A DNA stretch of 63,998 nucleotides, the filler included, from Ionaspis alba (Eukaryota): assembly GCA_964255285.1 (NCBI GenBank). It is 3 parts of 3 records of this genome, joined end to end, with 100 filler letters (N's around TTAATTAATTAA, not from the genome) between each part and the next. Parts side by side here need not be neighbours in the genome. Positions count along the whole stretch, not along the records: positions 46,715 to 63,998 come from CAXUUL010000323.1; 2 more parts are not named here. One strand, given 5' to 3'. Below the pieces are notes generated by a model, which worked only from the letters and a program-made list of their open reading frames with translations, searched no databases and was not told the DNA's origin. Of the stretch, positions 1 to 63,998 are shown one piece after another (positions within the stretch are counted from its first letter, which is position 1; every line of letters starts with the position of its first letter). Both the position numbers and the translations under genes were made by a program.

Positions 1-207
1 TCACCACGCTAAGGACGTTTGTCGAGGAGCTGAAGAAAGATATCCAACCGTTGAACGATGGACCGCCAGCGTTGGGAGAGATTCTGACGTGTACGGCGGT
101 GAACGAAAGATGGAAAAAGTTGTCCACGGAGAAGAGCGGGAAGTTGGGGATCAATGCTGTGAGGTGGGCGATTCTTGTTGCGACGGGTCTGGATAAGAGC
201 AAGGCCT

Positions 208-1492
208 TTATGCCTTGATGAGGCGCCTTAGAGCCGTTGTTGCCCTGGTATCTCTTATGTTTTCGTACTCTACGTGAGACCGCTTTGGTTGCGATGTCTC
301 TTCTTCGTCGTCCCTCTTCCTCTTTGTGCTCTGGTGCCCTTGGGTTACCTCGATCGTTGCGGTGAATTGGACAGGACGATCCTTCTCTGCGAACTGGTAC
401 CAGTATCGAGGGCACGCCTTGTCGCAGTAACTAAGATGCCTGGCGCAGCCGATCCGGACGTACTCGATCGTGTCATCTGGCTCGGTGATGGGGTCCTCGT
501 CCCCATCCTCATCGTCATCTTCCTCGTCGTCCTTGTCCTCATCAGCCCCATCTTCTCCCTTGCCTTGCGAATCCTGCTCGTCTACAGCGTCGTCCTCATC
601 CTCGTCGGACGCCTCCAGGTCTCTTTCCCACGGCCTTGGCTTGTAATTGGGGCACTTCGGAGCACAATAGCTCAGGCACTTGGCACATCCAATTTTCTCC
701 GGGGTCTGACGTATTGGTGGTGGCGTAGCCTCCTCTTGCGCCCTTTCAACCTGTTCCGCCGCTTCGAGGAGCATCTGGATCGCCTCTCCGCCAGCCGAGC
801 CTCTTTCGGTGAGCGGAGAGACCGAAGGTGGAGACGGAGTGACACGAGCGGAAGCGGGACTGGCGTGTGGTGGCGGCAGGAACACGTCCATCTCGATCGC
901 TGCGTTGGGATTGGCGATCGGCGCGGTGGTGAAGCCTGATGAGAGGATCAATATGTGGTTGAAAGTCATATATACATGCTCCGATAACTGGGGACATGGC
1001 CTCGTGGAATGCAGATGTGCTACGAAGAGCACCATGACTATTGAAAGGAAGAGAAAAGGAAGTCTCGGAGGCCATGCGAAAGAAGAGTGCTAGAGCACAC
1101 AAAAGCGATAACGTGATGCCTCGACACCGAAGCTCTCAACACGGTAGAAGAATCTCGAAGAATTCAAAACAGCCATCTGAAGAAACGGAAAGCACGCCCA
1201 ACTCATGAAAAGAAGCTTGCAATTGCGCCAAGGATAACTTACCACTATTCAACAACCCCATCCTCGGCGCAAACAACGCACTCCGATGGATGCTCCCCAG
1301 TCCGACATTGTGCATCGGTGGCGGCACGTCGTACGGGATCAGCGGGAAGAGCTGGCGGAAGGGAGGTAGCGAGCAATGTCCGACCGGCGGACGAAATGCT
1401 GCTATGGGGGCAAGAGTGAGGGAAGGGTCTGGGAAAGGGGGAAGGCGGATGATGGGGCGGGAGGAAGAGATCTGGGAAGTGGAGAGAGACAT
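208..1492 (-). CDS. Hypothetical protein with an acidic tract and two copies of a Cys-rich IGC-x2-[CH]-LSYC-x3-CP motif
   Basis: Proposed exon 1492-1243 (MSLSTSQ...LLNSG) ends at a GTAAGT donor at 1242 and joins in phase to an acceptor CAG (936-938), giving NS-G-FTTAPIA in the 208..1035 ORF. A C-terminal KRKR could be an NLS. A pyrimidine-rich leader lies upstream on the minus strand. Confidence 0.55.
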
Positions 1493-1561
1493 GGTGCAAT
1501 GGAAGAGCTGTGCTGTTGGGAAGGTGATGAGTGCGATGTGGATGTGGATGCTGTGGGTGTG

Positions 1562-1661
1562 NNNNNNNNNNNNNNNNNNNNNNNNNNNNNNNNNNNNNNN
1601 NNNNNNNNNNNNNNNNNNNNNNNNNNNNNNNNNNNNNNNNNNNNNNNNNNNNNNNNNNNNN
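1562..1661. other. Scaffold gap (100 N) flanked by the same ~45-nt sequence on both sides
   Basis: TGGGAAGGTGATGAGTGCGATGTGGATGTGGATGCTGTGGGTGTG occurs immediately before and after the Ns, typical of an unmerged contig overlap. Confidence 0.9.
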
Positions 1662-2568
1662 TGGGAAGGTGATGAGTGCGATGTGGATGTGGATGCTGTG
1701 GGTGTGGTGATGAGGAAGAGGGGAGAAAGGTTGGAGGAGAAGGATGGAAGATGGAATTTATGGCGAAGGTGCTGGAGATGGGGAAATGGGTTCAATGGGA
1801 GTGGTGTTGATCAATAGGGACGGTGGTGTTCAATAGGAACTGGTATTGAACCTATTGAAGGATGCGTGGAGCGAACAATAGGGAGCTTGGGTGAATGGAG
1901 AGAGCATTTATTGTCGTCTGGGAGCGTCAATAGGATTTCCATTTGGACTGGAAGATGAGTAGACATAATGATATTCGGAACCATGGTTCGATGCAGTGAG
2001 AACCACAAGTCGAGTATCTTCCACCATTCTGGGCAGAGCTGTAGAAGACTCTCATTGCAGCGAGAAATCACGAAACAAAAGAACCAGAGGGTGCATCCAG
2101 TCAATACCGTATTGTTTGCTTGCTAGACTGACGACTCCCATTGTCGACGATGAATGCGCAGTGTCATGTAGTTGCGTCACCTTCAATAGCGTGTCATATA
2201 TAATATGTTTGCTCGAAGGTTTTCATCAGCTATGCTGCAAGGATTTAGCCACGATCTATGTAAAGCAAAGAGATGGAGCTGCCCTCGAAGCATCGAGCGA
2301 GTGCGATACAAAGCTGACAGGAACAAGATACAGAAATAAATTCAAAGCTAACTGCAACAACTCGCTTGCGTCGAGTGATACCTAGTCTATGCTGGAATGC
2401 TCGCCAACCGCTCCCAAGAAATACAATATGCACACATTACTCGTGAGTATCGCACCGTAAATACTATCCTGACGAAGCGTTTGGAAAGCAACAGGATATC
2501 TCAAGAGCTGGGACAGAAGAATACTAATGTTCGGTTGACCTCTTCGTACGAGGTTCAAACTGACGTGA

Positions 2569-5500
2569 TCACTCATCTGGGGCCACATCGAGATCAGCAG
2601 CATTATCGCCATGCGCATCATTGATCTCGACGCCATCAACGTTGACCACTATTCGTTTACCACGCCTGCTCTCTGGAACCCCATCCCTAGAAGCGCCGAA
2701 TTCGAGAACCTGAATAAACGGTAAGCTCTGTATCACATCATCAGAATAGCGGACTGACCTCTATGTATGTTAGACTGTCTCGCTGCACGGCAGCGACACA
2801 TCTCCGCTCATCGAACTTGACCTGCCAGACTCCGTTGAGATCTGTCAACAAGTCTCTCATATATTCGCCCGTCTTGATGTTCCACATCTTGAGCGTCCGA
2901 TCAGAGCCAGAGATTACTTTCCGTCCATCATGCTGGAAACAAGTGATTGCGCCAGTATGGGCACTCAGTGTACTCTTGCACTGACCGTTCTCGGGATCCC
3001 AGACACGCAACGTCGAATCAGCAGCAGCTGACACAAGACGATCTCGCTGCAGATCCAAAAGGCCGACCAAGGACGAATGACCTTCAAGGTTATATAAGAC
3101 CGTCCCAGTGTCCAACGACCATACTTTGACCAGATTGTCCATCGATCCACTGATGCATCGGTTACGTTCATGGTCGAGAACCACGCTGTACACTTTCTGC
3201 GAATGTCCTGTCAAACGATGCATAGTCTCGCCAGTGGAGACCTTCCACACTCGAACGCTGCAATCATAGCTACCGCTGACGAGGGTATCGGCGTGTGCTG
3301 CGATCGCGCGGACGGAGTGCTGATGACCCGTCAGAGCACGCACAAAATACGGACAATCTGTGTCGTCTTGTGTTGGCCCTGTCGGTAAGTAATTTGGGTC
3401 GTCTTTCATAGGCAGCTTCCATATCCTAAGGTTTGAGTCTCGCGACCCTGTGATGATCAAAGGTTCTTTGGGCATCATAATTGCCCTGCCATCGGGCATG
3501 GTCCCAACCACCGTGGGCATCAGAATCACTAAGCATCGGACCGTCGAAGTGTGGCCTTGGAAAACGTGCGTACATACACCACGTTTGATATCCCAGACTC
3601 GCACAGATCGATCTGTCGATCCAGAGACTAGCGTGTTTCCTTCGTATTGGAGTGCCCATACGCCACCTTCATGTCCTTCGAGTCTTGCTCGAAGCGCTCC
3701 TGTCTGTGTGTCATATACATTAATATTTGTGTCGTCACTACCGGTAAGAATCTTGTCTGTGTCGAATTGAAGGCATGTCACTACATGACGCTGATGTGCT
3801 TTGAACGCAAGGTGCCTTGGTTTGATTTCATCCTGCATCCAATTGGAGCTGATAAGATAATGCCTTCGGAAAATGGACTTGTAGAGGTTCAGACTTCGTA
3901 AGCTCGGAAGACCAATCTTTGTGGTTGGCACAGCGAGAGCCGCTGCTTGTGCTGCAGCATAAGGACCATGAGAGGCAGAGACGTGCCTTAACAGAGCCTC
4001 GCCATCGAATCGAGCTGATCCAGATGTACCAGTGTCCTTTCTTTTCTGTTGTTTTCTACTGGAAGGTTTCGACTTCGAGGCTGCTTTCCTCTTTGATCGT
4101 TTGATCTGCGGACATACCGTTTGCTGTTCCGAGATTGAAGCCCCGACACCGTCATCGTCCGTCAGCCGAGCCATCAGCAGGTCTCGATCCCCGATAATTT
4201 CCGGATCACCTAGATCTTTCTCCCAATCATCCGCTCCTGAGCCGTGCTGCCATCCCCAACCCTGAAGTATCGCGCGCTGCATTTCTTCAGCAGGTAATGT
4301 AAACCCTTCTGCGTCAAAAAGGGCTTTCCAGGTCTTCTCATCTGAATCGATGACCTGACGCCATTTTTTAGACACTTGTGCAGCTCGACATAAGCTTCTG
4401 GCGTCGAGATGCCCTATGATTGTTTGGCAAAGCTCAAGGGGAAGAAGATTAAGAAAGTCGCACTTGAGTGCAGGATTAACTACGTCTGCAACAAGCTGCA
4501 GAAGAGGTTTTGGGCACCGGCGCAATAGCTGATACATTACATAGGATTTCATCTCGTCAGGCATGGCTTGGAAAGAATCCAGCATCGTCGGAATCTCCAT
4601 CATGGAGTATGTTTGCGTTGGCGACTGAGGAAAGCCTGTCATTGGAGATGTTTGAGACTTCATCTTCGATGGCACATCGTCCCAGAAACCTGAGCCGGAT
4701 AGATCCCGGAGTCCTATGTCATCCTCGCCCGAGTTCTCTTGGGGAGGTGAGCTGAGGGCAGGTCGTCCGACGTCTGGTTGCCTAATCGAATCTTCAAAAT
4801 ATCCCCTTCGACTTTGGAGATTAGCTGCAGCTGTCACAGGCGACAGACTTGGGCTTGGTAAACTAGCATCCTGAGCAGCCATTGTGTCGAGAACAGAAGG
4901 ACGTGGACGACGGAGCGCGCTCAGTGACCCAGATACGGGCCGCCGGTTCTGCAAGCAAGAGGGTACAGCACTGCCTTGTATATCATCCTCCAAACCGGGT
5001 TCTCCGGCTTGCATAGAGGCTATGCTCTCTGAGGCTCCGAGTATGGAATAACTGTCGTCCGTGCTGAATGAGTCGTCTCTACGTCCCTCTGGACGAGGGC
5101 TCAATATCTGAGGTACCTCTTTGGTATGTAGTCCAGGTGTAGTTATTGGTAGTTGACTTGCATCACGTTCTGACATTTGCAAGAAATGGAGGTGCTGGTT
5201 GTTGTCTCCAGAATCTGCGGCATCTGCATCGAGAGAAGGAGTGATGGGAGTGGAAGTCTGGCAGATCTGTAATCTTGAGATATTATTTTGTCTAGCAGCG
5301 TCCGAACCATTTGTGGCCCTATCCGGAGTACCCGCAAGTTTGCGTCGGGTAAAGCTCGAGCTTGGTGCACCAGCCAATTTAACAGCCTCCGAGATAGACA
5401 CCGGAGATTTTGCCTGCCTCCTAGAGCTCGTCATGGTACTTGATAGCCCGCTTTGAATGATACGACTTGGTGTCGCAGCTCGAGAATGTCTGGATCTCGA

Positions 5501-6092
5501 TGTCCTGCTATTGCCTCCGAATTTGGCCACAGTACGTAAGATGCCATTCGACTTTTGTAGATCTTGTTGTTGTCGCTGAAGCTAGGTACCGTTCTCATTA
5601 GCTTCACAGACTGGAAACGATGCGTGCTATTGATCTGCAACTCACTATCTGCAAAGTGTCCTCTGTGTCTTCAGCCTCACAAAACATCGCCGGTCTACCC
5701 CCAACGTCGAAACAGAACCTCTTCAACGACTGTGGTGTTGGCGAAGCCGCTAAAGGATATAATTTTGCATCCATTTCGTGCAGGTGAGTTGGAGCTTTCA
5801 GAAAGAGCGGTGGAAAGCTGGTGGTAGTGGTTGTCGTAGTCGTTACAACGGTAGTCTGAGTTGCCGGAGCAAAGGAAAATTGACCAAGCATATCACTAGG
5901 GTTTGCCATATTCCTAGGGCCCCTCGGGACGGGCTCAGGTATAGTCTTGCTCTGGTACGTATCGCTGTTCGAGGCAGTATGGTGGTTATGATCATGCGAA
6001 GGTAAAGAGGTAAAAGACGTCTGATGGTGAGAGTCCATATTGGAGCTGACATCTACCGTATCAACAAAAGACTCGAAGGAGGAATCCATCAT
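2569..6092 (-). CDS. CDC4: SCF F-box/WD40 substrate receptor Cdc4 (Fbw7-like)
   Basis: D-domain and F-box (LKCDFLNLLPLELCQTIIGHLDARSLCRAAQVSKKW) followed by WD40 repeats (GHEGGVWAL, GHTSTVRCL, SGSYDCSVRVW). Exons 6092-5646, 5581-2759 and 2709-2569 have GT-AG introns in phase. The start codon is tentative. Confidence 0.95.
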
Positions 6093-7541
6093 TTAGTCGT
6101 AGTAGTTGAGGACGTGACGAACACGAAGCTGACACGAATATCGGCGCGTCCGAGGAAACGATCTGCCAACGTACGGGTAGAGAAGAAACCTTTGCAAATG
6201 GAACTGTTGTCACAGAAGTGTTGACCCTCTCGATGTAGATGCGGAAGAAATATGGAAGGCCACAATGATGTTGGCGGATATGCGTCGGATCAAAGTCTTC
6301 GGGACGTCGGCCGCCTCGGACGCTTGTAGTCGAGGTTCAACGATAGCTCTTAGGCAATTCCATGTTCTTCGAAGCACCAGGCGAACACATGAAGTAACTA
6401 ACAAGATCAGAATATCAGACGCGGTTGACTTCCTAGTGATCTGATGTTTGAATAGACGGATGGTGAGGGGTGGCAGAGGGCAAGGTTCAGTGAGAGTACA
6501 AGAACGCTAGATCTCAGCCTTGCCGTGCCGAAAACTCTCTCCTTCCAAGCGCCGGTTGCGCCACTGTCCGGCTGCCTCCATCAGTGTCAGATCAGCATGC
6601 CTAGATTGCCTGAGGGTTTGCCTTGAGAAGACATCGCCAAGGCAAAGTACTTCTAAACACCGTGGCACCGTACTGATTGGCCTCTATACAAACATTGTAT
6701 AGCTTCCCAGAGACAGCCTATCATGACAATGATCCCAATTTATCAACTCAGAACACCACAGCTCGCTCGGCAGGTATTTGCCCCGAGTACTCCATATGCA
6801 AATGATAGAAATTACGGAACTTCTGCAATTACTATTCAGGTTTGCGTGGAAAAGCCGACGGAAATAATCTACCTACTCCAATGGTGTAAAATTCTTGATG
6901 ATGTTACCTATGTGACAGTGCATATCTGGGGAGCAATCCCGTCGCCATCCAAGTTCAACGAATTTGTTGGATGAGAGCCAAATCCTCGTGAAGCTAGCAG
7001 TTATTCTGAGAAGACTCGTCAGATGATGGTTTGGTTCATGAACTGATACCCTACTTGCATCCTGTTGATTCACAGTTCCTTGAACCTCTCGAGGTTTTCA
7101 AAACAATTAGGCGAGACAGATTCCACTTAGGGTTTCCAACCTTTCGCTCCCACATTGATAAAGCGGCACATACCTGCGGTTGCTATTATTCGGAAACCGG
7201 CTATACAGCTTGTCGACAGTTGATGTTGAGAAGAGGACTCGCTTCCGTCTGATCACTTAGGATAGAGCAGTTTTATCGGAGAATGCGACCTACTTTGAGC
7301 ATACATACAATGTTACATAGTCTATGTAAGGAGTGCCTGCTTAGTCACGCATCCGCAGAGCGCATTGTCCGTCTCGTTTCTTCCTCCCACCTTCATCTGA
7401 CCTTCATTATTCATAATATTTCCATGTCCTTATGTTCTCTTAGTAGTCTCTATTCGTCATCCATAAAACCTTCCTCTGCATCTCTTCAAAGTTCCCTTAA
7501 CTTTGGTTGCCAACCTGACCAGCCTCCAGCTTACCCTAAAG

Positions 7542-10105
7542 ATGGCACCTCCATCCACCCGACCCCTGATCACACCAAACATTCAGAGTCGTGAAGCAGA
7601 TGTTAGCAAGTGTGCTTTACAGGTTGCAGTTCCATCGGTGGCTCGACTGAAGCCTCCAAGGGACAACGTGATCACGCACGATCAAAGCCTCGAGTTGGTC
7701 AAAGTCTTTCTCCTCGTATCTGTGTGTCAGGAATCAGATCTGTAGAAAGTCTTGATGAAACTGACTCGGTTTTTGCAGTTCAGCTCTGTTTGTTGGTTGA
7801 GGTATGCTTGCTTAGACGGGGTATACCACCGGTTGATGCTCATCCTCCAAGGCGCTTAGCACCCGAGGCGAGCTTCGTTCTCCGGAACTTTGGTGCTATC
7901 ATGAGAGAAGGATCATGGAAATACGAAGACGTCATTGGAGGATCGACACAAGCTGTCATGCCAATAGACGGCCAAGCACGGAGAGAACCACGTGGGGAAC
8001 TGAACCTCCAAGTCCTTTCACTGGAGAGGTCTCACGCGGCACACAAGATATTCTCATGGCTTGTAATATTTGAACAAAACCATGACTTACGTTCATTTGC
8101 TGATGTGGCAACAACTCTTAGGACGGAATTTTTGAAGCGTTGGCAAAGAAAGTTCTCGATGCTGTCCAGCTCAGTGTTATACTGGATAAGAAGAACCCAA
8201 ACAATGTGGTTGAAACTTACACGTTCAGGTTCAAGTACTCTGATGAGCCCCTAAGTGACGAAAGACGCATCGAAGGTCTGGTGATATCAGGCCCGCAGGG
8301 TGAGCCTATCACAGTTCGGAGAGCATGGTTTGGATGCGACCAGATCATCAGGTCCTTCGTGCACCTCGTCCGGTCCCTCCATGACTTGCCCGGTGAGCAC
8401 CGATGCTTAGAAGCACCGCGATCAGGAACTCATGCCAGTTTAGAGCAACGTTACTTAACTGTTCATCTCTTTCACAACGACAACAGCACCATGCACTACA
8501 ATCCTCCTGGGTTCCGCTCGATTTGGGATGTCACAATTCGAATGCCAGACAGCGACCTTTGGAAGATGACCGAGAGCAGAATAGGGCCTAAGAGCCTCGG
8601 ATGGCATCGGTAAGATAGCAGGTCTGAACGAGTTGAAAAAACAGACACTTTGCTGAGCCGAGACAGTGTTAGCATCGACGTGGCATACCTTGAGGCAGTG
8701 GACGAGGAAGATAATTCAATAACGAAACCACCCATTCCATCGCTTTTGGAATACCCAAGGGCCATGCCTCGCGACAATCCAGTCGAGTCGAGGAGCAGAG
8801 TTGACAAAGAGAGCTTCGTCCTAGAGTCCAGTCACCAAGAAGATGCAACGCCCACCAACTCTGGGCCTTCTATGTACTCGGGCGTTAGGACATTGGAAAT
8901 TCAAGGTGCTGGTGAGCATGGAGCTAGGAATACACAAAATTTGATGCGACAGCAAGTGGCAAACATGGTGACCTGCAATGAAGCTTCTCTAACCACTCCT
9001 CCACTAATATGCTTTAATTGTAGTCAAAGTCGCCGTTGAGACTTAACGGTGAGGATCCTACACAACGGCTGGATGAGACGCCCACACCAAACGGTAGATC
9101 GGTGAACTATGAGCTCAGTAACGCAAAAGCTACGGAGATTGCAAACAAGAAGCTTAGGTTGACGATTCATAACGGCGGGTCTTCAGGTCCGACGATGTCG
9201 CCTATGATCCGATGCGAGTGTTCCTATGGCGGGGAGGAGGGCATGATGGTAAGCACCTTATCATTTCATGGACTCTTGTTTCTCACAAATGAATGTGTCC
9301 AGGTTAAATGCAACTGCTGCGGTGCATTGCAGCACCAGCACTGCTACGCTCTGGAGCTTATAGGAATCGGAGCTGAGCACGTCTGTTATGCGTGCTTGAT
9401 GACGGACGAGGAAAGTGAGCTCTTGGGAAAGATGACCCAAGTGACAGAGCTGAGACGAGCATTCTGGCTCATAAATACTGGACCATACCCGGCTTCGAGT
9501 GCAACTTTTGCGGACAAACTCGGTGAGCTTATGCGCTGGAGGTATCAATGAAAAGAAAGGCTAATTGATAAAGGTTGCACGGTCAAGAACGTCTCGAGTA
9601 TAGAAAGCAAGCTCAAAAAGGAAGGATTGGTCGCAGACGCACCTGCCAAATCCAAGAAGCGTTCGGACAAGTCGAAGCATCCCAAAGTGGTCGTTCATGA
9701 AGGTATCACTGCCAGTCAAGCCAGACCAGATGGACTACTTAATCCATTGGCGTTCATTGGCCATCATGTAAGTCGTTCTACCCTGAGTAGCAACTCGGAC
9801 GCGAGACTGACTGCTGGACGTCGCGGAAGTACATCGAAAGTTCCTCTCCCAGCTCTGTCAATCATGCACGATTTGTTGGCACACCTTTCACACCACAATA
9901 CGACAACCCAAGCTATCGCAGTGAAGCAGGAACGACGGACTACCAGACAGATGAGCTTCGCTCACTTGGGCCAAAGTTCACCAACACACCAAATTTCCAG
10001 AGAAACAAACGATACTTGGAGAGGGACCATCGGGCACCTCGAAAACGCTTGATGAGTAGGACCATCAACTCCCCCCACGATGCGAGGTCGGATTGGGAGC
10101 ACTGA
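7542..10105 (+). CDS. HOP1: Meiotic axis HORMA-domain protein Hop1 with PHD finger
   Basis: Multi-exon. HORMA motifs ITHDQSLELVK, DGIFEALAKKVLDAVQLSV...NVVETYTFRFKY and RYLTVHLFHND...YNPPGF. PHD CECSY...CNCCGALQHQHCY...HVCYAC followed by a helical region. Basic C-terminal tail. The exact last exon is inferred. Confidence 0.85.
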
Positions 10106-11152
10106 TTGAAAATACCTCCTAAATGAGTCGCCGTTGAGATTGGGGCCTGCAGGATCAGTGGTGGTTGGTCGCGAGTATGCTTTTGGCTGTTGCAGCGAAT
10201 TGGCACTACTACCTCTATAGATCCGAAAGCTTGAAGAGACCCTCGTGCTATAATTATCCTGTTGCTATTACTTTTCTCCGTTCTGCCCCTTCGAAGAAAA
10301 TGTGGCTTTTTTATTTCTGTGGCTGTTTGCTATGGTCACAAATAGTGTAGTTAGTAGCTCATCAAATTGAGTTTTTTTGGCCCAAGGTTCCTGAAATTGA
10401 CTCCAGTGAATTCTAAAGGACTCCAACCCTTTTCAGTTGGCTGCTTTGACAGGAAGTGTGAACATTCATCCAATACGTCTCCGCATGCATTCTCCTGGAT
10501 ATCGTCAAGCCTCGCAGGCCAAGCATGCATCATGCAAGCTGGTCATGACATACAGGATCTCGGAGGATGCTTTGAAAGGGTTCCAAGATCGATCATGATT
10601 GGGTCGAAAGAAGCCCGAGGGGGTAATCGCATCTCACAAAAGTCGCACCATCTGAGACCAGTGGTGGACCTTGTCCCGGAGTGGCCAATAGCGCTGCAGC
10701 TCGCGGCTGTATCTGGAAACTATGGCGCCGAGCTACTCCCGAAGTCGTAAAACTCAGGGGATCGTCGTGGCTGGTCTGTGCTTTGCCAAGCCCTTTTCGC
10801 AGCTCTAGTGACATCGTTTCGAAGGTGCTCATGGTCAGTAAAGAAGGGGATACCGAAACAGTTTCATCCTGTCGTTGTTTATCCCATCCTTATTCCCGTT
10901 CAGAGAAGCAAAGGCATTGTTCACTTTTACGAGCCCTTCCAATGCCATTGACCTGACAGCACATTGGGCGATATCAAGAGCATCAATGCTTCTTTCCCCC
11001 AGCTCAAGATTTGTGCGGGACTGGTGGGTAGCGGTATGATCTAAGGAGGGCACGGCCAGAAAAGTCATCCACAAGCACAATCCAGGTTTTAAGAGCGTAG
11101 CTCTCACTCTCTTTTGGCGACGTTAGTCAAACGATACTAATGAGCGCGAACA

Positions 11153-13414
11153 ATGGCTTGGACCTCTAAATTCAGCTTTCCTAGCTTTGGTCGAGCACCA
11201 AAATCGGATAAGAAAAGCACCCCAAACCTTCAGCAAGACATCCAAAACTCTACATCCGTTCCCAGCAGCATGTCAAAAGCAGAGCGTCTCCTGGGACCTA
11301 CCGAGACGATCAGTGGAAACAGTCCTCGAGTGAAGACGTGCGCAGACTCAACCGGAAGGACTCGGCTCACGAAGTATCCCAGCAGTTTGAGCATCGCTGG
11401 CTCCGAGATGCGAGCTGCTACAACTGCGCAGCGGTGGCACGTCGAGTCGGCACGAAGTACCAGGCCATCCTCGCCAGTGCGGCCTCCGATAGACTACAAC
11501 GGAGCGATTCCGATCATCAGTGTTCCCAACAACTTTGCTGGATCCTCAGTCACATCACAATCCTATTATGACGCCTCAACCTCGCCTTTGTCAATATCAC
11601 AACAGACCTCTGCTTCTTCAGCTCGCGATATGGCACTCCGAAAAGGTTGCCCTCCTGTAGGAAGCGTTTCTCGAGACAACTTATCTCGATCGTTGAGTCC
11701 CGTGTCGAGGAAGAAGGAAAAGCTCGCCTCGCCTCGAGATCCCAAGAACACAAAGCCAAGACCATCGTACATTGACTTGTCCATGGTTCCGCCAAAGCCA
11801 AAGTCCTTGAGACAGTATCTGCACTCGCCGAAGTGGGTCTCCGAGAATCCCTCAAAGACTTCCTTGACTGCCGATTCCAACCCAGTCAGAACAAATACAC
11901 AACGAAGGTGGCTGCGTCAGAAAAACGACCAATCTACAGTCAATAACGCAAACATAATTCTCACTCCACCATATCGCAGCCGTGCAGCTTCTCTTATCCA
12001 CGAACAGGAACTATCGGCTCCCAAAATGGATCGCACAACCCCGACCAAGGTGGTTCAGAATTGGTTGGATGAAGCGGAACGGGAAGACTCTCTCAGAGCT
12101 TCTTCTCGTCAATCGGCGACAAAAAATCAACCGCAGAAAACCGAAGCTTCAATATCGGGCGAATCACCCTCAAGTTCTTCTGAGTCCGTCAGAACTCTAC
12201 ACTCTCAGCTTAGTGGGGATATTTCTAGGACAGTGCCTGTCCCTGATCGTCAATCACTGCATCCATCGACAAGTAGAGACGACGATCGTAGCATAAGCCA
12301 CAAGAGCCGGAAATCAACAATTAGTAAATTTGTCTGCAGCGATCTGCACACGCAAAGCGTCCTTTCGCTTTCTTCATCCGAAGACGAGAGCGAGACAGAT
12401 TCCAAGCGCACGTCTTCGACCAAGCAGCGTTCAGCTCGAAATAGCATAGGTCGTCGGACGGTTCCGCCAGAGGCCCGGGCAACACGCGCAGGTAGATCAG
12501 GATCCGGTTCTTCAAACCACGCTCGGAAAGTACGGGATGGCGGAACTATGAGGGACACAACTCTTCATCCACGAGCAGAGACTAATTCGAGGTCTGACCA
12601 GACCGTACCAATTTCATCAGGTCGATCCTCTCGTCAGCAAGTCCAGTCCGTGAGATGGCAGATCGACGGAAGCCAAGGTACAATCGAGGTCGGTACAGCA
12701 ATTCCAAGCCGTAGAACCGTTCCGAACGTCGAGCCCATCCGAATCGAAGTCCGAGGTCGAGATCCTCGCATGAGCCGCGTAATGGCCGTCACCAAGGAGG
12801 AAGAAAAACTCCTGGAAGCAATGCGCGAAAAGCGAGCCAGCATGCGGAAGACGAATCTCGTGGAGGGGTATAACATCGCCATGGAGCACAGCCTTGTGCC
12901 GAGTCCACCGCGAAGACCAAAGACGGCTGAGGATCACAAACGCCGCTCGTCTTCATTTTTCGAGGCCGATATGTCTTGCTTCCCTGCTCCTCCGGAGTCG
13001 AATGCCATCCCAGCGGTTCGGAAGACACCGCCGGGGATTTCGATCGATGATCTTCATCTGCATCTTGATAGCCGGCATAGCCAGCGGGCGTCGGAGTCGA
13101 ATTCGAGGAATAGCTATATGGCTTTGTCGACTCCGTCGTCGAAACTCAGCTTTGGTGCGTCGGATCTCATGCCTTCGCCAACGACAACGCAGGGAGTGCC
13201 TTCTACGCCGCCGTCAGATGAGCCGGTGCCGGAGCCTTATAAGTCAGGTTTGGCGTCGTCGACAGGGACGTTTTATGATGAGCGGAAGTCCGGGCACTCG
13301 AGAAACAGGACGTATAGCAGTGGATTGATTATCTTCGATGGGACCCAGGAAGGGACGGGAGGGCAGGAGGAGGTTGATCAGCTTGCTCAGTGGGCTATTG
13401 GCACTTGCCTATGA
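11153..13414 (+). CDS. Ser/Arg-rich, largely disordered hypothetical protein (753 aa)
   Basis: Long uninterrupted ORF with short motif-like islands (SISQQTSASSARDMALRKG; SVLSLSSSEDE; RVMAVTKEEEKLLEAMREKR). Confidence 0.8.
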   Translation: MAWTSKFSFPSFGRAPKSDKKSTPNLQQDIQNSTSVPSSMSKAERLLGPTETISGNSPRVKTCADSTGRTRLTKYPSSLSIAGSEMRAATTAQRWHVESARSTRPSSPVRPPIDYNGAIPIISVPNNFAGSSVTSQSYYDASTSPLSISQQTSASSARDMALRKGCPPVGSVSRDNLSRSLSPVSRKKEKLASPRDPKNTKPRPSYIDLSMVPPKPKSLRQYLHSPKWVSENPSKTSLTADSNPVRTNTQRRWLRQKNDQSTVNNANIILTPPYRSRAASLIHEQELSAPKMDRTTPTKVVQNWLDEAEREDSLRASSRQSATKNQPQKTEASISGESPSSSSESVRTLHSQLSGDISRTVPVPDRQSLHPSTSRDDDRSISHKSRKSTISKFVCSDLHTQSVLSLSSSEDESETDSKRTSSTKQRSARNSIGRRTVPPEARATRAGRSGSGSSNHARKVRDGGTMRDTTLHPRAETNSRSDQTVPISSGRSSRQQVQSVRWQIDGSQGTIEVGTAIPSRRTVPNVEPIRIEVRGRDPRMSRVMAVTKEEEKLLEAMREKRASMRKTNLVEGYNIAMEHSLVPSPPRRPKTAEDHKRRSSSFFEADMSCFPAPPESNAIPAVRKTPPGISIDDLHLHLDSRHSQRASESNSRNSYMALSTPSSKLSFGASDLMPSPTTTQGVPSTPPSDEPVPEPYKSGLASSTGTFYDERKSGHSRNRTYSSGLIIFDGTQEGTGGQEEVDQLAQWAIGTCL

Positions 13415-14248
13415 AATTTCCGAAGTTATTTGGTGGGAGGCTTTTTGGTTTGGAGGTTTGATATGTCTCGGGATCTAGCATTTTGTTTTTTTATCGATAT
13501 TTGCTTGGTCTATTGCACATAGAATTGCTCTGCGAATTTTCCTCTGTCTCTGTGATACCCGTCGCCTCTAGGTCGGGAATTGGTTCCGTTGTCAAACAGT
13601 TTTTTTGGTTGCTTTAGATAACGCCAGGCAAATACTGCTCACTGACTCTATATTGTCACATGTATATAATACAATCCTACTTTCTACATCCCAATCTCTA
13701 GCATCCTTCAACCAATAGATATTAGGTTAGATCAGAATCCCTAGAAACTCGCCGTTGTCCCGTATACGTGACATTTTGAGGTCACACGCATCGTTACTCA
13801 CCGCTTGGCTGTCCTCGGCCTCTGGATTCGTGGCTTTCCGCCGAGGCTCCCCTCAATAGTAATGTGTTTGGAATATCTCCAGACAGATATTACAACTTAC
13901 TACAGACATCCAATATCAAGAATATCATTTAGCCTTTAATGCATATGCACTGAGATCGATACATCAGGAGAATTCTTATTGGTTCTGCAACCACTTACCG
14001 CGCTGCGCCATGCTGCTCTTGGCATTAGGGATCACCGCCGGAAGTCACGTCCGCCGCGGACTCCTTTGAATACAGCAGACTGCAAAAGAAATTTCTAGCA
14101 GAGCCAACTCGTACGGACGATTCACTCCTTTGATTGACCCAACATCCACTCCTTTCAGTTAGAAGTTCTCTCAGCGACTACTGCCATTGGGCCTATTCCG
14201 TTCCCTTGAAAACCGGCCACAAGCTTTCCCCGGCCAAGGTCAGCAACT

Positions 14249-15859
14249 ATGGGCTTGGGGGAAGGTCCCCGGCGTGCTGCAGCGGCCACATGGATGGGAA
14301 TACCTATGAAACATGTTTCTTTGGTGACTGTGAGTGTCTTAAGCAGTTTGCGGGGAGAGAAAGGTATACTGACACCGACGCAGCTTACGATACAAAATTC
14401 TGCGCTCATTCTTGTAAGGCCCCCTAAACGAATCCTTCCAAACACAGCGGGACTCTATCGATCCAAGTTGGGAATTGGACATCAAGCTCATGAACTCAAC
14501 AGATATTATATTATTCACGGGTAATGCCACCGGTTGGCGGGAGAAGATATTTCACCTCAACGGCAGGCAAGTCGAGGTCTCGTGCATCTGAAAAAGGGGG
14601 AGTCTCGCTGACAAGCAATACGTAGTCTTCCTGAATGAAGTCCTCAAACTCGGCATCAGCCTCACAATCGCCCTCTACGAAATTTCACGAACCCTCTCTC
14701 CCTCTCTGCCAGCAACATCACTCTTCAGCTCCCTCACAAGCGCTGTCTTCACCGGAGATAGCTGGAAGCTTGCAATACCCGCGAGCTTGTATACTTTACA
14801 AAACACCTTACAATACATCGCCATTTCAAACCTTGACGCTGCCACACTGCAGGTCACATACCAATTCAAGATTCTCCCCACCGCACTTTTCAGTGTGCTA
14901 CTACTGAGAAGATCGCTGTCGGCGCGGAAATGGGCTGCTCTGGGTCTGCTCATGTTCGGAGTAGCAATTGTTCAGATACCAACCGCCAAATCGAGTTCCA
15001 TGAACCCTCTGAAGGAAGCCCACTCGCGGATGTACTTCCCGCGATCGATAGATGATCTCAAGCATTGGGGCGGAGCGGCCACGAAACCACTATACAAGCG
15101 ATCTGCGACCTACGAAGGAATAGAAGAAGACCTCATGCTGGAGAACCCTCATATGAACGCCGTGATTGGGCTGGCAGCTGCCCTTGCCGCATGCGTTGTT
15201 TCTGCACTCGCGTCGGTATACTTTGAGAAGATCTTGAAGGAGTCTACGACTTCTGTTTCGATCTGGGTGCGCAATGTGCAGCTTGCGTTTTATTCTTTGT
15301 TTCCGGCGCTTTTCATTGGCGTGATCTTTGTGGATGGAGAGTCCATTGCAAAGAGTGGCTTTTTCGTGGGCTATAATTGGGTGGTATGGACGACGATAGC
15401 GTTCCAAGCTATGGGAGGCATTGTGGTAGCATTATGTGTGTATTATGCCGATTCGATTGTCAAGGGCATTGCGACTTCCATAAGCATTCTGATTAGCTTG
15501 TTTGCGAGCATGTTGTTTTTCAACTTTACACTCACGCTCAATGTAAGTCGTCTCTGCTCGATGAAGCGGACTTCAGCTCACGTCCGCAGTTTCTCATCGG
15601 CACTTGCGTGGTCATTTTCGCGACATATCTCTACAACAGCCACGATCGACCACGACCTCCTCCAGTCCGCATCCACAGCTACGAGAAAACAACCATCGAC
15701 TCCGAGCCTGCACGACAGCGGGAGTTCACTCTCAAAGCACCCACAACGCCTCTCAAGAGCGAAGCGTTGACAACTTCAAGGCCAGGATCTCCCCTTCTCC
15801 ATCATTCAAGGAGGGGGTCCTCGCGAGGTTATTTCGCTGCGAAGCATCGAGATGAGTAG
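14249..15859 (+). CDS. UDP-galactose / nucleotide-sugar transporter (SLC35A, Gms1-like)
   Basis: Spliced model gives MKHVSLVT/LTIQNSALIL/ILYYSRVMPPVGGRRYFTSTAVFLNEVLKL, YTLQNTLQYIAISNLDAATLQVTYQFKILPTA, SVYFEKILK and YADSIVKGIATS. Multi-TM. One GC-AG intron at 14567-14625. Confidence 0.92.
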
Positions 15860-16479
15860 CATTAGTTGCACATATTGTCACGAAGGCGTATATAGAGATG
15901 GGGCATGGTAGGGTTCGGGAGGCATTAGAAGAAGCATGTTGTATGAGTAAGGAGGGGACCATGGTCAGCGTTGTGTTGTGTTACATACTAGCGGGCTACT
16001 TTGCAGTAGATTGCATATTTATAGTGTACGAGGCGATGATATTGGATGAGTGTGGGAGGTAATGGTGTCTTGAGTGTTTAGAAATTATTTTGGAGTAGAA
16101 TTGATATGGAAGGAGAATGTGTGAGCTCAATGAGATTCCGAATTTTCTCCATCTGTTTCGGTGTGGAGATTGTGTGTTCTCACCTTCAACTTGAATCTAT
16201 ATTGATCCACTTCATCACTCGTACATTGCTGGAAGCTTCAACAGATCTGGGACTCGCTGTCACATAACCGAAATCTCGCGTGATTATGGAAGGCTTTGGC
16301 CGAAGTGGTTTTCATCAGAAAATCCTTCCCATTTATACTGCCATATTTCTAACCACACTACCACTCTAGCTGAATGCATCTTTTCTCATCATGGTTATCT
16401 CAGTATGTTACCTCGTTGAAGCTTGAGTTCAACCAGTTTCGTGTTTCCTATATCGGATACAAGACTGTGTAGCTTAGGA

Positions 16480-19400
16480 ATGGATGATTTGGAAGGAGGA
16501 TTTTCTTTTCAAGGTCGTCCCCAACGTCGACGATTGAGCTTCCAGAACCCCACCGCATTCAGCCAAGAGACGGAAAGGTCCAACATATTCTCTCAATATG
16601 CCTTTGAAGCTCGAGATCCTCTAACATCGGCCTATGCAAGGCCAGGAAATACCCAGGTCCAGCGGAATGATTACCGTGAGCTGGCCTATGATGGTGCTAA
16701 TGCGTCTCTAGATGACTATGGTCTATCAATACCGTCTTTACACCTAGTATGTCTGCCACTGATATACCACAGATCGTGCTCTACTCGCAGAACCCTACCA
16801 AGATCGCCATTGGCAAGCCAGCCGTGGGATCAATCGTCTGTCTCTGCCACCAAGACCAACGGATCCTCAGCCAGGGGATGGTTCCTATGGATTGCCGTCA
16901 GCCAGAGGATTCTTGCCATCATCATCCAGTGGGGTTTACCAAGACTATCATCAGGACCAAGAAAATCGTGATCTTCCTGAATATCCTCTTGTGAGGAAAT
17001 CATCTATTACAGTCAGGTCTGCCACCCGGAGGCCACTCTCGTCGTTTTCATCTCGTTATCTACCGGATAGCTCTTCTCCATCCGGTCATGTGCAATCGAG
17101 CCCTTCCTTCCATGTTAGCCAACGTAGAAGACCTCGAGGTCCACGCCAGGAGGACAACGTTGATGTTGAACGTACCTCGGAACCTCGTCGCCCTATGCTT
17201 GACCTGCCACATGCCTTTTTACAGCCAAGCAAGAAGGCTTCGAACCATGGTTTACCCATGGTTCAGGGCATCCAGCTTGTTTCTTTGCTTGATCTTCCTG
17301 ATCGTTTTCGTTCTCTTTTCCATTTTCAATTGTTCAATGCTGTGCAGTCAAAATGCTTTGAGATAATCTACAAGTCTGATGATAACCTTGTCCTGTCAGC
17401 GCCAACCGGAAGTGGAAAAACCGTACTCCTCGAATTGGCAATTTGCCGGCTTGTATCGGGCTTCCAGTCTGATCAGTACAAGATCGTCTACATGGCTCCG
17501 ACCAAGTCACTGTGCTCGGAGCGGCAGCGAGACTGGCAACTGAAGTTCCGCAGTCTTGGTTTGGACTGCGCAGAGTTGACAGGGGACACTGACCAGGCTC
17601 AGTTACGGAATGTGCAGAGTGCTAACATTATCATCACCACACCGGAGAAGTGGGACAGCATGACAAGGAAGTGGAAGGATCATGCAAAACTTATGCAACT
17701 AGTAAAGCTCTTTCTTATCGATGAAGTCCACATCTTGAAAGAGACTCGTGGAGCTACGTTGGAGGCAGTGGTGTCGCGCATGAAGTCTGTAGGGTCAAGT
17801 GTCAGGTTTGTTGCGCTGAGTGCTACAGTACCTAACTCGAAAGACATCGCCACATGGTTGGGGAAGGATCCTACGCACCAATATCTACCTGCTCAGCGTG
17901 AACGGTTTGGAGAAGAATTCCGACCTGTTAAGCTTCAGAAATTCGTGTATGGACTAGCATTTAGAGGCAACGACTTTGCTTTTGACACAATCTGCGATTC
18001 CAAGTAAGTGTCATCCTTTCTTGAGCCCAAAATGCCAGAGCTGACTTCGTGAAGATTACCAGACTTGATTGCTAAGCATTCAGCTAAGAAGCCAATTATG
18101 GTCTTCTGTTGTACTAGGAAGTCCACAATGTCAACTGCCAAACTTCTTGCAAATAGATGGATGACGTCTAGTCCTCGTGATCGACAGTGGCCAGTACCTT
18201 CAGTGGTGCCTGCTGTGTTCGATGCAGAACTGAAGGCTACACTGGCTTCTGGAGTTGCCTTTCATCATGCTGGACTCGATGGATTCGATCGCCAAGCAGT
18301 AGAAAAGGGCTTCCTTGATGGCAATATCAGTGTCATCTGCTGTACCTCTACTCTTGCAGTCGGCGTCAATCTGCCATGCCACCTCGTGATCATCAAGAAT
18401 ACTGTTAGCTGGCAAGATGAGGGACTAAAGGAATATGCCGATCTCGAGATGATGCAGATGCTTGGACGTGCTGGGAGGTAAGTCTCGGAACTCTCATCCA
18501 TAGCAGCGTACTGAAGACCCAAAGGCCACAATTCGATACTACTGCAGTGGCGATCATAATCACCAGGCAGGAGAAGGTCAAAAAATACGAGAGGCTAGTT
18601 TCGGGTGAAGAACTTCTTGAGAGTTGGTAAGTGGGCCCGTGGACTTCTCTGGCATGATATATTCTAACCATGACTGTAGCCTACATCTCAATCTCATTGA
18701 CCATCTGGTACGTGTCCTCTAGCACTTCTCGAGTGATGCAGCTGTGGCTGATTACCTGTCGTAGAATGCAGAAATCGGATTAGGGACAGTGCATGATCTA
18801 CACACTGCCAAAAAGTGGCTAGGTGGAACATTCCTCTTCGTACGGCTTGCTCAGAACCCGAGCCACTACAAGCTCGAAGGGGATGCGAAGGGAAGGAGCC
18901 TAGACGAGAGAATTGAGCAGATTTGTGAACGAGATATCCATCTGTTACAGGAAACAAATCTCGTCTTGACACAAGACAAGCTCAGGAGCACGGCATTTGG
19001 CGAAGCCATGACTCGATATTACGTTAAGTTTGAGACGATGAGAGCTCTTCTTAGCTTGCCCCCAAAGGCAAAGATGTCAGAGATAGTAAGGAAAGATAAA
19101 ATAAACTATGCAGACAGTGCTAATACATTGTCATCAGTTGTCTGTTCTTGTCGAAGCTGAAGAGTTTCACGAAGTCCGTTATCGAAGTGGGGAGAAGAGT
19201 CTCTACAAAGCTCTGAATTCTGCTAGTGGCATCAAGTTTCCCATCAAAATAGACATTGCCCTTCCTACACAGAAGCGCTCCATCATCATTCAAGCCGAGC
19301 TTGGAGGAGTAGATTTCCCACAGGATGAGCAGTTTGGAAAGCACAAGAAACAGTATCAGCAGGATAGAGCCATATTGTTCTCCCACATTCACCGGCTTAT

Positions 19401-21682
19401 TCGTTGCGTTATCGACTGTCAAGTTCAGCTGCAGGATGCACCGGCCACAAGACATGCTCTGGAACTGGCTCGCAGTCTTAGTACCAGAGTCTGGGACAAT
19501 TCCCCTCTTCAGATGAAACAGGTGCCAAATATTGGACCTGTCGCCGTGCGAAAACTCGTAACGGCTGGAATCAATAGCCTAGAAGCGTTGGAGGAAGCCG
19601 AACCACATCGGATCAACATGCTCCTCAGTAAGCAACCTGGGTTTGGTGAGAAGATTATCAATACTCTGAAGGGCTTTCCAAAGCTCAGAGTCTCCATCAA
19701 AGTGATGGGAAAGGTATTCAAGTCCAGGTCATGTAAATAATGATACTGACTTTCTAAAGGATTTGAAGCACGGCCAGCTTCCCAGGATCAGGTTGAAAGC
19801 AGAACTAGGCTTCCTGAACGAGAAGGTTCCAATCGTCTTCATCAAGAAGCCAGTATATGTCTGCTTCATTGCCGAGAGATCAGACGGCAATCTGATTGAC
19901 TTTCGACGTATGAGGTAAGCTTCTCCTGATCGACTAGAGATTCCTGTTCATGGTATCTAGTGCTAAGTCTATTGGCAATGGCGATGACGTCCTTCTCTCG
20001 GCTGAGTTGTCTCACGAAGACCACTACATTACCTGCTACGTCATGTGCGACGAGATTGGTAGAGCCATCAAATTCACTTCAACGCACAGAACTGACGGTG
20101 TTCGCAGCTGGTACCATGCGGTATGCAGAGCTGAAGCCTAGTCTTCCAGCCTCTGTCTTCCCACCTCGAGCTCAACCGGAAGCGGTGGACTCGCCTGTGA
20201 CGCCTCAAAGACCCGAATCGAATATTTCTAGAAGACGTTCTGGGAATGGCGCGGGCTTTCGCACCGCTTTGGAGACTTACAAAGAGGGAGACGACTTTGA
20301 TGATGGAATTGACGACACCGATCTAGTTGCAGCAGGTAATATCGATTCACAATCAAAATTGTGCGTCTGTTCACTGATCCGTCACTGAGAATAGCGGATC
20401 AACTAGAATTCAATACCATCGAAGAGATCGAAAGAAGAGGTAAGGCTTTCACTAATTCCACAAAGAGCCAAGTAGCTCTTGTAGATGAGGATTGGGAGCC
20501 TGAACGTCTTGGGAATGGCAAGTGGGCATGCAACCACAAATGCAAGGACAAATCAGCGTATGTGTGAAACTCTAGTAGCTTCTGATCCACGAGCTAAATG
20601 TGTCCAGTTGCAAGCACTTGTGTTGCCGCGAAGGCGTAGACAAGGCACCCAGAGCGCCCAAGAGGCCTTCTGGGCCGAAAGAACCAAGCAGGAGCACACA
20701 ATCAGAACTGGCCTTCAGTCCCAACAAGACTTCTATTTCTACAACCTTCAAAAATAACCGGGTACACCCGATCAAGAATCGAGGCAATTCGAAAGTTGAG
20801 GTACTGGACATGACCTCAGGGAGGGACCGGGAAGAATATGCCAAGTATGGTCCTCGTGAGTTCCGAAAGCTCAATGAGCTACATAAAAGTGTAGTTCGCG
20901 TACCTCCTGCGCGTTTGGTCGGGTCGAAACAACAAGAGCCACCCCAAGAATCTGGAGAACAGCCAAGCAATCCCTTCTTGATCAACGATGCTGATACCGG
21001 GAGGCCAGGTGTGAGGACGTCCACTGACTATGGTTGGAGCGATCTAGACGACTTTCCCTCACCTTCGGCGTTCCTAAAAGGTCAGGGCGAAGAATCAGAC
21101 CACGAGCGCAGACCATCTTCGAAGACCCACAAGAGATTTTCAGCTCTTGGTGCAGGGTTTGGTGAGAGGGAAGGAACCAAGGGATATGAAGGGAGAGAAT
21201 ATTCTTCAGAAAGCAGTATCCCCCTTGACGACACACAGCCGGTCTCCCGCGAGGACGACTTTCAGCATGATGAGATCGACGAAGATTACTTTCATGATTT
21301 TCCCGATGCCGCTGGTTCCAGAGCGGAGGTACAAGCAAGATCTCCGTCTCGACCTCCGGGTCATTCAAGCCTCGCCATGAGATCACAAGATGAGAGCCTT
21401 TTCCTGTCCACAGATAGTCCTAAACAATTTCCATCTCATTCTCCGAGTACGAAGACGCAACATCAAAAGCGATCTCAGGATATTCAGGACAACGATGATC
21501 CACCTGCAAAGAGAGCACACATGGGTCCGGAAGAATCTCGTCGCCCTCTCGAAGCCTCTGTCTACAACCACAACCAGACCCCTGTCTCGGAGATGAAGAA
21601 CAAGCTCCAGCCATGGGAAGATATGACAGGTATCGACATGGATTTACTGGCCGAATATGCTGATTACGTAGAATTTGTGTGA
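16480..21682 (+). CDS. MER3: Meiotic ZMM crossover helicase Mer3/HFM1 (Ski2-like DExH + Sec63)
   Basis: FNAVQSKCF, APTGSGKT, TPEKWDSMTRKWKD, DEVH, SAT, GVAFHHAGL, TSTLAVGVNLP and QMLGRAGRPQFD. Sec63 region, then the Mer3-typical C-terminal CNHKCKDK..CKHLCCREG motif. About 10 introns. The start is tentative. Confidence 0.93.
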
Positions 21683-22374
21683 GTCGAGAGCTTCAATTTT
21701 GGTCTAGCTTTCGTACCTGTCTATTTGCTGAGCTATGTAACGTCTTTGCCATATACCAGCTAGCCATATCTTGCAGGTAGAAACAAGCATTTGTTAAGAC
21801 AAAACTTCAATTTTGGTGGCCTCGATCGTCGAGATGCCCCTGCAAGTTCAACGGATCGATGTCCTGACTGTGCCATGTTGTCATCGTTGTAGCCATGCCA
21901 AAACCGTGCCCCGAACTACACCGACAAGCAATTTCTAGAGCTCCAGCTGAAAGTTATGCAGAGTCCCGCAACAGTGAATGACTGACGCGGCTGTGTACCG
22001 CGGCTTAATGTTTTACCAAAATTGACGACTTCCGGAACATTCCTTCTGGGTCAACACTTACAACAACTCTGTGTGGATGAGGGTAAGTAGAGCACGCACT
22101 TCCTCTCTCAACTTCGGTGTCCTTACCTTCATGATGGCTTGGAGACATGTTACCATTGTGCACAAAAGCTTTTGTTCTTCATGGTAACTCTGGTTGACCA
22201 GCCTTGCTTTGGTTGCTCTTTCCTTTCTTATCAGCCCAATCTTTTAAGAGGTTGCTGCCGAGCGACCCCGGACAGCAAGGCATTGCATGAGCATTAGCTA
22301 AATCGGGGTCAGCTTGGACTTCACTAGTGTCACGTTCACGGCTTAGCAATCTGGTACTACTCTCTGTTGCAGCC

Positions 22375-23276
22375 ATGGGGAAATTTCATTACGTGAATGT
22401 CTGTCCGAGGCTCTATATAGCACGTGAAGACCATGGACTGATGTGGGCATATGCAGCGCAAATCGGATGGCTTGAAGCTTGGCCAGGTAATTGCCAAAGA
22501 CCTGGTAAGCAGAGGCATGGACATCACTGTGTTTCAATTCTAGGAAGCTCATGTGATGCCAGCTCAAACGCATACCTCCAGGTGCCAACCACAAAGCGGC
22601 GTTGCGGGATCCAAGCATTGACCTGGATGTGTCAGGGAGATCTCTGACTGATGAAGGTCTGAAAGAGGTGGCTGAGGCACTTATCACATCCATTGCATAT
22701 GAAGATGAGCATGGAAGAGTGGTCAAGCTAGAAGAAGCATGTCTGAAAGACAACGCTATCACTGCCCAGTCACTGCGGAGGCTAGGCAAAGTGGTAGCGT
22801 CGGCAGCATGCGACCTTAGGGATTTAGACCTCTCGAACAATTGCATCAGTATCAGGTCCAGTGAGGATGCCGCTGCTTGGGAGGACTTTCTGCGCTCTTT
22901 CTCCAATAGCTGCGTGATGAGAAGAGTAGACTTAAGCGGCAATGCGTTAGGCCCAAAGGCTTTCGAGGTACTGGCAAAGATATACTGCATGGAAGTCTCA
23001 AATGGCCAACAAGCCACAAGAGAGCCTGGACTTTCTTCACCTCGAACCCCAATAACACCTGGACTTTCAACAAATGGGATGGAGGGATTGTTGCAAGTGA
23101 CAAGAAACATGACCATCTCGAGTGATCTTGATCAGCGCCATGCAGGTAGTGGCAGCCTGGCAGGGAAGAACACCAATGAGCGAAATGGTTCAATGCAAGG
23201 TACAGAACTCGTGGCAAACTCATTTCAGACGCTGACCTACCGTTCGACGTGTAGGATCGATCCCACGGAATAGCTC
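22375..23276 (+). CDS. Leucine-rich-repeat (RNI-like) protein, 3' truncated by contig end
   Basis: LDVSGRSLTDEG, LEEACLKDNAIT, LRDLDLSNNCI and MRRVDLSGNALG repeats. Small 5' exons from ATG 22375. Runs into the spacer. Confidence 0.75.
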
Positions 23277-23376
23277 NNNNNNNNNNNNNNNNNNNNNNNN
23301 NNNNNNNNNNNNNNNNNNNNTTAATTAATTAANNNNNNNNNNNNNNNNNNNNNNNNNNNNNNNNNNNNNNNNNNNN
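23277..23376. other. Artificial contig-joining spacer
   Basis: N44-TTAATTAATTAA-N44, a palindromic linker with stops in all six frames. Confidence 0.97.
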
Positions 23377-23492
23377 TTCTCGTGTTATACAATAGGACTA
23401 TCCCTTCCAGGTGCATCCCTACCAGAAGCGCAGCCCACCATACATACACTCATGACAGTTTCCTATCCATAATTTCATATTCCATACATCCA

Positions 23493-26400
23493 TCAATGGG
23501 TAATAGCCCTAGCTCCTTGCAGAATCAAAGCAAACATCAAACCACGCGCAACCTCCTCGACCTGCAAGGAATCAAACACTCTTCCCAACGCCTCGCCACT
23601 AGCAGCAGCACCCATAACACTAGTCAAAGCCTGCGGCATACCCTTCTCCACTAGCAGCTTCCTTGCCTTCATTCTCAGTGCCTCCTGCTCGTCCTTGCTG
23701 AGTGGTTGCGGCCATGCGGCAAGTTCTTCCTCTGTGGGTAGAGCGTTTTCACGGAGCTTGATCAGATGCATAGCCAGTCCGGCGTCCGAGGTATTGGCTT
23801 CGATAACTGTGTCTTGCAGGAGAACTCTTATCGCTTCGAGATTGGGATTTCCTGGACGGAGGAGAAAGGTCTTTGCAGCGTTCAAAAGGGTTCGGCGGAT
23901 GTTCCAGGCAGACGAAAGTGTATATAGCTCGTTTATGACGGCGAAGAAGAGCTCCACCGCTACTGAAGTTTCTTGCTCGGTCAGAGGCGATGGAGTTTTG
24001 CGAAGAGACTTTTCTTGCTTGGGAGGAATTGGCACCTCGTCCGTCGGTTCTGAGCTTGGGGCAGTGCCGTTTCGCGACGGCGACGGCGACGGCGACTGCG
24101 TAGTTGTTGGTGCTAGCATTGTTGAAGAGCGTGTTACTGCTGAGCTACCCACCGCTAAAGGATGTGTGAGTGACTCTGCAGTACTTTTATAATCGTCCGA
24201 GATCTCACTGGGTAGGGGTGGCAAATGGAGCGGCATCGCTGGCTCTACCTGTGTCGTGATTCCGTTCAAAATGGCTGACGCACGATCGCCTTCGATTAGA
24301 GTCTTGGGGCTGATCTCGGGACTGTGAACCGTCTCGTGAGAGTTGCGAAGTACTTGTGCGGTATGTACTCCATTCACAACGTCGTGATTACTTGTGGTGG
24401 TTCTTCGAGGTTGCGAAGACACACCTGGAACCTCTTTTCCACCCAAAGGCTGAAGTGCTTCTTGTGATATCCGGCCATGACTTGCTGTGGACGACCTTGG
24501 CCGCGTATGTTCATCAATCGGACGACTGAAACTATTGACAGAGCCAGACCGACTCGATACCGACGGTCGCGGGGGCAGTCCTGGCTTCTTCTGACCGCCA
24601 AGAACTCCGCTTACGCCCTCGAAAAGCATTTTGCCTCCACCCGCAGCACCCTTCGGTGCACTCACCAGCACATCGAGCATACCTTTACCCATCGTCTCGA
24701 AGACAGCAGGGCTCGGAAATCCCAAGACATTCTTGTTTGATCCAGCTGACAGTTTAGCGAGTCCCTGATCCTTCTCTAGGAAACGCTTCATGCCCTCGCT
24801 CTCTGCTAAACGACTATGAGACAAGGCTTCGTGGAGATATCGCTCAAGAAGAATGCAAAGTGCCGCTTTGGTGTGGCCTTTCCAGGTGGGCACTGCACTG
24901 TATCTCTGCGTAAATAGTGGTACTCCGGAGATGACTGAGATTCGACGAAGGACTTCATGTAAAGTCTCGAAATCTGCATATTTTCTCGCGATCATCCACC
25001 CAGGGTGCTGAGATGACGCAGGTTCGATCTGCAGAAGATAATCGACGGTAGGCTTGGTGCGAATATTAGCTTTCTCTCCTGGTTGAGAATCATCGAAAAT
25101 GGTCACTTTAGCATTGTAAAGCGTCAAAGGTGGTGGACCTTGGGTCCGAATAGATTCTTGGGAATTTCGGTCGATCGGTTGATGAGACGAGAGAATTTGA
25201 TCGAAGTTTGTAAAGCTTGCCGGTCCTTGGGATAAAGTTGTTGGCGATATCTGGGTCGAGGAGCCCTGTCGGTCTTCGTTGTTGGAGTGTAAGTCACTTT
25301 GTGACGAAGTCGGAGTCGCAGTCGCTCCAGTGGCATATCCAGACGACGCTGCGTCCTCAGATAGGCGGTCTCTTTTTGAATCTTCGGCAGCTATCAGCTC
25401 GCTGAGCCTCTTGGCCTCAAGCATGGCTTGGTCCATAGCTTCTTCAGCTTCACTGATCTTCCTCCGATGGCTTAAGAGTATTGCTGACGCATCTGCCGGT
25501 AAAACATCGCGATTGCCATGACTTAAAGTGCTACTATTAAGCTCGGCTTGGGCTGTAGCATTTTTTATCTCTTTCATGGTTGCACCTCCCACACCAGCAT
25601 CGATGGCATTCATGATGTCTGGCTCACCCTCTTCTAAAAGGTAGACAATCCATCCGTTAATCCAATCTGGTTTCGAGCAGCTCTTCAAAGTCATTTCCAA
25701 AATGGTACCGGCAAGAATTTCTCTAAGGAACACCCTGACCGGCTCACAATTATATGCCTTACTATCCAGGAATGTCTGGAGGATGTCTTCCGCAATCGAC
25801 TTGAACTTCTTCTGCTGCTCGTCCACATTCAAAACATTTGCTAGATTGCTATCGGGGTTCTCCTCTAAATAGAGGTGTACTGCCTCCGACGTGCTCAAGT
25901 CCGTTACATTCGGGGCCATGAGAGAACTCGATAGTTCACCCAAAAAGACGATGAATATGGATGTTGCATTGGTGAGAAAGTTGAGGAAGGTGTCTGCTGG
26001 CCGTTTTCTGGAGAGATGGGACGAAACAGCAAGTAAGAATCCTGTGAGCGTCTGCTGACATGCAAATGGAAAAGAGTCGTCGGATGGAAGTATTGGTCCA
26101 TACCACCACCTAAAATCATCAACAACAGATCTCATCGATGTAGAGTTAATCCATACTTGACATAGTCTCGTACCACGGCGTTGACCAAGCTTGTCAATGC
26201 AGCTCCAGTTGCTGGCTGGAAGTCCGCAAATTCCAACTCCTCATGAGCTGCCAGCAGGACGTCAACGTCTTGCACATAGCCACGACGGTGGTTCTTGTCC
26301 TCATGATCCTGTTTTGTTTCCCGCCAGTCCAGTACACGATGCATCACATCTAGACCTAGTTCCCTCCTTCTCTTGATATCTAATGCACCGGCTTGCATGC

Positions 26401-26647
26401 CACCCGCAGGCCCAACATTGCCCTCCCATGTTGCATGTAGTGCAACTCCCACCACTGTCCCAATGAGCACTAATCCTACTCGTCCAAGCGCAAGATGAGT
26501 GATCACTCCTAAGCCTGCGAAGCAGGCAACCAACGTCTCATTGCTTGCGTGAGACAGAAATTGGAGCGCATGGTTGAGGAGTTCATGGACATTGACCTTC
26601 GGCGCGGCTGTTTCGGTCTTCCCACTCTCCTCGATGTTGTCATCCAT
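23493..26647 (-). CDS. PXA-PX-Nexin_C sorting nexin (Mdm1/SNX13-14-like family) with N-terminal TM hairpin
   Basis: N-terminal hydrophobic helices; PXA start (LVNAVVRDYVK/WWYGPILP across intron 26110-26156); PX (YLLQIEP...WMIARKYADFETLHEVL); C-terminal ELYTLSSAWNIRRTLL...LGRVFDSLQ. Confidence 0.85.
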
Positions 26648-27141
26648 TGCTTACACAGAACTTGCGTAAGTTCCTAGGATATGCGATCAAATTGTCTCGT
26701 GACTGTCCATCGTTGAAACGGGTTGTCTGTCCTGTGATTACTGGCCCTTGAACTGCGGGAAGATGGCCAGATGCTGGGCAGAATAGGGCTGAGCAACCGG
26801 TTCGTCAAATCTTGCCTGGTATAAAAATTATCTTCTTCCCGCGTTGCGTTCGATAACCAGACGAGACCTGGCTGGAAGTACGAGCTAGTATCGCGACGGC
26901 GAATATATACCCTACGTATTTGTTTCTTTATGTTTGGTTCTGAAGCTGCCTAGAATGATCTTCTAATATATTCGACCCTCTTCAGTACGAGTAGCTTTGG
27001 AGAACTGCTTTGACGGGACTTTAAAAGCACTGTAAAGCATTCTCTTAAAGCTTGTTGCGGCAAAATTGTGCACGGGTATATCTCCTATTATAATATCGAC
27101 TTTCCTCCATTGGTCCGAGTCCGTCACCTCATCACCCCACT

Positions 27142-28030
27142 ATGTCTGCTTGTGCTACTTGTCACCAGCGTTTAACGCTGGATATCGAGTATGATGAGGA
27201 GATGGAAGATGACCAATTCCCCGGCCGAATGTCTACAGATCAAGGGACGCAAACATTGCCGGACGACGTCGAGCTGCGATGCGGCTGTCACTTTCATTGG
27301 TGAGCCGTTGCCCTACTTTCTCACAAGGAAAGGCTGTGTAGCTGCTTTGCTAGAGTCCTCTGCTTATGGATATACTAAGAATCCCCCTAATAGGCAATGT
27401 CTTCTTGACGCTTATCAGATCTCTCAATGTCCCAATTGTGGAAGGACAGTAACATCGACGATGGGAGGGCAGCAGCAAGTACTTTGCAATCTTAACAACG
27501 AAGGGGGCTTACAGGAAAATCTTGATATCCTTCCGATACTCAGCGAAGAAAGCTATCTTAAGGCATACCCTGAAGAACGCAAATGCCGAGCTTTCTTGGA
27601 ATTCTGCAAGGAAGGAGATGTGGAGGCCATCGTTGATCTATTGAATGACGATGACGAAGTAGATGATGGTAACGATAATGATGGAACAGACGGGGTTGAT
27701 GGAGTGGTGGAAGCCGTCAGGATGAATGCAGCTAATATTCTTCGATATCAGGATCCAATAGGTTCAATGGCATCAGGGCTTCATTTGGCGGTAATGAATG
27801 GCGTGGTTGAAGTGATATGGCTACTTCTGCTCCTGGCCTCGAATCTGGAGCTGGATGAATTTCCCACAGAGGTTCGGACAACTGCTGAGCAGATGGGTGT
27901 TATAAGGGAAGATCAAAGTGGGAAAACGGACATTCGCGCTTTAAAAGACAGTAATGGGATGACTGCTGAAGAGGTCGCCAGCGGGACCGCTTGGGGGAGC
28001 CCTTTTGATCTGACATTATTGAGACCCTAA
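27142..28030 (+). CDS. RING-like zinc finger plus ankyrin-like repeat protein (putative E3 ligase)
   Basis: MSACATCH...LRCGCHFHW/QCLL...QCPNC (intron 27300-27393), then FLEFCKEGDVEAIVDLL, SGLHLAVMNGVVEVIWLLL and DSNGMTAEEVA ankyrin-like motifs. Confidence 0.75.
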
Positions 28031-28892
28031 GTACTAAGAAGTAGAGGGAGGTTGCGAGCAGCCTAATCCGGTCATAAAAGCCTACTGCTCTGAAGATATC
28101 GGATTGAAGAGCTGATCGGTCAGTCTGCTCCAGTGTGAAATGACGATACTTGTAGGGCATTCGAGAGTGTACACAATGCATAAGGTCATAAAGTATTACA
28201 GCCTATGCTATAATGCTATAGTGCTCGAACAGAAGTGCAAGCCTGCGAAACCACGACTTGTGTACCCACCGAAATTGCTTGCTTGTCACAGCCGAAGCTC
28301 GAGGAAGCATCTAAAGCTAAGAAGACGGTGGATCTAGTATCCGCAATCCGAGTGAAATCCTACGCAATAGGGGCAAATGCGTTGATTGCAAAGAAGAAGG
28401 CGTTTGAAAGGAAAACACGAGCCTCCTGAATGCCGTCTGTGAATTCTCAATTAGAGTTGTACAGAAAAGCAGGACATGATCATTTTGTCGAACACGAAAC
28501 TGAGAAATAGCGCTCACAGCACGAGCAGTATTTAGCCTGATGAAGTGGTTGGTCGATCGTGGCATTCTGATCCTGGCGTGCTAGAGGAAGGAGACTTCGA
28601 GTTGGGGAATATAGGACGGGCGAATTGTGGGAAAGCTCCACGACTTAATTTGTACATTGGGGCTTGCCAACATGGTGTATTTCAGTACTTCGTCTAGACA
28701 GGCTTTTCCATTGCTACCTATGATCACGTGTAACGATCCTACGAATATATGATAGAGGCATAATACTCGTGTCTCTATGATCAACAGCATCCCATCACCT
28801 GCCTCCCTAGACTACCACCGGGAGAAGTACGTGGCCACACCTCCACATTGGCCCGTTACGCTGTCCCCTGGTTGACCCGGGGACGTCTCTGT

Positions 28893-31800
28893 ATGTCTGG
28901 TTCGGGGGGTTTTCTAGACTCGTTGTCGCCATGGGCATCACGGAGTAACACGCCAAAGCCCGGACAGCCAAAATCTGAAAGTGATCACAGTCCTCAAAGC
29001 ACCTTGCAGAGGCAGCAGCAAGGTGGTGACCATCGGGTCAGCCACCGCCATCGCCTAAGTCTAGGTGCATACCCGGAGGACTGTCCACCACTAGCAACGC
29101 GTTGGTACTATGCTGTTGATGTATACAATCTGCTAAATTTCTGTGTCAACGTACTGAGCACATCTTATAGGTCCCGAAAAGAAAGCCCCTGTCTCTTAGC
29201 AAGCCGTCCGATGATGCCAAACCCCCACCACCGCCCAAGAAGTTTGTTCCCTTCTCAGCTCGAGATTCCCGTTCAATTGAGTCAGCCTTTCAAAAACTCG
29301 CAGAGGAGGAGGAGTCTGGACTAAAAGAGGATGTTACAGGAGACATTAGTGGTGCAGAACCTAACGTCGGTGAAGCTGCTAAGGAGATTGGGGCAAAGAA
29401 GGATACCAATATCAACGATTCATCAGGCCAAGAGCAGAGAGGCCAGGTGAAAGTGCCTGTGAATGAGGATTTCTTGTTTGACGTGGATATCGATACCAGA
29501 GAGCTGGCACCTACATATTGGCTAGGTCCTATATACGATGTTCGCCGTGGAAGTTGGTTCTACCAGGAAGGTTCCTCTATCCGTCCATGTGATGAGAACC
29601 TCGCGACACAGCTAGAAGAAGGGTATCTGCGAGCCAAGCCATGGCGTTACGAGCCTCCACAGCCTCCAACAAGATCTGCATCGCAGGTCAAGCAGAGACC
29701 AGCCTCGTTAAAGCCTGGCGAGGATGTTGGCAAGCTAGGTGCTACAAACATCAAGCCACCACGCGTGCCTTCAGCAGATGATACCAAGAACCGAATCAAG
29801 GATGACAATCCAAGCCAGGGACCGACACCTCCCAAGTTTCAGCTACAAACACATCGCTTATTCGGCACGTACATGAATTCCGTAGTTACATACGAGAACG
29901 CGACAGTGGCTTGGCTGCTCACCGACGACTTCATGTCACGTATGAGCAGCTCCGTCTACCAACGCTTTTCTGGTGGTGGACATCTTGGTGGGGTTAAAGT
30001 AGTCCGCGGATTTACAGAGACGAGTAAGACCAAGGATGGAAAGACGGAGCCAGACGTTTCCGAACAGAAAGACCCTGAGGAGCGTGGTAGGACACTGCCC
30101 AATCCAAAACGACGGTCTGCACCAACAGGTACGGATCGTGGCATGAGTGTAGATGTGGAAAAGGCGAAAGAGCTGGAAGTCGAATCGGAGTCGAAAAGGG
30201 CTGCTTTGGAGAGGCGTATGGCAACGATTGTCGCTTCTCCAGGCCCAGAGGATCCTGCTACTCAGGAAGAGGAAGTGCGCAAGCGTGATGAGCATGAGAT
30301 TCAGGACGACTACAGAGAGCCAGACGGAGAAGACCAGAACAGAGAGATTGAGCACTTAATTCTGGTAACCCATGGAATTGGTCAAAGACTGGGCCTCAAA
30401 TTGGAGAGCGTTAACTTCATTCACGACGTCAATGTGCTTCGCAAAACCTTGAAGAATGTCTATCAGAACTCCCCGGATCTGCAAGCTCTCAATGTCGAAG
30501 TTGACAAATTGCCAAAGAATTGTCGTGTACAAGTCCTGCCGATTGTGTGGCGACACCTTCTCGACTTTCCAAAGCAGAGTATTAAGCAGCATCGAAAAGA
30601 GCAAGATCTCACGGACGCCGATCTCTTCTTCGACGAAGATGAGTATCCTAGTCTGAACGATATTACTGTTGAAGGTGTTCCGGCCGTTCGCAATTTAATC
30701 ACGGATCTCGCTTTAGACATACTTCTATACCAAAGCGCCTACCGAGAACACATCGCAGGCATCGTGCAGCGAGAATGTAATAGAGTCTATGGACTATTCC
30801 TGCAACGAAACCCTGGATTCAAGGGCAAGGTCAGCCTAGTTGGCCATTCTCTTGGTTCTGCTATCCTATTCGACGTGCTGTGCCGCCAGAGAGATACTCA
30901 CCTGAGCCCGCAATCGATACATCGTGGGCCAGATGTCAAGCGCACTGGCAGTATCAAGCATCAAGATAAACAAAGCGACCTCAGTCTTAACTTCGAAGTT
31001 GAAGACTTCTTCTGCCTAGGATCACCTCTAGGACTTTTTCAGATGTTGAAAGGTCGAACGATTGCAGGACGTCGTGCACCAGATGCTACACACGCCGAAA
31101 GTCCCATGGATCCAGATTCTATCGACGACCCTCTCAGTTCCTCCTCGCACCGCCGATCTTCCAGAAAAGACATCCTCTCGATCGCCGTTTCTTCACCAAA
31201 GTGTGAACAGCTTTTCAACATTTTCCATCCTACCGATCCTATTGCTTACCGAATCGAGCCTTTGATATCTCCCGCAATGTCTACCCTCAAACCACAGCCA
31301 TTGCCATACACCAAGAGAGGAATCTTCGGCGCCCCGGGGCTTACTGGAATAGGCGCTCGAGTGGGTCAGAGTGTCTCCGGCTTTTGGTCCAACATCACCA
31401 CGGGCGTTGCAAGCAGCTTGTTGAATCGCAGTCTAGGATTGACACAAGATGGTCAATATACTCCTCAGCAGACCAGAGTCCCACTATCCATGGGTGCCGG
31501 CACCAACATAGTAGGTGGCGGCGTTATCTCCGGTCCTGAGGGTCTAGATGAAGAAAGGAAAAAGGCTGCAGTGAACGCTGCCATGGGAATAGAGTCAAAC
31601 GTCGGACGCCCCCCTACATTGATCGACACAGAGATCGAGACGCTATACTCTGGTTTCCAGAAACGGAGAAGGAGCCACCAAAGCGATGAAGCTCGGGACC
31701 TTGGTGAGTCTCCGGAATGGCAGGAAGCGGAAGATCGAGCAAGGAGGCTGCGACGGGAAGAAGGCAAGGTTCGCGCATTGAATAGCAATGGAAGGGTTGA

Positions 31801-31993
31801 TTTCAGCATTCAGGAGTAAGTCGGACTACCATCGTCACTGAGTGAAGTAAGCGCCTAATCGGTGTACAGGGGCGTGTTTGACATTTCGTTGATTGCGAGC
31901 ATCGCTAGTCATCTGTCGTACTGGGCGGACGAAGATGTCAGTCACTTCATGATTTCACAGCTGCTTTCGCGGCAGAGAGTAGTCAAACGTTAA
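28893..31993 (+). CDS. DDHD-domain intracellular phospholipase A1 (Ddl1/PA-PLA1 family)
   Basis: PTYWLGPIYDVRRGSWF, HLILVTHGIGQ, lipase GHSLGS, FFCLGSP, FNIFHPTDPIAYRIEPL, GRVDFSIQE and ASHLSYWADED in the last exon. Confidence 0.93.
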
Positions 31994-32492
31994 GTAGGCG
32001 TTTGCCATGTAGCAGTCAAGGAAAAGCATAGCGGTGGCGTTGAATGTTCGGATACCCATTAGAACCTATAGAAACAATAGACCCTCAGTAAATCATCTAC
32101 ATTGACCATGGAGGTGGACAGACTTTCTGGCCATACGGTCATGAATATTGCCCCTCTTGTTGACTTTCAGCATCGTCAGCCCTGTGGAATGTTGCCCCAC
32201 GTACGTAAGCCGCGGTCGTAAGATGAGCAGGAAGAACAAGGCAGATAAAAACAAGCCTATGAGTAACCTGCATTCATTGGCCGCATCAAATCTGAACGCG
32301 TGGGGCATGTGGCTGAATTGAACAAGAAGTCAGGCAGCAATACCCTGTCTAATCGATATACGCATTTTACCAACCCATTGCTCTCCAGCAACCAAAGAAT
32401 ATTACCGTTCTATCACTTCGAGGTCGAAGAGTAGCCCTACTACAAGCTAGAATCTTGATACAAACCTCCCGGCTTGGTGCGCCATAGCAGTC

Positions 32493-34676
32493 ATGAATGT
32501 CCTCAAACTGCAAAAGTGAGTCTTGCTAATCTGCTTAATCCGCATATCGAGTCGCTGATGCTTGTTTTGCTGCCTTTAGGAAATATCCTCAATTTCAACA
32601 AAACGAGATCTTCGGCCTGCAAGATGCCTTCAGAAAACTTGACGTGGACGACAAGGGTTATCTAGATGAAGCCACTGTGATCAAGGCGACACAGTCGTCA
32701 GAGCGGCAACCTTACGATGTCGTGCGTCAAGCGCTGAAGGAGGTGGATCTTGACAGTTCGAGGAGGGTGGAATTAGACGATTATGTGGATGTACGTGAAC
32801 CAATCTCTTGTCCTAACTATGAGTTTTAGAAGTCTTGCTCACGGTCTACAGCTTATCTCTAAAATCCGTACAACCACGCCTTCCCAGACACCACGCATGA
32901 CGACGGGGCGGACGCGGGGTCTAAGTAATGCGCCAGATGGTCCCTCACCAGTTTCGTCGCCCGGGCATCAGTCAAGAGGCAGCACACATGGCAAAATCCA
33001 AGTTCAAGGATCCTCAGCGAATGTCACACACACAATCAACGAGGATGAACGAACAGAGTTTACGAGACACATCAATGCGGTCCTTGCTGGAGACCCTGAC
33101 ATTGGCAATCGGCTTCCCTTTGCCACAGATACATTCGAGATGTTCGACCAGTGCAAGGATGGCTTGGTCCTGGCGAAACTCATCAACGATAGCGTTCCAG
33201 ATACAATCGACGAGCGAGTGCTGAATAGAGAAGGGAAGAAAATCAAGAAGCTGAACGCTTTCCATATGACCGAGAACAATAACATCGTCATCAACAGTGC
33301 TAAAGCCATTGGATGTTCCGTTGTTAATATTGGAAGCGGAGATATTGCTGAGGTTCGGGAACACTTGATACTCGGCTTGATCTGGCAGGTCATCAGGAGA
33401 GGTCTACTCGGAAAGATCGATATCAAACTACATCCCGAGCTATATCGACTGCTCGAGGACGACGAAACTCTAGAACAATTCTTGAGATTACCTCCAGAGC
33501 AGATCCTTCTCCGCTGGTTCAATTATCATTTGAAGAACGCGAAGTGGGAAAGGAGGTGAGCAGTATCTCGATTCTTCAGACACACCATACTGATTCAGTC
33601 ATCCAGAGTCGCAAACTTTTCGAGTGATGTAAAGGACGGCGAGAACTACACCGTCCTACTCAACCAACTGGCTCCCGACACATGTAGTCGAGGACCATTG
33701 CAAACGCGAGATCTCCTCCAACGAGCTGAACAAGTCCTTCAAAATGCTGAGAGACTTGATTGTCGAAAGTTCCTCACTCCTACGTCTCTCGTTGCCGGAA
33801 ATCCGAAACTCAACCTAGCGTTCGTCGCCAATCTCTTCAATACTCATCCTGGTCTAGATCCGATTACAGAAGAAGAGAAACTCGAAGTCGAGGACTTCGA
33901 TGCGGAAGGCGAGCGCGAAGCAAGAGTCTTCACGTTGTGGCTCAACTCCCTGGATGTGCAACCATCTGTCTACTCCCTGTTTGATAACTTGCGCGATGGC
34001 AATATCCTTCTTCAGGCTTACGATAAAGTCATACCGGGCAGTGTCAACTGGAGACATGTCAACAAGGCTCCAGCTTCAGGCGGTGAATTGATGCGTTTCA
34101 AAGCCGTCGAGAACACAAACTATGCCATAGAGCTCGGAAAGCAGCTGCGATTCTCCCTTGTTGGCGTCCAAGGAGCTGATATCACAGACGGCCAACGCAC
34201 GTTAACTCTAGGACTGGTTTGGCAGTTGATGCGCAGAGACATCTCAGAAACACTCTCTGCACTCGCCCAACGCCTAGGCAAGAGAGAAATCACGGATGCC
34301 GAGATGGTGAAGTGGGCGAACGATCAGTCGAAAAAAGGTGGGAAAGGCTCTTCAATTCGCAGTTTCAAGGATCAGGCTATTGGAAACGGAGTCTTCCTTC
34401 TGGATGTCTTGAATGGCATGAAGAGCTCGTATGTCGACTACGACCTCGTGACGAGTGGGAGAACAGACGACGAGGCGTATGCGAATGCTAAGCTTGCGAT
34501 TTCTATTGCGAGGAAGATGGGGGCGACGATATGGTTGGTGCCAGAGGATATTTGTCAGGTCAGGTCGAGGCTGGTGGTTACTTTTATTGGTGAGATTTCT
34601 CTTAAAGTGAGATGTGGAGTTCCTTGATGCTGACAGTTTGACAGGTTCACTCATGGCTACCTATGAGAAGATGTAG
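32493..34676 (+). CDS. SAC6: Fimbrin (actin-bundling, EF-hands + 4 CH domains)
   Basis: THTINEDERTEFTRHIN, DGLVLAKLIND, EHLILGLIWQVIRRGLL, LPPEQILLRWFNYHL, EGEREARVFTLWLNSL and ANAKLAISIARKMGA. Several introns; ends GSLMATYEKM*. Confidence 0.97.
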
Positions 34677-35295
34677 TTTAGACTGTTCGATACCTCTCGA
34701 CACATCGGAGGGAATATTCTCCTCTGCTGAAAGCCAGCAATGCATGAGAAACATACAAGCTTTGACCTTCTCGATCGTGAGTCAGTTTGATGCGACGGAG
34801 ATTTGTGCGAAGTTGTACCGATTCACTGCATGACACCCTCTTGTGTCGACCAATCGAGGATAAAAACTCGTCTAGCAACTCTGTAGCTGGAGCAACGTAG
34901 GTGTTGTCAACGACCGTGTTCTAATCATAGGACACCTCCCCTTCCTCTTGCTGCATTTCCTAAGCCCGCAACTACAACCAAAACGCTTGAAACTCGAAGG
35001 CCGTGCTCAGAGACATACTTCTCATCTATCAGGTTGTCGTCTCATTTGTCGAATTTGTTATCAAAGAATTAGAGCAAGGAAAAATTTGGCCCAGTCAAAA
35101 AACTTTCGTTTACCGTTGGAAACCATATTTGAGCCACATTTCCAGAAGCTCTCTCCACTCTTCGGTGGCATGAGAAGCACCTCCATCATTCACCTTTCTC
35201 CTTAAGAACTTTCTCGTCCCCATCTTCATTGTTCTGCGAAAGACACAAACTCATCCGCAAAACCTTGCTTACATCTCTGTAGCCTCGTGAATGAT

Positions 35296-35871
35296 ATGGC
35301 TTCTATGGGTATCATGTCATATTCTATTCCACCACCGACACCTTTCTTGCGTCCTTCCGACCTGAACACAAACACTACGCTTAGAACAGCCGTCAGCAGG
35401 CATGCTGCCACAAGTAGTTCCCAAGCGACTGGTTTCGAAGCTCATCCGAGTCTTTTCCGACTTCCTCCATCCACATGCGGCTATACTTCCGCGGCAGCAG
35501 CTTCTTCCAACTATATCATCGATGATATCTTCGGCCGCCCACGAGGTGAAGCTACCAGGCGCGACGGAACACGCATTACTACCACACATCGTGCACCATC
35601 CAACACTGGCTTCACGGAGGAGGAAGACGCCCGCGATCTCTGCATCGTCCGTCGACATCAGCAGTACAGACGCGATATGGCATGTTTGGACCACCATATG
35701 CGGGAGAAGCTGGCAGAGAAGCATCTGCACGTCTTGGGACCTAGACTAGAAGTGGATCCGCATCAGGATTGGATCCGTGGGGACAAGAGGATATGGCACG
35801 GGCTCGGAAGACAATTAAAGAATGGCATCAGTGTTGTACGGAGATTGGTAAGGTGTTCGGTACGTGAATAG
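35296..35871 (+). CDS. Hypothetical protein
   Basis: ~190-codon ORF after a pyrimidine-rich leader; no recognisable motif. It may splice to a further exon near 36000-36370. Confidence 0.4.
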   Translation: MASMGIMSYSIPPPTPFLRPSDLNTNTTLRTAVSRHAATSSSQATGFEAHPSLFRLPPSTCGYTSAAAASSNYIIDDIFGRPRGEATRRDGTRITTTHRAPSNTGFTEEEDARDLCIVRRHQQYRRDMACLDHHMREKLAEKHLHVLGPRLEVDPHQDWIRGDKRIWHGLGRQLKNGISVVRRLVRCSVRE

Positions 35872-36061
35872 CTCTTTTCTTTGTTAGGGCTTGTAATTGA
35901 TGTTCCTTCTTCTGCTTCTTCTGCTTCTTCTTCGACATCTTCTTAAATATCTAAGGTGTAATCTTCCATGAAGAGAGCTGATTATTAGTTGATTTGTAGC
36001 CTAATGTTATACCCGACGTCTATCCTGGCTATTTGGACAATCTTTTGAGGTACTGGGCTGA

Positions 36062-36161
36062 NNNNNNNNNNNNNNNNNNNNNNNNNNNNNNNNNNNNNNN
36101 NNNNNNNNNNNNNNNNNNNNNNNNNNNNNNNNNNNNNNNNNNNNNNNNNNNNNNNNNNNNN
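36062..36161. other. Scaffold gap (100 N) with a ~55-nt duplicated flank
   Basis: TTATACCCGACGTCTATCCTGGCTATTTGGACAATCTTTTGAGGTACTGGGCTGA is present on both sides. Confidence 0.9.
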
Positions 36162-36814
36162 TTATACCCGACGTCTATCCTGGCTATTTGGACAATCTTT
36201 TGAGGTACTGGGCTGAGGAGGACTTGGGAAAGGGGACTGTGCACCTGTACCTCACGGTCTGGGAATTTGTTGCGGGAAGAAGCTTGACGGTGACGGAGTT
36301 GCGTGCTCTTGGAAATGTTGGACTGAGGGATATTCCAGCATTTAGGGATATCCCACCGTTTTTTAAATAACAAGGTGAGAGGAATGAAAACCAGCACGCC
36401 CGGGCTGTGAAGTCGTGAATTATCCTACAGGCACCAAAGGTTGAAAATGCCTTGGATATGAGCTCGAAGACGATACTTTTGGCTGGATAGTCAGGTGGTT
36501 GTCACCATAGCTCCACTTGGGTCATGTGGGGTTGGGGTTGTCTTGAGAGTAGTACCTGCTGGAGCGTGTAGATACCCGGTCGTCCATTCGCCAATCTCAA
36601 GTGTTCGAATTCGAGAAGGCTTTGCACACCTTCTATCGTTGATTATGTGCTTTATAATATGAAAGTCGTGCGAGAGATGACCCACTCCTATCCATCGTGA
36701 TGGTGACTAAGATACTTCTTGGTCCATTTGGTTGGTGAAAATGGTTTTAGACACGGTTGTCACTTCGTCCGAGACACCAGCCATGAGTCTCCTCAACCAC
36801 CACCATTCGACTGC

Positions 36815-38630
36815 ATGTCGACAACACCAGCCTCGAAAGAGGCACTCAAGGGTCCGGACTCATTGCTCGCAAAGTCAGCCCGAGGAGCCAAATTCCTCAT
36901 CATCCTCCAAATCGGTTCTCGAGCCCTGACCTTCATCGTCAACCAGATCCTCCTTCGTTACCTCTCCCCGGAACTCCTAGGGGTGTCTTCCCAGCTTGAA
37001 CTCTATGGCATATCCGTCCTCTATTTTGCTAGAGAGTCTCTTCGACTGGCATTGCAAAGAGGTGGGGGCAAAGCGCAAGAGGTGGTCAATTTGTCCTATA
37101 TCGCCATAGGCCTGGGTCCACCATTGGCATACAGTCTCGCGAGCCTGTATATGCGGCAAGCCACACCCACGCTATTGGCCACCCCATATATCGCTCAAGC
37201 TCTGTCTCTGTATGCTTGTGCTACATGCCTAGAGCTACTGATTGAGCCATGCTTCGTCATCGCCCAGCAACAGATGCTCTACGGCATCCGTGCCTCTGCT
37301 GAATCGTCTGCCACTTTCACAAGATGCATCGTCACCTGCGCCACGGCAATCTGGGCCAGCACCTCGAAGCAAAATCTAGGCGTTCTGCCGTTTGCAGTTG
37401 GTCAACTCAGCTATGCTCTGGTCATGAACCTGGTGTATTACAGCAAAATATGGCCAAAATCCGCGCAAGGGGGTTTCTCGCTCATCCCTAAACGGCCTAC
37501 TTCGAAGTACGAGATCCTTCTCCCTTGTACCCAAGATTCCCATTAACACTTTTGCAGTTCTTCCCAGTATACTCTCACCCTCTTCTCACGCCCAATCCTC
37601 ACATTAGCCCTCAACCTTTACGCCCAGTCAGGCTTGAAGCATCTTTTGACCCAAGGGGACAGCCTGCTAATCGCGCTCTTCGCTTCCCTTTCCTCGCAAG
37701 GCGTCTATGCTCTCGCCTCAAACTATGGCAGTCTAATCGCCCGTATGCTCTTCCAGCCCATCGAAGAAAGCAGCCGCGGTGTTTTCGGCCGTCTTCTCTC
37801 GTCGTCCACTTCCTCCGCAAAATCGGATGACGAGAAAACCAATTCGAATTCCAGGCCGAAGTCTTCGCGTCCGAACGTTATCTCAGCTCACACCTACCTC
37901 CTCACGCTTCTGCACCTCTACGCCCTGCTTTCACTTGTAATTGCTACTATTGGCCCCACCCTCGCGCCGCTTTTACTCCGCTACATCGCAGGTCCAGTCT
38001 GGACCCAGACGTCTGCCGGCGCCGTGCTCTCCCTCTACTGCTACTACATCCCTCTTCTCGCTATCAACGGTATCCTGGAAGCATTCGTCTCCGCCGTGGC
38101 AACGCCTGCTCAACTACACAAGCAGTCGGTTTGGATGGTAGCGTTTAGTGCCGGATTTGCAGCGAGCGGATATCTATTGTTGAAGGTTTGGGGCATGGGG
38201 GCGAGAGGCTTGGTTCTGGCGAATGCGATCAATATGGGCATGCGCATCCTGTGGACGTGGGCATTTGTGCAAACCTGGTTAGGAAGGGAAGGGGTGGTAC
38301 TGGGAGTTGCCGAATGTTTGCCGAAGAGAGAAAGCATGGGGTTTGGGATTATGACGGCCACCTACCTGAGTACACTGCAGGAAGGTTTTGCGGGTGACTG
38401 GGTTGATCTGATCAAGACAGTTGGGTTAGGTGGGTTTTTTGGATTGGCATTGTGAGTTATTCCATTTCTACGGAAAACGCAACTGATATGAGTTGCACGT
38501 CATTGGTTACCCAATTGCTAACACCAGCATGTTGTCTAGGCTCTTTCTTGAGCGGGATTTCCTCTATGAATGCTATCTAATGCTCCGGCCACCGCCCCCA
38601 AAGGCAGATATAACAAAGAAAGAATCCTGA
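36815..38630 (+). CDS. RFT1: Man5GlcNAc2-PP-dolichol translocation protein Rft1
   Basis: QIGSRALTFIVNQILLRYLSP, QLELY..SVLYFARESLRLALQR, KHLLTQGD, QGVYALASNYGSLIARMLFQPIEESSR and YCYYIPLLAINGILEAF. Three exons. Confidence 0.95.
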
Positions 38631-38717
38631 ATTCTAATCCTCTATAGACTTTTGTTCTGGCACTCATAGAATCATAGACAGTTCAATGTACTTCCATAAG
38701 CTGGGTCGAGAGTCGCG

Positions 38718-40688
38718 TTAGTCGTCAAACTTGATCTTTGTAGCCGCTTTTGTATTATCCGTGTCCTTGTAGAATGCTCCATAAGCATCGTGGCCCTTCT
38801 TTTTGACTGTGGTGCCAAACTTCAGCAACTCGTCAGGAACAGGCTGCCCAGCTGCTTTAAGGACATTAATCAGAGAACCAGATTGAGCTTTATCGTGCTC
38901 TGTGAAGAGGGTAATTGCGAGACCCTCTGCGCCTGCTCGCCCCGTTCTGTTCTTTGAGTCAGCCTGGATAAGAATGTGGAATGCATAGTATATTGAAGCT
39001 CACCTGCCAATTCTGTGCACGTAGTCCTCCACGGTCAGAGGAAACGTCACATTTATCACGACTTTCACAGCCGGTATATCTAGCCCTCTAGCTGCCACGT
39101 CCGTTGCTACGAGCAGCGGAGTGCCTCCCTCTTTCTTGAAAGCTTCTAAACTTGCAGTCCGCTTTTCTTGACTCAAATCACCATGAATACCAGCGACTCG
39201 TAGTCCTTTGTTTCTCAGAAACATCTCCACACGAGTCGCTTCCTTTTTGTAGAGGCAGAATACTAGGATCCGGTCATCTCGTGACTTACCCGATTGATGC
39301 GTCTTGATCAGCTGCAGGAGACGCATTTCTTTGGATCGTGGATCAACGACTTCCACTCTCTGTACAATACGCGCATTTGCACGTAGTTCACCCGTTGGAT
39401 TGTCACCAATGGCAATCTTGACAGGAGAACGCATGAATGTGGATGCCAGCTCTCGCACAGAAAGCGGCCATGTTGCCGTGAACATCAGAGTTTGTCGGCC
39501 AGCTTCAAAAGATGGAGAACGCGTAGTGGAAATGATCTTGCGGATCTCCTCTTCGAATCCTTTATCCAACATGCGATCCGCTTCGTCGAGCACAACGTAG
39601 CCTACATTGCTTAGGTCTGCAGCGCCTTCGTTGATGAGATCGTTGAGGCGACCTGGAGTTGCCACAACGATGTGTGCCTTCTTCAAAGCAAGACGTTGTG
39701 CATCCTTAGGAACACCACCGTAAACACAGACGGTGTTAAGCCCTGCTGGCGTGGCTAGCTGGAGAAGTTGATCGTGGATCTGAACAGCCAGCTCTCGTGT
39801 CGGCGAGACGATGACCGCCCGAGCTACACTACCTTTCCCTGATGACAGGGAGAGTGATGATATGTGGCGAATGCAGGGCACGCCGAAAGCCAATGTCTTA
39901 CCAGATCCAGTTTCTGCTACACCGATGACATCTCGCCCGGAGAGTAGGAATGGCCATGCCGCTGACTGGATCGGGGTAGGATTCTTGAAGGATTTGAAGG
40001 GAGAAGGTTTGGTTAGGGCACTTGCTGGAAGATGGGAGAAACAGATAATGGGGCGGAGTGTTCTCGAGGCTGTGGAATCTGTAATGGTGATGAAGTTCGA
40101 CGATAGAAAAGATTCAATCTCAGACTGTGGGAGAGCTGTCAAGTCTGGATCTTCTTCGTAGTGGGTGAAAGATTGAGACTGGGCAGCATGTCCATTTGTA
40201 GCAGTGCCTTTCTCAAGCTTCTTGGCTTTCTGCACGGCCTTCAGTCGCGCTTTCTCGGCCTTTCTGTCGGCCTTCAATCCAGCTATGTCGGCTTCTGGTT
40301 GTTTGTCTAAAGGTTCGACACTTCCTTCCTCAGCCGCAAATATGTGGCCGTTTGCCTGCATAGAGCCATTTGTTCCATTCGGCACATCCCGTTTCAAAGC
40401 TTTTCGTCTTGCCCTCTCAGGTTTTCTTGGAGCCTTCGCAGCAGTTTCCACATACCCAGATGTCGCTGAGTCTTCCTCTAGTGCCGCAGCACTCGAGGGT
40501 GTCGGCACTTCATTCTCTTTGGCTAGATGCTTCAATCGCTTGTGCTCCCGACGTTCTTCTTTTGTTTGCTTTTTCTCCGTAGTATATTCTTTGGTCTTCC
40601 GCTTCTTTGATGTGGAGCCATTAACAATCTCTTGAACGGCAGTAAGACCGTTCGACGGCTCTGCGTCATTGTGCTGTTGTTTTGCCAT
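38718..40688 (-). CDS. DBP3: DEAD-box RNA helicase Dbp3 (rRNA processing)
   Basis: Lys-rich N-terminus, [48 protein letters not shown] and HRIGR/TGRAG (intron 38947-39003). Dbp3-typical tail [19 protein letters not shown]...KIKFDD. Confidence 0.95.
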
Positions 40689-40892
40689 AATCCGAGATTC
40701 CGAAAAAATTTCTAATAAAAGTTTCGAAGACCTGGCACGCTTTGTGGGGAAGGTTTGCCGATCAGCCCCATATGTATGTACGTAAGCTATACTTGAACAT
40801 GTGAAGACTTCATAACACAACTATGGCTGAACACTCTTTCTCAAATCCGAATACTCTACGATTGAACATCCATCTGAAAGAGAAGAAAGATA

Positions 40893-42654
40893 CTATAAGC
40901 CAGCCGCTTTCCTGTCCTTTTTCAGAGGAGAAAATGCACCAAATCCGCTCGCAGAACCTCCAAGACGAGGTCCCAGCTTCTGATTACCCAGTCCAGTCCT
41001 CCCCAAAGCACCAAAAGTCCTCACGCCTCCAGAAAGACCTCTGTTGCCACCTTTACTTGGCTCACCGTCGTCGTCGTCGAAAAGCGTCCGGCCCAACCCT
41101 CCACCCAAGACTTTTCGTTTTCGTTTGATAAAGGTTGGCTCGTCAGTGTTGTCGCCAAAGTCCACAGTCTTAGCTTTGAGCTTCGTCGTAGGCTTCGTTA
41201 CATGAGGCTTGTCAGCCTCATCGGGTGGCACGTTCTCGTTGTTATCTTCTTCCTCAACTTGCTCTAATGTCAGTGCGATCTTTGCTTTTCGAGCTTGAGG
41301 TCTTTTGGAATTTGGTTTCCCTGCTTTCGTACCCGCCGTTGTAGGAGCAGCTGGCTTCTTCGCTGTGACCTCGTTCTTGACTATTTTCTTTGAGTTCTGT
41401 ACGATAGGTTTGCCTGATGGTGTATTTTCTTGTGCGGTGGCTTCATCTTCAGCCACCACGTCTTCTTTCTCGCCTGGAGCTTCGTTGCCCTCAGCGGCAT
41501 CGTCAAGATCTGCAGCCTTGGGCGGACTTTCCGGAGCAACACTCGTCGTCCGATTAAGGAACGGTGTAATGGAAAAGGTAGATTTGTCTCCAGGAAGAGT
41601 TGAGCCTCTCTTGGATTTCTTGGCCGCAGGTAGAATTCCAGGCGTCCCAATAGCAGCGTCAGAGTCTATTTGCGCAAGACTGCGTTTTCTAGAGTTTCTT
41701 GCGGCCTCCGTTGGGCCATGTACAGTAGGCGCGAAGCTGGACTGTGCAGCTGCTGTGGCCCGACTTGTCTGTAGTTCGGATTGAGTCTCCTTCAATTGCT
41801 CCTTGGTGGCTCTTACTTTGTTCCTAAAAGCTTCAAGCCGAGACTCGACTATCGTCTGCTTGCTCTCGTATTCTGTTGTAATCTTTTGTGCTTCACGTTC
41901 TGCTTTCTGGCGCTCACGGCGCTCTTTGGACAGCTCGGCTTGGAGACTGTCGAGTTGTGCTTCCAGCTTTGCATCTTGTGCCTGTCGTCCCCCTTCCTTT
42001 GACAGGGCCCGCTGTGTCGCTCGTTTCTCTGTTTCCAGCTCAACCTGAGCAGTACTCAATTGTCGCTGAAGTGATAGCTTCTCGGCAAGAAGGGTTTGGT
42101 GGGAGGCAGCCTGAGACCGCAAGTGCTCAATCTCAGGTCTAAGAGTTGCCAGTTCACGAGAGAGCGCCAGCTTCTCGGTCAGTAGTTTCGTAGAATCCAT
42201 GGATACGCTTTGTAGAGAGTTGAGCTCAGCCTAGCTCTGTTAGCGAAATTCCTCTCTTTGAGGCTCTAGAAAGCACACCTTGAGATTCTCCACTTCTCTA
42301 GTCTTCATTCGTAATTCTGCACGTAGTCGTTCTGCCTCACCTTCCACAGTATCCAAATGATTCTGCATATCCTGCACCGATCCCTCCAATTCGTCAATGC
42401 GATAGTCGTCTTGGGATAGTTGGGTATGCAAATCGTCGTTGTCGTCTTCAAGGAGCAAAATATTCACTCGTAACTGCCTTGCTTTCTCCTCTTCGTACAG
42501 TATCTCGGAGCGACGCAAGCATTTCTCATAGGCAAGCTCGAAGGAATGAGTCTGAAGTACTTGTTGCATCTGCGAGCACTATTAGTCTCGTGTTGGACAA
42601 GTACCTGTGTTAAAGCCTTACTTCCTGCGCATCAATAGATAGTGTCGTAGCCAT
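40893..42654 (-). CDS. Coiled-coil protein with basic, CDK-site-rich tail; probable monopolin subunit Mde4/Lrs4-like
   Basis: Three exons. Long N-terminal coiled coil, then FSITPFLNRT, IKRKRKVL and a terminal FSPLKK, in the same order as motifs I recall from S. pombe Mde4 (recall only, not searched). Confidence 0.6.
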
Positions 42655-42755
42655 TACAGTTCAACGGTTATTTCGCCGAGCGAAAGTCATGTAGCATATC
42701 GAATGCTGGTGTAACGAAGGCTTTAGCAATACTGGTGGAGGGAATTGATGCGACC

Positions 42756-42783
42756 GACGCGATGCGATGCCGCAAAGTAAACA
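42756..42783. promoter_or_regulatory. Candidate MCB-like (ACGCGA) and forkhead (GTAAACA) sites in a ~300-bp divergent promoter
   Basis: GACGCGA at 42756-42762 and GTAAACA at 42777-42783, 100-130 bp upstream of the coiled-coil gene ATG. Confidence 0.3.
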
Positions 42784-42951
42784 GTGAAAATGCCACTATA
42801 TCCAAAGAGCCTTAGCGTCGAATGCTGGGTACCTTGCAGCTCCGAAACGGCAACTAAGCCGAATGACAGCAGTGCAACTTATAATCTGTGAACTTGAGCA
42901 TTTGGTCAATTGAGCTTTATTTCCTGCTCGACGTTTACCCACATTGTCAGA

Positions 42952-44120
42952 ATGAGGATTCTCTCTCTACTGGCACTGGCAGCTCTGCCCTTTGCCGTTA
43001 ATGCCGCCAAGAAGACCTCAGGGGGACGGTTCGAGAAATATCATTCTAGATTCCAGTCGAGTGCTCCGATCAAGCTCGACGACAGCTCATACGAGGACCT
43101 GACGACTCTACCTCGAGACTACGCTACAGTCGTACTGCTCACTGCTCTTGAGGCAAGATTTGGCTGCAACATCTGCCGTGATTTTCAACCAGAATGGGAA
43201 CTCATCAGCAAGAGTTGGGCTAAAGGAGACCGGAAAGGCGAGAGTCGCGTTGTGTATGGCACATTAGATTTTGTGGATGGCAAAGCGTCCTTCCAGAAGG
43301 TTTGCTACGGGGACCATGTATTGGAGCCTTTGGATAGCGGCTGATCGATCCCCAGATGATGCTACAAACTGCTCCTATAATTCTCATATTCCCTCCCACG
43401 ACCGGACCAGGAGCCAAGGCAGATGGACAACCGGTCCGTTACGATTTTACCATGGGGTAAGTCTACGACCATCAGCACAGCACAAGGCAATCTAGAAGGA
43501 GACTGACAAGTCGGCTATCAGCCCTCAAACTGCAGAGCAGGTTTATCCCTGGATCACGAGACACCTACCCGAAGGCCCGAAGCCTGAGATTCGTCGACCT
43601 TTCAACTATCTACGGATGGTGGTCTATACGACCATACTGATTGGTGCAATCAGTTTCTTCAGCGTCGCCTCACCTTACATAGTACCAGTGATCCAGAATC
43701 GAAACCTCTGGGCGGCGATAAGCTTGATAATCATTCTCTTATTCACAAGCGGCCATATGTTCAACCATATCCGAAAGGTACCATATGCTAGCGGTGATGG
43801 CAAAGGAGGATTGACCTATTTTGCTGGAGGCTTCTCCAATCAGTTTGGCATGGAGACGCAAATAATTGCAGCAATGTGTATGTTCAGCCTGACTATTATC
43901 ATTAATCTCTATGATGCTAATGGATCCGTCAGATGGAATCTTGTCTTTCGCCACAATAGCACTTGCCCTTAAGGCGCCCCGGATGTCAGATCCCAAGCAG
44001 CAGCAACTTGCTATCATTCTGTGGAGCGCGGTCATGTTCTTGATGTTCAGTTTCTTGATGAAGGTCTTCAGGATCAAGAATGGTGGATATCCATTTTGGT
44101 TGCCTCCGTTTTCTAGGTAG
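42952..44120 (+). CDS. OST3: Oligosaccharyltransferase subunit Ost3/Ost6 (MagT1/TUSC3 family)
   Basis: Signal peptide, thioredoxin-like CNIC (CxxC), TLDFVDG, SGHMFNHIRKVPY, FSNQFGMETQI and terminal KNGGYPFWLPPF. Confidence 0.93.
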
Positions 44121-44349
44121 ACAAAAGTATAGACAATGTTTTTGTCAGAATGTAGGTGATGACCCAAAGATGTGCCTCCTCGATCTGTATTGTCACAATG
44201 CCAATTCCTTACAATTGACCATTTTTCAGCTGAAACAAACCAAATTGAGGCTTCATCGCGCATTGATGTTTCAAATGCACGCTCTTGACTCGAAGGATCA
44301 GGACTATGTGCCGTCGTTTCGACTCTTCATTAACCTAAGGTGAAACTGA

Positions 44350-46498
44350 TTACACGAGATTATTATTCCAAGCCAACTTCTGCGCACATCGCGTCAACTC
44401 GGATTGCCCGGTAGGAGAATTCAGGTAGTCATCTGCAAGCTGTACTATCTCACCAAGCTTCTGACAATCTGCCAAATCAATCGCACCAAGTCGTTCCGTC
44501 TCCTGTAGACGGGAGTATACGTCTCTGAGACCAGAGAAATACGTCAGGAAGTCGTTGTGCTTAGCCTCAGTGCTCGTCGTGCGGCCTACCAGATGGTTGA
44601 TGAAGTTTTCGAGACCTCCCGTAGGATCAGTTGGATCGCTTTTGCCGGTTCCAATGCTCACAATTGCATCGAATGTTCTGGCTGGGTACTCCTGTATTGC
44701 TTCCCGGACAGCCTCAAGTATCGGGTTGTTGCTCTGCATTCCGCCGTCAAAGTAGCGGCGTCCACAAACGGTAATAGATGGGAAATAGAGAGGAGCAGCT
44801 GAGGTCGCTCTTGACGCTTCCCAAATTGTGAAATCGGCAGCCCTGGTGCCTCTGCTCGGTACATAACTCCTCAAGCGCTCGCACTCGTGTTGCCCTGCAA
44901 CGCAAGCACAAACAAAGCACCGTACATTGCCACCTTGCTCGTCTAGCAGTATTGCGTCTTCTAAGTTGGTCCCAGCCGCTTGCAGTCGGTTTTTCTCCGG
45001 TAAAGAGAGCTCTTGTGACACAACTTTTCTGACAGCCGCCTCCAATCTTTCGCCCGAGAACCAAGGCTTATCCCAATAGGCATCCCAGAGCTGCTTCTTT
45101 GGAAGACTCCATACAGTTTTCTTAAAAATTTCTCGAGATAACTCCTCATAAGCTTTCTTGCAAGCCTTTACGTCCATCCGCAACCGCCCCAACATGATAG
45201 CGAGGAGACCTCCCGTGCTTGTTCCACAAATCATATCAAAATAGTTGCACGGCTTGAGTGCATCAACGTTGTTTGGCGTATCAATTGCACGCACATTCTC
45301 CATCAATTTCTCTAGTACCATGATAGTAAACAAACCTCTTACGCCGCCTCCATCCAAAGAGAGTACTCTGAGACCTCGGGCTGGGTCTTTGGGCCGCTTT
45401 GGAACACTGATTTTCACGCCAGTCCAATCCTCGGCCTTTTGTATGAGCCGACGTATGGAACCAAGAACACGTTGCAGCTGTCCATCTGCAGGACTATTAA
45501 ACTTGGTCAGGCTCGGATGGTCCGCATCAATTGCCCTATTCTCAGCACCGTCGAGGGTAGCTTTTTCTCTTGGAACAACGGTAATTTTCTACTTCGGTCA
45601 GTCTGCAGTCGAAAATTGGTCACCCATTGTACGTACCTGCCAGGCTCCCAAGACCACGGGCCGGGTCTCATAGAAGCAAACTGTGGGAATCTGTTCACCG
45701 CCCAAGAGTTTGAAGTCGTCATTTACCATCGGGATGTTCGCCAGGAAAGTACTTAGAGCTTGCTGTTGGGCTCGAAGGAGAGGTATCCAATTGACAAGTT
45801 TTACCAAGGCCTGCACCTCACTCGTCGCACCGCCCTGCTGAACAGTGCCAAAGAACATCATACCCTTGATATACGAGTGAAAATTGTGAGCTTCCGGTGA
45901 GGAGTTCCGCGAAGCAGAAGACGTGATGAATAGCTGTTTGGCCAGCGTGCCTCCTAGGCTATGTGCTACAATCACCATTGGGACATGTGTGCGCCCATTC
46001 GCCGCTCTGTCATCGATCAAGTCCCAAAGCAGCCCTTCTCCAATGTTGTCTTGTGTACCATTGTGGGTGCAAGAGACGATCCGAGCTGAAGGTGCCACGG
46101 ATGGTAATGCGTCCGCAAGCCAGAAGAAGCCTGTTTCTCTTGCGGTCCATGACTTCTTCCAGTCTCCATTTTCACCATGAATGGCGACAATACTATACAA
46201 TTGTTACTGTCGAGGTTTTGAAGGATATTTTAGAAAGGTCCAGTAAAGGGTGCAGGATGCAGTAAAGACGACCAGACTTGGTTGACGTGATCAAAGAATG
46301 AGTAACCTACTCTAAGCTATACTTATGGTCTCGGGGACTGGCTATGGTGTGGACCTTGATAGTCGAGCCAGCAGGTTCGTCGACGGACAGATCGTACCTG
46401 GTGTCTGTCCGCTCAGCCCTTCCCTTCCGCAGCAATGGTCCGATGGACGACTCCTCCAGGGCAACTTCCACTTCGCGTCTATGATCGGGGTCTTCCAT
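44350..46498 (-). CDS. SesB-like alpha/beta hydrolase fused to a patatin-like phospholipase (~660 aa)
   Basis: Exons 46498-46311, 46192-45637 and 45588-44350 join in frame. Hydrolase: LDIVAIHG, FWLADALP, IVAHSLGG, FFGT, CFYET, DADH..LTKF. Patatin: LSLDGGGVRG, GTSTG, ATSAAPLYF, DGG...NNP. The 5' end lies near the contig edge. Confidence 0.85.
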
Positions 46499-46614
46499 TT
46501 CGTGAAAGTAATAGTCTCCCCGGAAGGGTTACAATCTCGACTGACATGAGGTCCGTCATGAAACCGAGCAGGTTTCTTTTCCAGCTGAGCAAGGCTGCTG
46601 GTGGCGCGGCTCTA

Positions 46615-46714
46615 NNNNNNNNNNNNNNNNNNNNNNNNNNNNNNNNNNNNNNNNNNNNTTAATTAATTAANNNNNNNNNNNNNNNNNNNNNNNNNNNNNN
46701 NNNNNNNNNNNNNN
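46615..46714. other. Artificial contig-joining spacer
   Basis: N44-TTAATTAATTAA-N44, identical to the spacer at 23277. Confidence 0.97.
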
Positions 46715-48793
46715 TTGTCGCGGGAAGAATATGACACCGCTACGGTTATCATTATTATTGTCAAAGAGATCATCGTCAACTATAAATATAAATGTAGATC
46801 ACCAAATCGCGAAGTCATCTGACACGTCCATAATACTGCGTCATAGTCTTTTTGCGATCTAGAACCGGGAGGGAAATGGATTGGATTTCCTTGAATCACG
46901 ATTAAAGTGCTGACAAGTGATGCAATAGTGGTCGGGATTAGGACGAGGCAAAAGCAGCCGACCGGGAGGCTGGGAAGGAAAAACGGAATTCCGGAGCCAA
47001 CGCACCAGCGATTGGTTGGTATCCACTCTTTTCGCTGCAAAGGATTTGTGGAGAAAGGTCGGCATGTTGGTTCCCTCAGTGGTTTCTGCACAACGAACCC
47101 CTCGGGAAGAGGATTTCGAAGGATTCGTAACAACGTTGAAGTCCTCGCGACGAATCTCTTGCCAGCGCACAAGAGCACCGGCTCATATTGTTGACTAACA
47201 CAAGCGTCAAATTATCGTCAATTTTCTTTGCGACACAGCGCGACGCGACGAGCTAGGATGTGGCACTCCTGATAGGAGATTGGCACGATTGGTACGATTG
47301 ATATTGACTGGCCTTTCCCTGCCGGGCTCGCTTCCCAGGAAATTCAGCAATCACTCAGCCACAGGGGAAAGGCATCTGGAACATCGTTATGATTTAACTG
47401 CCCTGTTCTATAATGCAATCAGTTGACGCGCAAAGGAAGAGCTCTCTCCGCACTCACCGCCTAACAGTAGCAGTCACGTGGACGACCACAGCAGCTGAAA
47501 CCAAGAATAAGGACTCAGTGTAAGTGGCAAGCGTGCGTAAGTGACATTGCCACCCAATTGTTGACAAGGGGCCATCAACAACCACAGGCACTGACTGATC
47601 GGCTGAAAAGAGAAATCTAGATTTCGTGCGTCTGACGTAGTTGCGAGCCTCATAGAGAGAGGCAGAAATGCCTGTTGCCAGGCCAGGGCGCCAATTGGCC
47701 CGGGCCTTCTATTTGCTTTAGCGCCAGGTACGAAATCCAAACCACTGAGGAAGCTCCGAAGTAGGGGGGAAGCTTTAGAGGAAATGGGGAGGCAAATTAA
47801 CGACGTGAGTGGATGATACTGGGGACGACTACGTATTTGGTATTTGTCCCCAGTGAAACAGCGTTCCTACTGGCTGGGACAGTCGAAGGAAGCTGAGGTG
47901 AGGAGGGACGGTTGTGCGAGTACAGTACCAGTCCTGATGGACAAGATTACACGACTGCCAACTTTTTGGAAGCCGGTTCTTTGACGGGTATTCGCCTCTG
48001 AGGACCCAAAGGTTGCGGTGCGGGTGGGTGGGTGATGTGCCTTGAGCTTGGCTTTTGCAGCTAGCAAGGTCGGCGATCTCCCCTGAAATCAGCGAGCATC
48101 GTGATTGGATGAATGGAATTGGTGATGAAGGTTTGTGACCAGGGATGATGGAGAATGGATGCACTCTTGCCTCGGAATCGTGCAATTTTACACGTCCGCT
48201 TTCTGGGGCACATCCTGCAACGAGTATTCATTGGAAGGACGCGCAACGGGGATTGGTTACGTACGAGCCACTTTGTTTTGCGTATCCTTCGGCCCTGCTG
48301 CCCATCATCGCATCGCTAAGGTTAGGTATCCCAGCCATGCAGGAGCAAGTCGCGGCAGCAGAAGAAGAGTGGGTACTTTGTCGCCTTCCCTTTAGCTTCA
48401 TCGAATTTCAAGCTGGTCTGTGGCTGCTACTTCTGCTCCCAGCAGATTCATAGCTTCTTTCCCTCTCATTAAATGCCCCGTAACCGGTAATTTGAACCCA
48501 ATTGCCCTAACGCGCCTGCTCTCTTAGCTTAGCATCACACATTCTAACTTCCGTGCTACTACTAAATCAATCCATCACCTCCCATCTCTTCCCGCTCTTT
48601 TTTCTCTTCTCTTCCTCTCTTGTTCCTCCACGCATTCAAGTCTCCATCCAAGTTCCATCAACTTCTTCCTCATCCATCCTCATCAGATCACTGTATCTTC
48701 CTCCGCATCCATCTAATCCTTCTTGGAACTTCCATCCACGCGTCAGAAGCATCTTCACGTTTCCCCATCCACAACTAAAACAACAGGATCAAG

Positions 48794-49937
48794 ATGAAGT
48801 CCTTCACTGTTGCCGCCGCGCTCTTCGCCGGCTTCACCATTGCCCAGGATTTGAGCGCCCTGAACAATCTCCCAGCTTGCGGTGTATGTCTTCCCTTCAC
48901 CCCACTGCCTCGAGCTCACTCGAAAGCGATTGAGGTTACACGAGAAATCTGCCACTGACATCAACACATAGAAAATCTGTATCACCAACATGCTTGGTCA
49001 AGCCGCCGCTCTCGGTTGCCCGTCTCAGACCGATGTCAACTGCCTGTGTAACAAGCAGAACTTCCGATACGGTGTTCGCGACTGTATCAATCAGGCTTGC
49101 CCTGCCAATGACGTCGCAACCGTCACCACATTCGGTAACAGCATTTGCGCCAGTAAGTTCTTCGCGTCAAGCTCAACCAATTGGTACTTGTAACAGGGAC
49201 TGACCCTTACCTCAGACGCTGGTAAAGCTTCCACCAGTGTCGCCACCGTCACTGCCACCGAGACCGTTGGCACAAGTACCGTTGTCGTGAGCACCGGAAC
49301 CGACTCCGCTGGTGCTACTTTCACCACCACTCTTGCCGGTGGAGCTGGCTCAGGCTCAAGCTCGGGCAGCAGCAGCGGAAACGGGACCGCCGCTCCAGTC
49401 CTCGTCACTATCACTTCCACTGACAGCGCCGGCTCGGCCATGACCACAACTGCTACCGTCTCTGGATCCGGAACCTCACCTCTTGGTGGCGGTGCTGTCT
49501 TTACTACCACTGACGCCTCGGGCATGACCACCATTGTTACCCAAACCGGTGGTACTGGTGGCAACTCCACTGCGACTGGCGCCGGTGCAGGAGGTGTCAT
49601 CGTCGTTACCACCAACGCGTCTGGTGTTACTATTACCACCACCGAGGCTACCGCCACCGTCCCAGCGACTGTCCTCACAACCACCAACTCTGCTGGTTCA
49701 GCGATCACCACTACCGAGGCCCCATCCGTAAGTCGCACCGTTAGCATATGATTAACTCATTTGCATTCGCTAATTCTCGCTCAGTCATCTGCCTCCGGCT
49801 CAGCATCGTCCGCCGCCGGCTCTTCAAGCTCAGCAGCCAAATCCTCAGCTCCTGCATCATCATCAGCTGCTGCTGCCCCACTCCTCACGGGATCCACAGT
49901 CGGTGGTCTCGCCGGTCTGCTCCTCGCTCTCTTGTAA
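48794..49937 (+). CDS. CFEM-domain, Ser/Thr-rich GPI-anchored cell-surface protein
   Basis: Signal peptide MKSFTVAAALFAGFTIA; 8-Cys CFEM (LPACG/KICI...GCPSQTDVNCLC...VRDCINQAC...SICA); Thr/Gly-rich stalk; hydrophobic C-terminus (VGGLAGLLLALL*). Three introns. Confidence 0.92.
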
Positions 49938-50171
49938 ATTCCTCCTCGCGCACTTTGATTGATCGCGTCAAACCGGCGAAAAAGAAAAAGAGGACAGGAG
50001 CTTGGATCGGATGACTTGCCTGGTGGCATTTGTTAATAACACGAGGGAGCTGGAGAAAGAAGCGGGCATAGCTTTCGCAGCGGGTTTACTTCTTTTCGCG
50101 CGCTGGATTGATGGTTGAGATACCCTTCCTTTCTTCCTAACAGCACCCTTACTTTTGTGCATAAACCGCTT

Positions 50172-50201
50172 TTCTTCTTCTTCTTCTTCCTACTACTACT
50201 A
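50172..50201 (+). repeat. Compound microsatellite (TTC)n(CTA)n in the CFEM gene 3' region
   Basis: ttcttcttcttcttcttcctactactact. Confidence 0.6.
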
Positions 50202-51530
50202 CTCTTCTGATTCATGTCGCTCATGCTCTTGTTGATGCCCGTAAAGGAAAGCAAATACCCATTGTTTCTGATTCGTTCCTTTGCCAATATGTGTACGCGA
50301 GGGGTGATGACGGTGGATGGATGTAATTCTGGGGATTGGGGTAGCTAGGGGGGCGGTAGAGTGGAGAGTGACAATCGAATGAGATACCTAACTGCTCTGT
50401 GCAACCTATGATTCCTGTGACTTGTTGCCAGAATATGATTATGAGCATTTGTAATTTCTACCTACGTGTCGGACAGAAACTTTTGCCTCTGTCAATGCTA
50501 CTCATGGTCGTCAAGTCGAACAACGACTGCTTTGACCTCGTACCTGTGTAAGGGGAGTGGCACACCGTTGACAATAAATTTGGCGCACGGGAAAGGATAT
50601 ATACCTTAAAATACGCGACGGTGAACAGTTTCGAGACCTCAAGGACAGCTGGATGTTCTGCTAAAGTTTCGAATAAATTAGGCACCTTAGTGAGCATATC
50701 CATTGAATAACTCATTGCGCGTGCCGATTTCTACATCAAAGCTGGCATACTTACGTTGCCCTGTCGCAGCCCCCTGGGTAGCTCTGGATTTGGCCCCCTG
50801 CTGTAGCAGTGAGACGACAGTCGGTAAGAATAAGGCCCGTTACAATGCATTTGACAGTCTACCAGATAGCATACGGGGCAATTAAAGTCAAACCTGGCAT
50901 TGATTATCCATGGCGCTGTGGCATAAGGCAACGCTTTTCAAAACATTAAAACAGAACCAATTCCCACCAGGCTATCACGAGCACTGCGGGCAATTCCTTC
51001 TCCCCGAACGTAGGATGATGAAACGTCTTTAAATTTCTTGCCAATTTTCACTATTTGCTTCTGAAGCTCTGAGGTGGTCCGCATGAACTCCTCTTCACAC
51101 ACCTGCAAGCCACTCTCTGGGTGGATTTCAACGAAAGCGTGCCGCCAGATGGCCTAGCCCACCGGATCTTTGACCTTCACGGTCACATGAAAGCCACCAG
51201 TGTCCTCCTCTTTCCTTCGTACTCCTCCTCTTCCTCCTCCGCTTTCTCCTCACTGCCTACAGGATCCTAGCGCCTTTTCTTTCCCCTCTTCCACCGCCTC
51301 CCCAATTCCCCATGTAGTGATGCAAGAAGGCACTCACCACCAGAGAGCATGCTTGAGAACCCCTTACTACCCAGCCCTCGTTCTCTGGAGGACGGGTTGC
51401 CTGATATTCAGGAGCGAATCGGTACCGCAAAACAGACTTACGTGATAAGCTATAGGTAGAATCACCAGCGCATAAGTCACCCAGACGTCGCCAAGCGCCC
51501 AGGTGGTCTGCCACGAACAAACTGCTGTCC

Positions 51531-54255
51531 TCAGGATATGTCGATGAAGTCATATTTGCTTCTCGCTGTTTTCACTAGTCGATGTTCCGGGACAAGGCAG
51601 TGAAGTCCTCTGTCAACGCAACCTGGACAGAGATCGTAATCGCCAGACTTGCAAAGGTTGCAGTGAAAATGGATTTCTGTTGTTACGTCACCACATTCAT
51701 CGCAATACACAGAATGGTCCAAGTCAATGTCTGAGCTGATGTATGGTATTAGTACCTGCTGGATCTCCATTGGGGTACAATCAGGCTGTGGTGTGGAGCA
51801 AAGTATGCGAGCCAGCTCGCTTGCTGAGACTCTGGACCGAGGATCTGGAAGGCGGCAATCTCTGATGATGTCGCAAAGGTAAGCAGGAACGTTATCATGG
51901 CATTTGGGGAGCTCCACTGGGTTTGCGTGAGTCGCTGTACAGGTAGAACGTGGCAAGTGCGTACAAGCGGATTTTGCGCAGAAATGGCCCATATTTTTGG
52001 GTATATGTTCCATGAGGAGCCATAATACCAAGCCCAACTGGAAGATGTCGGTTTGAAAGTTCAAATTAGTTCCTACAGCTGAGCCTGAGCGGTCGTTCTC
52101 ATGCGTGGTCCGTAATTCTGGAGGTGCCAGTCCCACGTAGTCTCGAAGATGTGCTTCAGAGCGTTGGAGCCGGTGGAACACAGCTGTTCCATCTGCTCTG
52201 ATACCCACAGAATTCAAATTAAATGTGCCTGCAACCAGTGCTTGACTGTGTATCTCAATGATAGCTTGGATCAGCTGTCGTGCCCAAAGTTCTCGGATCG
52301 ACCAGGGAATGGTCTCGGATCTGGAGTTCGCGAGTCCAAGGAGAAATTCCATGGATGTCAACATCGGCAGCTCTTGCAAATAACTTCGTAAGTGTTGTCT
52401 AGTATCGTCGAGGACAATACCTTTAAATCCCGACACATTCGCACAGCGACGCAGCGAGATTTGATGTTTGATCTCGTCAAGATAGTCTAGAAAGGCATCG
52501 TTACCCTGCCTCTTGCCACTGGCGAACAAAACTTTTCTCTCAACAAAAGCCTGAGAGTCAATGTAGACTTTGTAAGAGGTCGAGTTGATGCGTGAGTACG
52601 TAATGACATTGGATTCGATGTATCGTTTGCAACAAACGCTATCGAGATATTGCAAGAATTCCCTCTCATCTGACTTAGACATCTCTGATTCGTCTTCAAT
52701 CACCTCTACCCTTGATGACTCGGCAGTGATCTGGCCGCTTTCACCCACTTTTAAATCAAGAGATATTTGTGTTATTGATGAATAGAACTCGATGAAAGGT
52801 AACAGCGTTCGGAGAAGACTATGAACTGCCGGGGGAAGAGTTTTGGGAGCACCCCACAAATGATTATCAGAGGGTGCCACCTGTAAGGTGTCTATATGTT
52901 GACGTTCGCCATGGAATGCAGCAAACACAACAATTCTCTGCCAACGTCGAGCCGTTTCTGCATAATTGAGAAAATAGCGCAATTTCCGTTGATCATCCGT
53001 CGAGGGTAATGTGGCCACTGCGAATACCTCCTTACTGATAGACAGTTGTGGAACGTACTGCTCGGGGTAGAATGAAGGAAGTAATTCAAATCGATATTCA
53101 GGCGACCCGAAGAAGTTTACTTGAAGTTCATCGATTGACGAGCCGGAATCATGCGAGGAGAATCTGGAAACGCAATCGAAGAAAATCTCGATGACAGCTA
53201 AATCGCTCTCATCGAGACTATTCCGCCTGGAATCCAGGTCTTCGAATTTCGAGGTTCTCGTCTTGCCGCTTGGAGCTCCTGTCGTCGTTCTTTGCTTGAA
53301 TTCCTTGAATCGCGCTGTCGAAGACTTGAGTTGCTGTATCTGGATACCTGCTTTACCCAGGTCCTGATAAACTTGAGCAACTTTGCGGTGCAGCAAGCTA
53401 TCTGCTGACATGAGAGCAGATTGAGTGCATTGAACGATCGCCCTTAGAGAGTCCGTGATCTGGTTCATTGATGTATACGCAGCCTCTATGTTATCGACAG
53501 CCTTTCCCAGGTCCGAGTGATCACATAGTCTTGGAGTTGAGAGTTCCAATGGAGATGTCCCGCGTGTGACGTGAGCTAAAGGCGAGATAGCTATGTTGGN
53601 NNNNNNNNNNNNNNNNNNNNNNNNNNNNNNNNNNNNNNNNNNNNNNNNNNNNNNNNNNNNNNNNNNNNNNNNNNNNNNNNNNNNNNNNNNNNNNNNNNNT
53701 TGGGTCGGTTCTCTTCCGCAAGAGTCAGAACCCGCAAGCTGGTCATCCTGGCAGAGTCAGCCCGATGTTACAAATAAGCATAAGATTTTTTGCCTACATG
53801 GTTATGACATTCAAAGCAACACTAATCGTGTGCTTCTCGACTTCCAGAGTTTGTTGCAACCTGCTGATCTCATTCTTCGATATCAAGCTCCATTTTACGC
53901 TCACAATGCTTGATCGAATATGGTGAGACTCAAGGTACGAAGTGCGCAGCCTTTCCAGCTTCACACTGAGCTGACCCAGAATCGCTTTGCAATTATTGAG
54001 AGGTTTGGTCAAATTTGCCACTGTCTCCGTCAAGGTCTTGTTACTGCTGATAGTAGTTTGTACATCCTGATCTTTCATGACAAGGTCCAGAGAGAAAACT
54101 ACGTCGTGGAAAGCGTACACTTCCTTACAGATGGCTTTGATGTTGCCAGGCGCACCTCGAATATCGGCTACAAGGTCAAGCAATGCTTTTGACGACTGGA
54201 CTGCTTGCATAGTAAACGCAAGCACACCTAAAACGAGGCTGACAGGATCTGCCAT
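51531..54255 (-). CDS. HeLo-like N-terminal domain + coiled coil + pseudokinase + ZZ zinc finger (~856 aa)
   Basis: Exon 1 (54255-53798) MADPVSLVLGVLAF...IRGAPGNIKAICKEV...L..PLNNC...KW is the fungal STAND/HeLo-like N-terminus. Intron 53748-53797 has a GCTGAC branch and CAG acceptor. The frame is open on both sides of the N-gap into ORF 51531..53549. Kinase-fold motifs IPWSIRELWARQLIQAIIEIHS, APPEL and TDIFQLGLVLW; ZZ finger CDEC..FHCNLC..DYDLCPGC....H....H. Confidence 0.8.
53600..53699. other. Scaffold gap (100 N) inside the HeLo-like/pseudokinase gene
   Basis: The flanks share TTGG. Collapsing this 4-nt overlap gives an in-frame ...EENRPNIAISP... on the minus strand. Confidence 0.8.
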
Positions 54256-55480
54256 GATGACTTTCTCAGTGATGTGAGTGAATCAACTCGTTCGAATTCG
54301 CCAGAGGAGCTTCGATGGCTGTCTGTGAACCATTCCTCTGGTCATTACTCCGTGACATCGCTACCATCATTTCGATCAGTTTCGCTCGAAGTCAAAGAGT
54401 TGACGGTCAAGTTCAGAAGCCATAATCGAGAATTCTAGATGTCCAACAGGATTTGTAATTGGGTGGCAATCTCACGAGGCTATAGCGGGAAGGGACAAAG
54501 CAGGGCAGCCACTTAGCATCATTTGGAGCTCTAAGTCGATACCTCCTCCAGTGCAGCGACTAAGTAGTAGTAACGACCAATAGAATGTCCCTCCCTCTGA
54601 AGTGACCGAGCATCCAATACCGCGCACGCCGTTCCAGGTCCATGGTAAATCTGCCTTTCCTTCCTCGGTATCTGGCGGTCTTCCTGACCGGGACTTTTCT
54701 GCCGGCTGTAGCGCGCATTAATCCCACTAATCTAGCTTAGGGCAAGGCATACCTGTTCCGCTTTTCCCCAATTCCTTCATTCTCTTCACAACAACCATCG
54801 TTGCGCTGATCTTCAGCTGCAACGTCCAAAATGCTTCTCTATCATTAGCCTGACAGCTCTCAACAGCTCCAGGAAAAAGTTTTTCATGGCCTGTCAAGCG
54901 TATCTGCATGAAGATGTATCGACAGCCCAAGCGCCATTCGGCTGAGGTGGACTATTCGCTACGCTTCCCGTCGCCAACTACTCGTCCGTAACGATCCCCC
55001 TTCAACGATAGCTCTCGGCCGATATTGCTATCAAGCCCGGCCCTTGACAGCAGCAGCTAGGCTCCAAAACAGCGATGAGACTAACTCGTGACGTCTGCCA
55101 GGTAACGCGTGTTGGATCCGTGCTTAAACTGCGGCTGTGCCTGCTCTGTGTCGCGTGAGCTATCTAGAGGCTTGAGGCAGATCTATTTTCAAAGAGGAGA
55201 GCTCGGGGTAGGAGGACGCGTTGCTTAGGTCTGGATTTGCACTTGGAAGCAGCGTTCGCCCTGCTTTTCCTGATGGGGTTGAGACAGTGAGAGGGGGTTG
55301 CGAGACAATGAGTGTACCGATGTTGACCAGCCGTTCAGCCAATGATAGGAAGAAGAGGAGAGGCTCTTTGGGATAGAGGTGCCTGGATTGTACAAAAGAC
55401 GAGGCTTTCCTTCTTGATGAACGATTTCACTTTCTTGTTCCTGAGACTCTGTATAGAGAAGATCTCCATCGTTTGAGACG

Positions 55481-56836
55481 ATGACCCTCTCTCCATCTCG
55501 CTTCACTCTGCTCCAGCTTTCTTTCCTATCAGTGGTTCTACTCATCTCGCTCCTCTCTCCCGCTTCAGCGTTCACGCTCGATACCTGCCCCACCGCTCCC
55601 TCTTCTAACCTTCTCACAAACTCCTCCCTCATCCCGAACACAGACCTCTCCCTCTCGGAACTCTTATCCCTCCCTATTCATTCCCTCAATGGCACCACCT
55701 ATATTCGCCCCGACACCGGTGGTACTCTTCTCCCCTACATCTACACCGCCCTGATCTTCCTGGTCCATATCCCCGTCGTCGTTGTCCGCGTCGTCCGGTG
55801 GGAGAAAGTCCAGACATGGTGCCTTGCAGCAACGGTCCTTACGCTTGCTATTACCGTTCAGGGCTACATATCCACGGGGCTGGCGGCAGAGAAGATTTTG
55901 ACATGGACGCCGGTGTTGCTGGTCGTGGACGCGGGGAGTATGGCACAGATCGCGTTTCTGATTGTGGAGGACCATCATTTTTTCCGCCGATTCAGAGGAA
56001 CGGACAAGACACCAACAAGTGAAGCCGAGAAGGGTGGCCTGGTAGAAGAAGTTCCGCCATCCTTCGACGACGTTTACAACAGTAAGCTTCTACTCTCCCC
56101 TTCAACCCGTCAAACAGCACTGATCATCCCAGGCCCCACAAGATCGTCCGACTTTACGCACATCCTCGCCATCCCCTTCCCCTCCATCAATTCCCATCCT
56201 CCGTCCACCACCAACCTTCCCCTCCACAAAGACCCAATCCTCTACACCCTCCTCCTATCCAGCGCTCTCCTCCTCACAACCCTCTCCCTCCAACTCTTAG
56301 GCCTCACCCACGCCGTCTCTGGCTCTCGCGCCCCCACCCCACACGTCTCCTGGTGCAGCCCCGTTATGAACCCTTTTGGTCTTGCCGTTCTCACCTCCTC
56401 CTGCGAAGCCTACCCCATCCAGCAATCGTACGTCAAAGGCGTGGGCTGTATCTCGCTTCTAGGAGCTCGTCAGGAATCCTGGTTGCGCGCTACGGTGGGG
56501 ATTGTGAGTTTGAGCTTGGTGCTTGAGGCGGTCGATATTCTGGTGTTAGTTTTTGTGCATGGGAAGACGAGGTGGAGGGGTTTGAAGATGAGTAGGCCGT
56601 GGGGGAGTATGATTTTGGGACTTGTGGTTTTGGGGTACGTGTTGTTGGAGGGGGTTAGACAAGCGGGGAGTTTGCCCGAGGGGGTCGGAAGTGTCCTCTG
56701 GGTTGTGCTGGAGTTGGGGGATGTTGTTGTTTGGAAGGTTGTGGCGGGGGGATTGAGGGGGTCGATTATTGGGTGGTATGATGGGGTTTTTAGTGGGTGG
56801 GGACAGGGCTATTTTGGGCAGGCTACTCTGGCTTGA
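55481..56836 (+). CDS. Uncharacterised signal-peptide, multi-pass membrane protein
   Basis: Hydrophobic N-terminus ending ASA, about 6 hydrophobic segments, and Cys in the loops (SWCSP, SCEAY, GVGCI). Probable in-frame 51-nt intron at 56082-56132. Confidence 0.75.
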   Translation: MTLSPSRFTLLQLSFLSVVLLISLLSPASAFTLDTCPTAPSSNLLTNSSLIPNTDLSLSELLSLPIHSLNGTTYIRPDTGGTLLPYIYTALIFLVHIPVVVVRVVRWEKVQTWCLAATVLTLAITVQGYISTGLAAEKILTWTPVLLVVDAGSMAQIAFLIVEDHHFFRRFRGTDKTPTSEAEKGGLVEEVPPSFDDVYNSKLLLSPSTRQTALIIPGPTRSSDFTHILAIPFPSINSHPPSTTNLPLHKDPILYTLLLSSALLLTTLSLQLLGLTHAVSGSRAPTPHVSWCSPVMNPFGLAVLTSSCEAYPIQQSYVKGVGCISLLGARQESWLRATVGIVSLSLVLEAVDILVLVFVHGKTRWRGLKMSRPWGSMILGLVVLGYVLLEGVRQAGSLPEGVGSVLWVVLELGDVVVWKVVAGGLRGSIIGWYDGVFSGWGQGYFGQATLA

Positions 56837-57817
56837 GGGACGTGAGGTAGAGGCAAGGCGTTGGATGATCGTTATTGTGGGGTTGTGAAGTGGTACGGGG
56901 AATGAGTAAGGATGTCTATTTTGAGTGACATTTTTGACATATTTAACGCTGCTTAAAGGAATATCTGATGGCTAAAGTCGATGCTGATCGAATGTACCTA
57001 CCACTCCATTGTGCTGTATGTATGTATAGGTTGGTGACTCATGCTATTTACAGATCTACCATGCCAGAAGAGGACTTGTAGACACGCTAAGTAGATTGGA
57101 AAAGACAGAAGAGTGTTGAGATCGGGCTTATCTTTAAGGAAGTTGTGCTAGAGCTGCGAGAAATTCTGTTATGGCTCTTTGACAAGAACGACCTGTCCAA
57201 AAGCAGTGCCTTTTGGACTCTATTACAAGCCTACCGAAGCGTGGAACGAGATGACTCTCGGAATTTCTCGACAACACGATTTCGCTTAGCGTTCGAAGTG
57301 AACCTTGAGCCATTTGTTTTGCCAAGGTTTGTTGGCCATCTCAGTGTCAGCTTCACTGTCACATCATTACTCTCCTCTTGTCTCGTCACAAAACAGGGCA
57401 GCAGTGACTGATATTCCAACAAGTGAGAGTGAGGGTATTTGCTCTGTCTCTAGATAAGGAGCCGCCAAATAGGTGACTTTGAGTGTTGTTGCAAGAGCGT
57501 CACGCGTTTCGTGGTCAGATTCATCGAGAGGTCCAACATCAGATCTCTTGACGACAACTCTGTCCTCGTTCACGTTCGTTCCGCGGACCCACCGTACCGC
57601 TAAGATCCAGTGACAGGTTTTGGAATTTCTCAGAAGCAATTGCGGAAGAACTATTCAGTCGTGCTGGTACAGATCAGACGGCTCACTGAGTAGCGGTGCG
57701 ACCACGGATAACTCCAGCTTCGTTAAGCTCTGTCAGCTCCACCATTCAAACTGGTCTCTCAAGGTGCAAACCAATAGACATCGATAGTGTCTACAACGTA
57801 AAGACTGATAGTCGTCG

Positions 57818-59081
57818 ATGGCTATCCTTGAAGATGTGGAAGTATTTATCAAGTCAACAGCGACCGGAGAAAGGCTCGTCGAGTACGATAATCCGGATCC
57901 AGAAGATGAGGCCGGAAGCCTTCAGGTCGAGAAGTTCGTGGAGGCCCAGTCCGAGGCGGAATTTCAGGTTGTCGTGAACCTCAAGGCAGGTTTTGATTAT
58001 CATGGTGCAGATGGTGTACGAGTTCGTCTAGTTCTTGACGGTGGTGCAGTCCGTCGTCACTGGTACAAGTGTAAATCCGAGCTCGTCCCCATTAACGACA
58101 AGCTTCTCGAGGACAAGTCCTTCTCGTTTGCGACAGTGAGTAGCAAACGCGGAGAAGACTGGATCAGAGTTGCTTTTTCCTTTGGAAAGGTTGACGTTGG
58201 TGAATACTGAACATGACCCCATCGAAACTTATGGCTGAACGATCGTGTGTGCAGACGAGGACCTCCACCTGGACCACGAGAGTCTCAAGAAACAGCTCAA
58301 TGAGGTTGGCAGTATACTTGTTATAGTGGAACGAGTGATGTCCTAGCTGCTTGCAGAGCCACAAGCGTATGGACCTGCAAACTTACATCCAGTCGGACAG
58401 CTTGATAAAAAGCTGCTCTTGAAGAACGTCAGCCATACCATCAGGTATGTCTTGACCACCTATTCATTTGAACTTATAAGTTTCCTGAGATTGATCCAAG
58501 GGTTGGAACCGAGACAAAGATCTCGGCACCGAGACCCTCCACAACCAAAGAACGCCCAATAGGAGGAATCCATGGAGAACAATCACATTTTATTTTCCGC
58601 TACCGATCTCGCGGTAAGAGAAATATTGAACTGAACTCTGATGTGTTTGACCGTCACTAGTCGCACTGCAAAATATTGGCTGCATTTCCACTTCCCCCGA
58701 ACCAGTCACTCTCAGCGAGCGCCTACCACAGGAGCTATCCGATTGGCAGAAAGTGGAAGAGATCATTAGACTTCGTGTACTAATGCCAGCCTCCATGTAT
58801 TCATACTGAGATACTGATCTCGAGAAACGCAGGCAGCGAACGAAGCACAGCGAGAGGAGATCAAGCAGCTTACGCAGGCAAACCAGACTCTAGCACAGGA
58901 GGCAGACGAGGCCAAAGACATTAGGAAAAGGATGACCACTCTGCAGTCAGCATTAGCTGACCTGGGAACTGTCGCCACACCACCGTCCACAGCAAGGGTA
59001 AAGAGGGAGAGAAGTGACGAGGATAGTACGTCTGCTCCAGCTAAGAAGCAAGCCGGGCCAGCGTATGTCGTTCTGGATTGA
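57818..59081 (+). CDS. Conserved fungal hypothetical protein (DUF7918-like) with C-terminal coiled coil
   Basis: MAILEDVEVFI..GERLVEYD..KFVEAQSEAEFQV..LDG..FSFGKV, VGSILVIVER and FYFRYRSR/ALQNIGCI. About four GT-AG introns; ends ...YVVLD*. Confidence 0.65.
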
Positions 59082-59376
59082 TGGACAAGCATTGGGCAAA
59101 AGGAGCTCGCTACTTCACAAGAGAGCTTATAAGACCGAGAGGTTGAGGACACATGAAACCTGTGGATGTATTGTGATTGGCATGGACCAGCTGCAGATTT
59201 GCGAGAAAGCTCAGGTTGGTTTATGAGAGTCCTGCAACTGGATATTCATGGATGAGACGGATCAATGTTGGAACCTTTGAGAGTCCTGAGTATTTCCTAT
59301 GTCCTTTCCGATCATTGAGCTTCATGTTATCTGAATTGCCTTTTGTTGATCCGGAAACGAAGACCAGCCACGATCC

Positions 59377-59900
59377 TTATGTCACCGTAAAGTCGGCCTC
59401 CCTTCCCTGATCTTTTGCTCTGCCATCTCCTTGCTCATTACCCTCCTCGTCACTATCGTCCTTGAATCCGACCTCCAGTTCCCGACTTAGCCTCCTAGCT
59501 TCCCCCTCATTCGAGTTCCTGCGGCTCAACCGATCCTCGTCGAGACCAAAACCTTCTTCCAGTTCCTCGTCGCCGAACAGGGAGTCGCCACTACTTTGAC
59601 TATTCCGCCTCCACCTACTTCCACTGCTGAAGGATGACAGAGCGTCCAGCACTCGACTGCGTGTCCGGCTAATGAAGCTTTGTTGTTCTGTAGAGGTTGA
59701 AGATGAAGGTAACGATATTGGGATATAATTGCCGTACCGATTTCGGCGGCGATAGATAGGAAGGATGACGTAGACGGAGAGCAGGTAGATTCCCAAAGCG
59801 ATTAATGGAGGGATGAAGATGGTCTGATCGGAGTCAGTTGCTTCGTGTTACGCAGTCTTGGATCTGGGAATTTGACCTTCACAATGCTGGAGCCCGCCAT
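59377..59900 (-). CDS. Small single-pass membrane protein
   Basis: MAGSSIVK/TIFIPPLIALGIYLLSVYVILPIYRRR across one intron; cytoplasmic tail with RRLSRELEVGFKDDSDEE. Confidence 0.75.
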
Positions 59901-60803
59901 CACCGAGTCTGGTGTGGCAGGCGGAGACTTTTGGAAGAGCGGCGGAGGTATTGACGTAGTCGGGAGGTTGCCTGGTATTGATCGTGGGAAATTGAAGCGT
60001 GGTACTTCTAAGGCTGGAAGGTCATGTAGTATTCTCGGGCTTATCATTACGGCTCAGCTATCGGCCGGCATATGAAATGTCATCGTTCGTATAGAACAGG
60101 GCAAAGGCAAGAGAGGGTGTGATCAAGCCGCCCCTCCCTTATAGTGAATTTATGGAAGATAGTTGGTATGTATTTTATTCAATGCATCGACTATCGGGCG
60201 GAGAGAGTTCCGAACAGAGACTGTTTGATACGTCCATCCTAACTTCGGACCTGTCTACAGGTCAGCCGTGTCAGTCGCGCTAGGAACAGGACAGTCTAGT
60301 ACGGAGCCCGGGCGGACAGGGGCATCGCCGCATTCAGAAAGTACCAAGCGTGACCCGCCCTGAAACCTCAGAACAACAGAAGTCGGAACAGAGGAAAACG
60401 GCAAGGAAGAGCCAACACCGTTTTGCAAAGAGAGGGGAACGGAGTGTGCTGGAAGTTGTTTTTGCTTTCTACTTCAGATTAATATACTACCGCTACTATA
60501 CTCAACCTTCGCGCCATCCTTCCACCTACCACTTTTCGCGACTTCGCATTTTCCGTCATGTGAGTGTCCACATCCGGCGCGCCTTACCCAGTCCAATTCC
60601 GAGGCCACAGTTTGAGATCCTCAAAGCTCCGATGACGGTTGATGCGACTCCAACAATTGGTCGAGATAGTCACGATAGGCGGATCTCATCCCGATTACCA
60701 TTCTTCACCTTTCGCAAGCGTGAAGAACCGACAATAAGAAGAGGAGGGGATTATTCACAACTTGCACCTCTGGCTACGTGAGGCAGGGCCTCCCGTGCTG
60801 ATC

Positions 60804-63800
60804 ATGATGCCTTCATCGAACTCGTCGAATGATCTCAAATCACGGCAGTCCTCCGGTGGAAAATCGTTTTTCAGCAGACTGCACAGAGACAAATCAGCAG
60901 AATCAAGAGCTTTCGAAAATAGTGGATTATACCCCGAACCACATAGTGGCAGCAGCAGTATCAATGGCTCAACATCTTCACGACATTCCCACAAACCTTC
61001 GGTCTCTTTGGATATGGATAGCGGATTGGATGGTCACAATCTACACATGACAGCCGGTGTCATCACATCGATACCATACGATAGTCTTTCCGCGAACAGC
61101 AAGACCCCTATACCAGTCGACTACCTTCCCAGAAATGATCAGGTACCTGCGCGAAGGGAACCGTTGCCACATCACTTGAACAAGGGAGGAGGGGACTACC
61201 ACCAATATCCCGCTTGGGATCCGGAAAGAGCGCCAAGCAATGGTTCATCACATCCTACAGGTCCTAGGCCTCCACCGCACGGCTCTCAATCCACAGTCAC
61301 CTCGGTTTCGTCACGAAATAAACAGCCACAAAATACCAGGCCTGGCACGGCGGTGAGCCTTCAAAATGGCTCGCATGAGGGAGTCGATTCCTACTCTACT
61401 GTCGGCTCTTCATCGAACGGACGAAAATCCTTCGACCAGGCCAGCATCTACTCTTCCGTCTCCTCTGCCACACGAGGCTCCAGCATTTTCTCCTCCGATA
61501 ACTCCTCTCGAACCGCAGTACCATCCTACGTCCAAGACAACACCCTTCGACCGACTTCCTCCCATTCCCCATCTCGCCAATCCCAAATGTCCCAAACAGC
61601 ATGGCATCCGCAACAACCACCATCATTCAACTCCGGCCCCTCCTTTAACCCCGAAGGCTTCACTCTCCATCCACCAAATGACGAAAAAGTAATAGAACAG
61701 CTGTTCATCGCCTTAATGCACAAACGTGGATGGCAAAATCTCCCAGATCAGGCCAGGCGGCAGATGATGGCTTATCCGCCCGCAAAGAAATGGACGCTGG
61801 TGCATCAGGACAAGTTGACGGAGTGGCAGGGGGAGCAGAAGAGAAAACAGCATGCGAGGCAAACCCTCCATGGTGCTGACGGTGCTATGGGTGTGTTGGG
61901 TAGAGCAGACGAGGAGGGCAGCCCTGAGTGGTTTGTCAGAAGAATCCTGGATGATACTATCAATGCGAAGCAGCTGCAGAGCTTGAGTGTTAGTCTAAGA
62001 ACTCAGCCTATCAGGTAAGCCGAAATGCCGAGGTAATCCTCATGTTCTTGCTTACATCGAACAGCTGGGTCAAGTCCTTTGTGGAAGCTCAAGGTCAAGT
62101 AGCTTTGACGAATGTCCTAGCCAAAATCAACCGGCGTCAGGCCCAAGGTCCAGCTCCTTCTTCTGGCACCACCAGCGATAAGGATCTGGATCGAGAGTAC
62201 GACATCGTAAAATGTCTTAAGGCACTGATGAACAACAAGTATGGCGCCGACGATGCTCTTGGTCACCAACAGGTTATCGTTTCTTTGGCGACGTCCCTTA
62301 TCTCTCCACGATTGACTACACGAAAACTCGTGAGCGAAGTCCTTACATTCTTATGCCACTGGGGAGAAGGCGAGGGGCATCTGAAGGTGCTCCAAGCTAT
62401 GGACCATGTCAAGCATCAGCAGGGCGAGAACGGTCGATTTGATGCTTGGATGAGGATAGTTGAGGTCACTATCGGTGGGAGAGGGAAGATGGGAAGTCTG
62501 GTTGGTGCTAGTGAAGAGGTCCGAAGTGGAGGCATTGGCATGGAGAACCTCCTGATGGAATATGCTGTGGCTTCCCTATTTCTGCTCAACATGATCATCG
62601 ATGCGCCGGAACACGACCTCCAGCTACGATGTCATATTCGAGCACAATTCACATCATGCGGTATCAAGCGAATCCTAACCAAGATGGAGGGCTTCCAATA
62701 CGATGTCATCGATAAGCAGGTGGAGAGGTATCGGGAGAACGAAGCCATCGACTACGAAGACCTTCTGCAGCGGGAGAATAGCAGTATCAAGGATAGCATA
62801 GGAAGCGATGTCAAGGATATGCATGACCCAACACAGATCGTGGATGCTATCATGATGAAGGTTCAGGGTAGTCGTGCGCAGGACTATTTCCTTTCCGCAA
62901 TGCAGCATATGCTACTTATTCGGGACAATGATGGAGAAGATAGGCTACGCATGTTCCAGCTCGTCGATGCCATGCTCAGCTATGTTGCGATGGATAGAAG
63001 GCTTCCAGATATGGATCTCAAGCAAAGTCTCAACTTCTCTGTCCAGAGTCTCCTGGACAGGCTGCATACAGACTCCGAAGCTCGTCAGGCTCTCGATGAA
63101 GCGACGGAATCCAGGCAGATTGCCGATTCGGCAATGGCTGAGAGGGATGAGATGAAGTCGCAGGTGGAACTTGGTGCTAATGGTCTTGTTGCAAAGTTGC
63201 AGAAACAAGTACAGGAGCAGGCTGCCATAATTGATCTCCAGGGACGGCAGAATGAGGCTCTCAAAGCGGAGCTGGCAGAACTGCAGCGACTACGTGCTCA
63301 GGATTTACAGCGCAACGAGTTGGAGACTCGAGAGCTGTATCTCATGTTACGTGATGCACAAGATGTTGCAGCATCTTCAGCCAACAGAAGTGGTAAAGAC
63401 CAATTCTCGACTTCTGATCCTAAGCAGATGCAGGGCATTTTGGACCGAGAAAAGCTCATGGAGCGACTGGAAATTCAACTCGAAAGATCCAAGACTCAGT
63501 GCAAGTTGGAAGGCAAAGTCTGGCAGCAAGCTGGTCCTTCAGATAGACTACGGGAATTGCGGGAGAAGATGGATGGTGAATTGGGTCCACAAGATTCTCT
63601 TCCGTCCCACTTAAAGCAATTTAACAATGCCATGGTAACTTCCGGACCTCCCAGACGAAAGCCTGTCAACGATTCCCGGCGGCTTGCCCTTGGAACTTTC
63701 TCTGGCGCTCCAGGCATAGACGAGTTGGTCGACAGTGAGAGCGGGGACGCCGTTATCTATGAGAAACCACGGCTCGTCGAGATGAAGAGACCGAAAATGG

Positions 63801-63998
63801 ATCCAAAGCAAGCGACCGGACTCCTAGGTGAGATCGCCTCAAAGGTCCGCCGCTTTGATGCTAGCGAAGACGAAGACGAAGGCATCACCACGGGTCCTTC
63901 TCATCCAAGCCTCGAGTCTGATTCGCCGAAAACCCCATCGGACGAAGGTGCTCCCAAGCAGTCAAGTGGTTTTACGGGGCCTCCACCGCCCCCACCGC
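60804..63998 (+). CDS. sepA: Formin SepA/Bni1, 5' part (GBD, FH3, coiled coil, start of FH1); runs off the window
   Basis: KRGWQNLPDQARRQMMAYPPAKKWTLVHQD, GSPEWFV, SLSVSLRTQPI/SWVKSFVEAQGQ (intron 62015-62064), EYDIVKCLKALMNNKYGA, RKLVSEVLTFLC and LRCHIRAQF. The poly-Pro FH1 begins at the window end. Confidence 0.96.

Follow-up and report, generated by a model that had tools for sequence, protein, structure and literature searches.

A two-exon gene of Ionaspis alba predicted to join a HeLo-like domain, a pseudokinase and a ZZ finger in a single protein

Introduction

HeLo-like domains are treated in the literature as membrane-targeting death effectors related to MLKL's four-helix bundle (4HB). 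The relevant passages of PMC9815663 identify PF17111 as Helo_like_N, report that its profile match aligns almost perfectly with the MLKL executioner domain, and list HeLo-like, SesA and HET among the N-terminal effector domains of fungal NLRs; going by that paper and PMC12881547, the contexts in which HET and SesA are familiar are incompatibility in fungi and NLR effectors, and autophagy is not one of them. Outside animals and fungi, plant MLKL-type proteins that combine a HeLo/4HB domain with a kinase-like domain (Arabidopsis MLKL1–3, wheat Pm13) serve immunity, according to their abstracts (10.1101/681015, PMC10951266) and to review text. For fungi, one sentence of a 2025 review (PMC12881547) refers, in the part that concerns them, to HeLo-like proteins with a kinase or pseudokinase, without detail; literature searches returned no description of a HeLo-like/pseudokinase/ZZ family beyond that one-sentence mention.

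Here we describe a locus of Ionaspis alba (GCA_964255285.1) within a window of 63,998 nt, by which we mean the whole stretch of DNA analysed, three parts joined end to end; the locus lies on the part that comes from a 17,284-nt contig (CAXUUL010000323.1). A first-pass annotation had read it as an MLKL-like fungal protein. Very probably it is a two-exon gene whose product consists of a HeLo-like domain, a three-helix linker, a middle domain, a TK/TKL-like pseudokinase and a ZZ finger. In what follows P0001 denotes the reading of exon 1 and P0002 the 688-residue C-terminal part; residue numbers of the linker and of the domains after it are those of P0002. The features are as follows.

51531–54255, minus strand: whole gene, ATG at 54255, stop codon at 51531–51533
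53798–54255, minus strand: exon 1, residues 1–152 and the first two bases of codon 153; HeLo-like domain
53748–53797, minus strand: intron of 50 nt, GT..AG (GTAGGC...CAG)
51531–53747, minus strand: exon 2, stop codon included; linker, middle domain, pseudokinase and ZZ finger
53596–53699, strand not applicable: spurious scaffold gap, 4 duplicated letters and 100 N (53600–53699)
53280–53516, minus strand: helical ('brace-like') linker, three predicted helices at P0002 28–63, 67–82 and 84–106
52638–53210, minus strand: conserved middle domain of about 190 aa, P0002 approximately 130–320
51780–52625, minus strand: predicted pseudokinase, P0002 approximately 325–606, TK/TKL-like kinase fold
51927–51980, minus strand: Cys3-His cluster in the kinase C-lobe, C540-x4-C545-x7-C553-x3-H557
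51582–51716, minus strand: ZZ finger, P0002 628–672

Results

Gene structure and assembly

The strand and extent assigned to the gene by the first-pass annotation are correct, both the ATG and the stop codon having been located, and its proposal that two ORFs form one protein of about 856 residues is borne out by a canonical 50-nt intron and by a gap that can be closed in frame. After splicing there is one open frame of 153 + 15 + 688 = 856 aa. Left unspliced, exon 1 runs directly into a TAG at the donor site; removal of 53748–53797 instead gives the reading frame MTSLRVLTLAEENRP, which is identical at 12 of 14 positions to residues 154–167 of P0014, a spliced homologue of 868 aa. The intron call thus rests on the sequence and on the gene model of this homologue, to which the exon 1 part is 71% identical (over residues 1–153 of P0014) and P0002 residues 4–688 are 72% identical (P0014 residues 184–867).

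Closure of the gap from reads, as the annotation had suggested, is provided by a contig of run X1 (6681 nt, depth 107), which connects 53595 to 53700 with the frame open; the junction corresponds to record positions 3629 to 3630, and the four duplicated letters fit on either side. The run of 100 N is spurious, and the stretch is absent from the real DNA. Since run X1, with 0.98 of the window's words, may come from the sample behind the window itself, it is to be taken as a second assembly and not as independent DNA.

Searching the window by tblastn gave no paralogues, and the ORFs read on the 17,284-nt contig, which were partly scanned against Pfam, included no recognisable NLR or kinase gene. 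The protein has no NACHT or NB-ARC domain in either P0001 or P0002 (Pfam, E ≤ 1), in keeping with the earlier suggestion that the protein could work without an NLR. A patatin gene considered as a neighbour was rejected; it sits on another contig of the concatenated window.

The HeLo-like N-terminal domain

The N-terminus reads MADP followed by a hydrophobic helix, and residues 2–153 match profile positions 1–138 of 209 of PF17111 at 46 bits (cut-off 27.2; E 5.3e-12), which upholds the assignment to the HeLo-like domains. M1, A2, P4 and G10 are invariant in all 12 aligned relatives, and a search with P0001 for longer proteins gave five matches, all from the same family. For residues 1–165 of the homologue P0014, the nearest Atlas neighbours are PF17111 and SesA clusters and NLR N-termini, the Atlas model superposing on PF17111-type clusters with TM 0.65–0.76. 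A phmmer search of the PDB with P0001 gave no 4HB or HeLo chain, the matches being two beta-hexosaminidase chains at E of about 1; the four-helix bundle of the domain is presumed from its PF17111 membership and the literature. The present Pfam name of PF17111 is 'PigL_N', after a pigment-cluster protein, and its members therefore need not all be killers.

Linker and middle domain

The helical linker proposed earlier is recovered as three helices in the AF2 model (pLDDT 56–78), and it is retained in relatives that carry other N-domains, namely P0038 (HET) and P0039 (SesA). It is followed by a conserved domain of about 190 aa, overlooked by the first-pass annotation, which in its model has no recognisable fold. 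D141, S144, P255, E305 and L315 of this domain are invariant and many other residues nearly so; the AF2 model gives low-confidence helices and then a beta-rich core at 191–301, with pLDDT 78–91 for residues 190–330 within the whole model and 64.5 when residues 125–330 are folded alone. In the PDB, Foldseek matched nothing at E ≤ 1e-3; its top row was CCR4-CAF1 (0.029), with several EEP-type nucleases (TDP2, nocturnin, DNase I) at E 0.07–0.25 and TM below 0.2. In a wide VIA comparison with 48,161 chains none reached Z ≥ 5, the best match being DUF1488 (2gpi; Z 4.0, rmsd 4.2, 81 aligned). As the model is of low confidence, these null searches do not demonstrate a new fold.

The pseudokinase

Profile, Foldseek and VIA comparisons all assign a kinase fold to the C-terminal half, in agreement with its earlier description as a pseudokinase. 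By VIA, model residues 308–606 aligned with Z 21.5 and rmsd 3.1 over 263 residues, Z being at least 8 for all 1000 of 1000 chains; the top matches (FGFR2, KIT and RIPK2, Z of about 21) lie within 1 Z of one another, and MLKL is not among the best 50 rows. Foldseek gave at least 500 matches at E ≤ 1e-3, with kinases throughout among the matches listed. The family profile searched against the PDB finds LIMK1 (2.8e-8), MLKL (2.5e-7) and RIPK1 (6.5e-6). Of the two sequence searches of the PDB, only that with the family profile shows the kinase; phmmer with P0002 gave ZZ domains only (15 matches, best 0.031).

P0002 carries VAGTFNLNS at 455, APPE at 491 and TDIFQLG at 516, and a GxGxxG Gly-rich loop was not found in it. 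In the alignment with LIMK1 the HRD position is A-G-T, the position of the catalytic-loop Asn is Ser, and the DFG position is R-L-Q. The first-pass annotation was right on the missing Gly-rich loop and on the missing HRD and DFG aspartates, but its reading of the DFG position as HRL is off by one residue. A survey of homologues for loss of these aspartates, which it had also suggested, bears the point out across the family: an Asp occupies the HRD-Asp column in 4 of 167 relatives and the DFG-Asp column in 5, and no relative has both (0/167). Since the catalytic motifs are absent and no relative combines the two aspartates, we assign the domain as a pseudokinase; judged by its sequence the kinase is catalytically dead, the catalytic residues having been lost across the family.

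The C-lobe of this domain contains a Cys3-His cluster which the first-pass annotation overlooked. It is invariant in 39 of 39 sequences, and in the wider alignment its columns hold C in 150, C in 148, C in 141 and H in 148 of 167 rows, the remainder being mostly gaps. The cluster is a candidate structural zinc site.

The ZZ finger

The Pfam ZZ profile (PF00569) matches P0002 below its cut-off (17.0 bits against 21.4; E 0.0053) and is matched by 23 of 39 family members at E ≤ 0.01. The family profile matches solved ZZ domains (S. pombe P35G2.11c, p62 and CBP) at 2.6e-5 to 3e-4, and all the zinc ligands are kept, so that the ZZ finger claimed earlier stands. Seven of the eight cross-brace ligands are invariant (C632, C635, C646, C649, C657, C660 and C667), with H672 near-invariant, and each is conserved in 142–145 of about 145 non-gap rows.

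In p62, the ZZ residues D129, D147 and D149 bind the alpha-amino group and the Arg side chain of N-degrons (PMC6197226). D633, D653 and D655 align with these residues; in about 145 non-gap rows, Asp is present at D633 in 109, at D653 in 96 (with Asn in a further 30) and at D655 in 138. N132 and R139 of p62 are replaced by G636 and H643, from which it follows that the ligand specificity of the finger, if any, differs from that of p62.

Exchange of N-terminal domains within the family

The family of the C-terminal module comprises 550 clusters at E ≤ 1e-30; its named members are six lichen-fungus MAG proteins. Close relatives are 65–83% identical and look like well-conserved full-length orthologues. 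Seven relatives of 777–884 aa have both parts of the protein in one chain, five of which, among those scanned, exceed the PF17111 cut-off. The N-terminal domains recognised on the module among 39 relatives are PF17111 in five, SesA in two and HET in one. Among 44 N-extended representatives they are PF17111 in four, HET in three and SesA in two, with none recognised in 35 (E ≤ 1e-4). One relative gives a weak PNP_UDP_1 hint (16.7 bits, below the cut-off of 25.1). The presence of HET or SesA in place of the HeLo-like domain on the same C-terminal module, overlooked in the first-pass annotation, is the most telling context of this gene.

Comparison with described systems

The likeness to MLKL lies in the order of the parts, namely a presumed bundle of the HeLo/4HB superfamily, helical connectors and then a non-catalytic kinase fold. 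Structures of the MLKL pseudokinase rank among the top matches of the profile (6vbz, 2.5e-7; 6vc0, 2e-6), and Foldseek places them at TMt 0.73–0.74 and E 1e-9 amid near-equal kinase matches. The fungal protein differs in its middle domain of about 190 aa, the C-lobe Cys3-His cluster and the C-terminal ZZ finger. As LIMK1 outscores MLKL and MLKL falls outside the best 50 VIA rows, common descent of the whole MLKL-like architecture is unsupported, and because the pseudokinase is not specifically MLKL-like the likeness may be convergent. Of the label 'MLKL-like', then, the order of presumed bundle, linker and dead kinase can be retained, whereas the kinase itself is TK/TKL-like and closer to LIMK1 than to MLKL in the profile search.

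Plant MLKLs likewise show a HeLo/4HB plus kinase-like layout outside animals; the comparison is by description only, and their abstracts name no ZZ finger or middle domain. The fungal family differs from them further in having exchangeable N-domains. HELLP-type HELL effectors and the HeLo-like N-termini of fungal NLRs share the PF17111 N-domain. Whereas HELL effectors have a C-terminal amyloid motif region, the fungal protein appears to have none, since its C-terminus is occupied by the ZZ finger. With this C-terminus, and with no NACHT/NB-ARC and repeats, neither NLR-templated amyloid formation nor oligomerisation through a NOD would apply as such. Fungal NLRs (STAND proteins) are comparable in another respect, in that one conserved C-terminal module is found with HeLo-like, SesA, HET and perhaps PNP_UDP N-domains, although here a pseudokinase and a ZZ finger replace the nucleotide-binding NOD domain and the repeats. 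The ZZ finger itself shares with those of p62/SQSTM1 and Nbr1 the cross-brace Cys/His pattern, a DYDLC stretch and the Asp trio; apart from the G636 and H643 replacements, the protein differs from p62 in that PB1, LIR and UBA-type domains gave no Pfam match in it.

Discussion

Proposed mode of action

The best explanation of the locus is a cytosolic protein of 856 aa whose build resembles that of an 'all-in-one' protein for regulated cell death or immunity in filamentous fungi. By analogy with MLKL, and from the architecture, its C-terminal module may quite possibly release a HeLo-like killer domain, a proposal that we put forward tentatively. In such a scheme the middle domain, pseudokinase and ZZ finger would keep the N-domain inactive and do the sensing or switching. 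Once a signal arrived, the HeLo-like domain would be freed, would oligomerise and would insert its hydrophobic N-terminal helix into a membrane; permeabilisation and death of the cell would follow, in much the way of MLKL. The signal could be a ligand lodging in the acidic pocket of the ZZ finger, whose equivalent in p62 takes free protein N-termini; it could also be the binding or phosphorylation of the pseudokinase by a partner, or oligomerisation. Autoinhibition, trigger, membrane attack and death are all steps that we infer from the architecture.

A bolder version, which we regard as distinctly unlikely, is that the module represents a new class of non-NLR death or innate-immune receptor of fungi, in which the p62-like pocket of the ZZ finger would sense free N-termini and the pseudokinase would convert that binding into release of the N-terminal effector. 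The N-termini concerned could be, for example, ends freshly uncovered through a foreign protease or through arginylation. The effectors available for release would be the HeLo-like domain here and HET, SesA and perhaps PNP_UDP in relatives.

Alternative explanations

The architecture could be questioned at two points. Database gene callers split the locus (the window's own call, P0003, is of 645 aa) and some 20 close relatives of 700–716 aa begin downstream of the intron, as would be expected if two unrelated adjacent genes, one for a small HeLo-like protein and the other for a protein with pseudokinase and ZZ finger, only seemed joinable, an annotation artefact. This is extremely improbable, given that the frame is unbroken through the canonical intron and the contig-closed gap, that the 15 residues bridging the two parts show conservation in that frame, and that both parts lie within one ORF or model in relatives; moreover, no start is conserved for the C-terminal part by itself, and in relatives other N-domains are attached at the same junction. 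The second point is catalysis. WNK-type kinases are exceptions in which catalytic residues have moved, and the domain might similarly be an atypical yet active kinase, with catalytic residues placed elsewhere and signalling by phosphorylation. Among 167 relatives the beta3 lysine column is indeed mostly kept, with 121 K and 26 R, and the presumed alphaC position is often acidic, with 79 D and 42 E, but this protein and nearly all of the 167 lack the Gly-rich loop, the aspartates of HRD and DFG and the Asn of the catalytic loop, so that we consider activity very improbable.

Two further alternatives accept the architecture and differ on what it does. The protein might be a non-lethal scaffold or adaptor that takes up cargo or partners through its ZZ finger and pseudokinase, as the ZZ of the autophagy receptors p62 and Nbr1 does, with the N-domain a mere tether to a membrane or to partners, forming no pore and causing no death. 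Autophagy receptors provide the top ZZ matches (p62, and the ZZ domain of S. pombe P35G2.11c bound to cargo enzymes), which favours this reading, as does the pigment-cluster name now carried by PF17111; set against it are the relatives whose copies of the module carry HET and SesA, described as incompatibility and NLR domains in the sources cited above, and the failure of Pfam to find PB1, LIR or UBA-type domains, and on balance we think it rather unlikely. The effector could also be the same as in the preferred reading and its trigger a polymorphic partner protein from another conspecific strain, in place of a pathogen cue or a phosphorylation event, making the gene a determinant of allorecognition (heterokaryon incompatibility). 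HET, HeLo-like and SesA are indeed the set of N-domains of het and NLR loci, and the family is large and divergent; the close relatives, however, resemble conserved orthologues and not hypervariable alleles, and none of the ORFs read on the 17,284-nt contig, partly scanned against Pfam, was recognised as a partner gene. We judge this improbable, and retain, as the tentative preference, release of a HeLo-like killer domain by the C-terminal module.

Implications

For the question in comparative cell-death biology whether fungi possess a true MLKL-style executioner, a killer bundle restrained by a pseudokinase, as opposed to HeLo proteins under amyloid or NLR control, this gene offers a complete, testable example of a HeLo-like plus pseudokinase protein. 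Its C-terminal module is a widespread platform paired with several death or immune effectors, and such pairing is the hallmark of modules that act as receptors or regulators. Were the ZZ finger the sensing part, the family would link recognition of protein N-termini to regulated cell death.

Gene structure and surroundings

The gene lies on the minus strand, from an ATG at 54255 to a stop codon at 51531–51533. Its exon 1 reading (P0001) begins MADPVSLVLGVLAF and continues for 153 codons, until a TAG located exactly at a GTAGGC donor. We infer splicing at 53748–53797, a 50-nt intron with CAG at its end, which leads into the frame MTSLRVLTLAEENRP; in the six-frame list this differs from the long-ORF frame upstream of the gap, a run of 100 N inside the gene (53600–53699). 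Contigs of two public sequencing runs were compared with the window over 53000–54300. A 6681-nt contig of one run (X1; depth 107) spans 53000–53595 and then passes directly to 53700–54300 with zero extra letters, so that the gap is an artefact of scaffolding in which the two sides overlap by 4 nt, the four letters at the joint being compatible with either side. As X1 contains 0.98 of the sampled words and may be the window's own sample, this contig gives a further assembly, perhaps from the same reads, rather than independent DNA.

After the joint the frame is continuous into the 688-residue C-terminal part (P0002), giving a protein of 153 + 15 + 688 = 856 residues. The gene model of P0014, a spliced homologue of 868 residues, supports each piece of this probable structure: its residues 1–153 are 71% identical to P0001, residues 154–167 agree with the opening 15 residues of exon 2 in 12 of 14 positions, and residues 184–867 align with P0002 residues 4–688 (72%). 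The segment between these aligned pieces, which is 12 residues shorter in the window, is of predicted disorder (pLDDT 26–37) and of variable length among relatives. The contig joint and the P0014 alignment thus bear out the first-pass annotation, in which two ORFs were joined into one protein of ~856 residues through the intron and an in-frame closure of the gap, and the gap is now closed by a contig.

Since the gap at 53600 is spurious, the other plain 100-N runs, scaffold gaps at 1562–1661 and 36062–36161, may be spurious too. The window is made up of separate contigs, connected by two filler linkers (23277–23376 and 46615–46714), each N44-TTAATTAATTAA-N44 and bearing stops in every one of the six frames. 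On the gene's own contig, 46715–63998 (17,284 nt), no NLR or kinase gene was recognised among the listed ORFs, which were read and in part scanned against Pfam. Other features of the window are:

39000–40820, minus strand: housekeeping-looking ORF, read by eye
44350–46203, minus strand: patatin-like gene, two adjoining ORFs that are apparently one gene
49194–49751, plus strand: Thr/Ser/Gly-rich low-complexity ORF, 185 aa, 1.8 kb from the 3′ end of the gene
61994–63997, plus strand: housekeeping-looking ORF, read by eye

The upstream ORF of 44350–46203 is alpha/beta-hydrolase-like, with a GxSxG-type motif by eye and no Pfam match; the downstream ORF, with a Pfam Patatin match at 2.5e-26, is a patatin-like phospholipase. 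This domain type, too, is listed among those of fungal NLR effectors; this gene is on a different contig from the pseudokinase–ZZ gene. The low-complexity ORF resembles cell-wall or mucin-type proteins. One of the two housekeeping-looking ORFs has DEAD-box helicase motifs, the other is a long coiled coil running off the window end.

N-terminal domain, linker and middle domain

P0001 matches Pfam PF17111, at present named PigL_N, with 46 bits (cut-off 27.2; E 5.3e-12); by Pfam the protein belongs to the HeLo-like domain family, as had been read from its N-terminus. PMC9815663 names PF17111 Helo_like_N, aligns the MLKL executioner domain near-perfectly with the PF17111 profile match, and gives TM 0.51–0.64 against MLKL for AlphaFold models of Helo_like_N-type domains. 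For P0014 residues 1–165, the nearest ESM Atlas clusters by features are PF17111 and SesA (score 0.96), and by structure PF17111-type clusters and N-termini of NACHT/ankyrin proteins (TM 0.65–0.76). M1, A2, P4, G10 and K23 are invariant across 12 aligned relatives.

The AF2 model of P0002, made from a 39-sequence family alignment (mean pLDDT 75.5, pTM 0.71), contains helices at 28–63, 67–82 and 84–106 (P0002 numbering throughout), in keeping with the helical linker proposed previously, followed by disorder at 107–129. Residues ~130–320 form a strongly conserved middle domain, overlooked in the first-pass annotation. D141, S144, P255, E305 and L315 are invariant (39/39 sequences), and at least 90% of the sequences retain F139, C142, E171, F176, P178, E179, Y181, Y212, R217 and W219. 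In the whole model this region has a beta-rich core (strands 191–198, 205–213, 219–230 and 276–284; pLDDT 78–91); modelled alone it is weaker (pLDDT 64.5). With this low-confidence solo model Foldseek recognised no fold (best E 0.029), and VIA against 48,161 chains gave a best Z of 4.0, with zero chains at Z of 5 or more; Pfam also gave no match. It appears to be a conserved domain without assigned fold or function.

Pseudokinase domain and Cys3-His cluster

As a single sequence the kinase region matches Pfam Pkinase only faintly and in the C-lobe alone (E 0.18). The family profile matches solved kinases: LIMK1 at 2.8e-8, the MLKL pseudokinase at 2.5e-7 and 2e-6, and RIPK1 at 6.5e-6. Foldseek with the P0002 model gives at least 500 matches at E≤1e-3, those listed being kinases throughout and including CSK, NEK7, LIMK1/2, RIPK4, MLKL (TMt 0.73–0.74), RIPK1, BRAF and CTR1. 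On VIA re-alignment, model residues 308–606 align best with FGFR2 (Z 21.5, rmsd 3.1, 263 aligned), followed by KIT, RIPK2, RIPK1 and JAK3, all within 1 Z; MLKL is absent among the 50 matches listed. A kinase fold, TK/TKL-like, is certain as modelled. The MLKL-like reading of this part holds for the fold; a special kinship with MLKL is no more than possible, given the better LIMK1 score and the absence of MLKL from the VIA matches listed.

In the LIMK1 alignment HRD is replaced by A456-G457-T458, DFG by R476-L477-Q478 and the catalytic-loop Asn by S463. The Gly-rich loop is missing, and APPE (491) and TDIFQLG (516) are retained; the domain would thus lack catalytic machinery, as annotated. The corresponding columns were surveyed across 167 members, comprising all proteins of at least 450 aa among 208 collected; the 41 excluded were shorter fragments together with P0001, the window's existing 645-aa gene call (P0003) and a further protein, P0072. 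At the HRD-Asp column 4 members have Asp and 2 have Glu; at the DFG-Asp column the corresponding counts are 5 and 3. No member has Asp at both (0/167); one (P0138) has Glu and Asp. A simple pattern search in the motif region returned four strings of the form H-x-D and three of the form D-[FLY]-G, displaced from these columns in the cases examined. The beta3 lysine column holds Lys in 121 and Arg in 26. By these motifs the family as a whole is one of pseudokinases, and the loss is not a recent decay of the gene in the window.

Between the TDIFQLG helix and the final C-lobe helices lie C540, C545, C553 and H557, invariant in 39/39 sequences and present in 150, 148, 141 and 148 of the 167, respectively, the remainder being mostly gaps. 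We regard this cluster as a candidate structural zinc site.

ZZ finger

The window protein itself scores below the Pfam ZZ cut-off (17.0 against 21.4 bits). The annotated ZZ finger is nonetheless upheld by its relatives, 23 of 39 of which match Pfam ZZ at E≤0.01, by the family profile, which matches the solved ZZ domains of S. pombe P35G2.11c, p62 and CBP (2.6e-5 to 3e-4), and by the cross-brace ligands, invariant (H672 nearly so) in the 39 sequences. In the p62 alignment DYDLC is identical, and D633, D653 and D655 lie opposite p62 D129, D147 and D149. PMC6197226 shows that these p62 residues hold an N-terminal arginine by its alpha-amino group and by its side chain, each of them being necessary for binding. 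Across ~145 non-gap rows, D633 is kept in 109, D653 in 96 (with Asn in a further 30) and D655 in 138. However, p62 N132 and R139 are replaced by Gly and His in the window protein, hence the specificity of p62 is not to be assumed.

Exchange of N-terminal domains

A word-indexed search yielded 69 relatives at E≤1e-3. The few with names belong to lichen-forming fungi and stem from metagenome-assembled genomes (Chaenotheca, Peltula, Pyrenula, Kuettlingeria and Caloplaca, with Letrouitia from a further homologue search). An exhaustive profile search of 1.84 billion cluster representatives gave 2598 matches at E≤1e-3, of which 1382 reach E≤1e-10 and 550 reach E≤1e-30; ordinary kinases will be among the weaker ones. 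Each of the best 150 of the 2598 scores 265 bits or more, and in many of these the match is restricted to profile positions ~190–705, the middle-domain core, kinase and ZZ.

By Pfam, the N-domains of the 39 aligned relatives include PF17111 (5), SesA (2) and HET (1). Among the 44 of the best 150 representatives that carry ~90 or more residues before the match, PF17111 occurs in 4, HET in 3 and SesA in 2, and the other 35 have no N-terminal Pfam family at E≤1e-4. Thirteen proteins, 11 from the 35 together with two others (P0044 and P0064), were rescanned less strictly, which added sub-threshold hints only: PF17111 in three proteins, and HET and PNP_UDP_1 in one each. All these counts are minimum figures, because intron-blind metagenome gene callers remove the N-exon; database architectures understate the N-domains of the pseudokinase–ZZ family, as callers cut it at the intron. 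About twenty close relatives (700–716 aa) start just past the intron, and P0003, the window's own call, has 645 aa. In two homologues, P0006 and P0007, the reading continues in frame across the intron, with ~17 residues added.

HeLo-like, SesA, HET and PNP_UDP are listed as N-terminal effector domains of fungal NLRs in PMC9815663. In P0134 (995 aa), residues 44–144, before the shared C-module, match PNP_UDP_1 with E 0.005 (16.7 bits, cut-off 25.1); if real, this would be a fourth NLR-type effector domain on the C-module platform. In P0039 (938 aa) a P-loop-like GMGGMGK lies at ~200–215, between SesA and the C-module and without a surrounding NB-ARC or NACHT; it may be a remnant of the NLR donor of a captured N-domain, or a gene-model artefact.

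Proposed mechanism and comparison with known systems

The architecture is very probably as described, HeLo-like domain, linker, middle domain, pseudokinase and ZZ finger, and on this the first-pass annotation was right; the function it proposed is putative. At the level of sequence, loss of catalysis residues, conservation of ZZ pocket residues and exchange of N-domains are observed across the family. By analogy with MLKL and HeLo/HELL effectors (PMC12881547), the C-terminal module would restrain the HeLo-like domain until a cue, acting on either the ZZ pocket or the pseudokinase, frees it; the N-terminal hydrophobic helix would then go to a membrane, resulting in cell death. We put forward this MLKL-style release, taken as a whole, tentatively, as a possibility a little short of even.

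A role in regulated cell death is favoured mainly because one C-module joins exchangeable death/immune effectors. A non-lethal scaffold or autophagy-type adaptor, with which the p62-like ZZ finger might also be compatible, is rather unlikely; an allorecognition determinant, which might likewise employ exchangeable effectors, is less likely still. That the protein is an atypical active kinase could appeal to the beta3 lysine column, and is very improbable beside the missing aspartates. Two separate genes, as the gene calls split at this point could suggest, is scarcely credible beside the contig joint and P0014.

The layout resembles that of MLKL, to which the window protein adds a middle domain, a Cys3-His cluster and a ZZ finger, all three conserved. 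We do not place it in the MLKL family, because its kinase part resembles LIMK or RIPK kinases at least as much as it does MLKL; nor is it an NLR, since Pfam finds no NOD domain, and with a ZZ finger as its C-terminus it is probably no amyloid-controlled HELLP-type effector. A 2025 review (PMC12881547) mentions HeLo-like plus kinase/pseudokinase proteins in a single unreferenced sentence. In the literature searched, mostly without subscription journals, the family, its ZZ finger, its middle domain and the N-domain exchange are undescribed; an earlier mention is possible. The gene appears to encode a fungal MLKL-like architecture with a pseudokinase–ZZ platform, and the pairing of a conserved C-module with exchangeable death/immune effectors is, judged from sequence, the design of a receptor or regulator.
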